From: Clostridia bacterium
Lineage (GTDB): Bacteria > Bacillota > Clostridia > Oscillospirales > CAG-272
Assembly (NCBI GenBank): GCA_017453405.1
Contig: JAFTKF010000201.1
Span: 1-35,676 of the forward strand
Reading direction: 5' to 3'
DNA length: 35,676 nucleotides
This document shows positions 1 to 35,676 of this stretch, one piece after another; the stretch's first letter is position 1, and every line of letters starts with the position of its first letter. The translations under genes were made by a program, and so were the position numbers. The notes beneath the pieces were generated by a model. It was given only the letters and a program-made list of their open reading frames with translations, was not told the DNA's origin and searched no databases.

Positions 1-36
1 TCGCTACAATTCTCCCACGGTCCACCTGTAATCATA

Positions 37-72
37 CCCCCGATAGGATCGATACCTCTCGGGGGTGTTTGA
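37..72 (+). terminator. Putative intrinsic terminator for a + strand gene ending upstream of or at the window edge
   Basis: cccccgatagg (37-47) pairs with cctctcggggg (55-65) at 10/11 positions, with a 7-nt loop, followed by tgtttgat. The T-tract is weak. Confidence 0.4.
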
Positions 73-161
73 TACTGACAAATTCGATATAGGGAAAAAC
101 CTTTTTCTGATCGTTCATACCGTGTGCATATTTCTCTCACCAATTGTTTACAAATCGTCAA

Positions 162-190
162 TTGACAAGAGAGCGAAAATATAGTACAAT
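162..190 (+). promoter_or_regulatory. Sigma-70/SigA-type promoter for the CotH-family gene
   Basis: TTGACA (162-167), 17-nt spacer, TACAAT (185-190), about 70 nt upstream of the ATG at 261. Confidence 0.5.
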
Positions 191-260
191 AAAATTTGGT
201 CGGCATTTTGCCGATACAAACAAAAAGGAGCGGTGTCCTGATCGGGGACATCCCATATGT

Positions 261-1748
261 ATGAGAACAAAAGCGCTTCCCTTCCTTTTACTGATCCTGC
301 TTCTGACTGTTTTGGTGCTTGCCGCTTGCAGCGTGCCTGACACCACCACGGATGACGCCACCGACATAGGATCTGAGCCAAACGCTTCTGAACCTTCCGT
401 TTCGCTTACCACAACACCCAAAATCACCACCGAAAAGCCCCTGACTGTGGGCAATCCTTCCGCAATCGGTATGGTGTCCGATAAAAATTCCTCTCTGCCC
501 GTCATTCACATCAATACCGAGGGCGGCGCGGAGATCGTTTCGCGTGACGAATATATCGGCGCGACGGTTTCGGTCTCGGGTACGCTGGACGACAGCATTT
601 TCGGCTTTGAAAACCGAGAAACCGAGGTGCGTTGCCGCGGCAACTTCACCTATACGGGAACCGAGAAAAAATCCTACCGTTTGAAATTCACCGAAAAGGT
701 CAATCTCTTCGGTCAGGGATGGGGTCCTGCCAAAAGCTGGGTTCTGCTTGCCAATCACTGTGACAAATCCTTCCTGCGCAATCACCTTGCCTTCACCGCA
801 GGCAGATTGCTTGACAATATCGACTACTGCACCTCCTCCTCGTTCGTCAAGCTGTATGTCAACGGTGACTACTACGGCATTTATCAGGTTGCCGAACAGC
901 ACAATATCAACGACTACCGCGTAGCCATTGCCGAAGACCCCAACGAAGTCGATACCGACTATCTCATTGAGCGCGACAGCTATGCCGCCGATGACGGCGT
1001 GGAGGGCACGACATATTTCCGCATCAACCGCACCAAGTACAACATCAATACCGACTATCCCGATTCTACCCTTGCCCGCGACAAATGCGAATTCCTGCGC
1101 CGCTATTTCGAAGCCACACACGAGGCGATCAAGGGGGGCAGCGAAGCCGAGGTCACACGGTATATTGATCTTGACTCTTTCATCGACACCTTTATTCTGC
1201 AAGCCCTTGTCAAGAACACCGACGTTGGCTACTCTTCCTTCTTTATGGTGAAAAAAGCGGGGGGCAAGATCTATTTCACCTGCCCGTGGGACTTTGACCT
1301 GTCTCTCGGAAACGACGAGCGCCTTGATAACGGTCAGGTGGAAACATTATACATCGGCGAAAAAACAGAAATGTCCCAACAGCACGAATGGTTTTACCTT
1401 CTGATGAACGAGGACTGGTTCTGCGATAAGCTGCTTGCCCGTTGGAACGAGGTCAAAGAAGACCTCCGCAACGCAATGCTTTATGAGATCGACCGTTTCC
1501 TTGTGGCGTTTGAAGACGATATCGCCACCAATTTTGAGGTGTGGAATGTTCTCGGCAGAAAGATCAACCAAGAGCCCCGTACACTGCTGAAGTTCAAAAC
1601 CTACCGCGAAAATGTCACACATCTGCGCGGCTGGTTCCTTGAACGCTATACCTACATTGATACCCTCTTCAATTCCGAAGAGCTGTACAACCAGGGCGGC
1701 TACGAATCCTCGGGCGGCTGGTGGGAGGGCGGCGGCTGGTGGAACTGA
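261..1748 (+). CDS. CotH-family protein (spore-coat-protein-H-like kinase fold), predicted lipoprotein
   Basis: ORF 144..1748. I prefer the internal ATG at 261 because MRTKALPFLLLILLLTVLVLAAC is a signal peptide with an L-A-A-C lipobox. CotH-type motifs: SFLRNHLAF, VKLYVNGDYYGIYQVAEQ, PWDFDLSLG. The C-terminus is a Gly/Trp-rich tail, GGWWEGGGWWN. Confidence 0.8.
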   Translation: MRTKALPFLLLILLLTVLVLAACSVPDTTTDDATDIGSEPNASEPSVSLTTTPKITTEKPLTVGNPSAIGMVSDKNSSLPVIHINTEGGAEIVSRDEYIGATVSVSGTLDDSIFGFENRETEVRCRGNFTYTGTEKKSYRLKFTEKVNLFGQGWGPAKSWVLLANHCDKSFLRNHLAFTAGRLLDNIDYCTSSSFVKLYVNGDYYGIYQVAEQHNINDYRVAIAEDPNEVDTDYLIERDSYAADDGVEGTTYFRINRTKYNINTDYPDSTLARDKCEFLRRYFEATHEAIKGGSEAEVTRYIDLDSFIDTFILQALVKNTDVGYSSFFMVKKAGGKIYFTCPWDFDLSLGNDERLDNGQVETLYIGEKTEMSQQHEWFYLLMNEDWFCDKLLARWNEVKEDLRNAMLYEIDRFLVAFEDDIATNFEVWNVLGRKINQEPRTLLKFKTYRENVTHLRGWFLERYTYIDTLFNSEELYNQGGYESSGGWWEGGGWWN

Positions 1749-1796
1749 TCTTCCCAAAAGCGACCGTTTTGCCCAAAACATTCCATTCCGATAATC

Positions 1797-1841
1797 AAAC
1801 AGAGAGAAATGCAGCGACAATGAGGTTCTCTCTGTTTTTTT
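1797..1841 (+). terminator. Rho-independent terminator after the CotH-family gene
   Basis: aaacagagagaa (1797-1808) pairs perfectly with ttctctctgttt (1826-1837), with a 17-nt loop. The T-run continues to 1841. Confidence 0.7.
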
Positions 1842-1883
1842 GCCGAAGCCTTTCGAAATACACCTTCAAAAAAGCAGTTTCTC

Positions 1884-1912
1884 TTGATTTTTTCATTTTC
1901 CTTTGCTATAAT
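1884..1912 (+). promoter_or_regulatory. SigA-type promoter with extended -10 for the metallophosphoesterase gene
   Basis: TTGATT (1884-1889), 17-nt spacer ending in TGc, TATAAT (1907-1912). An AAGGAG RBS lies 7 nt before the ATG at 1954. Confidence 0.55.
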
Positions 1913-1953
1913 AAAGAAAAGGTTTTACACCAACATAACCAAGGAGTTCCGTT

Positions 1954-4116
1954 ATGAAAAAAGCGATCTGTTTCTTTCTTACACTTTCTCTGATCATAGG
2001 AGGTATCGGTATGATTCAGCTATTTGCAGAAGGTGAGCTTCTCACCACCAACAAAACCGCATATACGCTCGACGAGCCGATTACGGTGACAGCCGTTGGC
2101 TCGGGCGCGGACTGGGTGGGCATCTATTATCCGGGTGCACCCAATTCGATCCGCTGGGTCTATGTGGAGGATGTCGGCTCGGGTGTGGCATTTGATATGC
2201 GCACCGTGGGCGAGGTCAATGCAGGCGCACCCGAAACACTCGGAGAAGGGCGTTACATCATCCGTCTGATGCCCGATGATACCACCGATCTTTCAAGAGC
2301 GCTTGCCGAAATTGAGATCACGGTGGGCGATGTGGCATCGCTTCCCGCCGTTGGTGGCGACACTTCCCGTCTTTCGGTTGAAAAAACCACCTTCGCGTAT
2401 AACGAACCGATCCGCGTTTCTGCAATCGGCTCGGGTAAGGACTGGGTCGGCATTTATTATCCCGGCGAAGCCCACTCAATCCGTTGGGCATACGTGACCG
2501 ATGTCGGCTCGGGCGTGGCTTTCGATGTGAAGACCGACACGCAAGATAACGGCTCTGCCCCTGCCGTCTTACCCGCAGGCGAATACATCATTCGCCTGAT
2601 GCCCGACGATACCAGCGATCTGAACCGCGCGATCGCGTGGGTGAATGTCACCATTGAAGCACCCCCTGCCGAAAAGCCCGAACAGCCGCTTTCGGCGACC
2701 TACACCCTCAAAAACGAGACCGACGGCTTTGCCGAGGGCACGATTCGTGTAACACTGGCAGAAGGAAGCGCCGCCACCGACATCCTTCCCTATTGGGGAG
2801 ATGAAAACGGCAAGCTTTCGGGCTATACCGCACTTGCGAAATTCAAGGTCACAGGCGCGACCACCGAACGGGAGATCGGTAAGAATATTCTGATTCCCCC
2901 GGGTGCTACCAAGCTGCTTCTTTACACCGTGAACGCAAACGGCGAAGTATCAGAAGAGCCGTATACCGTCGACCTTCCCGAAAATGCCGCCGCAAAGCCC
3001 TTTGGCGAGCCGATCGTGGAATTTCAGGCTGTCAGTGATATTCACCTGAACGCTTCGGCAAACCACACCTATAATGTCAATTTCAAGAAAATGCTGAAGG
3101 ATGTCGCCCTGACCAGCCCCAATAGCATTGGCATATTCATCGCGGGCGACATTGCCGACCACGGCTATGCGGAGGAGTTCAGACAGCTTACCGCCCTTCA
3201 CGCCTCGGTAGAAAACGCGCCTGAGTATTTTCTTGCCATCGGCAATCACGATCTGTATAACGGCTCGTATCAGGAAAAGCTCGCGCAGTTCCTGCAGTAT
3301 GCCAAGCTGCCGGACGGTGAAACTCCCACAAGCTCGCATTACGATTTCCGGCTGAATGGCTATCACTTTGTCTTTCTCGGTAACGATGCCGCTCCCGTGA
3401 ACGGCGTCGAAACCACCCTGAACCCCGCAACGATCCGCTGGCTTGACGAAACCCTCGCCAAAGACCGCGACGCGTCAAGACCCACCTTCGTGTTCCTGCA
3501 TCAGTCTCTCTACGACACCGTAGCGGGAAGCCTTGCCGGTCAGGGCTGGGACGGCGTTTCTAACGAAACCGGACTTCGACTGACCCTGAAGAAATATCCC
3601 GAGGTCATACTGTTCAACGGTCACAGCCACTGGACACTGGACTCCGAGCGCAATATGTACACGCGCTCCGACTCGCTTCCCACAATCTTCAATACCGCTT
3701 CGGTTGCCTATCTCTGGACAAGCTACCGTGTCACGGGCGGCGAAAATCTTGACGGCAGTCAGGGCTATTACGTTCGCGTTTACGACGATCAGGTGCTTGT
3801 ACTCGGCAGAGATTTCACCACAGGCGAATGGATTCCGTCGGCAATGTATGTCGTACCGTATGAAAAAGCGCCCTCGCAAACGCCCACCGATACCACCGAA
3901 GCGCCCAATACCGAGCTGACGCCCGACACCACCGAAGCTGACACCGTCACCGACACGCCGACAACGACCGACACCCCCACGACCACCGATACAGCAAAAT
4001 CCCCCAAGGATGACAAAACGCGCTCCCCCATTGGACTGATCCTCGGGATCGCCGCCGCTGTCATCGCCGTCGGTGCTGCTGTAGCGTTCGGTATCATAAA
4101 GAAAAAGAAACACTAA
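1954..4116 (+). CDS. Secreted, C-terminally membrane-anchored calcineurin-like metallophosphoesterase with two N-terminal repeat domains
   Basis: N-terminal signal peptide MKKAICFFLTLSLIIGGIGMIQLFA. Metallophosphoesterase motifs in order: VSDIHLN, GDIADHG, GNHD, FLHQ, NGHSHW. A Thr/Pro/Asp-rich stalk (TDTPTTTDTPTTTD) precedes the terminal TM helix LILGIAAAVIAVGAAVAFGII plus KKKKH. Confidence 0.85.
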   Translation: MKKAICFFLTLSLIIGGIGMIQLFAEGELLTTNKTAYTLDEPITVTAVGSGADWVGIYYPGAPNSIRWVYVEDVGSGVAFDMRTVGEVNAGAPETLGEGRYIIRLMPDDTTDLSRALAEIEITVGDVASLPAVGGDTSRLSVEKTTFAYNEPIRVSAIGSGKDWVGIYYPGEAHSIRWAYVTDVGSGVAFDVKTDTQDNGSAPAVLPAGEYIIRLMPDDTSDLNRAIAWVNVTIEAPPAEKPEQPLSATYTLKNETDGFAEGTIRVTLAEGSAATDILPYWGDENGKLSGYTALAKFKVTGATTEREIGKNILIPPGATKLLLYTVNANGEVSEEPYTVDLPENAAAKPFGEPIVEFQAVSDIHLNASANHTYNVNFKKMLKDVALTSPNSIGIFIAGDIADHGYAEEFRQLTALHASVENAPEYFLAIGNHDLYNGSYQEKLAQFLQYAKLPDGETPTSSHYDFRLNGYHFVFLGNDAAPVNGVETTLNPATIRWLDETLAKDRDASRPTFVFLHQSLYDTVAGSLAGQGWDGVSNETGLRLTLKKYPEVILFNGHSHWTLDSERNMYTRSDSLPTIFNTASVAYLWTSYRVTGGENLDGSQGYYVRVYDDQVLVLGRDFTTGEWIPSAMYVVPYEKAPSQTPTDTTEAPNTELTPDTTEADTVTDTPTTTDTPTTTDTAKSPKDDKTRSPIGLILGIAAAVIAVGAAVAFGIIKKKKH
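2056..2658 (+). repeat. Intragenic tandem duplication: two ~91-aa domains with a 330-nt period
   Basis: Residues 35-125 and 145-235 align colinearly (DEPITVTAVGSGADWVGIYYPG...RYIIRLMPDDTTDL versus NEPIRVSAIGSGKDWVGIYYPG...EYIIRLMPDDTSDL). The similarity is also visible at nucleotide level. Confidence 0.85.
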
Positions 4117-4128
4117 ACAAAAGAAAGA

Positions 4129-4166
4129 CCCGACCAAATCCTTGAAGATTTGGTCGGGCATTTTGT
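4129..4166. terminator. Bidirectional intrinsic terminator between convergent genes
   Basis: cccgaccaaatc (4129-4140) pairs perfectly with gatttggtcggg (4147-4158), with a 6-nt loop. T-rich tracts follow on both strands (cattttgtt on +, tctttcttttgttt on -). Confidence 0.75.
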
Positions 4167-4915
4167 TATTGTCTTCTGATCACAAAATACAACGCTTCGT
4201 CGGTATCCTTCGGGGGCTCTTCCTCGGTTGAGCCGTAGACAGCAACCGTTTCAAAGGCGTGTCTTGTATACGCCCTCTCGATCGCCTCGGGCGAAAACCA
4301 GACCTGCCGCTGACTTTCCTCAAGACGCCGGTAGCTTTGGTTTTTTCCTTCTACAAAAAAGGTCAGATCAAATGTCGCGGCGAGCGGCTCTTCCTCTACG
4401 TGATTCTGCCAGATGCAGAACACACCGTCTTCATCGTACGCATAGGTATTCTCCCCGTAGGTGTGACGGAATTTATAGGCGGTATTGACATCGAACACGA
4501 AAATGCCGCCGGGCGCTACAAAATGCTTCAGTCGCGAAAACAAAGCGTCAAGATCGTCTTCGGTATCCAGATAATTGATCGAATTGAGACAGCAGTAGCC
4601 GCCGTCCACCGTGCCGTAGAGATCAAGCGCACGCATATCCTGACAGAGATATAAGGGATACAGCTCCGCTTCGTCACTGTTGTCACGTGCCGTCATCAGC
4701 ATATCCTCGGAGAGATCGACCGCGATCATATCATAGCCGCTTTTCGCAAATTTCACGGTCAGAATGCCCGTACCGCAGGCAAGGTCAAGAACCGTCGCGC
4801 CCTTTTCGATCCCGTGCCGCTTGAAAATGCGATCGATCATACGGTAGATCCCGTCATAATCAACCGAAGCATTCAGCGTGTCGTAAAAGCGCGCAAGCAC
4901 CGTATAAGCATTCAT
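4166..4915 (-). CDS. Class I SAM-dependent methyltransferase
   Basis: Motif I VLDLACGTGILT, followed by an acidic loop (AVDLSEDM) and a post-I/II pattern. The start overlaps the upstream stop as ATGA (4912-4915). Confidence 0.85.
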   Translation of the reverse strand: MNAYTVLARFYDTLNASVDYDGIYRMIDRIFKRHGIEKGATVLDLACGTGILTVKFAKSGYDMIAVDLSEDMLMTARDNSDEAELYPLYLCQDMRALDLYGTVDGGYCCLNSINYLDTEDDLDALFSRLKHFVAPGGIFVFDVNTAYKFRHTYGENTYAYDEDGVFCIWQNHVEEEPLAATFDLTFFVEGKNQSYRRLEESQRQVWFSPEAIERAYTRHAFETVAVYGSTEEEPPKDTDEALYFVIRRQ

Positions 4916-6153
4916 TCGGTCTCGTCCTCCATACGGCGCAGTAAGGCACGCATATACCGAATGCCCTCCTCGCGCGAATCGCCGTCCAGAAGCTTGGCGA
5001 TCAGGGTCATGGTCTCCTCACGCACGCGCTGACGGTCTTCTTCGGGGGAGGTTTCATTCACGCCCTGCTTTTTGGCAAGGCTCTGATACAGCGCACGGTA
5101 AAAGCGCATCAATTCTTCCTTGGTCAGATCCTGCAAAAGAGCCTCGGGAAGGGACTCTTCGGAGGTGTCCTCGACGGTATCGCCGGTATCTTTTGGGGTA
5201 TCTTCAAAGCCTTCAAGGGTTTTGGGGGTATCCTCGGGCAAAGCTGTTACTGCGTCAGGAGTGTCAGACGGCTTCGGATCGCCCGATTCCGAAACACCCT
5301 CGGGCAGTTTTTTGTCAAGCGAGCGTGTCAGATCCCACAGACGGGAGGCAATATACACCGCGATCGACAGCTTCATCACGCTATAGGTCAATTCAAAGCC
5401 GTCGTTTGTATAAAAGCCGATGGCATACACGATCTCGGATAATGCCTCGGTCAGCGAGAGGGAGAGCGCCAGAAAGCCAAACAGCACGTAGGCAAGATGG
5501 CGTTCGGGCTTTAAGCTGTGACGAAGCTCCAGAACGAAATACAGCAAGATCGCCGCAAGCACCATCACTCGGAAGGACCAACGGGGATTGTTGATATGCA
5601 TCGACATATCAAAATACACGCGCAAGGTGTAGAGAATGAAATACCCGAGCACCAAAAGTCCTGCGGAAAGCGGGGCTTCCTTTTTGCGAAACAGCGAAAC
5701 GAAATACCACGCGGCAGGCAGTGCAAATACAAGAGTCAGGATATGAAGCATGGATGTCAGGGACATATACGCGCCTGAAGTGGGATCGACAAGGGCGTGC
5801 AGGCGGTCGGATGTGCCGACGGCGAGTGCCTGCGCCACAAGCGTCAATGCAAGAAGGACCGCAACAGCAAGAGATGCGATTTTAGAAAAGCGCGACTGTA
5901 TGTAGAGCGAGGCAGAACTGCCTTCCTCTTCCTCGGCTTTTTTCAAAGTGATGCCATATACCGCCGCCACCGTCAGGATCGGAATAAGACAGAGATAGCT
6001 CAGCATCCCGATCATACCGCTGACACCGTGTTGCCAGAGCGAGGCGGTAAAATCGTAATGGTTGAGATAGGTCACCGTATGCACCACTGCCACCAAGAGA
6101 GATGCCACCAGCGCACCGATATAGCTATAGAGGGCAAGAGTTTTATGTTTCAA
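4912..6153 (-). CDS. Polytopic membrane protein with an acidic Asp/Thr/Pro-rich cytoplasmic tail, function unknown
   Basis: About 8 hydrophobic helices in the first ~270 aa, then EDTPK/DTGDTVEDTSEE low-complexity sequence and a helical C-terminus. The start is TTG at 6153, preceded by AAAGAGGA. It is translationally coupled to the methyltransferase. Confidence 0.7.
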   Translation of the reverse strand: MKHKTLALYSYIGALVASLLVAVVHTVTYLNHYDFTASLWQHGVSGMIGMLSYLCLIPILTVAAVYGITLKKAEEEEGSSASLYIQSRFSKIASLAVAVLLALTLVAQALAVGTSDRLHALVDPTSGAYMSLTSMLHILTLVFALPAAWYFVSLFRKKEAPLSAGLLVLGYFILYTLRVYFDMSMHINNPRWSFRVMVLAAILLYFVLELRHSLKPERHLAYVLFGFLALSLSLTEALSEIVYAIGFYTNDGFELTYSVMKLSIAVYIASRLWDLTRSLDKKLPEGVSESGDPKPSDTPDAVTALPEDTPKTLEGFEDTPKDTGDTVEDTSEESLPEALLQDLTKEELMRFYRALYQSLAKKQGVNETSPEEDRQRVREETMTLIAKLLDGDSREEGIRYMRALLRRMEDETE

Positions 6154-6201
6154 GAAATCATCCTCTTTTCGTTTGGAACAATACCTCTCTTTGCAAGGTA
6201 T

Positions 6202-6963
6202 CTACTTTGTATTATATCTATTTTTTGCCCGATTGCAAGGGGTTTTTGCTTTTTTCAGGCAAAGAACATCAAAAGCGAAGCGAACGAGCGGCGTAAGCTT
6301 TAAAAAGCGCCGCGGCTCACACAGACAGCGCCACAGCCATTCCAAGGACATTGCCTGCATCACACGGGGCGCACGGCGAAGCCTGCCTGCGTAAATATCC
6401 AGACTGCCCCCGAGCGTCAGCACCGGGCAGGACAGCGTATCGGCAAGCTCGCGCCCCACCGTTTCCTGCAAGGGCGAGCTAAGACAGCAAAAAACAATAT
6501 CGGCGCGGCTTTTCACAAGCTCTTTTTTCACCGCGCAAAGATCGTCGAAATAGCCCGATCGACAGCCTGCCACGGTAAGCTTTGGGTAACGCATGCATAA
6601 CGCGCGTGCGGCAGATGTCGCAACGCCCTCCCTGCCCCCAAAGAAAAAAACCGAAAGCCCTTCCCTTGCCGCCCTTCGTAAGACTTCTTCCCCAAGGTCT
6701 ACTCCCGTGACTCTGCCATGGGGAAAGGGGGTATGCAGCCGCCTTGCCGCCCAGAGAATGCTTGTCCCGTCGGGAAAGGCAAACGCGGCATTCAGAAGGC
6801 TTGAAAACAACGCTTCGTTTCGCCGTGCCGTGGCAACAATCGAGCCGTTTGGGGTAACTGTCAGCGCACTTTGGTGCTTTTTTGCGCACGCAATGATGGC
6901 ATCTGCCCCCTCCTCCGGAGAAAGCGTATCAAACATAACCCCGAACAGCTCGATCTTCTTCAC
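6202..6963 (-). CDS. WecG/TagA/CpsF-family glycosyltransferase (wall-polymer linkage-unit ManNAc-transferase type)
   Basis: The ORF extends to 7089, but that would overlap rnhA. A GTG at 6963 is preceded by GAGGA and sits 16 nt after the rnhA stop. Family-like motifs: IELFGV..D, TPNGSIV, FPDGTSILWAAR, VFFFGGREGVA. Confidence 0.75.
   Translation of the reverse strand: MKKIELFGVMFDTLSPEEGADAIIACAKKHQSALTVTPNGSIVATARRNEALFSSLLNAAFAFPDGTSILWAARRLHTPFPHGRVTGVDLGEEVLRRAAREGLSVFFFGGREGVATSAARALCMRYPKLTVAGCRSGYFDDLCAVKKELVKSRADIVFCCLSSPLQETVGRELADTLSCPVLTLGGSLDIYAGRLRRAPRVMQAMSLEWLWRCLCEPRRFLKLTPLVRFAFDVLCLKKAKTPCNRAKNRYNTK
6211..6238 (-). promoter_or_regulatory. Possible internal SigA-type promoter for the membrane-protein/methyltransferase pair
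   Basis: On the minus strand: TTGCAA (6238-6233), 16-nt spacer, TATAAT (6216-6211). It lies inside the last codons of the TagA-like gene. Confidence 0.4.
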
Positions 6964-6979
6964 GTGTTCCTCAGTCCTT

Positions 6980-7426
6980 TCAGCGGCTGTACTTTTCAGC
7001 CTCACGAACGGCAAGCGCATCACAGCGCTCGTTATAGGGATGCCCTGCGTGACCCTTGACCCATACGTATGTAACCTCGTGGGGAGCAACCGCCGTAAGA
7101 AGGCGTTCCCAGAGATCGGGATTCAGCGCGGGCTTGCCGTCCGACTTCTTCCAGCCGCGGCGGCGCCAGTTTTCCGCCCAGCCCTTTTCCAGTCCGTCCA
7201 CCACGTAACGGGAATCCGAGGTGAATTGTACGCGGCAGGGGAATTTCAAGGCTTCAAAGGCGGCAATGGCACCCAGAAGCTCCATACGGTTGTTGGTGGT
7301 TTCGGCTTCTCCGCCCGACAGCTCCTTTTCAACGCCTGCCGCAACGAGGATCGCACCCCATCCGCCCGGACCGGGATTGCCCTTGCAGGCGCCGTCGGTA
7401 TAGATCTTGACATCGGTAATTCGCAT
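6980..7426 (-). CDS. rnhA: Ribonuclease HI
   Basis: From the internal ATG at 7426 (RBS GGAAAGGA): [66 protein letters not shown]. This is the full DEDD RNase H1 signature. The longer ORF to 7552 would overlap the LCP gene. Confidence 0.93.
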
Positions 7427-7449
7427 AAACTGTCCTTTCCGAACACCGC

Positions 7450-8445
7450 TCACTCGCTGATGATAAACGGGGGCGGTGTCTTTGAAAAATACAAGGTTTG
7501 ACTCTCTTGAGAGTGATAGAAAAAAAGCTTCTGACAAGCTGTTGGTGTCCACGTGCCACCGAGATACGCCACAGCATCGTGAAGGGTCTCTTCGGCAAGC
7601 ACCTCTACCGCCGCTTTACCCACGCGCATTGTACTGCCGCAGACCGTCGCAAAGCGAAGTGCCATCGCTCCCTTGCCCGAAAGCTGTTTTAACAGCGGCA
7701 GCGCATCCCCGAAGGAAAGATCGGTCTCGACCTCGCCATAGGCGCGGCGAAAGAGCGAAAGCAGGGAGAGAGGGGAAAAATTCTGTCGTAATTTGTCGAA
7801 TACCGCCCCGATCAGCAGCCGTTGCGCACGCATTCTGCCGTAATCGGCATCGGGATAGGCGTTGCGACAGCGCACAAGTCCCTCTGCAGCCGCGCCGTCA
7901 AGATGCTGTTCGCCCGCCTTCAGATGGATGGTAAGCCCCTGCTCGGGATCAACGTAATCAAGCGCACAGGGTAAGGTCAAGGTAACGCCCCCGATCGCAT
8001 CGATCAGGGTCGAAAGTGCCGAAAGTGTCAGCGTGGCGTGCGCCTTCACCGTCACGCCAAACGCTTCCCCCAGCCGCTCGGCAAGCACCTTGCCCCCGAC
8101 GGCATACGCCTCGCGGTCGCTTTTGCCCTCATTTTTCGCCTTTACGCAGGCGGCGGCAAAATGCGTGTTCAGCCGTCTGCCGTCTGCTGTCAGGCTGTCG
8201 CGCGGAATCTGCAGAAAGGAAAGCCGATCGCTTTCCACGCGGACAAGCATCATCACATCCGCGCTATAGGATGCTTTGTCTACCCCTACCAGAAGATATA
8301 CCCCTTCGGCGGTTTTGGCGCTTGCCGCCGTCGCGGGCGCTTCGAGGGAAAGGCTTGTTGCCTTTTGGCTATTCAGATGAGTGATCGGGCAAAAGCCCAC
8401 GGCAAGAAGAAGGATCGGTAAGATCCCGGCAACGAGTCGACGCAT
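7450..8445 (-). CDS. LytR-CpsA-Psr (LCP) family wall-polymer ligase
   Basis: N-terminal TM anchor, then [23 protein letters not shown]...[11 protein letters not shown], the LCP core pattern. An AAGGAG RBS lies 6 nt before the ATG at 8445. Confidence 0.8.
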
Positions 8446-8532
8446 ACTGTCTCCTTTTTTGCACTTGGCAAATCCATTCGTGTTATAGACAGTATGCCCC
8501 CGAATCGGGCAGTTATCAGTCGAAAAAGCAAA

Positions 8533-9606
8533 TCAAAATCTGGTAGATAATACGGTGTAGGTGCTCACCAGCACCAAAACATCGGTGTTTTCATCGGCAT
8601 AAAGAGAGGAAAAATCCGAAAGCGTACGGTAAGGGGTGCGCAGATCGCAGACCACGATCTCGGAATACGCGCCCACAAGATAGGGCACAAGCGCACGGGC
8701 ATAGGAATCGCGGAAGAGCACAAGCCGCCTGCCGCTCGTGCACTGCGGATTTTCGATGCGCAAAAGCGCGGATTCCTGTTCACTGCCGAGGTAGACATCA
8801 TACGGGTCGGCAAAGGGCTCTTTCCTATACAGCCCCGACACGCTCTCGCCCCGATACACATTGGCAGAGGCGATCACTCCGTTTGCATCATACAAAAGCA
8901 TAAAACGGTCGGTATAGTCGCCAAGCGGAATTTGCGCGGCAAGTGTGCCTTTCGCCTCCCGTCCGTCCACGGGGAAAAGCCCCGCCGTCGGCTCAAACCG
9001 CATTGCCTGCCCGAGAGAGACGGCAAAGTCCCGATAGCATTCGGCACGCACGTGGATATCCCCCCGATAATAGCTGTCATAGGCAAGGGTGTGTGCGGTA
9101 TCGACCGGCAGAAACCGCCCGTCCTCGGCGATCGTTCGCCACGCATCGGTATAAATGCTGTCCGTTCCCCGATAATGCCCCTTGTGCGCAATAAGGGAAA
9201 AATACGCCTCCTTGCCCGAAAGAAAGGCAGAAAGATAGTGCGCGATCGTATCGAGATTATCGAGAAGCAGTGCTTCATCATAAGCAGGCGGCAGTTTTTC
9301 AAGGGTGGTCTCACACACGCGGATATCCCCGATGCGCGGATTGGCAAAGCCCTTTTGCATCGTGTGGGCATACAGTGTCAACAAGGCACGGCGACACGGG
9401 AGGCGATCCAGAAAATGCGCATCCAGCGCGGCAATATACTCCCCTTTTTCAAAAGCCTCATAGGAAGCCTCGGGAACGGGGGCGGCCTGCCGCCGCTCCT
9501 CTTCGATCATCAAAGGGGCGTCGGATAAAGACAGCCATACCCCGCCGCCCACAAGCACCAACAGAAAAAAGAAAATGGTAAGCCTGTCAAAAAACCGTTT
9601 CATCAT
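8533..9606 (-). CDS. AlgJ/DltD-like (DHHW-type) extracytoplasmic partner of the MBOAT acyltransferase
   Basis: I start it at the ATGATG at 9606, which overlaps the MBOAT stop (TGATG). The signal anchor is MMKRFFDRLTIFFFLLVLVGGGVWL. YYRGDIHVRAECY resembles the D-x-H(W) catalytic motif region of AlgJ/DHHW proteins. The longer ORF to 10086 lies inside the MBOAT gene. Confidence 0.55.
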   Translation of the reverse strand: MMKRFFDRLTIFFFLLVLVGGGVWLSLSDAPLMIEEERRQAAPVPEASYEAFEKGEYIAALDAHFLDRLPCRRALLTLYAHTMQKGFANPRIGDIRVCETTLEKLPPAYDEALLLDNLDTIAHYLSAFLSGKEAYFSLIAHKGHYRGTDSIYTDAWRTIAEDGRFLPVDTAHTLAYDSYYRGDIHVRAECYRDFAVSLGQAMRFEPTAGLFPVDGREAKGTLAAQIPLGDYTDRFMLLYDANGVIASANVYRGESVSGLYRKEPFADPYDVYLGSEQESALLRIENPQCTSGRRLVLFRDSYARALVPYLVGAYSEIVVCDLRTPYRTLSDFSSLYADENTDVLVLVSTYTVLSTRF

Positions 9607-10961
9607 CAGAACCTGAAATACAAAAAGGGATGTGTGGAAGCCCCTGCCAGAAAGGCAAGCGACAAAACGAGAAGCGCGGGGGTGGCAAGTGCTTTCATCA
9701 GCGAACGGGATGCTTCCCGCTTGGTCAAATAGCGGATAAGCGTCTTCGGAAAGGGGGTCGCGAAGATCAACGCCAAAAGAAGCATCGGCAGAACATCGAA
9801 AAGGAGCAAACGGCTTGCGGCATCCGATAGGGGAGCGAAAAAGAACATCGCCGAAAGCTTTGAAAAAGCATCGGACAGTGAAGGGGCAGAAAAAAACACA
9901 AACCCGATCACCGTGAACAAGAAGGTATACAAATGCCCCACGATGGACGGCAAGGACAGCTTGGTTGCCTTTTCGAAAATCAGAAGCACGGCGTACATAA
10001 GCCCCCACGCGAGAAAGGTGAAGGCGGCTCCGTGCCAAAGCCCCGTCAGAAGCCAGACGATCGCGAGATTGAAATACGTGCGCCATCTGCCGCGGCGATT
10101 GCCCCCAAGGGGGATATAGACATAGCTTTTGAAAAACGAGGACAGCGTGATATGCCAGCGCCGCCAGAATTCGGTGATGCTTCGGGCAATATAGGGATAG
10201 TTGAAATTCTCGGGAAAATCAAACCCGAAAAGCTTGCCAAGTCCCACCGCCATATCGGAATAGCCCGAAAAATCGAAATAGATCTGCAGAGTAAAGGCAA
10301 TTGCTGTCAGCCAGCCGAGAAGCACGGTCGGGGTGCTTTCCCCATATGCCGTAGCAACGGCGGCAAGCGAATCGGCAAGGATCAGCTTTTTAGAGAGTCC
10401 CACCGCAAAGCGAAACGCACCCTCGGCAACCTCTGTCAGATGCACCGAGCGGTCAAGAAGTGCCTCTTCCACCTCGGAATAGCGCACGATCGGCCCTGCC
10501 ACCAGCTGGGGAAAGAGCGTAAGATAGGTGGCAAACAGCGAAAACGAGCGCTGCGCCCTCACCTCGCCGCGATAGACATCCACCGTATAGCTGATGGCTT
10601 GGAAGGTATAAAAGCTGATGCCGACAGGAAGCTCACGCACAGAGAAGGAAACCCCCACAAACGACAGAAAAAAGGAGGCGTATTTGTAGTAAAACAAAAA
10701 GAGAAGACTGACGCTTACCGCAACAATCAGAATCAGGCGCTTACGGTGCGGATATCTTGCCATCAGGCGTGCGGCAAGATACTGCAGAACTGCCGTGAAG
10801 AGCAAAAGCCACAGATAGCTAAGCTCACCGAGCGCGTAAAACACAAGGCTTGAAAAAAGAAGCACAAGATTCTGCAAGCGCGGCGGCGACACACGGTAGA
10901 GAAAAAGCACACACGGCAAAAAGAACAGAAGAAACGTCAAGGACGTAAAGGACAGCGCCAA
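9606..10961 (-). CDS. MBOAT-family membrane O-acyltransferase (AlgI/DltB-like)
   Basis: Multi-TM protein with FYTFQAISYTVDVYRG, FWRRWHITLSSFF and LTGLWHGA (conserved His). The start is TTG at 10961, after AAAGGGG. Confidence 0.9.
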   Translation of the reverse strand: MALSFTSLTFLLFFLPCVLFLYRVSPPRLQNLVLLFSSLVFYALGELSYLWLLLFTAVLQYLAARLMARYPHRKRLILIVAVSVSLLFLFYYKYASFFLSFVGVSFSVRELPVGISFYTFQAISYTVDVYRGEVRAQRSFSLFATYLTLFPQLVAGPIVRYSEVEEALLDRSVHLTEVAEGAFRFAVGLSKKLILADSLAAVATAYGESTPTVLLGWLTAIAFTLQIYFDFSGYSDMAVGLGKLFGFDFPENFNYPYIARSITEFWRRWHITLSSFFKSYVYIPLGGNRRGRWRTYFNLAIVWLLTGLWHGAAFTFLAWGLMYAVLLIFEKATKLSLPSIVGHLYTFLFTVIGFVFFSAPSLSDAFSKLSAMFFFAPLSDAASRLLLFDVLPMLLLALIFATPFPKTLIRYLTKREASRSLMKALATPALLVLSLAFLAGASTHPFLYFRF

Positions 10962-10986
10962 TCACCCCTTTGGGATCAAATGATCC

Positions 10987-11595
10987 CTAGTTGCCTGCCA
11001 ACGAGAGAATGGCATCGCACACACGCTGATAGCGCGTGGCATCGCCGTCCATCACCAGAACGACCGTATCACCGATCGCATAGGTCTCATAATGTTCATA
11101 TGTCGCACAAACCAGCTTGCGCGGATCGACATTTTTCTTGATCGAGGCGGCAAGCGTTTTGGCGGCATCGGCAGAGCTTGTCTTTAGTATACCCAAAAAG
11201 AACGGAATTGTACCAATGATCGGCTGACAAATTGCCGCTTCCTTGACATCACCTGTCGGCTGTACGAAAAAGTGATAGGAAAAGGTGCTTTTGTCCTTCA
11301 GATTCACGCTGTCGATCACGGTGGTAAGATCGTTCCCGATCGAAGGCTTCAGGGCGTTCAGAATCTCCTGCGCCGTCATCGACGAAAAGCTCGGAGGCGT
11401 ATCTACCCCGCCGGAAGCATCGGCGGTGGTATCGGGCGCTGTCGTGATGTCAGTCGTGCCGCCGTTTGCCGAAGTGTCGGGTTGCGTGTCGACGGTCGCC
11501 GAGGATGTGGTCACGGGCGCTGTGGTTACGGCAGGTGTCGCGCAGGAGACAAGCAATGCCGCAAGAAGCAAAAGTGCAAATACAGCTTTTTTCAT
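10987..11595 (-). CDS. Small lipoprotein (DUF4358-like by context and composition)
   Basis: MKKAVFALLLLAALLVSC has an L-V-S-C lipobox. It is followed by a Thr/Pro-rich linker and a ~120-aa globular domain. An alternative ATG lies at 11607. The 254-aa ORF to 11751 runs through the leader and promoter. Confidence 0.7.
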   Translation of the reverse strand: MKKAVFALLLLAALLVSCATPAVTTAPVTTSSATVDTQPDTSANGGTTDITTAPDTTADASGGVDTPPSFSSMTAQEILNALKPSIGNDLTTVIDSVNLKDKSTFSYHFFVQPTGDVKEAAICQPIIGTIPFFLGILKTSSADAAKTLAASIKKNVDPRKLVCATYEHYETYAIGDTVVLVMDGDATRYQRVCDAILSLAGN

Positions 11596-11752
11596 AAAAA
11601 TTACCATGGCTTTCGTTTGCGAAAGCCTTCCTTTCGTGGGGAATTGGGGCTGGTTTTGCGTAGCAAAATCGTTGTTGTAAGACAACGAAAGCCACAAAAC
11701 CCGCGTGAAAAGAATTTTCACGCTACCTCTCAAAGAAAAATAGATTGCCATT

Positions 11753-11781
11753 ATTCTACCACAAAGTCAGGAAAAAGTAAA
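11753..11781 (-). promoter_or_regulatory. Possible promoter for the minus-strand envelope operon
   Basis: On the minus strand: TTTACT (11781-11776), 17-nt spacer, TAGAAT (11758-11753). It would give a ~150-nt structured leader. Confidence 0.3.
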
Positions 11782-11799
11782 GTCAATCGCTCTTTTTTC

Positions 11800-11828
11800 T
11801 TGCATTCTTTTCTAATATATGTTATAAT
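11800..11828 (+). promoter_or_regulatory. SigA-type promoter with extended -10 for rlmD
   Basis: TTGCAT (11800-11805), 17-nt spacer ending in TGt, TATAAT (11823-11828). It is divergent from the minus-strand operon. Confidence 0.6.
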
Positions 11829-11885
11829 GAAGTAACTATACGAAAAAAATCTGAAAATCCCCCTCATTTTGAAAGGAATTGACCC

Positions 11886-13223
11886 ATGAAGAAAAACGAG
11901 CTTGCTGTTTTGACGATCCTCGATATCAATAACCGCGGCTATGGCGTAGCGCGTGCCGAGGACGGGCGCGTGGTATTCGTCGCCAATGCCGTTACGGGCG
12001 AAACGGTGCAAGCCAAATATATCAAAGTCACCAAGGACTACGCCGTGGCGCGTGTGGAAAAAACGCTGACCAAAAGCGCCTGCCGCATTCCCTCCGACTG
12101 CCAAGCATTCCCTGCCTGCGGCGGGTGCGTGTATCGCCATATTGCCTATGACGATGAATTGAAGCTGAAGGAAAACTATGTCAAAAGCGCCTTCAAAAAG
12201 GCAGGCGTTGCCATCACCGTCGCGCCCTGTGAGTACGGCGACACCGAGGGCTATCGCAATAAGATCGAATGTCCCTTGACCGACGGCTACAAAGCAGGCT
12301 TTTATGCCGCCAAGACCCACCGCGTGATCGCGGCAGACGACTGCAAGCTGGAAAAGCCACAGCTTCGCGCAATTATGACCACCGTGACCGCGTGGCTGGA
12401 GGAGAACGATATTCCGCTCTATCACGAGGAAGACGGCAAAGGGCTTGTTCGGCATATCTATCTCCGTATCGGTGAAAAATCGGGCGAGGTATCGCTTGTG
12501 CTCGTTTTGAACGGAAAAACGCTTCCGCACGCCCAAGACTTTGTCGATACCGTCACACAAAAACACCCCGCGGTCGTATCTATCCTTCTTTCCCATAACG
12601 AGGAAAACACCAACGTGATCCTCGGAAAAAGCGCCACTCTCTTGTACGGAAAGGACGAGATTGAAGATACGCTCTGCTCGCTGACCTTCCGCCTATCCCA
12701 CCGCTCCTTCTATCAGGTCAATGCGCATATGGCGGAAAAGCTCTATCAAAAAGCGCTCACCCTTGCCGCACTCACCCCCGATGACACCCTTGCCGACCTC
12801 TTCTGCGGTGTCGGCACGATCGGATTATTTATGCTGAAGGAATCGGGCGCAAAATCGCTCCTCGGCATCGAGATCATTCCCGAAGCCATCGAAAACGCAC
12901 GCCGCAATGCCAAGCTGAACGGCATTGAAAACGCCACCTTCCTCTGCGGCGATGCCAATCGCGAAGAGCTTGCCTCTGCCGATGTCATCGTGGTCGACCC
13001 ACCAAGAAAGGGCTGCGAAGAATCCCTCCTTTGCCGCATCGCCGCTATCGCCCCCAAACGCCTCGTCTACATCTCCTGCAACCCCGACACCCTCGCAAGA
13101 GATGTCGCAGTGATGGCAAAGTATGGCTATACAACCGATACCGTATATCCGTTTGATCTGTTCCCGAGAACAGGACACGTTGAGAGTGTCGTTTGTCTGA
13201 CGAGGTCAGACAAAGCGACGTGA
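11886..13223 (+). CDS. rlmD: 23S rRNA (uracil-C5)-methyltransferase, RumA/RlmD type (TRAM domain plus 4Fe-4S cluster)
   Basis: N-terminal TRAM-like OB fold, cluster cysteines CRIPSDCQAFPACGGCVYRH, SAM motif DLFCGVGTIGL, DPPRKG, and ISCNP with the catalytic Cys. The C-terminus is FDLFPRTGHVESVVCL. Confidence 0.93.
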   Translation: MKKNELAVLTILDINNRGYGVARAEDGRVVFVANAVTGETVQAKYIKVTKDYAVARVEKTLTKSACRIPSDCQAFPACGGCVYRHIAYDDELKLKENYVKSAFKKAGVAITVAPCEYGDTEGYRNKIECPLTDGYKAGFYAAKTHRVIAADDCKLEKPQLRAIMTTVTAWLEENDIPLYHEEDGKGLVRHIYLRIGEKSGEVSLVLVLNGKTLPHAQDFVDTVTQKHPAVVSILLSHNEENTNVILGKSATLLYGKDEIEDTLCSLTFRLSHRSFYQVNAHMAEKLYQKALTLAALTPDDTLADLFCGVGTIGLFMLKESGAKSLLGIEIIPEAIENARRNAKLNGIENATFLCGDANREELASADVIVVDPPRKGCEESLLCRIAAIAPKRLVYISCNPDTLARDVAVMAKYGYTTDTVYPFDLFPRTGHVESVVCLTRSDKAT

Positions 13224-13317
13224 TATAGACGCCTTCGGCGTCGTGATATGCGCCTGCGGCGCGTGATATGGACACCTGCGGTGTCGTGATATAGAACGCT
13301 ACGCGTTCGTGATATGT
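13176..13317 (+). repeat. Left copy of a 142-bp direct repeat (last 16 rlmD codons plus five GTGATAT-hairpin units)
   Basis: It aligns without gaps to 14486-14627 (offset 1310) with 4 mismatches (13181, 13202, 13204, 13220). None of the mismatches falls in a stem. Confidence 0.95.
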
Positions 13318-13507
13318 CGCTTGCGCGACGTAAGGCGATGGCGTTCCACGCGCACAAAGTGCGCATATCACGCCGAGCAAAGCGAGGCTATATCACGAAA
13401 GCCAACGGCTTTCCATATCACGCTTGCGCAGCAAGCATATCACGACGGCATCGCCGTCCATATCACTCTACCGCAGTGGACAATTCATATCACTCCGCGT
13501 TAGCGGA
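13188..13507. repeat. Hairpin array: 12-13 short stem-loops separated by the conserved linker GTGATAT(A/G) (5 forward copies), then its complement ATATCAC (6 copies)
   Basis: Forward motifs start at 13220, 13243, 13263, 13286 and 13309. Reverse motifs start at 13365, 13390, 13415, 13437, 13460 and 13487. Perfect stems between them all differ in sequence: gacgcc/ggcgtc, gcgcc/ggcgc, gacacc/ggtgtc, gaacgc/gcgttc, gtcgc/gcgac, gcgcac/gtgcgc, gaaagcc/ggctttc, gcttgc/gcaagc, gacggc/gccgtc, tccgc/gcgga. A 14-bp hairpin (13188-13219) is built from the rlmD terminal codons. Confidence 0.9.
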
Positions 13508-13520
13508 CAAAGGAGTATTT

Positions 13521-13874
13521 ATGCCCAAAACCTCCCACGAGCTTGCAATTGAATTTGCAGTTGAAATCACTGAATTATGCTCAAAAATAAAGGGTCGCCC
13601 CGAATATACAAAGCAGCTTATTCGCAGTGCATCTTCAATCAGCGCGAACATTGCGGAAGCAAAATATGCCGAAAGCAACGCTGACTTCGTTCATAAGCTT
13701 GAAATAGCCCAAAAGGAAGCAAACGAAACAGAAACTTGGCTTAGTGTTTTATACAAGAGCGGTATTATTGACGAAGTGACATTCAAATCTCTGCGCAACA
13801 GGTGCGGCAAGATCAGAAGAATGTTGATTGCTTCTATTACAACTGTTAAGACCAAAATAAACGGACAAAAGTGA
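13521..13874 (+). CDS. Four-helix-bundle protein (23S rRNA intervening-sequence protein / DGR Avd-like family)
   Basis: 117 aa from the ATG at 13521 (AAAGGAG RBS). The family signature is LIRSASSISANIAEAKYAESNADFVHKLEIAQKEANETETWL. The ORF-track extension to 13314 is read-through of the repeat array. Confidence 0.85.
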   Translation: MPKTSHELAIEFAVEITELCSKIKGRPEYTKQLIRSASSISANIAEAKYAESNADFVHKLEIAQKEANETETWLSVLYKSGIIDEVTFKSLRNRCGKIRRMLIASITTVKTKINGQK

Positions 13875-13934
13875 GTTTTGAACAAAACGAAATAACTCTA
13901 CTCAGCGCTAAAATTATTTATGAAAGGTTTTATT

Positions 13935-14345
13935 ATGATACCACTTAATATCAAATGTAGTAAATGCGGTGCAATTTGCAGCATATCAAGCCACAGAAAG
14001 TTTACAGTATGTCCGTATTGCGGAGAAAAGACTCCATTTGAGGGCTTTACTTATAGAGAGATAAATCGAAAATCGAGCAAATATGCAAACGTAAAAAAGG
14101 AAATGGACTGCCCGTCTTGTCGAAGCCCTCATATGTTTCTTTATTATTCGTTATTTGGTAAATGGAGATGTGAAGACTGTGGTTACACAATTTCAAATTT
14201 CAATAAAATGTTTGGTGTTTTTTGGTTTTGCGATAATTGCGAGACATATATGAATATTCAAGAGGGGTTCACCACAAAAGAGAAAACGTGGACTTGCACG
14301 GAGTGTGGCTTTAAAAACAGTGTCACTAAAGATGATATTCTTTAA
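13935..14345 (+). CDS. Small triple zinc-ribbon protein (six CxxC pairs), function unknown
   Basis: CSKC/CPYC, CPSC/CEDC and CDNC/CTEC pairs. The ATG at 13935 has a GAAAGG RBS; an upstream in-frame ATG lies at 13920. The region is very AT-rich (I counted 18 G+C in 13921-13980). Confidence 0.75.
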   Translation: MIPLNIKCSKCGAICSISSHRKFTVCPYCGEKTPFEGFTYREINRKSSKYANVKKEMDCPSCRSPHMFLYYSLFGKWRCEDCGYTISNFNKMFGVFWFCDNCETYMNIQEGFTTKEKTWTCTECGFKNSVTKDDIL

Positions 14346-14461
14346 CATTTAAAGAGAATTGCAAAGAGAAGAGAAAAATCTTCTTGATTTTATAACAAAT
14401 AAAATGTGTTGTAAGCAAAAATGAGAACTTTTGGAGTTTTCACTCCCATTTTTCAACCATT

Positions 14462-14533
14462 TTTATACCTTTTGGAGTCTTGACCCACGTGGAGAGTGTC
14501 GTTTGTCTGACAAAGTCAGACAAAGCGACATGA
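14462..14533 (+). pseudogene. Orphan duplicate of the rlmD 3' end (reads ...HVESVVCLTKSDKAT-stop)
   Basis: 14486-14533 is near-identical to 13176-13223, including the stop. The preceding ~24 nt translate to IPFGVLT, which only loosely resembles FDLFPRTG. There is no upstream ORF body. Confidence 0.8.
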
Positions 14534-14627
14534 TATAGACGCCTTCGGCGTCGTGATATGCGCCTGCGGCGCGTGATATGGACACCTGCGGTGTCGTGAT
14601 ATAGAACGCTACGCGTTCGTGATATGT
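14486..14627 (+). repeat. Right copy of the 142-bp direct repeat. Degenerate hairpin units continue to ~14700
   Basis: See the left copy. After 14627 the sequence diverges but keeps the same grammar: hairpin, then CGTAATGC (compare CGTAAGGC at 13329-13336), then gccgc/gcggc and acagca/tgctgt hairpins up to the RBS of the next gene. Confidence 0.95.
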
Positions 14628-14715
14628 ACCCTACGGGCAACGTAATGCCGCGCTCGGTGCGGCGTGTGGGGTGCTGACAGCAGAAGTGATGCTGTAATGC
14701 AAAAAGGAGACTGCT

Positions 14716-15768
14716 GTGAAAGAAGAAAAAAGTATAATAGAAGCAATGTCTGAGACCTTAGCGGATGCAATTGGGGATGACGATTTTTCTCTGCCGCTTG
14801 CCGCGTGGCAAGCAAGCGCTTCCGCATCCGAAGCAATCAATATGGCGTATCGGGAGGAAATCAAACGATACCGGGAAAATCCTGTCCCCGTTTGCAACAA
14901 AGCCGCTGCGCAAAAGCTTTTGAAACGCTTTTCCCGCAAGGATTTTCGCGATTTTTGGACTGCTCCCATCGAAGAATATCTTCCCGCTGTCAGCGAAGGT
15001 ACGATGAAGCTTTGCGAAACGGTTTATCCGCATACCGAAGCGATTCGCTATGCCAAAGAATTGATCGCGACACTTTCGCCAAAGGAATTGGCAAAAGATT
15101 TTCTTTACGGTGTTGCACACAATGCGTCCGAATTCAGAACGGCGCTTGCCTGCTATTACTACATAAAAAATCTCCCCGAGCACGAATTTGAAAAGAAATA
15201 TGTTGGCTCTGTCGTAGGCAAAGACGGTGCATTCGAGGACAGATACAACGAAACCGGATGTGAGATCTGCGGCTATCAGCACGCTGTCAGCCTTGAGCCG
15301 AAAATGCAATTCTGGCACATAAATACGGATATGGCAAATTTCTATTTTGACGGGCGAATGGAGCGTTCCTCACTCAATACGGCAATCATCTTTTTAGAAG
15401 AATATAAAACGGTATCCCGTCCCGAACATTCCATTGCCGATTACAAGCATTTCAAGAAAGTGATCGAGGTTATCGAAAACACACCGCAAACGATGACATC
15501 GGGAAAGCTTCGCCGCGAATTAAAGCAATCGGGACTGCTTTCAATGACACAGGATCAAATCGGGATTTTCATTAACACGCTCGGTTATTTGGATATTCTT
15601 CATTCCGATGATTCACACGGTATGATTTACTCGCACACACCCGAAAAAGAGATGCTGTACCCGCTCAGCGACAGAGGCTATGCCGCACATCCTGTAAACC
15701 GTTGGACGCGCAAATGCGGTATTGACTACGATAGCATTTCCCTGCTTTTTGACGGGCTTTACGAATAA
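14716..15768 (+). CDS. Hypothetical 350-aa soluble protein, no recognisable domain
   Basis: GTG start at 14716, 6 nt after AAGGAG. The ORF is long and uninterrupted with a plausible mixed helical composition. It has a single CEIC pair. Confidence 0.7.
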   Translation: MKEEKSIIEAMSETLADAIGDDDFSLPLAAWQASASASEAINMAYREEIKRYRENPVPVCNKAAAQKLLKRFSRKDFRDFWTAPIEEYLPAVSEGTMKLCETVYPHTEAIRYAKELIATLSPKELAKDFLYGVAHNASEFRTALACYYYIKNLPEHEFEKKYVGSVVGKDGAFEDRYNETGCEICGYQHAVSLEPKMQFWHINTDMANFYFDGRMERSSLNTAIIFLEEYKTVSRPEHSIADYKHFKKVIEVIENTPQTMTSGKLRRELKQSGLLSMTQDQIGIFINTLGYLDILHSDDSHGMIYSHTPEKEMLYPLSDRGYAAHPVNRWTRKCGIDYDSISLLFDGLYE

Positions 15769-15835
15769 GATCTGCTTTTTGCGCGGTGCCGGGCGTTTCA
15801 CAAGAGGAATGGTTAGTATAGCGAAAGGAATACGT

Positions 15836-16297
15836 ATGCAGAAGAGTAACTTGATCATAACTCGTCACGACAACAAAATAACAATTAAGAAAAAACCTGA
15901 GGTTGCACATTGTGTGATTTTCACAATGGTATTTCTCGCAGGGATTTTCCTTCCTATCGTTTTGGATGAGCTAAGAGATGTTGAATTATTTTGGGTGGTT
16001 TATGCCTTCTGTATGTTGACGAATATCGCCACCTTTACATCGGTTTTCTTCGGAAAAATCGTGGTTGACTCCGATAAGAGAGAACTCAATATCTATAATT
16101 TGTGCAGAGAAACGTACCCTTTTGAGGATGTGAAAGAACTCAAGAGTTTCTTTAAAGAGGGGGATTCCGACGGCGGAATGGATACCCACAAAGTGTTGTT
16201 CATATTTACAAACGGGCATCAAAGCGAATTGCAAACAACAAGCCAAGAGCAAACACAGGAACTGATGGAACTATTGAAGTCAATGATATATTCGTGA
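15836..16297 (+). CDS. Small membrane protein: two TM helices plus a beta-rich (bPH-like) C-terminal domain
   Basis: The ATG at 15836 follows GAAAGGAA. TM helices are VAHCVIFTMVFLAGIFLPIVL and FWVVYAFCMLTNIATFTSVFF. The TGA stop is embedded in a GTGATATA motif (16294-16301). Confidence 0.65.
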   Translation: MQKSNLIITRHDNKITIKKKPEVAHCVIFTMVFLAGIFLPIVLDELRDVELFWVVYAFCMLTNIATFTSVFFGKIVVDSDKRELNIYNLCRETYPFEDVKELKSFFKEGDSDGGMDTHKVLFIFTNGHQSELQTTSQEQTQELMELLKSMIYS

Positions 16298-16335
16298 TAT
16301 AATAGCGCCTTCGCCGTCCATACCGTGCACATCAC
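16283..16335. repeat. Degenerate relic of the GTGATAT / ATCAC hairpin array
   Basis: ATGATATA (16283-16290), GTGATATA (16294-16301), then atagcgccttcgccgtc (compare gacgccttcggcgtc in unit 1), then ACATCAC (16329-16335). Confidence 0.5.
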
Positions 16336-16361
16336 AGTAGATTAAGAAAGGAACTATAAAA

Positions 16362-16874
16362 ATGACCAACCGTACCGCGTACACGTATGATCTTTTACTC
16401 AAAACCAATCTCTTTCTGGTAGAAAAGGAGAAGCGAAAGGGGTTGATTACTTGTTTTCTGATGGGGGTCATTGGCATCACTTTTATCCTTATGGACTCAC
16501 TGTCAGAAGATTATTATTGGTTATGTGCCGGGGGCGGATTTTTTGCCGCTTCGCTCCTCAGGCTCTTATTCATACTGAGACTCAGAAAATCGAAGGTTTC
16601 CGAAACGGTAAAAAAATTTATCCAAGAAAATCCCGGAAAGACAGTGGACTATCAATTTGAAGAGAATGCTGTGATCATTCGCGAGAGAAGTCCTCAATAC
16701 CAATCGGATACTTGCCTTTCCTATTCCTTCATCCACAAAGTACAAAAAATTGATGATACCACATTTTATTTTATTTCCTCCAACAACCGCCTCTATGCGG
16801 TAGAGGACGATCGGAATATGGAAGCGATCCTTGTATTTTTAGCGGAAAAAGTGGGAATATGCCTCGAAAAATAA
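16362..16874 (+). CDS. YcxB-like / bPH-architecture membrane protein
   Basis: Two central TM helices (LITCFLMGVIGITFILM, WLCAGGGFFAASLLRLLFIL) followed by a ~90-aa beta-rich domain. The RBS is GAAAGGAA. Confidence 0.65.
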   Translation: MTNRTAYTYDLLLKTNLFLVEKEKRKGLITCFLMGVIGITFILMDSLSEDYYWLCAGGGFFAASLLRLLFILRLRKSKVSETVKKFIQENPGKTVDYQFEENAVIIRERSPQYQSDTCLSYSFIHKVQKIDDTTFYFISSNNRLYAVEDDRNMEAILVFLAEKVGICLEK

Positions 16875-16920
16875 TGTCACCGTTCCGATATCCCAACACA
16901 CGATCGAAAGGAATATTGTT

Positions 16921-17427
16921 ATGATCCCCTACTACTTACAGAAGCACCTGACCGACATACGCGAAAAGAAGGATACCACATCGGCGATCCTTGCCTCCTC
17001 GACCGGCAACACCTTGTTGGAAATCCTGTATTACGGCGACACGGTGACGATCAAGCGGACACCGTATATCACAGACGGCGAGTACCCCTGTCTGATCGTC
17101 GCCAGAGACCCTCTCACCGACGAGACCTTCACGGTTTTTGACGGCGCCAAGCACGGCTATGACGCTATGTTTTGCAATGAGCCATGCGACAAAGCGGAAA
17201 GACCCCTGACTCGCTACAACGCCGAGGGTGCAAGCGTGAAGATCACGCTTGGCTATGCGATCGATTACGAGGACGAAAAAGACGATTATGACTTCACCGA
17301 AACGGGCGAGGTCATCCTCACGTACGGCACAATGGACTGGGAAAAAGCCAAGTCCATCGGCTTCGACTGGCTTTCGCTCTCGTTTGTTGACACCAAAAAG
17401 GAATTTGTCGACCTTGAACTGGTGTAA
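16921..17427 (+). CDS. Hypothetical 168-aa acidic soluble protein
   Basis: The RBS GAAAGGAA precedes the ATG at 16921. I recognise no domain. Confidence 0.65.
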   Translation: MIPYYLQKHLTDIREKKDTTSAILASSTGNTLLEILYYGDTVTIKRTPYITDGEYPCLIVARDPLTDETFTVFDGAKHGYDAMFCNEPCDKAERPLTRYNAEGASVKITLGYAIDYEDEKDDYDFTETGEVILTYGTMDWEKAKSIGFDWLSLSFVDTKKEFVDLELV

Positions 17428-17475
17428 AAACAATCCTTGCCGCGCTTCATTTTTCTTTACGAAAGGATATTGCCT

Positions 17476-18501
17476 ATGCATGCGGTCATTTTTCTCCTGC
17501 TGACACTGATTGATATTACCTCTCTTATTCTGATCGTGAGAAGACTTCGCGACATTCGGAAAAACCCTCACAAATATGATGAAACTGAGCTTGTCAACAG
17601 AGCTGACGACTATGCGAGCAACCGGGACTATTGCCGATTTTTCAAGTCGCTCTCTCACCAATACAGCGGAGTCGGACTGCTTCTTTCCTTTCTCCTGACA
17701 GCTCTCAGCGGCGTACTGCTTTGGGTGCTTGACCGACTGATCGCGGGAAGCGGAACTTCCATCACCCCGGGGGCTCGGGGAGCAGGCATTGTCGCCATGC
17801 TTTTTCTGAATCTGATCGTTGGTATCGCGATCATTCCGCTCCATATCAAAACCCCCTTTTTCACCGTGATGGTCGACGGTGCCTTTGACGGAAACCGTCG
17901 GGATATCTGGAAAAAGAGTTATATCGCCTTTCTCATTCTGTTCGCCATTACTTTTCCGTTTTTCACCCTTTCAGCCAATCACTATACCCACTACAACGAG
18001 AGTGGGATCACCCATTCTGCCTTTTTCCAAATCGACGAGACTTTTACGGCGTATGAAGAGATCGAGGATGTATGGATTTCGGTCGGTCATAACAAGCACG
18101 GACAGTTCTCGGCACTACGGTACGAGGTCTTGCTGTCAGACGGCAGACGCCTTGATCTTTCAAGCACCTATTACAACGAAAACACCCTTGCCATTCACCG
18201 CTATATCGAAGCGACAAGCAATTGCCGTATGCATATCGAGCCTCTCAGCGAGGACGACCTTGCCGAGCTGCAAGAGAGGCTATCCCCCGAACGGCTTGCC
18301 ATCGTTTTGTATATTTTCGAAGGCATTCACGAAACGGCAGAGCCGTCCTCCTTTCACGCCGTCGAAGACGGCATATCACGCTTGCAAAGCAAGCATATCA
18401 CGGGGCTGAGGCTGAAAAAGCCCTTTGTTGACAAATGCGTCGAAAAGCTTTCGCACTGCGATAAGGTAAGCGTGCAAAACCGCTTTCAGGAAAACCCCTG
18501 A
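17476..18501 (+). CDS. Membrane protein (about 4 TM helices) with a soluble C-terminal domain. The last ~60 codons run through a repeat array
   Basis: The ATG at 17476 follows AAAGGA. The first ~170 aa contain TM helices. From about 18324 the reading frame is made of ATATCAC-hairpin units, so the native stop may have been displaced. Confidence 0.6.
   Translation: MHAVIFLLLTLIDITSLILIVRRLRDIRKNPHKYDETELVNRADDYASNRDYCRFFKSLSHQYSGVGLLLSFLLTALSGVLLWVLDRLIAGSGTSITPGARGAGIVAMLFLNLIVGIAIIPLHIKTPFFTVMVDGAFDGNRRDIWKKSYIAFLILFAITFPFFTLSANHYTHYNESGITHSAFFQIDETFTAYEEIEDVWISVGHNKHGQFSALRYEVLLSDGRRLDLSSTYYNENTLAIHRYIEATSNCRMHIEPLSEDDLAELQERLSPERLAIVLYIFEGIHETAEPSSFHAVEDGISRLQSKHITGLRLKKPFVDKCVEKLSHCDKVSVQNRFQENP
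18324..18423. repeat. Third array locus: ATATCAC-type linkers (2 perfect, 2 degenerate) alternating with 5 hairpins
   Basis: In order: CATTCAC (18324-18330), acggc/gccgt hairpin, TTTCAC, gccgtc/gacggc hairpin (18358-18372), ATATCAC (18373-18379), gcttgc/gcaagc hairpin (18380-18394), ATATCAC (18395-18401), gggct/agccc hairpin (18403-18423). The gcttgc-NNN-gcaagc unit also occurs at 13422-13436. Confidence 0.8.
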
Positions 18502-18632
18502 TACGCGTTTTTCCAAAGAAAGGAAAATAGACAAATGAAGGTTTTTATGAAAAGCCAAGTGACGGATGATTCTTACCCAATCCTGACAAAATTGGCGCCG
18601 TCGCAATTCTATCATAAAGGAGTACTGCAATT

Positions 18633-19292
18633 ATGGGACTGTTTTTCAAAAAAGAAGCACCCGATCACCGCTATGTACAGGTCAAAATGACCGTGAACGG
18701 CGAAGTCACCTTGGGCTGGATGGTGGATTCGCTCGCCGAGGATGAGGAACAAAACCGCTCGTCCTTCAATAAAAAATACGGCATCAGCTACATCCGCTCG
18801 ATTCCCGATGAGGTGGACGGCTATCCCGTGCTCGGTCTTACGCCAAGCGCGATGCGCTCACTTTACAGCCAACGCACCACGCTGCCCCAAAACGCCGTAT
18901 TCGTTTGCCTGCGCACTGCCCAGCAACGCTTTCTTTCGGCAAAATTCGACAGCGACAAAGAATATGCCATTCCAAGACTGCAATCGAATCTACCGTGGAA
19001 GATCAGCTTTTACAGCAGTGACGGTGTTGGTTATACGCATTACACCGTGCGCGGCGGCTATATCTCGCAAAAAGACGAAAACGGCGAAAAGCGTGAGCTT
19101 TGGAATCTCCGCTTACAGCATTACGGAATGGATGCGCACACCAAGGATGTCCTGATGCATTTCGCGGCAGATATACACACCTACGAGGGCAAGAAAATGG
19201 GCTACGGCGAATTCTGGCCCTGCCTTGTCCGCGAGGATATTGCGGATAGCTTTACCCTGCTGTTTCCCCGAAACGGCGAAACCTTCTTTTAA
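18633..19292 (+). CDS. Hypothetical 219-aa protein
   Basis: An AAAGGAG lies 10 nt upstream of the ATG. I recognise no domain. Confidence 0.6.
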   Translation: MGLFFKKEAPDHRYVQVKMTVNGEVTLGWMVDSLAEDEEQNRSSFNKKYGISYIRSIPDEVDGYPVLGLTPSAMRSLYSQRTTLPQNAVFVCLRTAQQRFLSAKFDSDKEYAIPRLQSNLPWKISFYSSDGVGYTHYTVRGGYISQKDENGEKRELWNLRLQHYGMDAHTKDVLMHFAADIHTYEGKKMGYGEFWPCLVREDIADSFTLLFPRNGETFF

Positions 19293-19320
19293 TTTTATTT
19301 TTTTACCAAAGGAGCACACG

Positions 19321-20091
19321 ATGAAAGCCTGTGAATTATTTCGTGAACTGCTTGCGGGCGCGACACTGCCCGACAGAACCTGTGATACCCTGAAGGCAGG
19401 CGACCCCGAACGCGAGGTCAAAACGATTGCCTTTACGATGTTTGCCAGCGTCGAGGTGATCCGCGAAGCTATCGCTTTCGGTGCGGATCTGCTGATCACG
19501 CACGAGCCCACCTATTACAATCACTATGACGAGCCGATGGACGATCCCATTTACCGCCAAAAGCACGCTTTGATCGAGGAATCGGGGCTGGTCATCTACC
19601 GCTATCACGACGGGATGCATTTTCGCGATACCGACCGCATCACCGAAGGGGAATTGAAGGCGCTCGGCATCACGGGACAGTTTGTAAAGACCTCCTATGC
19701 CGCCTCCTACCGTCTCACGGCAGACGAGCCGATCGCGGCAAGCGAGGTGATCGCGCGCGCCCAAGACCGCCTCGGCATCCGCTATGCGCGTGCGGCAGGC
19801 GATCTTGCGCATCAAACGACAAAAATCGCCGCCTGCTTCGGCACACCCGGCGGTGTCTTTGAGCTGTTACGCGATCCCGAAATCGATATGGTTCTGACCG
19901 GCGAAACCTGCGAATGGGCGCTTTGTGAATACGCACGCGACGCATCCGCTCTCGGCATCCCGAAAGCCCTTGTGGTGATGGGGCATATCGGCTCGGAAAA
20001 GGGCGGTATGATGCACCTTGCCGACACCGTTGCCGCCGCCCATCCCGAGCTTACGGTACGCTACCTCGAATGCGGCGAGGCGTACTGCTGA
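19321..20091 (+). CDS. Nif3-family dinuclear metal-centre protein
   Basis: From the ATG at 19321 (GGAG RBS): V..IAF....S.EVIREAIAFGADLLITHEP and a C-terminal GHIGSEKGGM pattern. The ORF-track start at 19225 overlaps the previous gene. Confidence 0.75.
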   Translation: MKACELFRELLAGATLPDRTCDTLKAGDPEREVKTIAFTMFASVEVIREAIAFGADLLITHEPTYYNHYDEPMDDPIYRQKHALIEESGLVIYRYHDGMHFRDTDRITEGELKALGITGQFVKTSYAASYRLTADEPIAASEVIARAQDRLGIRYARAAGDLAHQTTKIAACFGTPGGVFELLRDPEIDMVLTGETCEWALCEYARDASALGIPKALVVMGHIGSEKGGMMHLADTVAAAHPELTVRYLECGEAYC

Positions 20092-20096
20092 CAGCG

Positions 20097-20519
20097 ATGA
20101 AAATCTTCCGATTCCCGTGTTGTGAGGAGATTGACACCATTGATGCTTTCATTGAGCATCTGGAGATCACAGCATACGGTTTGCATATACAAAACCGCAA
20201 TATCTCCCTGCCCATCGACTGGCGTGACGGCATCCTCTCGATCGGGATCGACGGCAGAAGTCACTACGGCGGATATACCTTCATCGCAAAGCCGAGGCTT
20301 GAAAACGGCGCGATCCTCATAGAAGGAACGATCGAAAAAGAGGTATTGCCCGAACCGTATGACAGCCGCGCGCAAAAAATCTTTTTCACCGTTATGCGAA
20401 CGATCCTTACCGCTCTTTTCTGCCTTCCCCTTCTCGCCGCCGCAGTCATTCGCGCTATCACAAGACGAAAGCGTTTGAAAAAACTGTTCCTCGCGTGCGG
20501 CAGTACCCCTGTCCGCTAA
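20097..20519 (+). CDS. Hypothetical tail-anchored protein (C-terminal TM helix)
   Basis: Internal ATG at 20097, just after the Nif3 stop. The C-terminal helix is ILTALFCLPLLAAAVIRAI followed by basic residues. The RBS is weak. Confidence 0.5.
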   Translation: MKIFRFPCCEEIDTIDAFIEHLEITAYGLHIQNRNISLPIDWRDGILSIGIDGRSHYGGYTFIAKPRLENGAILIEGTIEKEVLPEPYDSRAQKIFFTVMRTILTALFCLPLLAAAVIRAITRRKRLKKLFLACGSTPVR

Positions 20520-20583
20520 GCGTTTCTGCTCCATTATTCCTCTTTTGTCCCGTTTTGACCTATGATAGAAAGGAGACAGCCCG

Positions 20584-21255
20584 ATGAAAGTGTTCACCTG
20601 TCCTGAGATTCCGTTTGCCATCGTCAATTCCTATCGTGTTATGAAAGAACGCTGTCATAAAAAAGATGTTTCTCTGTTTGGTCTCTCGGCAAAAGCTTCG
20701 GTTGCAAAGGCGCTGTTCGGTGCTGTCACCGTGACGTTTACCTTCACCGATGCTTCGGAACGTGCACTAAAAGCTGTGCGCCAAGCACTGTTTGAACAGC
20801 TGAAAACGCCCGCAAGGATCGCGGGCGAAGTGCTCATTTTTCATCAAAAAGGCATCCGCATTGCCGCAGGACTGCGTGAAGAAGCCTACGGCTGTCTTGC
20901 CCATATTCTGACGGTATCCTTCGGGCATTTGCCCTACCGATCGTGGCGTTACGATACCTATCAAGCCTACACGGACAGTCTTCGCGCGGTATGGAAAACC
21001 TACACCCTGTATGAAAAGTCGATCCCCGGAGTCTCTGACGGTAAGCTTTCGGCAATCGTTGAAAACGAAAGCCGCTTTTATCTCATCAGCATTCAGAAAA
21101 GAAGCTATCGGTTTTATGCAAGCATCAAGAAGAAAGAGGCAAACGCCACCCGCATTTCCCCGCTTCGCACCGTCAAAGGGCGTTATCACACCCTTGCCGA
21201 CCTTGCAAAACGCCTCGACACCTTTTTCTCAGAGACAAAGGAAGACGACATTTAA
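20584..21255 (+). CDS. Hypothetical 223-aa protein
   Basis: An AAGGAG RBS lies 8 nt upstream. I recognise no domain. Confidence 0.65.
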   Translation: MKVFTCPEIPFAIVNSYRVMKERCHKKDVSLFGLSAKASVAKALFGAVTVTFTFTDASERALKAVRQALFEQLKTPARIAGEVLIFHQKGIRIAAGLREEAYGCLAHILTVSFGHLPYRSWRYDTYQAYTDSLRAVWKTYTLYEKSIPGVSDGKLSAIVENESRFYLISIQKRSYRFYASIKKKEANATRISPLRTVKGRYHTLADLAKRLDTFFSETKEDDI

Positions 21256-21319
21256 AAAACACTGCCACTGCCTGACAGTATCCGCGCTTACTGACTGCGC
21301 ATCACGAAAGGAGCATCCC

Positions 21320-22012
21320 ATGACCCCCACGAAAATTCTCACCTTCAGCTATGACGACGGTGTGACGCAGGACATCCGTCTCATTGAGCTGTTTAACAAA
21401 TACGGTATGAAGGCAACCTTCAATCTCAATTCCTCTCTTCTCGGCTTACCCGGTCATCTCATCCGCGAAGGTCAGCGCGTTGACCATATCAAGGTAAAAC
21501 CCGAAGATATCAGACATATTTATGACGGTCACGAGGTTGCCGCGCACACCAAAACGCATCCGATTCTGCCCGCGCTCTCGGACGATACTGCCGTGACTTG
21601 CGAGGTCGAGGAAGACCGCCTGAGACTTTCGGAGCTTTGCGGTTATGAAGTCGTGGGGATGGCATACCCCTGCGGCGGCAAGAATTACGATCACCGCGTG
21701 TCAAAAATCATCCGCGAGCACACGGGGATTCGCTACTGCCGCACCACTGAATCCTCGCACAGCTTTGCTTTGCAGGACGATCTGTATGAATTCAAGCCCA
21801 CCGTGTATCATCACGAGGAATGGGACAAGCTATTTTCGCTTGGTGAAGAATTCCTGAACCTTAAAACCGACGAAAAGAAGGTCTTCTACGTTTGGGGGCA
21901 CGCGTATGAATTTGACATTCACAACACGTGGGAACGCTTTGAAGAATTCCTGAAAATGATGGCGAACCGCCACGATATTGCCTATCTCACGGGCAAAGAA
22001 GCACTTTTATAA
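21320..22012 (+). CDS. Polysaccharide deacetylase (NodB homology, CE4)
   Basis: From the ATG at 21320 (AAAGGAG): LTFSYDDGVTQD (the TFDDG motif) and GHEVAAHTKTHP (the H-x4-H metal motif). The longer ORF from 21011 overlaps the previous gene. Confidence 0.85.
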   Translation: MTPTKILTFSYDDGVTQDIRLIELFNKYGMKATFNLNSSLLGLPGHLIREGQRVDHIKVKPEDIRHIYDGHEVAAHTKTHPILPALSDDTAVTCEVEEDRLRLSELCGYEVVGMAYPCGGKNYDHRVSKIIREHTGIRYCRTTESSHSFALQDDLYEFKPTVYHHEEWDKLFSLGEEFLNLKTDEKKVFYVWGHAYEFDIHNTWERFEEFLKMMANRHDIAYLTGKEALL

Positions 22013-22023
22013 GGATACTCCCG

Positions 22024-23622
22024 ATGAAAAAACGCTTTCAACACTATCTGATGCACCTGTTGATCCCTGCCTTTGTGTTCGGGTCGATCACGGGTATTCT
22101 GACCGCCTTTGCGGTCACGCTCTACAAGGTCGCGGCGCATTATGTGATCGCGCTGTCCGAAAAAGGCTATGCCTTTCTGCGCGAAAAGCCCCTCTATTCT
22201 CTTGCCGTCCTTGCGGTGCTGGGGCTTGTTTCCCTTCTTCTTGCGTATATTTACAAAAAGATCCCCAATCTGAAGGGGGGCGGCATTCCGACCTCGATCG
22301 GTATTCTCAGAGGCATTATCACCTTCAAGTGGCTGAGAAACCTCCTTGGCGTTTTCGCCTTGTCGCTGATAACCTTTTTATCGGGCGTGCCGCTCGGAAA
22401 CGAAGGTCCGTCGGTGCAAATGGGCACTGCCATCGGTCGCGGCACGGTGTATACCTTTGCCGGAAAAAACAAGGCGTGGGACCGCTATTCGATGACGGGC
22501 GGCGCGTGTGCCGGCTTTTCGGTTGCTACGGGCGCTCCGATTTCGGGGATTATGTTTGCCATTGAGGAAGCGCATCAGCGCCTGTCCCCGATGATCATCA
22601 TCGTTTCCTCGACCTCGGTGATGTTTGCCTCGATCACCGCCGAGCTGCTTGCCCCGATCTTCGGGGTCAGCACCACCCTCTTTCCTGCAATGACCCCCAT
22701 CGCCCTGACACTGCGTGAGATCTGGATTCCCCTCACTGTCGGGCTTTGCATCGGACTGTTCGCGGTTGCCTTTTTGTATTATTACCGCGCCATCAATCAG
22801 TTTTTCAATAAAAAGCTCAAAAAAGTACCGCACAGCCTAAAGCTGTTCGCCGTCTTTGCCCTGACGCTTGGCGCAGGACTGCTCTCGCCCCACTTCATTT
22901 CCACGGGACATGATCTGATCCTTTCGCTGTTTGACGGCAAAACCGCCGTGTGGATGCTCTTTCTCATTCTGCTTTTGCGCTCGACCCTGACACTTTCCGC
23001 CAACACCAACAAATTGACCGGCGGTATGTTTGTTCCCTTTCTCGCACTGGGGGCGATCGTTTCGGCAACGCTTGGCGAAGCCATTGAGGTGATCTTCGGT
23101 CTTTCGCAGGACTATTACACGGTCATTCTCATTTTCGGCATCACCGCCTGCATCGCCGCTATGATGAAGACCCCGATCACCGCCATTGTCTTTGCGGTGG
23201 AAGCACTGGGCTGTTACGACAATATTCTCTATGTGATCATTGTTGCGGCAGTGTCCTTTGTGGTCTGTGAAATGTTCGGGGCGAAGTCGGTCAACGATGC
23301 CGTTGTGGAAGACCGCGTGGAGGAATTGAACGAGGAAAAGACCGCCAAGGTCATCGATGCCTATCTCACGCTGGAAAAAGGCGCGTTCGCCATCGGCAAG
23401 CAGATCCGCGACATCTTCTGGCCTGCCAATCTTTTCGTGCTCTCGGTCAAGCACGGCAAAAACCGCGATGCCGAGGTGGACGAGCACGGTGGAAAGGCTT
23501 TGCGTGAGGGCGATATTCTGCACGTCAGATACTCCACCTTTGACGAGGCAGCGACCCGAGAAGAGCTGTCCGCGATCGTCGGCGGCATTGCCACGGGCGA
23601 GAAGGTCGTCAAGGAGGTGTGA
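22024..23622 (+). CDS. ClC-family chloride channel/antiporter with a C-terminal TrkA-C (RCK-C) domain
   Basis: Selectivity-filter motifs GGGIPTS, GNEGPSVQMG and GGMFVPF, with 10+ TM helices. The C-terminal ~80 aa has an RCK-C-like pattern (GKQIRDI...LREGDILHV). Confidence 0.9.
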   Translation: MKKRFQHYLMHLLIPAFVFGSITGILTAFAVTLYKVAAHYVIALSEKGYAFLREKPLYSLAVLAVLGLVSLLLAYIYKKIPNLKGGGIPTSIGILRGIITFKWLRNLLGVFALSLITFLSGVPLGNEGPSVQMGTAIGRGTVYTFAGKNKAWDRYSMTGGACAGFSVATGAPISGIMFAIEEAHQRLSPMIIIVSSTSVMFASITAELLAPIFGVSTTLFPAMTPIALTLREIWIPLTVGLCIGLFAVAFLYYYRAINQFFNKKLKKVPHSLKLFAVFALTLGAGLLSPHFISTGHDLILSLFDGKTAVWMLFLILLLRSTLTLSANTNKLTGGMFVPFLALGAIVSATLGEAIEVIFGLSQDYYTVILIFGITACIAAMMKTPITAIVFAVEALGCYDNILYVIIVAAVSFVVCEMFGAKSVNDAVVEDRVEELNEEKTAKVIDAYLTLEKGAFAIGKQIRDIFWPANLFVLSVKHGKNRDAEVDEHGGKALREGDILHVRYSTFDEAATREELSAIVGGIATGEKVVKEV

Positions 23623-23650
23623 TATCTACCGTAATATCCCCTGATCCCTA

Positions 23651-23679
23651 TTGACCCTTTTTAAAAAATCATATAAATT
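23651..23679 (+). promoter_or_regulatory. Possible promoter for the permease gene
   Basis: TTGACC (23651-23656), then a 15-17-nt spacer, then an overlapping TATAAA/ATAAAT/TAAATT box. The exact -10 register is ambiguous. Confidence 0.35.
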
Positions 23680-23694
23680 AAAGAGAGGTATCTT

Positions 23695-25020
23695 ATGTCT
23701 ACGTTTGTGATTGCCATCATTCTGTTCGCCATTACCTACGTTCTTTTGTTCGCGCTCCCCAAATACCGCGCCTTTGTCGCGCTTGGCTCGGCTGTGGTAT
23801 TCTCGCTCTGGCTCGGCTTACTTGCCGACGATGTCACCTTCACCTTTTCCAATGTGCTCGGTGCGATCGACTTCAATGTCCTGATGATGATCGCGGGCAC
23901 GATGGGTATCGTGTCGCTCTTCATCGAATCGAAAATGCCGATGCGCATTGCTGATGTTCTGCTGTCGAAGTTTAAAAATGTCAAGATGGCAATTGTCGCA
24001 ATGGCACTGCTTGCGGGTATCGTCTCGGCATTTGTTGACAATGTTGCCACCGTTCTGATGATCGCGCCCATCGCGCTTGCGGTCTGCAAAAAGCAGAACA
24101 TTTCACCTGTCGGACCGATCGTTTCGATTGCGGTTTCGTCGAATCTGCAGGGTGCTGCCACACTCGTGGGCGATACCACCTCGATCCTCTTGGGCGGCTA
24201 TGCCAATATGACCTTCTTTGACTTCTTCGTCTTCAAGGGTCGCCCCGGTATGTTCTTTGCCGTCGAGCTTGGTGCCGTTCTGACCGCTTTCATTCTTTTG
24301 TATCTCTTCCGCAAGGAAACACAGCCCCTGACACTCAAAGACAGAACCGAGGTTACGGATTATGTACCCAGCTTCCTGATGATCGGTGTCGTGGTGCTTC
24401 TGATCCTCGCCTCCTTCCTCAAAGCTCCTGCAGGCGGTGCGCTTCTCACGCTTTACAACCTGCGCAACGGTATCATTTGTATGGCGCTTCTTGACGTGGG
24501 TATTCTTGTGAACCTTATCAGAACCAAGAGCCTTTCCTCTACCAAGCTGGTCATCAAGGAAATGGACTATCAGACGCTCCTTCTCTTGGCTTCCCTCTTT
24601 GTGGTCATTCAGGGTATCACCTCGGCAGGCGTGATCGCCAAGCTGTCGGAGGGTCTTGTCGCACTGGGCGGCAGCAATCTCTTTCTGATGTACACCCTGA
24701 TCGTCTTTGCTTCTGTGATCATTTCGGCATTTGTCGACAATATTCCCTATGTTCTGACAATGCTTCCCGTGGTTACGGGCGTTGCTTCGGCAATGGGCGT
24801 TGAGCCGTATGTTCTCTATTTCGGTCTTCTCGTGGGCGCGACCCTCGGCGGCAATATTACCCCGATCGGCGCCAGTGCCAACATCACGGGCATCGGCATT
24901 CTGCGCAAGGAAGGCTATGAGGTCAAAGCAAGAGACTTTATGAAGATCAGTGTTCCCTTCACCCTGACTGCTGTTCTTTCGGGCTATCTCTTCATCTGGC
25001 TCTTCTGGGGCATTCTGTAA
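23695..25020 (+). CDS. ArsB/NhaD (CitMHS-like) superfamily anion/ion permease
   Basis: 441 aa with about 12 TM helices and internal two-fold symmetry. It has FVDNVATVLMIAPIA and FVDNIPYVLTMLPV hairpin-like repeats typical of this superfamily. Confidence 0.7.
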   Translation: MSTFVIAIILFAITYVLLFALPKYRAFVALGSAVVFSLWLGLLADDVTFTFSNVLGAIDFNVLMMIAGTMGIVSLFIESKMPMRIADVLLSKFKNVKMAIVAMALLAGIVSAFVDNVATVLMIAPIALAVCKKQNISPVGPIVSIAVSSNLQGAATLVGDTTSILLGGYANMTFFDFFVFKGRPGMFFAVELGAVLTAFILLYLFRKETQPLTLKDRTEVTDYVPSFLMIGVVVLLILASFLKAPAGGALLTLYNLRNGIICMALLDVGILVNLIRTKSLSSTKLVIKEMDYQTLLLLASLFVVIQGITSAGVIAKLSEGLVALGGSNLFLMYTLIVFASVIISAFVDNIPYVLTMLPVVTGVASAMGVEPYVLYFGLLVGATLGGNITPIGASANITGIGILRKEGYEVKARDFMKISVPFTLTAVLSGYLFIWLFWGIL

Positions 25021-25035
25021 GAGAACAGACGCGTT

Positions 25036-26307
25036 ATGAATCACACTATCAAAAAGCCCAAACGCACATTACGCCCGCGCGAGTATCTGGTCATTGCCAT
25101 TCTGTGCGCGGTGATCGCCGTCGGTATGCTGTGTCTTTCCCTTGTGGGGCTTCGGGATATCCGCATTTCCAAAAAAACCTACGACGATTATACCGAGAAA
25201 ACCTTCACCTACCTTAGCTATCGCTATGTGAAAAATTCCGATGATACCAACGGCTATTTTCTGCTTACGGTCAAGGAAAGCGAAAAGCCCTTGCGGATCG
25301 CCTCGCTGTTTGACAGCGCGGATATGCGAAACGCTGTCAAACACATTCCCCAAGGCGCGCTTTTGCGCGCGTATGTGGAGGAATCGGATACCGAATTCCG
25401 CGTGGGTGAGCTTGCTGTCGGCGAACACCTGCTTCTCACACTGAGCGAGCACAACCGCCTCTATTACAATAACGGCTTCAGCTGTGCCCTTGCGCTTTCG
25501 CTCCTTTCTCTTGTGATCCTTTGCCCTTGTGTGCTCTGCTTTTCTCTCTATCGCAAGGCAAAGGCAAAAGCTGCCGAGCGTTTCGCACGTTATCACTGTG
25601 AAGCCATCAAACTGCCGTATACCCCCGAGCGCCGTCACGCGGATCTGAAAGACGATGTGATGTCCAAGGAAACCTTTGTGTTTGAGATCTCGCTGATCAT
25701 CGGACTGTTCGTTTTATTTTTCGTGCTCTTGCTTGTGGGCATTCTCTTGGAGCTTGCTATGACGGCGGTTCTTGTTGCGGCGCTGTCCTCGCTTGCGATC
25801 TCCCTCATCCTGCTCTTTACGCAGTATAAAGCACTTCGCCGCTATGAAATCGTTTCTGCCGTCGGTAAGCTGTACCGCTCGGGCATCACAAAAGCTTCGC
25901 TCTCCTACACCCGAGGAACACTCACCGAGCGCCTATTATTCTGCGGATACCTTCAAAAATCCCCTGCCGTTTTCGAAAGCACGGGGCGTGCCTATTCGGA
26001 GGGGCGCACAGAAATGAACTACCGTGCGCTCTTTTACACCGAGAACGAGCTTCACACCTTTGCCGAAAGCCTGAAAACACCCTCCCCCAAGCAACGCCTT
26101 GCCACGCATACCCTGCTTTTCGTCTTCCTTGACGGCAAAGAAGATGCGGCACTGCACGACACCCTGCTCGTTCTGGAGCGTTCCCTTATGAACGGCACGT
26201 ATTCTGTCACACCTGTGCTTCTGACTCCCACAGCCGTCTATCTGCCACGACTCACGCTTATGCAAGCACCCTCGATGGAAGCCGAATTCCTGCTGGGGCT
26301 TTGGTAA
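25036..26307 (+). CDS. Hypothetical membrane protein (N-terminal anchor, central TM cluster)
   Basis: Long ORF with TM helices at about residues 18-38, 150-170 and 215-265. I recognise no domain. The RBS is weak. Confidence 0.6.
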   Translation: MNHTIKKPKRTLRPREYLVIAILCAVIAVGMLCLSLVGLRDIRISKKTYDDYTEKTFTYLSYRYVKNSDDTNGYFLLTVKESEKPLRIASLFDSADMRNAVKHIPQGALLRAYVEESDTEFRVGELAVGEHLLLTLSEHNRLYYNNGFSCALALSLLSLVILCPCVLCFSLYRKAKAKAAERFARYHCEAIKLPYTPERRHADLKDDVMSKETFVFEISLIIGLFVLFFVLLLVGILLELAMTAVLVAALSSLAISLILLFTQYKALRRYEIVSAVGKLYRSGITKASLSYTRGTLTERLLFCGYLQKSPAVFESTGRAYSEGRTEMNYRALFYTENELHTFAESLKTPSPKQRLATHTLLFVFLDGKEDAALHDTLLVLERSLMNGTYSVTPVLLTPTAVYLPRLTLMQAPSMEAEFLLGLW

Positions 26308-26343
26308 TTGGACATGCGTAAAAAACACGCGGAAAGGTCGTAT

Positions 26344-27066
26344 ATGTATTCCTTACATTTCTGTGACGAAGAACTGCTGTCAGAACGCGATTCGTATCTT
26401 GACGAAATCGTGCTTTCGCATTGGGAAGCTGCGCATTTTCCTCCGGATTCCGATATGCTTTCTGCCTTTACGGTTTTACCGAAGGCAATCAAGCGCGTGT
26501 ATACCGATCTTAGCCGCCGTAAGCTTCGGCATCTTTCGTTGCCGTATCCGTATGATCGCTGTATCGGCAATCTTATGATCTATGAGATCCTGACCGCATT
26601 TGAAGCCTCGCACCCGCACAAAACACTTGCCGAGCAAAAACGCATTTTCAAAGAAGAGCTTATCACCCTTCACCGTATGCCGCTTCTGCCGCGCGAGATT
26701 CTTGAACTGCTTCGCCGCGCCTATACGCTCTTACCCCACCGCCCGATCGGGGCGCGGGTAGAAGTCACAGTTGACCGTCCGCTCGGCTCACGGCATCCCG
26801 ACTATCCCGATACCTGCTATCCTGTCAACTACGGCTATGTAAAGGGCATCCAAGCACCCGACGGCGAGGAGCAGGATGCGTATATTCTCGGTGTCGACAC
26901 CCCGCTTTCGCAGTTTAAAGGCGAAGTGATCGCCGTGATCCATCGCCGCAATGACAGCGAGGACAAATGGGTGGTAGCACCCATCGGCACAACCTTCAGC
27001 CGCGACGACATTCTATCTGCCGTTTCCTTTATGGAACGCTATTTCGACAGTATTCTGTATCAATAG
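26344..27066 (+). CDS. Two-part protein: unknown N-terminal region plus an inorganic-pyrophosphatase-like C-terminal domain
   Basis: I prefer the ATG at 26344 (GGAAAGG 6 nt upstream) over TTG 26308 or ATG 26314. The C-terminus VDRPLGSRHPDYPDTCYPVNYGYV...DGEEQDAYILG...IHRRNDSEDKWVVAP matches short PPase-like proteins. Confidence 0.55.
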   Translation: MYSLHFCDEELLSERDSYLDEIVLSHWEAAHFPPDSDMLSAFTVLPKAIKRVYTDLSRRKLRHLSLPYPYDRCIGNLMIYEILTAFEASHPHKTLAEQKRIFKEELITLHRMPLLPREILELLRRAYTLLPHRPIGARVEVTVDRPLGSRHPDYPDTCYPVNYGYVKGIQAPDGEEQDAYILGVDTPLSQFKGEVIAVIHRRNDSEDKWVVAPIGTTFSRDDILSAVSFMERYFDSILYQ

Positions 27067-27077
27067 GGAGTATTGCT

Positions 27078-29084
27078 ATGCATCATTTCAAGGGAATTCC
27101 CATCACAAACGAGGAATTCTGCACACTTTCTCCGCAAAACGTATTCTTCCGCGAATGCGATCGGCAGGAGGTTGATACCGCCGCGCACCGAAACCGACAC
27201 ATTCTGTTTCGCCGCTCTGTCACGCTAAAGCGCTTTGCGACGGCTACCGCCTATCTTTCTGCCGACGATCACTATCTCTTATATGTCAACGGCATATTCG
27301 TCGCAGAAGGCCCTGCCCCTGCCTATCACACGCGCCAGAATTATAACACCGTTGACCTCACGCCGTATCTTCACAGCGGCGACAATCTGATCGCCGTTCA
27401 CACCTATTATCAGGGGCTGATCAACCGCGTGTGGCAAAGCGGCGACAATCGGCATTTCTTTCTTTTCGATCTTGAAGTCGACGGCAAGACGGTACTTGTG
27501 AGTGACGAAAGCTTCAGGACCGCGCCCCACACCGCCTACCGTGCCATCGGCATCACCGGCTATGACACCGATTTTCTGGAAGAATACGATGCAAACGCCC
27601 CCGAGGTGGGCTTTGAATCACCCGACTATAACGACAGCGCGTGGGAATATGCCAAAGCCGCAACTGCCTTTGATCAGATCCTTTTTCCGCAAGCGACCGA
27701 GATGCTTTCTTATGACAGAATAGCGCCCCTGACGGCTGTACGTGACGGACAGCGTCTGCAAGTCGATTTCGGCGCGACCTATGCGGGGCGTCTTTGGGTG
27801 AAGGTGTCGGGGAAGGGGCACAGCCTTGTCACCGTGCGCTTGGGGGAAGAGCTGAATGCCGACCAAAGCGTTCGCTACAAGCTTCGTGCCAACTGCTGTT
27901 ATGAGGAAGCGTTTCGCCTGAAGACAGGGGAAACTGTGTATGCCCCCTATCTCTACCGCGCTTTTCGCTATGCCGAATTGCTTTTGCCCGAGGATGCCGA
28001 GGTAGACGAGATCCTTCTTCTGGCACAGCATTATCCCTTTACGGCAAAGACCCCCATCAAACCAGCGTACCGGGATGAGCCTGCCCTTGTCGGTTTGTAT
28101 CAGCTTTGTCTGCATACCTTAAAATACGGCGTGCAGGATGCCCCTCTCGACTGTCTGGAGCGCGAAAAAGGCTTTTATCTCGGGGATGGCTGTTATACCT
28201 CGCTTGCCCATATGCTCGTCACGGGCAAGGATGCGATGGTCAGAAAGCTGATCGACGATGCCTTTGCTTCTGCCTTTATCACCGATACCCTGATGTGCTG
28301 TCTGAACGCCTCGTTTATGCAGGAGATCGCCGAATTTCCGCTGATTCTCTGCCGCCTTGTGCTTTGGCACTACCGCTATACGGGGGATCTTGACTATCTG
28401 AAAACCAATTATCCCAAGGTCACCGCCCTGCTTGATGCCTACCGCCGCGACTATGAACGGAATCATCTGCTTCAAAATCTCGATAAATGGTGCGTTGTCG
28501 AATGGCCGCCCAACTTCCGCCACGGCTATGATGTTGATCTGACCTCGGGTAAGGTATGCCGCGAAGCGCATACCGTGATGAACGCTTACTATATCCACGC
28601 GATCCGCGCCGCCAACGCGATGGCGGCGATCCTGTCACAGCCTGTCTATCGCGACGAATCCCCCCTGATTGCGGCATTTACCGATGCCTTTTATCTGCCC
28701 GAGCGCCTTGCCTTTCGCGACAGCACCGAAAGCAGTCATACAAGCTTTTTGTCAGGTCTCTTTGCCTACGCCTTCTCGCTTTGCCAAGATGCCGATGCCG
28801 AACGGGAAATTCTTGGGCGCATTCGGGAAGAAAAGGTCTCGTCAGTCTCGCTGTTCGGCGCGTTTGTGATGCTGGAGGGTCTTGTCCGCCATCATGAGGG
28901 TGCTCTCGTTCGTGAAATGCTGCTTGATCGCGGCGCGTGGCTTCGGATGCTCCGCGAGGATGCTACCACCACCTTTGAAAGCTGGGGCAAGGACACCAAA
29001 TGGAATACCTCTCTCTTTCACACCACCTTCTCCTACGCCGCCGTATTCTTGGCGGATGTCGACCTTGAAACACTCTTCCCGTAA
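27078..29084 (+). CDS. Alpha-L-rhamnosidase-like glycoside hydrolase (GH78-type six-hairpin fold)
   Basis: From the ATG at 27078 (GGGAG RBS): YLSADDHYLLYVNGIFVAEGPAP (rhamnosidase N-domain pattern) and DCLEREKGFYLGDG (compare the DCPxRxERxGWxGD motif). No signal peptide. Confidence 0.6.
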   Translation: MHHFKGIPITNEEFCTLSPQNVFFRECDRQEVDTAAHRNRHILFRRSVTLKRFATATAYLSADDHYLLYVNGIFVAEGPAPAYHTRQNYNTVDLTPYLHSGDNLIAVHTYYQGLINRVWQSGDNRHFFLFDLEVDGKTVLVSDESFRTAPHTAYRAIGITGYDTDFLEEYDANAPEVGFESPDYNDSAWEYAKAATAFDQILFPQATEMLSYDRIAPLTAVRDGQRLQVDFGATYAGRLWVKVSGKGHSLVTVRLGEELNADQSVRYKLRANCCYEEAFRLKTGETVYAPYLYRAFRYAELLLPEDAEVDEILLLAQHYPFTAKTPIKPAYRDEPALVGLYQLCLHTLKYGVQDAPLDCLEREKGFYLGDGCYTSLAHMLVTGKDAMVRKLIDDAFASAFITDTLMCCLNASFMQEIAEFPLILCRLVLWHYRYTGDLDYLKTNYPKVTALLDAYRRDYERNHLLQNLDKWCVVEWPPNFRHGYDVDLTSGKVCREAHTVMNAYYIHAIRAANAMAAILSQPVYRDESPLIAAFTDAFYLPERLAFRDSTESSHTSFLSGLFAYAFSLCQDADAEREILGRIREEKVSSVSLFGAFVMLEGLVRHHEGALVREMLLDRGAWLRMLREDATTTFESWGKDTKWNTSLFHTTFSYAAVFLADVDLETLFP

Positions 29085-29099
29085 CCCCGAAAGGATCTT

Positions 29100-29615
29100 A
29101 TGATGAAAGAAATGAAAAAAATTATCTCCGACCGCGATGCGCTTGTCCGTTCGATTATGATGCTTTGCGTCTTTATTCCGATGACTGCCATTATGGTGAT
29201 AGCGATCCTTAAAAACCGCGACAGCATTCCGATTGCCTCCGTCGTGTTTGGCATTTTGTTTTTTGCCATTTCCCTGCTTTCGCTCTGGGTACTCAACCGC
29301 GATGCGGCGGTGATCACGGTAGAGGGCGATACCGTCACACGGCGCGGTCTTTTGTTCGGCTTTCGTAAAACCGTCAAGCTTTCCGAGATCACACGCGTGG
29401 CGCATCTCAACAGCAGCGTTTGGGGCGATCGGTTTTATCTGATCGACAGCAGCCAAAACCCCTATGCGACCGAACAAAAGCGCTTGAACCCCGAAAAAAA
29501 GGAAGGCTATCTGACCTTTACCTATAGCGAATACCATCTCGCCTTCCTGCGCACCTTCTGGTCGGGCGAGATCACGGGAACACTCGAAGAAAGGACACTT
29601 GACGATGATGCTTGA
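29100..29615 (+). CDS. Two-TM membrane protein with a bPH-like beta domain
   Basis: The RBS GAAAGGA lies 5 nt upstream. TM helices are IMMLCVFIPMTAIMVIAIL and VVFGILFFAISLLSLWVL, followed by AAVITVEGDTVTRRG...KTVKLSEITRV. Confidence 0.7.
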   Translation: MMKEMKKIISDRDALVRSIMMLCVFIPMTAIMVIAILKNRDSIPIASVVFGILFFAISLLSLWVLNRDAAVITVEGDTVTRRGLLFGFRKTVKLSEITRVAHLNSSVWGDRFYLIDSSQNPYATEQKRLNPEKKEGYLTFTYSEYHLAFLRTFWSGEITGTLEERTLDDDA

Positions 29616-30039
29616 CTATCTTTTCCCGACCGAGCCTGCCTATCTTCTGACCCTGCACGCAGAGCAGGACCAAGCCGAGGTGGCACCCTACCTACACGCG
29701 CTCTCCCGATCCTATCGTCACTATGCCATTGCTTCCCCGATCGACAATTTCTTTGGGGATGGCGTGACAGCTGTCCTTGAACACGCATCGGTTGCTGTCG
29801 CCTTTCTCTCGCCGCACTTTTTTCAGGACGAGATCCTGCGCTCAGCGCTTCGCCATCTGGCAATTTCGGATATTCCGATTTTATTGGTGTACCTTGAAGA
29901 AACGCCCCTGACCGCCGGTATGCAGCTTCAGCTTTCGCTTTGCCCCGTTTTCTACCCGAAGCGCCACCCTTCCGTGGAATCCGCTGTCAAAACCCTTGTG
30001 AACGCCCCCTTCCTTCGCGAAGCACTCCTGCAGTCGTAA
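29605..30039 (+). CDS. Small cytoplasmic protein with a TIR-like (TIR_2 / DUF1863-type) strand-helix pattern
   Basis: The ATG at 29605 follows GAAAGGA (the ORF-track start is TTG at 29599) and overlaps the upstream gene end. The pattern is AYLLTLH ... ASVAVAFLSPHFFQDE ... IPILLVYLEE. This is fold-level recognition by eye only. Confidence 0.4.
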   Translation: MMLDYLFPTEPAYLLTLHAEQDQAEVAPYLHALSRSYRHYAIASPIDNFFGDGVTAVLEHASVAVAFLSPHFFQDEILRSALRHLAISDIPILLVYLEETPLTAGMQLQLSLCPVFYPKRHPSVESAVKTLVNAPFLREALLQS

Positions 30040-30043
30040 AAAA

Positions 30044-30076
30044 AGAGCATAACGGCATTTACCGCCGTTATGCTCT
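30044..30076. terminator. Bidirectional intrinsic terminator
   Basis: agagcataacggc (30044-30056) pairs perfectly with gccgttatgctct (30064-30076), with a 7-nt loop. It is flanked by A5 upstream and TTTT downstream, between convergent genes. Confidence 0.8.
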
Positions 30077-30087
30077 TTTAGGGTATA

Positions 30088-31032
30088 CTACGGTTGCTTC
30101 GCGCGGGGTTTTCTAAAACAACGCCATAAAACGATACAGATCGCGCAAAGTGTGCCCAATACAATCAGGATGATAGCATAGAATGCCCACATATTGTAAA
30201 TGCCAATCAGCAAACTAGGTTGTGATTGGACAGGTCGTGCCGATACAATCGCCCCACCCACACGGTAAGGGGTAAGATCCATACCCACATCATCTTCCAA
30301 TGTAACATCGCCGTATGAAAGCTTCGCCCGTTTTTCAGTAACACGCGAGGCAAACGCGCAAAATTGATCGAGCGGCATCAATACGCCGGGATAATTGACG
30401 GATATTTCACCCCGGGCATAATCGTGATAATAAACATAATCACCCTTTGTGGTGATGAAATAGAGATAAAAACCGTCGCGCGAAGCTGTTCCGTCAAGAC
30501 AGTACAGCTTCACAATCTCGATTTTCTCGCTTGACTTGGTTGCGACCGTTGAATGAAACATGGAATCGGGAGAAAATATTGTATTGACCGTCGCACGAAG
30601 AGGCGAAGTCTCTAAAGATGAATACAAGCTTGTGAAGCTGCCGTCGGCATTTTTTTGATATTCTGAAAGCGAAAGCGAAGAAACTGAAACATAGCTTTCC
30701 TGAACATCGGTCTTTGCAAGCATTGCATCCAAAGAAAGGCATTTGGCAAAATCCGCCATAAACGAGCCACGGTACAGCTTTAACACTGCCAAAACACTGT
30801 CATTACGGATAGCGGATGTTTCTGAGCGCGACACCGCCAATGAATCGTTACGGCTTTGGGAAAGCGTTTCTTGATACGTAGGCGATACGGTAATCGGCGT
30901 TTGAGCGGAATTCACAGAGTCTTCTGTGGTAACAGACAACGCCGCTGATTCTTGATCCAATGCATATACCGTAATAACCGAGCAAATTGCAAGTACCATA
31001 ATGATTACCAATAACAAAAAATGCTTCTTCAT
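30088..31032 (-). CDS. Hypothetical bitopic surface protein (N-terminal signal/anchor plus C-terminal TM helix)
   Basis: MKKHFLLLVIIMVLAICSVITVYA at the N-terminus, AFYAIILIVLGTLCAICIVLW near the C-terminus, and a Ser/Thr-rich N-terminal region. The RBS is GGAGGT. Confidence 0.7.
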   Translation of the reverse strand: MKKHFLLLVIIMVLAICSVITVYALDQESAALSVTTEDSVNSAQTPITVSPTYQETLSQSRNDSLAVSRSETSAIRNDSVLAVLKLYRGSFMADFAKCLSLDAMLAKTDVQESYVSVSSLSLSEYQKNADGSFTSLYSSLETSPLRATVNTIFSPDSMFHSTVATKSSEKIEIVKLYCLDGTASRDGFYLYFITTKGDYVYYHDYARGEISVNYPGVLMPLDQFCAFASRVTEKRAKLSYGDVTLEDDVGMDLTPYRVGGAIVSARPVQSQPSLLIGIYNMWAFYAIILIVLGTLCAICIVLWRCFRKPRAKQP

Positions 31033-31044
31033 AGAATAACCTCC

Positions 31045-31314
31045 TTATCCAAAATAGTACGGTATTGTATTTTGCGAATAATCGGTATCGACCGTAATTG
31101 CACATTCCCACACACCGGTATCGGGAATTTCTCCGCTTACTGTGTTACGACCATTAATCAGTTTTACATATGAATAAAATTCAAATACTCCATTTGTCGG
31201 TCCGGGATCTTGAATAAGATACAAATATGTATTACCACTCTTTACATAACCGGTTATAACCATCATATGTCCTCCATTACGAGACCCAATCGATGTGATA
31301 TCCGAAAAGCGCAT
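31045..31314 (-). pseudogene. Probable remnant: His/Asp half of a papain-like (C39-like) cysteine peptidase lacking the catalytic-Cys half
   Basis: GGHMMVITGY...IQDPG resembles the His-loop region of C39-like peptidases. It has no signal peptide and no Cys motif. A separate 16-codon signal-peptide-like ORF lies upstream (31336-31386). Confidence 0.4.
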
Positions 31315-31347
31315 AGAAAGTGAATCGCGATCTTTCTATGCGCTTTT
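31305..31347 (-). other. Perfect 16-bp inverted repeat (11-nt loop) spanning the leader-ORF stop and the downstream ATG
   Basis: aaaagcgcatagaaag (31305-31320) is the exact reverse complement of ctttctatgcgctttt (31332-31347). Confidence 0.9.
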
Positions 31348-31418
31348 TGTAATGAAAAGAAAACGCATAGTCATTGTATACTTCATCGCAACTACTCCTC
31401 AATTTATTTTCTATTAAT

Positions 31419-31447
31419 AGTATATCATATTATGCCTGTGTTGTCAA
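31419..31447 (-). promoter_or_regulatory. Near-consensus SigA-type promoter driving the leader ORF, peptidase remnant and surface-protein unit
   Basis: On the minus strand: TTGACA (31447-31442), 17-nt spacer, TATACT (31424-31419). A GAGGAG RBS lies 8 nt before the ATG at 31386. Confidence 0.55.
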
Positions 31448-31538
31448 TTTATTGCCCCCAAAACCGTCATTTTATACAAACAATAATCAAGTGAGATGAA
31501 CAAATATCGCTATGTATTATTGAAATTGACCAAAACAA

Positions 31539-31572
31539 AAGCGATACTCGGTTTTTAAGCCAAGTATCGCTT
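31539..31572. terminator. Intrinsic terminator downstream of the ABC transporter operon (T-tracts on both strands)
   Basis: aagcgatact (31539-31548) pairs with agtatcgctt (31563-31572). It is followed by attttttc on the + strand and ttttgtttt on the - strand. Confidence 0.65.
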
Positions 31573-31606
31573 ATTTTTTCATCAAACACCGTCGTTTGAC
31601 AAGGTG

Positions 31607-32536
31607 TTACAGCACTTTTGACAAGAAATCCTTGAGGCGTTCGTGTTTGGGATGGCGGAAGATCTCATCCGGCGTGCCTTCTTCGGCAATCACACCCTCG
31701 TCCATAAACATCACGCGGGTGGCAACCTCACGGGCAAAGCCCATTTCGTGTGTGACGATTACCATTGTCATACCGTCATCGGCAAGCTCTTTCATCAAGG
31801 CGAGCACCTCGCCGACCATTTCGGGGTCAAGCGCCGAGGTAGGCTCGTCAAAGAGCATATACCGAGGCTCCATACAAAGCGAACGGATGATGGCAATGCG
31901 CTGACGCTGACCGCCCGAAAGCTTCTGGGGATATTCCTCAACCTTATCGGCAAGTCCGATGCGCGTGAGCAGCTTCATCGCAAGCTCGGTCGCTTCTTCC
32001 TTGGTTTTCAGCTTCAGTCCGACAGGGGCTGCGATCAGATTGTTCAGGACATTCATATTATTGAAGAGGTTGACATTCTGGAACACCATACCCATCTGAC
32101 GGCGGGCAAGGTTGATATCCACATAATTTTCCTCGGCAATGGCTTTCAATGCTTTGCGGTAAGCACGACCCTCGTGACGCTTCAGAAGATCATTCTGACG
32201 GATCGAAAGATAGACCGATTCCCGCAACTCTTCTTCATTCGCATCGGGATTTTGCTCCAGTGCTTCCCCGAACAGCTTCACAAAGGTCTTGGAGGCTTCG
32301 ATCACCTCGCGATGCAGATAGGGATCGGGGGGCGTGATCAGCTTGCCGTCCAGCCAGACCTCGCCGTAGGTAGGCTCTTCAAGAAGGTTCATACAGCGTA
32401 ACAGTGTGGATTTACCGCTGCCCGAAGGTCCGATAATGACCACCTTTTCGCCTTCCTTGATCTCGGTCGAAACGCCCTTCAGCACCTTCAGGGTGTTGAA
32501 ATATTTATACACGTTCTTAATTTCGATCACCGGCAC
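31607..32536 (-). CDS. Polar amino-acid ABC transporter ATP-binding protein (GlnQ/HisP-like) with a ~65-aa insertion
   Basis: Walker [11 protein letters not shown]-loop GMVFQ, signature LSGGQRQR, Walker [12 protein letters not shown] and H-loop VTHEM. The start is GTG at 32536 or GTG at 32530 (MIEIKN...). It overlaps the permease stop. Confidence 0.9.
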
Positions 32537-33212
32537 GCAACCTCCTCTCTACAAGCTTGATGAGTCCCGTTACGATCAGAACGACGACGAGATAGCAGAG
32601 CGCCAGAACGATATAGGGAATGATATACTCATACGTTGAGTTGGCAATATTCTGAAACGCCTTGGTGATATCCACAACCGCAATGAAGCTGACCACAGAG
32701 GTCTCCTTCAGCAGGGTGATGAATTCATTGCCCAAGGTGGGAATGACATTTTTGATCGCCTGCGGCAGAACGATCTTCAGCATCGTTTTGCCATAGCCGA
32801 AGCCCAGCGCACGGCCTGCCTCGGTCTGACCCTTGTCGACCGACAGAATGCCGCCGCGCATAATTTCCGAAACATACGCACCCGAATTCAGACCAAAGGC
32901 AATGATTGCCTCGATCACCGAGGAGATCTGAATGCCAAGCGCGGGGAACAGAACGAAATGGATGATCAGAAGCTGAACGACCATCGGCGTGCCGCGGAAG
33001 AGCGCCACGTAGCAGTCGGTAAAGCGGGACAGCGCCTTCACGTACCATTTCTTTTGCGGCAGGATCTTGGTGGTTGCCAACAGACAGCCGATGATCATAC
33101 CGATAAGCAAACCAAACACCGCTATATAAGCGGTGTTCAGTAAGCCTTTTAATACATTTTTATACCCTTCCAGCGTAACGAGCTGTCGGTAAAATGAATC
33201 CCAGGCAGCCAT
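32517..33212 (-). CDS. Amino-acid ABC transporter permease (His/Glu/Gln/Arg/opine 3-TM family)
   Basis: EAA-loop region [22 protein letters not shown], about 5 TM helices, and a position between the SBP and ATPase genes. Confidence 0.9.
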
Positions 33213-33215
33213 CGA

Positions 33216-34082
33216 TTACTTGTTGGTGCTCTCAGCAATCATAATCGCGGGCTGCTTGTCGATGATAACAGCATCTACCACGCCGTTGGCAAGGTCAAGA
33301 ACAGCAAGTGCACCGGTGGTGTAGCCCTTGGTGGTGAGGTTCTTGAAGCCGTCATAGCCAAAGCCCTCGTCACCTGCGGTGAACATATAACCCGTCGTAC
33401 CGTTCTGCGTACCGACCGTGAAGGTCTTAGCCTGTGCGGAAAGCTTTGCGGTGATGTCGTCAGCGCTCTTGCAGTCAGCAAATACCGTGTCATCCTCACG
33501 AACGATCAGAACCTGAGCGGATTCGTAGTATTCGGTGGTGAAGTCGATGGTCTTGAGTCTTTCTTCGTTGACCGTCATACCTGCCATACCGATATCTGCC
33601 ATACCTTCCTTAACCGAGGTGATCACAGAGTCGAATTCCATATCATAGATGTAAAGGGTCTTGTCAAGCTTTTCAGCAAGGAGAGAAGCGATCTTCATAT
33701 CCACGCCGGTGAGCTTAACGCCTTCGTAGTATTCGAAGGGCGGGAAGTATGCGTTGGTTGCCACAACGAGATAGTCGTCTCTCGCGTCACCCGTGGGGGG
33801 ATTGGCAATGGGGTTTTCATATGCGAAGGTAGCCGAGCCGTCAAAGAAGGAGTTGATGATCTTTTCAAGCTCGCCGTTTGCCTTGAGTTCAGCAAGAAGC
33901 TCGTTGGCAGCGTCCTTCAGGGCGGTGTTTTCCTTTGCTACGGCAAAGGCGTACTTTTCGGCAGTGAGTTCATACTCGGTGAATACCTTGACCTTGCTCT
34001 TCGTGTCGCCGCAGGAAGCGAAAACCGCAACTGTGGTCAGAAGCATAGCGAGGCAAAGGATGATAGAGAGTGTCTTTTTCAT
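33216..34082 (-). CDS. Amino-acid ABC transporter substrate-binding lipoprotein (SBP family 3)
   Basis: Lipobox LAMLLTTVAVFASC. SBP_bac_3-like pattern NAYFPPFEY, GVDMKIA, and ADIGMAGMTVNEER. Confidence 0.85.
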   Translation of the reverse strand: MKKTLSIILCLAMLLTTVAVFASCGDTKSKVKVFTEYELTAEKYAFAVAKENTALKDAANELLAELKANGELEKIINSFFDGSATFAYENPIANPPTGDARDDYLVVATNAYFPPFEYYEGVKLTGVDMKIASLLAEKLDKTLYIYDMEFDSVITSVKEGMADIGMAGMTVNEERLKTIDFTTEYYESAQVLIVREDDTVFADCKSADDITAKLSAQAKTFTVGTQNGTTGYMFTAGDEGFGYDGFKNLTTKGYTTGALAVLDLANGVVDAVIIDKQPAIMIAESTNK

Positions 34083-34143
34083 AATCGTGATCCTTTCCGG
34101 GTTTTAAAAATAATAAATACCGTGCATTTGGTGCACACGAATC

Positions 34144-34173
34144 ATTGTAGCACCGAAGCACCGCCTTTGTCAA
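34144..34173 (-). promoter_or_regulatory. SigA-type promoter with extended -10 for the ABC transporter operon
   Basis: On the minus strand: TTGACA (34173-34168), 18-nt spacer ending in TGc, TACAAT (34149-34144). Confidence 0.55.
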
Positions 34174-34270
34174 GCGGTTTGGGGTAAAATTTTCAAGAAA
34201 TATTCATTTTTCTGCATATTTTTATACACTTTTCCTACTTTATGCAGAATATCTCGCATAATGCATTCGA

Positions 34271-35629
34271 TCAGTTCTTCAGCGAATGGATCGGTGCGGG
34301 AATATGACCGCCGCGCGCGATCAGCTTTTTCGGCGAATAGCGGTTGACGGGAATGATGGGGGCATAGCCGAGAAGACCGCCGAAGTCGATCACATCACCG
34401 ACATCCTTGCCGTAAGCGGGGATCAGGCGCACCGCTGTCGTTTTGGTATTGGCAACACCGATAGAGATCTCGTCGGCAATGATACCGCAGATGATATCCT
34501 CCGAAAGGTCGCCGGGAACGGCGATCATATCAAGACCCACCGAGCAGACGGCTGTCATTGCCTCCAGCTTTTCAAGCGACAAAGCACCCTTTTCGACTGC
34601 CGCGATCATACCGGCATCCTCCGACACGGGAATGAACGCGCCCGAAAGACCGCCTACGCGGGAGGATGCCATCACGCCACCCTTCTTGACCGCGTCATTC
34701 AGCATTGCAAGCGCCGCCGTCGTGCCGTGTGCGCCGCAGGATTCAAGACCCATTTCCTCAAGAATATGCGCCACCGAGTCACCGATCGCGGGAGTGGGCG
34801 CAAGCGAGAGGTCGATAATGCCAAAGGGTACATCCAGCTTTTTCGACGCCTCCATTGCCACAAGCTGACCGACACGGGTGATCTTGAAGGCAGTCTTCTT
34901 GATCACATCGGCAAGCTCGGACAGCGAGCAATCACCCGCGCGCTTGATGGCAGATGCCACCACACCGGGGCCGGATACGCCGACATTGATGACTCTCTCG
35001 GGCTCACCGATACCGTGGAACGCGCCTGTCATAAAGGGATTGTCCTCAGGGGCGTTCGCAAAGACCACAAGCTTTGCGCATCCGATCGAATTGTTATCGC
35101 GCGTAAGATATGCCGTTTCCTTGATGATCTTACCCATACGGGCGATGGCATCCATATTAATGCCCGCCTTGGTCGAAGCAACATTGACGCTGGAGCAGAC
35201 AAGCTGTGTTTCGGTCAGTGCCTGGGGAATGGCGGTGATCAGGCGGTCGGCGGCAAGTGTCGAACCCTTTTGCACCAGAGCCGAAAAGCCCCCGATAAAG
35301 TTGATACCCAAGGTATCCGCCGCTCTTTGCAGGGCTTTGGCAACCTTCACATAGCCATCCGAGGAAATACCGCCCCCAACAAGCGAGATCGGCGTGACCG
35401 ACACGCGCTTATTGACGATCGGAATGCCGTAGGTCTTCTCAATATCCTCACCGGTTTTGACAAGATGCTCGGCGCTTTTGGTGATCTTATCATAAATCTT
35501 TTCGCAAAGACGGTTTTCGTCCTCGCTGACACAGTCAAAGAGAGAAATTCCCATCGTGATGGTGCGCACGTCGAGATTTTCTTCTCTTATCATATTGATC
35601 GTTTCTAAAATATCGTGTGTATTGATCAT
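34271..35629 (-). CDS. UPF0210 / PFL-like (DUF711) family protein
   Basis: The N-terminus [27 protein letters not shown] is the family hallmark. The length is ~450 aa, with an AAGGAG RBS. It sits directly downstream of an ACT-domain gene, as is usual for this pair. Confidence 0.85.
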
Positions 35630-35638
35630 AGCCGCTCC

Positions 35639-35676
35639 TTAAATGCGATGCATCGTATTGAAAATATCCTCGTGCA
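35639..35676 (-). CDS. 3' end of the ACT-domain UPF0237-family gene (partial, runs off the window)
   Basis: The minus strand reads ...HEDIFNTMHRI-stop (TAA at 35641-35639). This resembles the conserved UPF0237 C-terminus and the usual partnership with UPF0210. Confidence 0.45.
   Translation of the reverse strand, partial: HEDIFNTMHRI

Follow-up and report, generated by a model that had tools for sequence, protein, structure and literature searches.

In staphylococci, SCC and pseudo-SCC units of 3-60 kb are found at the 3' end of rlmH (orfX), and some of them have no recombinase and are moved in trans by serine recombinases, whose ccr genes are known. In streptococci, the accretion sites rumA, rpsI, rplL and fda accumulate ICEs, IMEs and integrase-less CIMEs (reviewed in PMC5357655, citing Pavlovic 2004 and Bellanger 2011). 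A sequence-only reading of the locus described here had named rumA/rlmD as an insertion site of some streptococcal ICEs. In streptococci rumA is a documented ICE/IME target, with tandem accretion and decayed partners, and is used mainly by elements with serine integrases (PMC5357655). Two further systems are close to single parts of the locus. The 23S rRNA of Leptospira and Coxiella contains intervening sequences with an S23p ORF (PMC4990558), and Gut-1 (RF01706) was introduced solely as a candidate non-coding RNA of the human gut (Weinberg et al. 2010, PMC2864571), with neither a function nor an associated gene.

The window analysed here is the whole stretch of 35,676 nucleotides from a Clostridia bacterium (assembly GCA_017453405.1, contig JAFTKF010000201.1). 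It was compared with related ruminant-gut Clostridia, whose contigs are labelled L plus a number. In the window, two small cassettes without a recombinase are stacked at the end of rlmD, and a 142-base repeat marks where they meet. The likeness to streptococcal accretion lies in the insertion at a gene end, the direct repeats that include this end, the stacking at one site, the rumA/rlmD target itself and partners that, having no integrase of their own, rely on a resident or incoming element. It differs in that the cassettes are tiny (0.7-1.3 kb, one or two genes) and have a structured leader, no integrase partner was seen, and the hosts are uncultured ruminant-gut Clostridia. Of the traits that define ICEs, IMEs and CIMEs, gene-end direct repeats and a constant junction position are present; no integrase was found in the window or within 10 kb in four relatives (L256, L129, L267 and L289, where L256 has only an IS3 transposase).

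With SCC, the locus shares an anchor at the 3' end of an rRNA methyltransferase gene, copies of the site sequence between stacked units, and units without a recombinase. The gene and the clade are different, SCC has no hairpin arrays or four-helix-bundle genes, and its ccr genes are known, whereas no enzyme was found for the rlmD cassettes. Integron arrays are also composed of small, mostly single-gene, recombinase-less and co-oriented cassettes, with the newest at the attachment point and boundaries set by hairpin structure more than by sequence. In contrast to integrons, no intI or attI lies next to the rlmD array (the upstream genes are MBOAT, DHHW, LytR and similar), no attC cores (RYYYAAC / GTTRRRY) occur at its boundaries, the attachment point is inside a housekeeping gene whose end is replaced, and each cassette has its own leader. 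The 23S rRNA intervening sequences encode a protein of the four-helix-bundle family found here, beside sequence with strong self-complementarity, and have long been suspected of being selfish or once mobile. Here, however, the ORF does not lie in an rRNA gene but between rlmD and a zinc-ribbon gene, with the structure in front of it and not around it. An intervening sequence proper would be located in helix 25 or 45, and there is no rRNA in the window. This family, termed 23S_rRNA_IVP or Avd-like, is very large, and we know of no role for it outside diversity-generating retroelements (DGRs).

The anchor gene rlmD (11886..13223, plus strand, as are all genes and cassette parts below) is an ORF of 445 aa that encodes a 23S rRNA uracil-5-methyltransferase, with the Pfam domains tRNA_U5-meth_tr, TRAM and SAM-methyltransferase, homologues named RlmD at NCBI and synteny with relatives. 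A repeat search in the window reported a direct pair of 142 nt (13176-13317 and 14486-14627) at 97% identity, BLAST gave it an E value of about 1e-64, and a script counted 138/142 matches, with identity ending abruptly at both edges. The four mismatches between copies 1 and 2, at 13181 (T/G), 13202 (G/A), 13204 (G/A) and 13220 (G/A), all fall outside the predicted stems: the loop of a long hairpin contains two, the first linker a third, and the remaining one precedes that hairpin on its 5' side. An uninterrupted run of 97 matching bases, built solely of array units, is common to both copies. While copy 1 contains the last 16 codons of rlmD (13176-13223) with their TGA, copy 2 reads HVESVVCLTKSDKAT-stop with no gene body upstream, and is thus an orphan rlmD end. 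Between them, GC content, which is 0.54-0.55 in the flanks, falls to 0.386 (13501-14000) and then to 0.346 (14001-14500). The sequence-only reading had described this identity, the orphan end, mismatches that avoid paired positions and a GC drop across the bracketed 1.17 kb, and these descriptions agree with the repeat search, the counts and the folds.

Copy 1 (13176..13317) is the left end of what we call cassette A, and comprises the replacement rlmD end, the long hairpin and most of a forward array. Its left edge is the point where homology with L207 begins and where identity jumps between L129 and L256; its right limit is the linker preceding the last forward-array unit. The long hairpin (13188..13219) folds into 14 pairs with one bulge. 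Its 5' arm consists of the coding bases for VVCLT and its 3' arm of their complement, with the stop codon (13221-13223) next to it. This hairpin is missing in cassette-free relatives, and equivalent hairpins of other module types show compensatory changes. Then follow the forward array (13220..13329), in which each of five units joins GTGATAT to a variable, GC-rich hairpin, a centre GTAAGGCGATGGCGTTCCAC (13330..13349) that is semi-conserved across related modules, and an inverted array (13350..13510) of six or seven units of hairpin plus ATATCAC. The inverted array has a weak minus-strand Gut-1 match and extends into the ribosome-binding site of the next gene, and in predicted folds its linkers are able to pair with those of the forward array.

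This next gene (13521..13874) encodes the four-helix-bundle protein of the 23S_rRNA_IVP / Avd-like family (PF05635, E 3.6e-26, 91.9 bits against a gathering score of 33.8). A tail conserved in related cassettes (13875..13934) contains the ribosome-binding site of the cargo (13935..14345), a 136-aa protein with several zinc ribbons in Pfam, whose homologues are found in accessory regions of other mobile elements, including ICEs. Both proteins, and the lack of an integrase or transposase beside them, had been predicted before; Pfam supports the two assignments, and among the sizeable ORFs of the window it gives no match to an integrase, transposase or reverse transcriptase. Cassette A finishes with a right-end motif (14427..14485), two copies of CTTTTGGAGTyTTsAC detected by repeat search, with a homologous motif in relatives. 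It closes with TTGACC, immediately 5' of the next CAC.

At this CAC begins copy 2 (14486..14627), with the orphan rlmD end (14486-14533), a long hairpin (14498-14529) and a forward array, as given by repeat search, fold and Rfam match. The next unit, which is older, begins with copy 2. The older part of the island (14628..19292) has six co-oriented ORFs of unknown function (14716-15768, 15836-16297, 16362-16874, 16921-17427, 17476-18501 and 18633-19292) and decayed array remnants at ~16294-16335 and ~18334-18430. A NIF3-family gene recognised by Pfam (19321..20091) is the conserved distal border: the order of rlmD, island, NIF3 and polysaccharide deacetylase is preserved in L267 and L289.

Judged on sequence and fold, these short hairpins probably belong to a variant form of Gut-1, which was already known. 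The Rfam matches extend along the whole model, with 42.6 bits for the forward array (13218-13297; E 4e-7) and 43.2 bits for the array of copy 2 (14528-14607). Their E values are of the order of 1e-6 and both scores lie below the gathering score of 50, and a related array in a phage contig (L033) reaches 58.2 bits. Gut-1 consists of at least three hairpins with unrelated stems and a constant heptamer (GUGAAAU, with GUGAUAU in some seed members), followed in seeds by an inverted version, and the arrays of the window have this same layout. They differ from it in the lower score, and in standing at cassette borders ahead of four-helix-bundle genes, whereas the original description gave no gene association. 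The arrays fold with z = -9.7, nine compensatory pairs were counted across five copies, and copies differ by gain and loss of whole units.

Downstream of rlmD, related genomes contain between one and three additional orphan ends, within a cassette array situated between rlmD and the NIF3 gene. By this sequence comparison, cassette A is one unit of an array and not a one-off duplication. The typical cassette measures 0.7-1.3 kb, has a common leader and carries one or a few cargo genes. It starts at CAY GTN GAR and continues with about 16 rlmD codons, a hairpin of 14-18 bp whose 5' arm is formed by bases of the replacement codons, forward and inverted arrays in which a constant linker of 7-8 nt joins short variable hairpins, often a four-helix-bundle gene, cargo, and a conserved right-end motif of about 60 nt (...CTTTTGGAGyCTTGACC). 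Contig L256 has rlmD plus three orphan ends (~11990, ~14614 and ~15630), with arrays after each; the first two have the full end motif upstream, and the third a shortened motif ending ACAACC. Homologues of this motif precede orphan ends in L256 and L207 and follow cargo in L211 and L129, and the motif is missing before a decayed orphan in L267. In L207 the order is end motif, orphan end, arrays and four-helix-bundle gene, and in L126 and L129 rlmD, arrays and four-helix-bundle gene. Such a gene stands behind arrays of this kind in L206-L210, L126, L129, L291 and L292, and some cassettes without it still carry orphan ends.

The content between rlmD and NIF3 varies in every species, and includes an LRR gene, a TIR gene, AbiTii and unknown genes. 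Some cargo recurs: a homologue of 14716-15768 (76% aa identity) lies in L129, 8 kb from rlmD, between a tail remnant and an end motif, the start of another follows immediately after the four-helix-bundle gene of L207, and 17476-18501 has a homologue in L256 (80% aa). Boundaries are increasingly decayed in the window, L267 and L129. In L289, L127, L128 and L269 the rlmD end has neither the 3' arm of the hairpin nor arrays. A sister species has the same first cassette in 10 contigs from different samples; turnover is therefore slow or has stopped, which counts against the cassette stacking proposed below.

All boundaries with an intact orphan end start at the CAY of a His codon, and only CA is invariant at the junction; the copy in L208 is shortened by 9 nt. 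Over the 600 nt that precede CATGT, L129 and L256 have 63-75% identity; from CATGT onward, which is equivalent to 13176, they match at 50/50 positions. Likewise, L266 and the window are 73-83% identical upstream and match at 45/48 from CAC, and the homology of L207 with the window starts exactly at 13176. Three module types were distinguished at rlmD ends: type W (GTGATAT linker) in the window and L266, type G (GTGAAGTT) at the rlmD end of L126, identical to orphan 2 of L256, and type A (ATGAATTG) in L256, L290 and L129. These types do not track the relatedness of rlmD. Modules have been exchanged between species, and the junction is exact. The sequence-only reading had proposed an element that integrated at the 3' end of rlmD and supplied a replacement end. 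The orphan ends in relatives, the sharp junction, the module types, the cassette-free relatives and the recurring cargo speak for this, and the opposing case that it named, the same duplication in all relatives, is not seen between species.

On the reading that we consider probable, at roughly 60%, small non-autonomous integrative cassettes use the last 16 codons of rlmD as their anchor and form a tandem array, in which each 142-nt copy is the left end of one of two adjoining units. A recombinase acting in trans would stack them site-specifically, in Campbell fashion. A circular cassette would recombine with the chromosome at ...GGR|CAY... of rlmD. The new cassette would complete rlmD, and the previous gene end would be displaced downstream as an orphan, so that the newest cassette would adjoin rlmD. 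The recombinase would come from an rlmD-targeting element elsewhere, and older units would decay by loss of the four-helix-bundle gene, the arrays or the orphan end. A serine recombinase would suit the junction because only CA is invariant, and a tyrosine integrase is also possible. We infer the circle, the enzyme and any present-day activity.

A search for the recombinase, or for an attP on a phage, plasmid or ICE, gave no candidate. As for the empty site named as a check in the sequence-only reading, cassette-free rlmD ends were seen only in other species; within the window's species all contigs with its proteins carry the cassette, and neither an empty site nor a strain lacking cassette A was found. 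As for an excised circle, in contig L003 cassette A is joined, with the junction to 13318, to an end motif and an orphan-type repeat bearing the orphan-type variants. Cassette A therefore sits there behind an orphan-type border, as a circle, a tandem copy or at another array position. If it is a circle, the crossover took place inside the 97 identical bases and not at CAY, and homologous recombination fits equally well. The length of the window pair may reflect gene conversion or homologous exchange in the recent past, because the pair is 97% identical over 142 nt while the boundary copies of L256 are only ~70% alike and have different linkers.

That the duplication is a mis-joining of reads at a repeat is highly improbable, even though several contigs of the window organism break at arrays. 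The copies differ at four positions, and assemblies from different samples and assemblers reproduce every junction: L001 that between rlmD and copy 1, L002 the stretch 13221-16364 at 100%, and L004 the passage from cassette to copy 2 to the downstream gene. Because independent assemblies repeat each junction, the layout is not an artefact. A more serious alternative, though still an unlikely one, is that no dedicated recombinase exists and RecA recombines Gut-1-type arrays in a REP/BIME-like manner, by unequal crossing-over, Campbell-type circle integration or gene conversion, with the 142 nt being the homology used in the last event. The run of 97 identical bases is made of array units only, L003 needs a crossover within it if it is a circle or tandem copy, arrays gain and lose whole units, and further arrays of this type are present at other places in the island (16294, 18334-18430) as well as in phages from this habitat. 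Left unexplained are the same base of the same codon at every boundary, the conserved end motif before most orphan ends, and the L256 boundaries with their divergent flanking copies and linkers.

Slightly less probable again is a fossil origin: large elements that target rlmD (ICEs, IMEs or prophages), one or several, would have lost their integrase and transfer genes by deletion, leaving the repeats as old, immobile attL/attR scars. Decayed elements in accretion are known (PMC5357655), and the stable content across samples in two species, the progressive decay of boundaries in the window, L267 and L129 and the ICE homologues of the zinc-ribbon cargo would fit. However, the uniformly small cassettes with a shared leader are not expected from random deletion of large elements, and the near-perfect proximal boundaries (138/142 in the window, 50/50 between species with 63-75% identical rlmD bodies) point to recent transfer of small units. 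We also considered a DGR, with copy 1 as variable repeat, copy 2 as template repeat and the four-helix-bundle protein as Avd; the order of target-gene end, Avd-like gene and second repeat resembles one, and copy 2 has A at 3/4 mismatches. This reading is effectively refuted, as the window ORFs hold no reverse transcriptase and there is no adenine-specific pattern: only four differences exist, one of them not at A, and the majority of A positions do not change. Non-coding hairpin array makes up two thirds of the repeat, orphan ends persist in cassettes lacking the four-helix-bundle gene, and rlmD encodes a housekeeping enzyme, not a ligand-binding protein.

Tentatively, the Gut-1 arrays, the gene-end hairpin and the four-helix-bundle gene might form an undescribed, structure-guided cassette platform, integron-like and anchored in rlmD, whose borders are read as folded DNA or RNA. 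A templated process would then generate the hairpins, including the complement of host coding bases, with the Avd-like protein acting in recognition or processing. We regard this as a minority possibility, but not a negligible one.

Gut-1, the 23S_rRNA_IVP family and the rlmD-NIF3 hotspot become connected at one locus. In ruminant-gut Clostridia this hotspot, which separates rlmD from NIF3, varies in content and has AbiTii and TIR genes among its cargo. Even read conservatively, the results define the cassette, locate the junction precisely and provide loci for experiments. If the cassettes are moved in trans, they would be a compact system for the exchange of single genes between species that keeps a housekeeping gene intact. 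If the platform reading is true, it would assign a function to Gut-1, which has lacked one since 2010, and to the widespread 23S_rRNA_IVP family, and templated synthesis of the hairpins, if it takes place, would be a new mechanism.

The window holds one long direct repeat, recovered by a repeat search at 13176-13317 (copy 1) and 14486-14627 (copy 2). 138 of 142 positions match, as the sequence-only reading had stated; the mismatches fall at 13181, 13202, 13204 and 13220. BLAST between the copies gives E ~1e-64, and base-by-base comparison shows identity breaking off abruptly at both edges. All four mismatches lie outside predicted stems, as had been noticed, two of them in the loop of a 14-pair hairpin (13188-13219). 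A 445-aa ORF (11886-13223) has its final 16 codons and its stop in copy 1; it matches the tRNA_U5-meth_tr, TRAM and methyltransferase families, and its homologues are named RlmD by the sources. Copy 2 is indeed the orphan gene end it had been taken for, reading HVESVVCLTKSDKAT-stop, with stop codons upstream and the gene body absent.

The unit from the His codon CAC at 13176 to the motif TTGACC ending at 14485 is termed cassette A. Its low GC was borne out (0.35-0.39 between the copies vs 0.54-0.55 outside). It encodes a four-helix-bundle (4HB) protein of the 23S_rRNA_IVP family (13521-13874; Pfam, E 3.6e-26) and a multi-zinc-ribbon protein (13935-14345; Pfam). The claim that the cassette has no recombinase also stood: among the sizeable ORFs of the window, Pfam recognised neither an integrase or transposase nor a reverse transcriptase. 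A second steep GC fall, to 0.348 at 31001-31500, separates an unknown ORF from an ABC-transporter operon. Independent assemblies of the window organism cover the layout: L001 links rlmD to copy 1, L002 matches 13221-16364 at 100%, and L004 connects the cassette, across copy 2, with the gene beyond. Because these contigs reproduce the junctions, an assembly error is excluded as the source of the layout.

Each repeat copy carries an array whose unit is GTGATAT followed by a GC-rich hairpin, the stem being different in each. Forward units begin at 13220, 13243, 13263, 13286 and 13309 and are repeated in copy 2. An inverted array (hairpin and ATATCAC, 13350-13510) extends as far as the 4HB gene's ribosome-binding site, with remnants near 16294 and at 18334-18430. 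Folding predictions bring the two blocks together (z = -9.7), linker pairing with linker and the hairpins forming side branches; across five copies, compensatory changes are found at nine pairs of the folded arrays. The window ORF at 17476-18501 seemingly reads through three decayed inverted-array units (18334-18430) before its stop, and its homologue in L256, a compared genome, ends ~45 codons earlier.

These arrays resemble Gut-1 (RF01706), a human-gut motif put forward as a candidate non-coding RNA for which no function was given (Weinberg et al. 2010, PMC2864571). In a permissive Rfam scan (E about 1e-6), the full model scores 42.6 bits at 13218-13297 and 43.2 bits at 14528-14607, against a gathering score of 50. 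The Gut-1 consensus has three variable hairpins with GUGAAAU joints, and its seed alignment already includes GUGAUAU members followed by inverted AUAUCAC units. Related arrays reach 35-58 bits in L033, L115, L206-L208, L126 and L256, with L033, in a phage head module, exceeding the gathering score. On this IMG/VR phage contig, two arrays in one orientation (3817-3892 and 4298-4379; 58.2 and 44.5 bits) bracket a 98-aa gene, resembling Prp by eye, that follows what looks like the portal gene and precedes the presumed next gene of the head module; such arrays therefore also occur within phage operons. A three-heptamer pattern was rejected as an array finder, its IMG/VR matches being mostly unrelated tandem repeats, with true arrays only in L033, L115 and L120.

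Furthermore, the gene end itself forms a long hairpin, whose 5' arm consists of the coding bases for V-E-S-V-V-C-L and whose 3' arm is their complement. In six versions, 96 of 98 cells pair, and at 7 of 17 pairs both partners have changed, chiefly at wobble positions of the codons. At least three registers occur: that of the window, that of types A, G and O3 (stem beginning 3 nt past the junction) and that of the L208 host rlmD. Point mutation cannot have produced a complement as long as 14-18 nt, which must be either copied from a template or carried along with the 5' arm. The hairpin was rejected as an intrinsic terminator, since no T-run follows it.

Among the species compared, the order rlmD, variable stretch, NIF3 and polysaccharide deacetylase is conserved, and the stretch between rlmD and NIF3 differs in every one. 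It holds one LRR gene in L267, three unknown genes in L289, a TIR gene (11348-12343) in L269, and at least three cassettes, an IS3 and AbiTii (13620-14522) in L256. With abortive-infection (AbiTii) and TIR-domain genes behind rlmD, this hotspot can carry anti-phage genes. PADLOC matched none of the window's own cargo, and Pfam and PADLOC gave nothing for its six downstream ORFs. In L127 (rlmD 68% identical), two ~280-nt direct repeats follow rlmD at 11330-11810, then a GIY-YIG-nuclease-like gene, a different occupant of the same spot.

The window repeat marks one border of a cassette array; orphan ends with arrays also occur in L256 and L207. L256 has three orphan rlmD ends after rlmD (~11990, 14614 and 15630), each followed by the long hairpin, a forward array, a centre, an inverted array and one cargo ORF. 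In front of orphans 1 and 2 stands a conserved ~60-nt motif that ends TTGACC and also closes cassette A at 14427-14485; orphan 3 has a shortened version only, ending ACAACC. L207 reads end motif, orphan end, arrays, 4HB gene and the start of a homologue of a 350-aa window ORF, and the motif follows other cargo in L211 and L129. A 76% homologue of the 350-aa ORF lies in L129, 8 kb from rlmD, between a tail remnant and an end motif, and an 80% homologue of ORF 17476-18501 lies within the L256 island.

The 4HB gene has been lost from some cassettes, its last four codons being kept in the two L256 cassettes where the tail is seen. At these places (~11530-11545 and ~14840-14855) the remnant is fused to the inverted array, and in L129 (~18960-19000) the conserved tail of the ORF is kept. 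An 8-nt direct repeat, CGGACAAA, brackets the window 4HB ORF (13505-13512 and 13861-13868). This suggests deletion via the 8-nt repeat, or an ORF that comes and goes on its own.

A hidden recombinase or defence gene among the cargo was considered and rejected, zinc-ribbon matches to transposase and Cas12f zinc ribbons falling below thresholds. A zinc-ribbon homologue (57% aa) lies in L293, from another gut bacterium, between three ~35-nt direct repeats, GTTGAACGATATACCATTTTTAGTCGGTCATTCAGG (7645-7680, 7918-7953, 8566-8600), in a long run of small accessory genes; homologues also occur in L294-L296. This locus may be a different cassette-like system. Another homologue (51% aa) is found in an ICE-like accessory region in L297-L301 (e.g. 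L297 5032-11436), with MobA/MobL relaxase, primase, TraG-like and NlpC/P60 genes as neighbours, adjoining an Endonuclease_NS_2 gene and a type I restriction system.

The junction is fixed, and the comparisons also speak for exchange between species. The first base of the window repeat is the C that opens the His codon (13176), the same base at which homology with L207 starts. Between L129 and L256, the rlmD bodies are 63-75% identical over the 600 nt before the His codon, whereas 50 of 50 bases are identical from CATGT through the hairpin, stop codon and first linker. L266 is 73-83% identical to the window upstream and matches it at 45 of 48 bases from CAC. Module types do not track rlmD relatedness: type W (GTGATAT) is found in the window and L266 (82% aa rlmD), type G (GTGAAGTT) at the L126 rlmD end (81%), identical to L256 orphan 2, and type A (ATGAATTG) in L256 (80%), L290 (76%) and L129 (56%). 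The rlmD ends of L289, L127, L128 and L269 have neither the hairpin 3' arm nor arrays; those of L289 and the window are identical through GTCGTTTGTCTGACGAGG and then diverge within the hairpin loop.

The observation is thus real, and the reading of an element integrated in the rlmD 3' end that supplies a replacement end holds, given the orphan ends, the fixed junction and the identity shared by L129 and L256. The simplest account would be that circular cassettes enter rlmD site-specifically at GGR|CAY by Campbell-type insertion, each incoming cassette completing rlmD and displacing the previous gene end. Since CA is the only constant part of the joint, with cassettes differing at the third position of the His codon, a serine recombinase (two-base crossover) would fit better than a tyrosine enzyme (6-8 bp identical overlap). 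In streptococci, ICEs and IMEs that use serine integrases commonly insert into rumA, and they often stand in accretion with decayed partners (PMC5357655).

Homologous recombination between arrays would account for the length of the window repeat, but is unlikely, leaving the fixed junction and the end motif unaccounted for. Slightly less probable still is that the array is a pure fossil; this would explain its stability, though not the near-perfect proximal borders common to distant species. A diversity-generating retroelement is excluded, as reverse transcriptase and adenine pattern are both absent.

Several results argue against ongoing activity of the site-specific system: cassette A is present in every contig of the species, the sister species is stable, and neither recombinase nor attP was found. 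The suggested check for a single-copy empty site in the window species found none among contigs of five assemblies, of which a single sample series supplied four; exact-protein look-ups with the rlmD, 4HB, zinc-ribbon and 350-aa proteins returned only contigs bearing cassette A. In the sister species, 10 contigs from ten samples are identical through the first cassette. Two IMG/VR patterns for attP on phages (rlmD end with hairpin arm; TTGACC|CACGT junction) gave chance matches only, 13100-14750 had no BLAST match among GenBank phages or PLSDB plasmids, and rlmD fragments were absent from ICE-like contigs with zinc-ribbon homologues and from array-bearing phage contigs. In contig L003, an end motif and the orphan-type repeat are joined directly to 13318; this may be a circle or a tandem copy, or else a cassette A preceded by another cassette. 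The last may hold because the first 17 nt of L003 are only the conserved end motif, one base off its own 3' copy; as proof of a circle, L003 was downgraded on these grounds. If it is a circle, the crossover lies within 97 identical array bases, which homologous recombination explains equally well.

The arrays and the 4HB gene also occur together elsewhere. Metagenome contigs L206-L210 carry both, at 78-84% nt identity to 13176-13888, and the downstream gene differs in each. The closest species genome, L126 (rlmD 81% aa), reads rlmD, forward array, inverted array and 4HB gene, and L129 has the same layout, their linkers being those of types G and A, respectively. Two human-faecal contigs filed as phage (L291 and L292) also show forward array, inverted array and 4HB gene, following a tRNA and its terminator in one and a gene end with hairpin in the other; the sequence context of one equals that of a Gut-1 seed member. 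Among 50 metagenome loci encoding relatives of the window 4HB protein, periodic linker arrays are ~10x denser within 250 nt of the 4HB gene than farther off (19 loci); this set includes L212-L216, with linker AGTATCG. Forward and inverted short-hairpin arrays flank 4HB genes in L212-L216 (e.g. L213 2670-2725 and 3214-3400), L226, L237 and L238, with linkers AGTATCG/CGATACT, GTGAATT/AATTCAC and GGGAATT. A literature search found no paper tying 4HB genes to hairpin arrays.

Lastly, the novelty lies in the setting: across the clade, mini-cassettes that lack a recombinase form an array anchored in rlmD, with borders that combine a gene-end hairpin and Gut-1-type arrays, and with 4HB as the usual first gene. 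The known kind behind this array is site-specific accretion or cassette arrays, and its nearest analogue is the stacking of SCC and pseudo-SCC elements at rlmH. The unexplained structural component of the cassettes could prove more novel.

Follow-up and report, generated by a model that had tools for sequence, protein, structure and literature searches.

Closest described systems

The Rfam family Gut-1 (RF01706) was described by Weinberg et al. in 2010, who rated it as certainly RNA on the basis of covariation, and it is entered in Rfam as a 77-nt sRNA of unknown function that comes from metagenomes only (PMC2864571). A second body of work concerns rumA/rlmD, a documented integration target in Firmicutes, where the known elements are ICEs of large size, with repeats of 2-21 bp and a serine integrase gene lying across attR (PMC4701971).

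The window (the whole 35.7-kb stretch of DNA analysed here) carries at the end of rlmD an array of short hairpins that is a divergent, sub-threshold copy of Gut-1. The initial annotation could assign the array to no named repeat family, which has to be corrected: it is a variant of RF01706, the sole Rfam family that matches the window. There are three matches (Table 1), all of them full-length alignments (1-77) with stems and linkers in register, and none reaches the curated gathering score of 50 bits (35.1-43.2 bits). Related loci gave 20 matches in 18 loci at 50.9-74 bits with the same layout as in the window, among them paired convergent matches on the two halves of a single element, and the rlmD-linked relatives L252 and L264 scored 47.3 and 39.6 bits. 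Gut-1 and the window array have in common consecutive short covarying hairpins, a conserved 7-nt linker between them (GUGAAAU in the model), UUC/UUGC-type loops in the linker sense and an occurrence in gut Clostridia. The window array differs from the model in its GTGATAT linker, its GC-rich stems and its 5 + 6 units as against the three modelled, and nothing in the Rfam description covers the pairing of two convergent halves, the helix that closes the element, its entry palindrome, its location 3' of genes, its association with a four-helix-bundle gene or the cassette setting. Literature searches on the linker sequences and on four-helix-bundle proteins with hairpin repeats returned nothing relevant.

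Table 1. Features of the rlmD region, in window coordinates
Feature	Position	Strand	Remarks
rlmD, 23S rRNA U1939 methyltransferase	11886..13223	+	Pfam PF05958/TRAM; homologues named RlmD
Left 142-nt direct repeat	13176..13317	+	rlmD 3' core (CACGTTGAGAGTGTCGTTTGTCTGAC), A0, half-array A1-A4
A0 entry palindrome	13188..13219	+	GTCGTTTGTCTGAC gag GTCAGACAAAGCGAC
A domain	13220..13329	+	5 GTGATAT linkers, hairpins A1-A5
GTGATAT linkers	13220, 13243, 13263, 13286, 13309	+	
Centre GTAAGGCGATGGCGTTCCAC	13330..13349	+	Site of orientation flip; near-identical in L246, L264
B domain	13350..13507	+	7 hairpins, 6 ATATCAC linkers, mirror-image units
ATATCAC linkers	13365, 13390, 13415, 13437, 13460, 13487	-	
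Four-helix-bundle gene, first cargo	13521..13874	+	Promoterless; PF05635/TIGR02436, Avd / 23S-rRNA-IVS family
Triple zinc-ribbon protein, second cargo gene	13920..14345	+	
Conserved right end	14418..14485	+	P-arm-like; two CTTTTGGAGTyTTsAC repeats, ends ..CTTGACC
Right direct repeat	14486..14627	+	Displaced rlmD 3' remnant, A0', forward half-array
Second cargo block	14628..18320	+	Between forward and reverse half-arrays; five co-oriented ORFs
ORFs of second block	14716-15768, 15836-16297, 16362-16874, 16921-17427, 17476-18501	+	Gene calls from L122
Reverse half-array R2	18321..18403	-	Hairpins GCCGTCgaaGACGGC, GCTTGCaaaGCAAGC
Gut-1 match	13218-13297	+	42.6 bits, E 4.6e-6
Gut-1 match	14528-14607	+	43.2 bits
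Gut-1 match	18321-18403	-	35.1 bits, E 3.5e-4

The hairpin array

Between 13188 and 13507 the window holds five GTGATAT and then six ATATCAC linkers, 20-27 nt apart, and each interval between them is a stem of 5-7 bp with a loop of 3-4 nt; on recount the heptamer numbers, spacing and stem and loop sizes given by the initial annotation were all as claimed. Two R-side units are imperfect, namely GCCGAGCAAAGCGAGGC, and TCTACC..GTGGA with a T.G pair. Loops in the A domain are TNC in four of five hairpins (TTC, TGC, TGC, TAC), that of A5 being TTGC, and by alignment the centre is the counterpart of the canonical 'GTT..GGCGAATAnA' centre. The window as a whole has 24 occurrences of GTGATAT where 2.8 would be expected, and none of 100 shuffles reached that count. 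The segment contains 11 non-overlapping perfect hairpins (stem of at least 5, loop 3-4), whereas 300 dinucleotide shuffles averaged 1.08 and gave at most 5, and the other 320-nt tiles of the window averaged 0.83, so that the claim of an array withstands the shuffled-sequence control, and the folding z-score is about -9.6 to -9.7 with DNA and RNA parameters alike. The last hairpin ends at 13507 and is followed by the RBS AAAGGAG at 13509-13515 and the four-helix-bundle ATG at 13521, confirming that the array stops at the RBS of that gene, and the same junction of last linker, hairpin, RBS and ATG is found in L246, L252, L254, L264 and L257. Within the 35.7 kb, arrays are confined to the rlmD island.

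A number of familiar structures were considered and rejected. An intrinsic terminator cluster is not supported, as a terminator scan found no array hairpin with a T-run or U-tract, and the two matches at the rlmD end were both weak 5-bp stems. The array is not a CRISPR array, its repeat being 7 nt long and its spacers palindromes of 13-20 nt, with no cas genes in the window. An internal promoter at the AT-rich centre, where canonical copies have TATAAT, was discarded on the grounds of a -35 spacing of ~20 nt and of a window centre that is without the box. As a separate observation, every linker contains TGA in the inward-reading sense, which may amount to a three-frame stop.

The rlmD end and the cassettes

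As judged from sequence comparison, the array does not stand alone but opens a cassette that was acquired horizontally and took the place of the rlmD 3' end. The last ~16 codons of rlmD (from 13176) are cassette-derived, and the RlmD tail HVESVVCLTRSDKAT is common to homologues only 48-82% identical. The array starts inside rlmD, as the initial annotation had it: in A0 the rlmD VVCLT codons are paired with an inverted copy that encodes SDKAT, and since the ORF ends at 13223 the rlmD stop TGA coincides with positions 2-4 of the first GTGATAT. In other loci the rlmD end exists in at least four codon versions, each with its own matching inverted arm, and synonymous codon changes are matched by covariation in the A0 arm. 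Given this covariation, perfect arms of 14-17 bp and a centre of 3 nt, A0 is unlikely to be the att site of a large serine integrase.

The first cassette, of 1.3 kb (13176-14485), is made up of the array, the four-helix-bundle gene, the zinc-ribbon gene and the right end, and GC drops to 35-39% in its cargo. The left direct repeat, which is 97% identical to the right one, is a putative attL equivalent. The right end resembles sequences that precede rlmD remnants elsewhere, with identities of 84% and 77% at two places in L248 and 86% in L246, and its pattern CTTTTGGAGNCTTGACCCACGT had no match in viral contigs. At 14486, a junction confirmed by the independent assemblies L124 and L125, a half-array with one ATGATAT and four GTGATAT linkers marks the start of a second cassette, whose ORFs (14716-18501) have no match in Pfam, NCBIfam or PADLOC. 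The reverse half-array R2 overlaps the 3' end of the last of these ORFs and has two ATATCAC linkers and one degenerate linker. Both this half-array and the near-identical copy at 14486-14627 had been overlooked in the initial annotation, as had the Rfam match.

Comparison across genomes shows horizontal transfer of the cassette. In L246 the module of tail, array and four-helix-bundle gene has 81% nucleotide identity to the window, with RlmD 48% and the four-helix-bundle protein 94% identical. At that locus 27-nt copies of the rlmD end (11291-11317 and 12774-12800) bound the module on both sides, and the ancestral tail CLTRK*, without an array, follows the second copy. One of four recurrent palindrome-encoded tails is present in 30 of 120 RlmD homologues, whatever the similarity elsewhere in the protein. 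At least six genomes have the arrangement rlmD, array, four-helix-bundle gene, and the array with the gene is found at other sites too, so that the interest which the initial annotation took in this gene was well placed; homologues of the gene are preceded by ATATCAC arrays. There was no sign of linker type tracking the four-helix-bundle clade, two clades that are 50% identical both having GTGATAT. At least four tandem cassettes, each an array followed by an RBS and an ORF, are stacked in L248, compared with two in the window. In L125 cassette 1 is preceded by the right end rather than by the rlmD body, which could reflect a tandem or circular form or, alternatively, an assembly-graph path through the repeat. 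No downstream rlmD remnant was found within the locus sequence examined for L252, L254 and L264.

Direct repeats of the target 3' end and a surrogate 3' end, both of them marks of CIMEs, are thus found at rlmD. The cargo consists of the four-helix-bundle and zinc-ribbon genes and ORFs without assigned function, and no element-encoded integrase is among them: there is no recombinase, transposase, HUH or cas gene in the window and no recombinase, transposase or HUH gene in the L246 and L248 cassettes, nor does any such gene recur in the 8 kb around 120 arrays. Without a cassette-encoded integrase, the cassette fits only the non-autonomous (CIME-like) class.

The element family

The possibility that the motif was unique to this locus is disposed of by a pattern search that found more than 120 copies, mainly in Clostridia metagenome-assembled genomes, with covariation supported in homologous elements. 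A complete element consists of the entry palindrome (A0), a run of units, a short centre and a mirror-image run, each unit being a hairpin of 5-7 bp with a 7-nt linker (RTGAWRT) after it. The order was always + run then - run in 54 arrays, and 48 canonical elements can be aligned end to end over the whole ~190 nt with their hairpins in fixed order. Linker spacing ranges from 16 to 27 bp across elements. Stem sequences differ within and between arrays and the linker alone is constant within an array, varying from one array to another (GTGATAT, GTGAAGT, ATGAATT, GTGAGAT). The stems of homologous elements show 2-4 Watson-Crick pair types per position and are 94-99% paired, a figure that falls to 62-67% when the 3' arms are swapped between sequences, which bears out the earlier suggestion that selection acts on structure together with a conserved linker. 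A long-range helix closes the element, and at a covarying position of it the pairs were A:T 19, T:A 11, C:G 7, T:G 1 and G:T 1.

The element also occurs as a plain intergenic repeat. Arrays elsewhere are mostly cargo-free, and about 15 of 60 follow a tRNA gene closely on its 3' side; these cargo-less arrays have no flanking copy of the tRNA end, and the idea that they mark the ends of tRNA-integrated islands was dropped when no downstream tRNA-3' repeat of 12 nt or more was found in 11 loci. All-against-all clustering of 2025 ORFs from 120 loci revealed no neighbour family that recurred in more than eight loci. A three-linker pattern had at least 120 matches in viral contigs, nearly all of them coding tandem repeats; among the matches listed only L153, L235 and L240 were true hairpin arrays, and the element is therefore not phage-specific.

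Interpretation

By mechanism the array may be a recombination site, a boundary element or an RNA. The explanation that we favour, and hold tentatively when taken as a whole, is that the array is one copy of a widespread clostridial hairpin-array element underlying the Gut-1 model, at the head of an integrase-less mobile cassette of ~1.3 kb that recombined into the last rlmD codons. The cassette now supplies the C-terminus and stop of rlmD, and the earlier rlmD 3' end, pushed to 14486, heads the second cassette. The sequences show the family relationship, the architecture, the covariation and polarity, the cassette structure and its horizontal transfer, and from these we infer the preference for DNA, the role in recombination and any part played by the four-helix-bundle protein. 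The array would be a folded single-stranded cis-element, of DNA more probably than of RNA, in which A0 would make the rlmD core a duplex hairpin, while in each half the units on the ATATCAC strand would display stable C(GNA)G mini-hairpins and unpaired linkers. So folded, it would be the site at which the cassette is recombined or replicated in a structure-specific manner, and a factor whose gene lies elsewhere would recognise it, possibly together with the four-helix-bundle protein, whose link to the array appears to be one of association only. A secondary role as a two-way boundary, through the inward-reading linker TGAs, is conceivable.

The alternative that survives best, although we consider it rather unlikely, is that the array acts as RNA, a structured trailer or intergenic transcript that originates at the gene before it (rlmD, a tRNA gene or groEL), in which hairpins would block exonucleases and AU-rich single-stranded linkers would be RNase sites, so that the transcript is protected or processed. 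Such an RNA might also set a low level of read-through into promoterless cargo or sequester an RNA-binding protein on GUGAUAU repeats, and the position at the cassette head would be a consequence of RNA use. The published rating of Gut-1 as RNA (PMC2864571) agrees with this, as do the folding z-score of -9.7 with RNA parameters, the closing helix, whose two non-Watson-Crick states are both G.T-type on the top strand, and the location of the A side, which in 37 of 46 elements comes after the 3' end of a gene with the same orientation, usually at a distance of 20-100 nt. There is, moreover, no promoter-like site between the last hairpin and the RBS in the window, L246, L252, L254, L264 and L257; the rlmD-linked four-helix-bundle gene being without a promoter, transcription there must run through the array, and this leaves room for an RNA role. 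However, a separate promoter for the four-helix-bundle gene lies between it and the array in L005 and L014. Several other arrays sit next to a divergent promoter or behind a T-run terminator, which leaves their Gut-1-sense B half with no promoter, and U-tract terminators are absent. The halves are mirror images, so one transcript would bear opposite loops (UNC, then GNA), which is unexpected if selection acted on a single RNA, and C-G-closed triloops, which are no favoured RNA loop class, predominate.

The stem pairs and the polarity of the loops bear most directly on the choice between DNA and RNA. Pairs of the G:U type show no excess over the A:C type on either strand: G:T and A:C numbered 11 and 16 when read in the linker sense, and 12 and 7 when read on the top strand, a comparison of 19-27 non-Watson-Crick pairs in all. 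Loops are strand-polar, being TNC on the GTGATAT strand and C(GNA)G on the ATATCAC strand, where there are 72 C(GNA)G and 23 GNRA loops as against three GNA loops on the opposite strand. As DNA, the C(GNA)G hairpins would be of the d(GCGAAGC) class, mini-hairpins of very high stability. Covariation without a G:T excess, taken with strand-polar loops, favours folded DNA over RNA, and it is as DNA that the array would seem to act.

It is improbable, in our view, that the array is a selfish repeat of the REP/BIME/REPIN kind, copied by a Y1-HUH (RAYT-like) or other transposase encoded elsewhere, with the cassette-head position due to hitch-hiking or to preferred insertion beside hairpins and terminators. 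Copies are dispersed over many unrelated intergenic contexts with no common neighbour gene, two near-identical ones lie 2.7 kb apart in L031, contig ends often carry arrays as they do multi-copy repeats, and the unit is a short conserved motif with a hairpin, present in both orientations. The linker GTGATAT(T) resembles HUH nick sites such as TG/ATATT of phiX174, which offers this explanation a lead only. Nevertheless, the hairpins differ inside an array and what is copied is the whole ~190-nt element rather than a single REP, the arrays of the window are restricted to one locus within its 35.7 kb, and hitch-hiking explains neither the rlmD-codon A0 nor the regular four-helix-bundle follower. 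The likeness to REP/BIME drawn in the initial annotation stands as an analogy and no further: the 5' GTAG box, a conserved palindrome sequence and a RAYT/HUH gene are all wanting, and the proposed search for a RAYT/Y1-HUH partner found none in the window and no recurrent one in the 8 kb around 120 related loci. Very unlikely indeed is the suggestion that the linkers are double-stranded arm-type sites, like those of lambda attP, for an integrase or excisionase with the hairpins as incidental spacers, since although arrays adjoin the cassette crossover core and have the array-specific uniform linkers expected of a cognate protein, their spacers are strongly selected as palindromes with defined loops that duplex sites would not need, helical phasing is lost at a spacing of 16-27 bp, and one-orientation or cargo-less arrays far from an att core are common.

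The folded single-stranded recombination site that we favour can be extended to a bolder proposal, itself improbable as it stands. Gut-1-type arrays would be the folded ssDNA recombination sites of an unrecognised integron-like system of gut Clostridia, in which promoterless cassettes, often encoding an array-binding Avd-like four-helix-bundle protein, would be captured serially at the 3' ends of rlmD, other genes and tRNA genes by a structure-specific recombinase encoded elsewhere and expressed by read-through from the host gene, and 'Gut-1 RNA' would be a DNA element.

Significance

Since 2010 Rfam has listed Gut-1 as an orphan 'sRNA' of human-gut metagenomes, without host, context or function. 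Hosts can now be supplied (Oscillospiraceae, Acutalibacteraceae, Christensenellaceae and other Clostridia), the full element is about 2.5 times the length of the Rfam model and two-fold symmetric, the window locus and its relatives provide a first genomic context at the head of transferred cassettes stacked behind rlmD, and PF05635 is a recurrent protein partner of Gut-1-type arrays. There are practical consequences for databases: gene callers run through the ATATCAC half, leaving deposited four-helix-bundle proteins with false N-terminal extensions, RlmD C-termini are chimeric, and metagenome assemblies are broken by arrays. If the array is a recombination site, it would be the second case of structure-specified cassette capture after the integron attC, and it would give a testable function to the large non-retroelement branch of the Avd/IVS-protein family. 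To our knowledge, integrons are essentially unknown in the phylum of these hosts.

Comparison with known systems

The first cargo protein is in the Avd/PF05635 family, members of which accompany structured nucleic-acid elements in conserved genes; unlike the Avd of diversity-generating retroelements or the proteins of 23S rRNA IVS, it has no reverse transcriptase, template/variable repeat or rRNA gene nearby. With REP, BIME and REPIN sequences the array shares extragenic palindromes with a short flanking motif, in both orientations and dispersed between genes, and probably also folding in single-stranded DNA. REP stems are conserved in sequence and copied, whereas array stems differ and the linker alone is kept, and the array, unlike REP, has a fixed hairpin order in a ~190-nt element and is physically linked both to a mobile cassette and to a coding gene at its 3' end.

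The rumA/rlmD elements and CIMEs provide a closer parallel: in common with the cassettes they insert in the 3' part of the gene, replace its C-terminus, are flanked by direct repeats and accrete in tandem, and an integrase of the cassette's own is absent, as in CIMEs (PMC4701971). In contrast to the rumA ICEs the cassettes are only 0.7-3 kb, have no recombinase and a repeat of 27-142 nt, and carry a hairpin array at the junction.

There remains the likeness to integrons. No IntI or attI counterpart was seen, since neither the vicinity of rlmD nor any cassette array in the window, L246 or L248 has a recombinase, and the attC boxes R''-L''/L'-R' (RYYYAAC / GTTRRRY) are replaced by RTGAWRT linkers in a multi-hairpin site. 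Unlike attC, the array lies at the cassette head, and recombination through folded ssDNA, a feature of integrons, is what we infer here; unlike integron cassettes, those at rlmD have a copy of the target-gene 3' end and a conserved right arm, in the manner of Campbell-type integrative elements. Like attC, however, the array is an imperfect-palindrome site conserved in structure rather than sequence, with inverted 7-nt boxes, and small, co-oriented, mostly promoterless cassettes, each with its structured site, stand in tandem behind a fixed chromosomal point. What is new is therefore a variant of the known Gut-1 motif in a new, integron-like context.

The array and its family

The array lying between rlmD and the gene for a four-helix-bundle protein (PF05635/TIGR02436) conforms to the description in the initial annotation as regards its linker counts, hairpins, rlmD stop codon, palindrome and junction with a ribosome-binding site (RBS). 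GTGATAT occurs 24 times in the window, compared to an expected 2.8, and the linkers form a forward and then a reverse run at a spacing of 20-27 nt, each interval folding into a stem of 5-7 bp with a loop of 3-4 nt, imperfectly so in two units of the reverse run. rlmD takes its stop codon from the TGA in the first linker, the VVCLT codons in the first palindrome are paired with an inverted copy encoding SDKAT, and the RBS directly adjoins the last hairpin. Perfect non-overlapping hairpins number 11, a density not matched in 300 dinucleotide shuffles (1.08, maximum 5), and occur elsewhere in the window at 0.83 per 320 nt; the folding z-score is -9.6 with DNA and -9.7 with RNA parameters.

Coordinates of features in the window
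Positions	Strand	Feature
11886-13223	+	rlmD
13176-14485		Cassette 1
13176-13317		First repeat copy: rlmD 3' end, entry palindrome A0, forward half
13188-13219		First palindrome
13220-13315	+	Five GTGATAT linkers
13365-13493	-	Six ATATCAC linkers
13521-13874	+	Four-helix-bundle gene
14428-14443		Direct repeat CTTTTGGAGTTTTCAC
14469-14484		Direct repeat CTTTTGGAGTCTTGAC
14486-14627		Second repeat copy, start of cassette 2
15836-16297		Cargo ORF
16294-16335		GTGATAT + 28 nt + ACATCAC
17476-18501		ORF, 341 aa
18321-18403		Reverse half-array R2
18633-19292		trmK-like gene
18633-20091		Region compared, trmK-like gene and NIF3

A named repeat family does exist for the array, which the initial annotation could not assign to one. 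A pattern scan in which each species was represented by a single genome yielded at least 120 loci, the carriers listed being mostly metagenome-assembled Oscillospiraceae, Acutalibacteraceae, Christensenellaceae and unclassified Clostridia, and related arrays match Rfam Gut-1 (RF01706; cut-off 50 bits) at 50.9-74 bits, with paired matches on opposite strands spanning both halves of single arrays. The Gut-1 model consists of three hairpins with GUGAAAU joints; the copies in the window align with it end to end at 43.2, 42.6 and 35.1 bits, none passing the gathering threshold, and GC-rich rlmD-linked copies in other genomes likewise score slightly below it. The motif dates from 2010, when it was defined on 43 sequences from human-gut metagenomes and rated an RNA, with no host or function given (PMC2864571). 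Since the array in the window aligns with the model but falls below the cut-off it is, judged by its sequence, a divergent variant of this known orphan motif; neither the variant nor its context appears in the searchable literature.

Architecture and covariation

The 48 canonical copies align across ~190 nt and consist of a variable entry hairpin (A0) of 8-10 bp, often a T-run terminator, followed by CAGTTnTAT, hairpins A1-A4 separated by GTGATAT-like linkers, a centre (GTT..GGCGAATAnA), and hairpins B1-B3 separated by ATATCAC linkers. The forward run preceded the reverse run in 54 of 54 two-orientation arrays and the opposite order was never seen. Linkers vary among arrays (GTGATAT, GTGAAAT, GTGAAGT, GTGAGAT, ATGAATT), with TGA kept in all, and the forward and reverse linkers of one array are always complementary. 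Stem positions show 2-4 Watson-Crick pair types, and 94-99% of cells are paired, compared to 62-67% (maximum 76%) when the 3' arms were dealt to other sequences. A long-range helix joins the element start (TTnTATTCGCC) to the centre (GGCGAATAn'AA); its variable position is A:T in 19 copies, T:A in 11, C:G in 7 and T:G and G:T in one each, and is never unpaired, and in arrays with other linkers the helix varies along with the linker (TAAGTTCGCC : GGCGAACTTA). Both outcomes that the initial annotation had named as refuting it, a similar hairpin density in shuffled sequence and an isolated locus lacking covariation, failed to appear. These comparisons establish the family relationship, two-half architecture, covariation and unit polarity of the array.

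Single-orientation arrays also occur. Five of Christensenella type (L019, L062, L071, L088 and L091) have 4-5 forward units and end in GTTGYGGAATATTCCRC, a loop-less palindrome that has less the look of a hairpin than of a site where a dimeric protein binds duplex DNA.

Cassettes behind rlmD

The first repeat copy recurs with 97% identity. The two copies enclose the centre and reverse half, the four-helix-bundle gene and one for a zinc-ribbon protein (this cargo segment having a GC content of 35-39%), and a 68-nt conserved right end, which contains two direct repeats 41 nt apart that are candidate protein-binding sites. In the second block five ORFs of no assigned function lie between the forward half and R2, which shows that cargo is also possible between the two halves. 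The 341-residue ORF, called in other assemblies, crosses R2, and the ~60 residues at its C-terminus (..HIT..AYH..) probably represent translated array and not real protein. Between the cargo ORFs, the linker at 16294 supplies the TGA stop codon of the ORF upstream, and may mark a degenerate minimal forward/reverse site within cassette 2.

A contig from another sample (L125, 1469 nt, equivalent to about 13176-14627) has the right end, not the rlmD body, before cassette 1. It starts with the last 17 nt of the right end and then the repeat, and finishes with right end and repeat again, giving a period of 1310 bp with one right-end mismatch; by its sequence this would fit two tandem copies or a circle, or possibly a cycle in the assembly graph.

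RlmD homologues share C-terminal tails whatever the similarity of the remaining protein. The tail HVESVVCLTRSDKAT is present in RlmD proteins 100, 82, 68 and 48% identical to that of the window, four tails recur, one or another of them in 30 of 120 homologues, and each of the three types examined is the translated 3' arm of an A0 palindrome. At locus L246, where RlmD is 48% identical and synteny differs, the module from tail and A0 through array, centre, array and RBS to the four-helix-bundle gene shares 81% identity at the DNA level and 94% at the protein level, with a 27-nt repeat of the rlmD end on either flank. Before the second of these repeat copies comes the conserved right end, and after it a tail of the ordinary kind (CLTRK*) that has no array; therefore the array came with the element. 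The module of array and four-helix-bundle gene has been transferred horizontally. Firmicute ICEs are known to integrate at rumA/rlmD and to exchange the 3' end of that gene (PMC4701971).

At L248 (RlmD 80% identical, synteny as in the window) at least four cassettes stand in tandem. Each contains remnants of a right end and of rlmD, the latter in a differing codon version with an exactly matching inverted arm of its own, then an array whose linkers are ATGAATT or GTGAAGT, and an RBS with ORFs that lack promoters, among them AbiTii and DMP19 family proteins. Cassettes with direct repeats have accreted in tandem behind rlmD. The island (11293-15830, and on to ~20700) holds an IS3 element, AbiTii, DUF2310 and a DMP19 DNA-mimic family protein besides numerous small ORFs of no assigned function, and looks like a defence or accessory cassette array in which at least four cassettes are headed by arrays. 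L252, L254, L264 and L257 likewise have rlmD, an array and the four-helix-bundle gene in that order. In L252 and L254 the genes immediately upstream of rlmD are trmK, NIF3 and one for a metallophosphoesterase; the window has its trmK-like gene and NIF3 on the downstream side of the island, so local gene order has been rearranged around the hotspot.

The initial annotation had suggested a search for RAYT/HUH partner genes; no HUH, recombinase or transposase gene was found in the window or in the L246 and L248 cassettes.

The four-helix-bundle gene and other settings

The gene also follows arrays at L005, L014 and L257, in the last case after a deacetylase gene. At L257 (714-1300) it has a reverse half-array (ATCTCAC) on its upstream side and a forward one (GTGAGAT) on its downstream side, the two facing outward as inverted arrays. 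Instead of "array - cargo", the mobile unit may thus have the form "reverse half - cargo - forward half".

The ATATCAC half-array is stop-free in every frame, and gene callers start upstream and read across it. At least 22 of 120 homologue clusters bear false N-terminal extensions, translated from ATATCAC arrays of differing units, with YH, HIT, ISR or YIT every 7-8 residues, and many database entries of the subfamily (P0121-P0240) have 150-198 aa instead of 117. Clusters are large (up to 672 members), yet lie on 0.5-2 kb contigs. The FLSHclust survey of CRISPR systems places "23S rRNA IVP" among the domains associated with CRISPR arrays (PMC10910872), and hairpin arrays beside these genes might contribute to the associations reported there.

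In 37 of 46 elements the A side follows the 3' end of a co-oriented gene at a distance of 20-100 nt, with B-side neighbours in mixed orientation (21 to 14). In about 15 of 60 cases the array comes after a tRNA gene, and no repeat of the tRNA end was found downstream of such copies; others follow groEL (L014) or adjoin divergent promoters, and no recurrent protein family was found within 8 kb. Arrays are frequently at contig ends, three other assemblies of this organism ending at the array, and several inferences depend on metagenome assemblies, which are prone to breaking at such repeats.

RNA or DNA

It seems to us that the array is the cassette's folded single-stranded cis-site, probably DNA, which would serve its recombination or replication and, with TGA in each inward-reading linker, could form a two-way boundary. 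The main rival is that it acts as RNA, as a trailer or leader, for which the A-side bias to the 3' of co-oriented genes and the lack of a promoter for the four-helix-bundle gene in rlmD-linked copies both speak. A large G:U excess is normal in genuine RNA stems. Non-Watson-Crick pairs are rare here (about 3%), and the G:T type does not outnumber the A:C type to any such extent, G:T-type and A:C-type pairs numbering 11 and 16 in the linker sense, and 4 and 3 (A half) and 8 and 4 (B half) on the top strand. Loops are strongly polar: the GTGATAT strand has TTC, TGC, TAC, TTGC and TTAC, and the ATATCAC strand 72 C(GNA)G triloops, a type that belongs with the d(GCGAAGC) mini-hairpins, which are unusually stable as DNA, and 23 GNRA tetraloops, compared to three GNA loops on the opposite strand. 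Because the halves are mirror images, the GNA-type half is at the 3' side of each DNA strand, and a single transcript would bear both loop types. These points, although the counts are modest, favour a two-fold symmetric function at the DNA level, and the array may still act as RNA. Duplex arm-type binding sites are less likely.

Relation to known systems

The putative folded single-stranded site in an integrase-less cassette has partial likenesses elsewhere. REP/BIME elements, to which the array had been likened, are the closest analogy for the logic of the unit; at least one of their defining features is missing, and a REP-like selfish repeat is among the less likely explanations. Integron attC cassettes are closest in organisation and CIME-like elements at rumA in integration site, but each again has at least one defining feature that the system in the window lacks.

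Follow-up and report, generated by a model that had tools for sequence, protein, structure and literature searches.

Integron attC sites are imperfect palindromes of 57–141 bp with R''/L''–L'/R' boxes and a GTTRRRY core, and SCC and psiSCC elements accrete at rlmH. In streptococci, tandem accretion of ICE, IME and CIME elements has been described at rplL, tRNA genes and rumA (rlmD), the last being a known hot spot (PMC7168690). The Gut-1 motif (Rfam RF01706, sRNA class, function unknown) consists of three hairpins on one strand; it was published from gut-associated uncultured bacteria only, with no stated function, context or partner, and was rated a certain RNA from its covariation (Weinberg et al. 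2010, PMC2864571).

We analysed a window of 35,676 nt (contig JAFTKF010000201.1 of a Clostridia bacterium), in which rlmD is followed by hairpin arrays and a gene for a four-helix-bundle (4HB) protein. The window has 24 copies of the heptamer GTGATAT where 2.8 would be expected; no shuffle reached this count, and 18 of the 24 copies lie within 13220–18401. The features are, in order:

11886–13223, plus strand: rlmD (23S rRNA U1939 C5-methyltransferase); TIGR00479 E = 7.6e-116, TRAM and tRNA_U5-meth_tr domains.
13176–13317, plus strand: direct repeat R1, 142 nt, 97% identical to 14486–14627.
13220–13329, minus strand: left half of array A, five units of GTGATAT plus a GC hairpin of 5–6 bp; Gut-1 match at 13218–13297 (42.6 bits, E = 4.7e-6).
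13330–13349, no strand: centre of array A, gtaaggcgatggcgttccac, kept in the orthologous arrays of L219, L255, L257 and L263.
13350–13507, plus strand: right half of array A, six to seven units of hairpin plus ATATCAC on the coding strand, reaching the RBS of the 4HB gene.
13521–13874, plus strand: 4HB gene (PF05635/TIGR02436; Avd/23S rRNA IVS protein family); Pfam E = 3.6e-26, NCBIfam E = 4.4e-29.
13920–14345, plus strand: Zn-ribbon protein gene, with weak Zn-ribbon Pfam matches; variable cargo of the first cassette.
14426–14533, plus strand: cassette boundary site, made up of an arm and, in frame, an orphan rlmD 3' end.
14486–14627, plus strand: direct repeat R2, the orphan rlmD end and four array units; Gut-1 match at 14528–14607 (43.2 bits, E = 3.3e-6).
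14530–14641, minus strand: array B, upstream of a 350-aa gene, with four intact units plus a degenerate one; fold z = −6.4.
16274–16335, plus strand: promoter-like region claimed as array C, overlapping the stop of a 153-aa gene; not an array.
18321–18403, plus strand: array D, remnant of a right-type half array with three to four units.
18404–18501, plus strand: 3' fragment of a different gene, joined in frame after array D; its homologue is the C-terminal part of L306's first ORF.

The arrays resemble Gut-1 in their three or more short GC hairpins and conserved heptamer, and the Gut-1 covariance model matched the window with E of about 1e-6. The three matches scored 43.2, 42.6 and, for array D, 35.1 bits (E = 3e-6, 5e-6 and 4e-4, respectively); no window copy reached the RF01706 gathering score of 50 bits, and the linker reads GUGAUAU instead of GUGAAAU. 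The layout agrees, with three consecutive short hairpins and the heptamer GUGAnAU between them (model positions 1–77 aligned). In 12 of the 16 related loci scanned, the model gave 15 matches above the gathering score (50.4–63 bits), and the GTGATAT linker was confirmed in the above-threshold arrays inspected, i.e. all but those of L154 and L217. Judged from these matches, the window arrays are a GUGAUAU-linker variant of Gut-1. They differ from the published motif in being built of two convergent halves, in a loop bias on the opposite strand and in their tie to 4HB genes.

Array A (13188–13507) begins with the terminal hairpin of rlmD (predicted, 14 bp, 13188–13219) and continues with five units of GTGATAT plus hairpin, the 20-nt centre and six to seven units of hairpin plus ATATCAC. 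Folded as DNA, the two halves gave z = −5.9 (left) and −3.6 (right), and none of 200 shuffles folded as well. The G..A loops of the left half lie on the minus (ATATCAC) strand, its first linker supplies the rlmD stop codon, and units of the right half are also found upstream of the 4HB genes of L161, L194, L219 and L268. Repeat R1 holds the last 16 codons of rlmD (HVESVVCLTRSDKAT, then the stop) with the terminal hairpin, followed by the first four to five array units, and array B (14499–14641) is a 97% copy of 13176–13317. A preliminary description of this DNA had attributed three stop codons to the motif, and all three are correct: 13221–13223 (rlmD), 14531–14533 (the orphan rlmD end) and 16295–16297 (the 153-aa gene). 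It had also noted hairpin units common to several loci; indeed, 13414–13444 and 18372–18402 are 94% identical, and gacggc..gccgtc at 13444–13458 recurs with swapped arms, as gccgtc..gacggc, at 18358–18372.

Four array loci had been proposed to divide the island into four gene blocks. Three of them are real (13188–13507, 14499–14641 and 18321–18403). The remaining one, 16283–16335, contains one GTGATAT, is unstructured (z = −0.14; 86 of 200 shuffles fold as well) and gave no Rfam match at E ≤ 1. The best sigma-70-like match of this region (TTGAAG-18-TGaTATAAT, 16274–16303) contains that GTGATAT; the sequence 16274–16335 looks like a promoter, and we rejected it as a degenerate array. Blocks 2 and 3 are therefore not separated, whereas the 4HB and Zn-ribbon genes are bracketed by the 142-nt direct repeat including the orphan rlmD end. 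Array D gave a fold with z = −2.7, and 3 of 200 shuffles were as good. In the annotation, it is not between genes but inside a predicted ORF (17476–18501) that reads through it, at the point where homology to the real protein of approximately 290 aa ends.

Among 1611 stem pairs of the arrays, 98.5% are Watson–Crick, and G–U pairs are as scarce as A–C mismatches (9 vs 4). On the ATATCAC strand, 131 loops read G..A and none T..C. The arrays almost always consist of two convergent halves of 3–10 units each (69 convergent clusters vs 1 divergent). Stems vary between units, and the 493 units hold 318 unique spacers. GNRA-type tetraloops are frequent (33 of 89). C-GNA-G triloops also occur, a loop form characteristic of DNA mini-hairpins of very high stability. 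In the predicted minimum free energy fold (z = −9), the linkers of the left half pair with those of the right half. The convergent two-half build, the near-perfect stems, the strand-specific loops, the association with 4HB genes through a lineage-linked heptamer and the place of the little-diverged 4HB module behind U5 rRNA methyltransferase genes (see below) are new here.

A free-standing or UTR-embedded structured RNA without a dedicated protein, e.g. a transcript stabiliser, an insulator or a terminator-proximal element, would agree with the Rfam class and the covariation rating of Gut-1 (PMC2864571), with the GNRA-type tetraloops and with the position of right halves within the 5' UTR of the downstream gene. 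It would also agree with the type-1 arrays, which have terminator-like hairpins on their flanks and a conserved TAnAAT at their centre; in these, however, a reading of the sequences found no conserved −35 element. The near absence of G–U pairs argues against an RNA-only structure. Moreover, the favoured loop strand is the opposite of the Rfam Gut-1 strand. An RNA without a protein partner would also leave the change of heptamer with 4HB lineage (see below) unexplained, and we consider it improbable.

Related arrays recur in intergenic regions of gut and rumen Clostridia, as a multi-copy element with more than 100 sites. We found at least 120 loci; among the matches listed, all but 3 were from Clostridia MAGs, 106 of 120 passed a strict hairpin test and one MAG contributed up to 4. 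Their flanks hold diverse housekeeping genes and phage (structural) genes, some arrays directly follow tRNA or SRP RNA genes, and convergent gene pairs are in excess (33 of 97). Many type-1 arrays appear at one conserved locus across different species. When 227 flanking ORFs were compared (by clustering only), rlmD was the sole clear recurrence (4 loci), plus several two-locus clusters. One two-locus cluster is relaxase-like in its N-terminal sequence. With over 100 intergenic sites near housekeeping, tRNA and phage genes, the arrays are not cassette-specific; the preliminary description had itself named such general scatter as speaking against its association of arrays with cassettes.

Short intergenic palindromes beside a conserved short sequence, in inverted clusters and with many copies per genome, recall REP/BIME elements and RAYTs, and in L271 the 4HB gene is flanked by inverted copies. 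The units could be selfish single-stranded DNA elements that owe their copying and spread to a single-strand nuclease of HUH (RAYT-like) or other type, which would recognise hairpin and heptamer on the lagging-strand template, the 4HB neighbourhood being incidental. Near-perfect Watson–Crick stems without G–U excess, the C-GNA-G triloops, tandem expansions and inverted intergenic half-arrays, often between convergent genes, fit this idea. However, the arrays keep the heptamer only and their stems vary from unit to unit, unlike the near-identical palindromes of a REP family. No Y1/HUH gene was seen beside any array (227 flanking ORFs, clustering only), and the partner here is a 117-aa helical bundle without a nuclease motif. 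Covariation of the heptamer with the 4HB lineage and the conserved locus of many type-1 arrays in different species also argue against such spread, which is an unlikely explanation of the arrays.

Arrays adjoin 4HB genes in every 4HB context examined. Of 17 cases, 16 have a right-type half directly before the 4HB start; in L271, the gene stands between the two halves. Five heptamers were found, one per 4HB lineage (GTGATAT, GTGAGAT, GTGAAGT, TCGATAT and ATGAATT); the comparison covers six protein groups, of which the L128 group (45% identity) uses the GTGATAT of the main group. The 4HB protein of the window matches PDB 2rld (E = 5e-20). Our main reading, to which we give a probability of about one half from these sequence comparisons, is that the arrays belong to the Gut-1 family, are a candidate binding platform of the cognate 4HB protein and are passengers and fragile points of the island, not its recombination sites.

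The heptamer–hairpin repeat would bind a 4HB oligomer, and the element would act single-stranded, via its ATATCAC strand. Upstream of 4HB genes, this is the mRNA sense strand, and the right half would therefore be a 5' UTR. The linkers of the two halves, being complementary, may pair into a ladder-like series of short helices from which the hairpins stick out; this ladder would precede or bracket the 4HB ORF like the stem of the 23S rRNA intervening sequence around homologous ORFs. For 116 of 120 genome array loci among the matches listed, no 4HB gene lies in the 8 kb examined, so the 4HB partner would have to act in trans. Against this reading, the left half has its favoured loops antisense to the upstream gene, so that no single transcript can carry both halves favourably oriented, and the scarcity of G–U pairs speaks against a structure at the RNA level only. 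At the DNA level, repeated 7-mers and hairpins would favour slippage and recombination. We propose that this is how units were shuffled and tandemly expanded and how the 142-nt duplication and the array D breakpoint arose. Orthologous arrays carry shared units in different order (gaaagcc-gcttgc in the window vs gcttgc-gaaagcc in L161 and L219).

Downstream of rlmD, a separate cassette system does exist in relatives, jointed by a site made of an arm and the rlmD core. Cassette accretion anchored at the conserved rlmD end, with no local integrase, had been suggested and is borne out by L219 and L214, in which one site, present five or six times, stands between small ORFs of the same orientation; the order of these ORFs differs between the genomes. 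The site (consensus of 11 sites from 6 loci) is ~90 nt long in relatives, where an arm and an in-frame rlmD end lie between small, shuffled, promoterless ORFs. The platform gene is rlmD, and its 3' end is the anchor; multiple orphan rlmD ends occur in L194, L214, L219, L263 and L268. In the window copy, ACCTTTTGGAGTY is present twice in the arm (14426 and 14467), and the core is CACGTG GAGAGTGTCGTTTGTCT plus a hairpin. The window holds this one boundary and, therefore, the 4HB and Zn-ribbon genes are its only bounded cassette; the genes after 4HB differ in other genomes. A 1469-bp contig (L261) carries a junction of the kind that recombination between R1 and R2 would produce, in a circle or a tandem. 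The arrays did not keep their proposed role as boundary sites: cassette order varies in relatives, but 10 of the 11 cassette boundaries of L219 and L214 have the arm and core without an array.

These cassettes resemble those of integrons and CALINs, being small promoterless co-oriented ORFs of unknown function, each followed by one ~90-nt site, shuffled between genomes and inserted next to a fixed platform; in the window, the promoterless co-oriented arrangement holds for the first block only. They differ in that there is no IntI, the site is a sequence-conserved arm plus platform gene end and not a variable attC hairpin, and the platform is a housekeeping gene completed by each cassette. The attC form is found neither in the arrays, which are direct strings of 20–25-nt GTGATAT units, nor in the arm and core consensus, which has no significant dyad symmetry. 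As in accretion at gene 3' ends, direct repeats with the conserved gene end stand at every junction (here 13176–13317 and 14486–14627), and some known elements of that kind have no recombinase of their own; the units here, however, are 0.3–1.3 kb with one to three ORFs, compared with several kb. The window ORFs searched against Pfam/NCBIfam had no recombinase domain, and none turned up in the gene calls of L247, in L263, L268, L269, L271 and L281 or at any rlmD locus examined. We propose that accretion at rlmD uses the separate arm and core site, with the recombinase supplied in trans.

The arrays might themselves be attC-like sites, every array being a cassette joint at whose heptamers a recombinase encoded elsewhere acts. 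Arrays A and B bracket the 4HB and Zn-ribbon block, assemblies break at both, a rearrangement relative to L306 breaks at array D, and shared units are permuted as described above. In addition, the junction in contig L261 has the orphan-type variant at all four diagnostic mismatches, which places the crossover inside the array part (92 nt of shared units) and leaves room for array participation. However, no array is present at other breakpoints relative to L306, at 17459 and around the CitMHS gene; contig L259 begins next to 16283–16335, the proposed locus that was rejected as an array. Most boundaries of L219 and L214 have no array, and over 100 array sites lie beside housekeeping, tRNA and phage structural genes without variable cargo. 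Finally, slippage and homologous exchange of the 7-mer repeats can explain the unit shuffling without a recombinase. We regard attC-like arrays as very unlikely and keep to arrays as passengers and fragile points.

The array and 4HB module is far less diverged than the adjoining methyltransferase genes: 4HB is 94–96% identical in amino acids and 84–88% in nucleotides across genomes, whereas the adjacent RlmD proteins are 46–50% identical and their genes are barely alignable as DNA. Strong purifying selection explains part of this conservation. Between the window and L219, 42 of 117 4HB codons differ synonymously, and the spread is not recent. The module occurs in hundreds of near-identical copies, on contigs of 0.5–1.5 kb. 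At U5 rRNA methyltransferase genes, it lies immediately 3' of HVESVVCL, a conserved coding motif of the C-terminus.

It shares with 23S rRNA intervening sequences a PF05635 ORF with sequences before it, or on both sides, that can pair across it, and a sporadic distribution that suggests mobility. It differs in its protein-coding neighbours, with no rRNA match in the window, in adjoining rRNA methyltransferase genes at their 3' end, and in its arms, which are hairpin arrays joined by 7-nt helices and not one long stem. We suggest, tentatively and with clear doubt, that PF05635 4HB proteins may bind heptamer–hairpin arrays sequence-specifically and form with them a mobile module that homes to U5 methyltransferase 3' ends, amid integron-like rlmD cassettes moved by a recombinase in trans. 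If so, 4HB and array would make up a novel type of small mobile module comparable to rRNA intervening sequences, and gut Clostridia would stack single-ORF cassettes, each ending in an arm and rlmD-end site, behind rlmD. In L299–L302, a putative large serine recombinase of 588 aa is encoded beside a 4HB module, and the end of its ORF is the methyltransferase motif GHVEAVALLQQL.

The heptamer GTGATAT occurred 24 times in the 35.7-kb window (2.8 expected), and 18 of these copies lay between 13220 and 18401; the remaining six were scattered singly, without hairpins. The preliminary description had placed four hairpin arrays in this island downstream of rlmD.

Arrays and neighbouring features downstream of rlmD (window coordinates)
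13188-13507: array A; 14-bp hairpin from the last rlmD codons, then five units of GTGATAT plus GC hairpin, a 20-nt centre, and 6-7 units of hairpin plus ATATCAC
13521-13874: four-helix-bundle (4HB) gene, directly after array A
13920-14345: Zn-ribbon gene
14499-14641: array B, within a 142-nt direct repeat (13176-13317 versus 14486-14627, 97% identical)
16270-16345: claimed array C
18321-18403: array D

Predicted single-strand folds were far more stable than those of shuffled sequences for the left (z = -5.9) and right (z = -3.6) parts of array A and for array B (z = -6.4), and moderately so for array D (z = -2.7). Array C showed no excess (z = -0.14; 86 of 200 shuffles were as good) and was rejected as an array; its lone GTGATAT falls in TTGAAG-18-TGaTATAAT, the region's best match to a promoter. 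This leaves three of the four loci standing. The three stop codons supplied by the motif and the hairpin units common to different loci were as previously described. Because the linkers of its left and right halves are complementary, the complete array A is predicted to form a ladder in which 7-bp linker helices carry the hairpins as side branches (z = -9). Its right-hand units end at the ribosome-binding site of the next gene. RlmD ends in TRSDKAT (window 13188-13223), seven residues whose codons make up the 3' arm of a predicted hairpin and pair there with the VVCL codons, so the inserted module dictates the C-terminal tail of the protein.

At gathering thresholds, Rfam gave no match in the window and 15 matches to RF01706 (Gut-1 RNA) in related loci. 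With E-value reporting and the full model length, the window arrays scored 43.2, 42.6 and 35.1 bits against RF01706 (gathering score 50; E = 3e-6 to 4e-4). Gut-1 was described from 43 human-gut metagenome sequences as three hairpins joined by GUGAAAU; its authors rated it as certainly an RNA and not cis-regulatory, and gave neither function nor organism (Weinberg et al. 2010, PMC2864571). The window carries a GUGAUAU variant of Gut-1. The motif itself is already known, and has been an orphan since 2010.

We scanned a genome collection for three ATATCAC at unequal spacing, which yielded at least 120 loci. Allowing any spacing of 12-20 nt between three GTGATAT copies returned mostly plain giant-virus tandem repeats, and unequal gaps were used instead. 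All but three of the listed loci came from Clostridia MAGs of the gut or rumen (Oscillospiraceae, Acutalibacteraceae, 'Eubacteriales', Christensenellaceae), and among the matches listed there were up to four loci per single MAG, with 106 of 120 passing a strict test of consecutive perfect hairpins. The array anatomy was drawn from 124 loci. In 273 distinct units, 98.5% of the 1611 stem pairs were Watson-Crick (G:T, 9; A:C, 4), and loops of 3-4 nt read on the ATATCAC strand were of the form G..A in 131 cases (GAA, GCA, GTA, GCAA, GTAA, GAAA) and T..C in none. This bias indicates that one strand is under selection, opposite to the Rfam orientation. GTGATAT-units preceded ATATCAC-units in 69 clusters, and the reverse order occurred once. 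It is improbable that the arrays are a protein-independent structured RNA, a reading in keeping with the published rating of Gut-1; both the lack of G-U pairs and how the left half is oriented speak against a purely RNA model.

The genes flanking arrays were diverse and mostly housekeeping, forming 33 convergent, 48 tandem and 16 divergent pairs, and some arrays sat directly after tRNA or SRP RNA genes. Flank clustering found rlmD to be the only neighbour at more than three loci (four loci). The arrays are thus scattered generally in intergenic regions, a distribution that the preliminary description had itself named as contrary to its proposal that arrays mark cassette boundaries. BLAST of array A against phage and plasmid collections returned nothing relevant. 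The phage contig L038 has arrays at 3774-3925 and 4240-4395 on either side of a 98-aa gene. Read by eye, this gene resembles a Prp-type protease, and it adjoins a large 615-aa gene read as a portal gene; the two arrays have one identical unit in common, ctgccgccctgcggcag.

Several loci showed tandem expansion: 20 units as a 3-unit super-repeat (L158, 2430-3012), 17 units as a 4-unit super-repeat (L242, 4270-4775) and three ~300-bp copies of a 5-6-unit array (L237, labelled Butyrivibrio crossotus, 6503-7311). We considered and rejected a sigma-70 promoter in the middle of type-1 arrays, where TAnAAT is conserved but no consistent -35 element is. A conserved stretch, gggtttgggctactgcccaa..gcatttgtacatacaaatgcgatgctggttct..ttctccgataagaacaacac, lay 60-170 nt downstream of many type-1 arrays in different MAGs (L130, L144, L147, L200, L222, L240 and about 15 other loci). 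Rfam returned no match to it at the gathering threshold, and it may be a structured element or leader not yet described.

The gene after array A encodes a PF05635/TIGR02436 protein, from a family of 23S rRNA intervening-sequence ORFs related to the DGR protein Avd (PMC10053308). The family is very abundant, a single lineage giving 7273 matches. To our knowledge, it has no known role outside DGRs. Most homologues of the window protein were carried by short contigs (0.5-1.5 kb) and fell into clusters with as many as 672 members. The 4HB gene adjoined an array in each of the longer contexts retrieved, and in nearly all of them (L263, L268, L269, L271, L281, L298) it was directly 3' of a U5 rRNA methyltransferase gene. 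In 16 of 17 cases, the 4HB start codon was directly preceded by a right-type half. On L271 each of the two methyltransferase paralogues has its own 4HB gene, and a 4HB gene lies between two array halves. On L263 a second paralogue without TRAM (17306-18676) ends in the rlmD-end core described below (GAGAGTGTCGTTTGTCT) and has its own full array, so both paralogues serve as platforms. Gene callers extend 4HB genes upstream through the arrays (for example protein P0014, 194 aa). Across six protein groups, the heptamer covaried with the 4HB protein.

Heptamers of arrays by 4HB protein group (identity to the window protein)
Lineage at >=75% identity: GTGATAT / ATATCAC
L288 gene 1, 68%: GTGAGAT / ATCTCAC
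L298, 60%: TCGATAT / ATATCGA
L128, 45%: GTGATAT
L271 gene 2 and L299, 44%: GTGAAGT / ACTTCAC
L288 gene 2, 42%: ATGAATT / AATTCAT

We favour the reading that 4HB proteins have the arrays as their cognate cis-element. The arrays would fold single-stranded on the ATATCAC strand, which upstream of 4HB is the mRNA sense strand, and would zip into a ladder preceding or bracketing the 4HB ORF; the repeated 7-mers would make them recombination-prone. Binding by 4HB, the strand and the type of nucleic acid are what we infer here. Literature searches (motif; rlmD and cassettes; PF05635) found no description of an array-4HB-rlmD association. As far as that literature shows, the two-half architecture, the strand bias, the pairing with PF05635 genes, with its heptamer covariation, and the home at methyltransferase gene ends are new. 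The lineage-specific pairing of protein and heptamer offers a testable function for both Gut-1 and PF05635.

The 4HB protein was 94-96% identical between genomes whose RlmD proteins were 46-50% identical. At the nucleotide level 4HB was 84-88% identical, and rlmD could be aligned only in patches (65-70%). Being far less diverged than RlmD, yet with 42 synonymous differences in 117 codons between the window and the related contig L219, the module has spread between lineages, but not recently. It is under strong purifying selection.

Cassette boundaries behind rlmD were found in a different element. On L219 and L214, a ~90-nt site recurred in five or six copies spaced 0.3-1.2 kb apart. Its arm has two ACCTTTTGGAGTY repeats together with a CCCCCATTTTT stretch, and its core, CACGTnGARAGTGTCGTTTGTCT, copies the rlmD end in frame and encodes HVESVVCL (consensus of 11 sites). 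Each interval holds a ribosome-binding site and one small ORF in the orientation of rlmD, and the rlmD frame, as read from the sequence, often ends in an ATGA overlap with the ORF start. The two contigs carry the same cassettes in different order (a 62-aa membrane peptide, a ~95-aa Zn-ribbon protein and a 120-aa protein), and none of the 10 ORFs scanned in the cassette regions of L219, L214, L194 and L268 had a significant Pfam match. We conclude that the arm/core site is a real cassette boundary. Cores carried an array and the long hairpin's 3' arm only where a 4HB module followed. The single arm/core site of the window (14426-14533) makes its first block (array, 4HB, Zn-ribbon) a bounded 1.3-kb cassette. 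Of the four blocks into which arrays were said to divide the island, blocks 2-4 have no arm/core sites between them, and array C is not real.

On the 1469-bp contig L261, the right end of the cassette is joined to the repeat, orphan-type on both sides; from its sequence, this junction would be as expected of a circle or tandem duplication. All four diagnostic mismatches put the crossover within the repeat's array portion. That the arrays are attC-like recombination sites would suit this crossover, and is nonetheless very unlikely given their general scatter. The arm/core cassette arrays resemble both integrons and integrative-element accretion, but they do not pass the tests that define an integron. 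They would be a gene-capture platform in Firmicutes, and would help to explain assembly breaks at these loci in gut Oscillospirales. We know of no report of integrons in Firmicutes. Dyad symmetry of the serine-integrase type in the arm/core site was not significant (12 of 26 positions, several tied axes). BLAST of the site against phage and plasmid collections gave nothing relevant, and an IMG/VR scan for the arm motif gave one chance match in a coding region. In a metagenome scan for the junction of rlmD end and linker, 3 of 10 loci were relevant among the matches listed. Cargo of rlmD-linked islands included genes of the DNA-mimic family DMP19 (L268, 10660-11067; L306, 1765-2160), a SASA esterase, an APH kinase and a cellulase.

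Neither the scanned window ORFs nor the gene calls of L247, another compared contig, included a recombinase, transposase or reverse transcriptase. That the arrays are REP/RAYT-like single-stranded DNA elements we regard as unlikely. L299 (3114-4880; also L300-L302) encodes a 588-aa large serine recombinase (Resolvase, Recombinase and Zn_ribbon_recom domains) adjoining a 4HB module. Its ORF ends in ...GLDKDGHVEAVALLQQL*, the motif at the C-terminus of U5 rRNA methyltransferases, so an element seems to be inserted inside such a gene. In streptococci, rumA is a recognised hot spot for integration (PMC7168690). The module directly after the L299 recombinase is of the GTGAAGT type and is bracketed by direct repeats of the end hairpin and left half-array.

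Contigs from other samples with 99.6-100% nucleotide identity to the window, retrieved by exact-protein look-ups, showed no variation in content, and neither an empty site nor strain-level presence/absence was seen among them. Their breaks fall at arrays A and B; one of them begins at 16272. In L306 (~80% nucleotide identity), homology to the window ends at 18336, the start of array D, and picks up again at 18616; between these points L306 has four other genes and no arrays. What follows array D in the window is a fragment from the 3' end of another gene. Together, these two observations indicate that array D marks a rearrangement joint. The window also differs from L306 at 17459 and in where the CitMHS gene lies, in both cases without an array. 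Homologues of the window's 341-aa protein (17476-18501) are 288-294 aa long; the predicted protein is a fusion of ~290 aa with real homologues, array D translated as ...AVEDGISRLQSKHITG..., and the last ~30 codons of another gene. A second low-GC stretch without arrays (window 30000-31600; 0.40-0.46 against about 0.53) contains a 280-nt AT-rich spacer and, on the minus strand, two ORFs (314 and 89 aa) that match nothing in Pfam; it may be another acquired segment.
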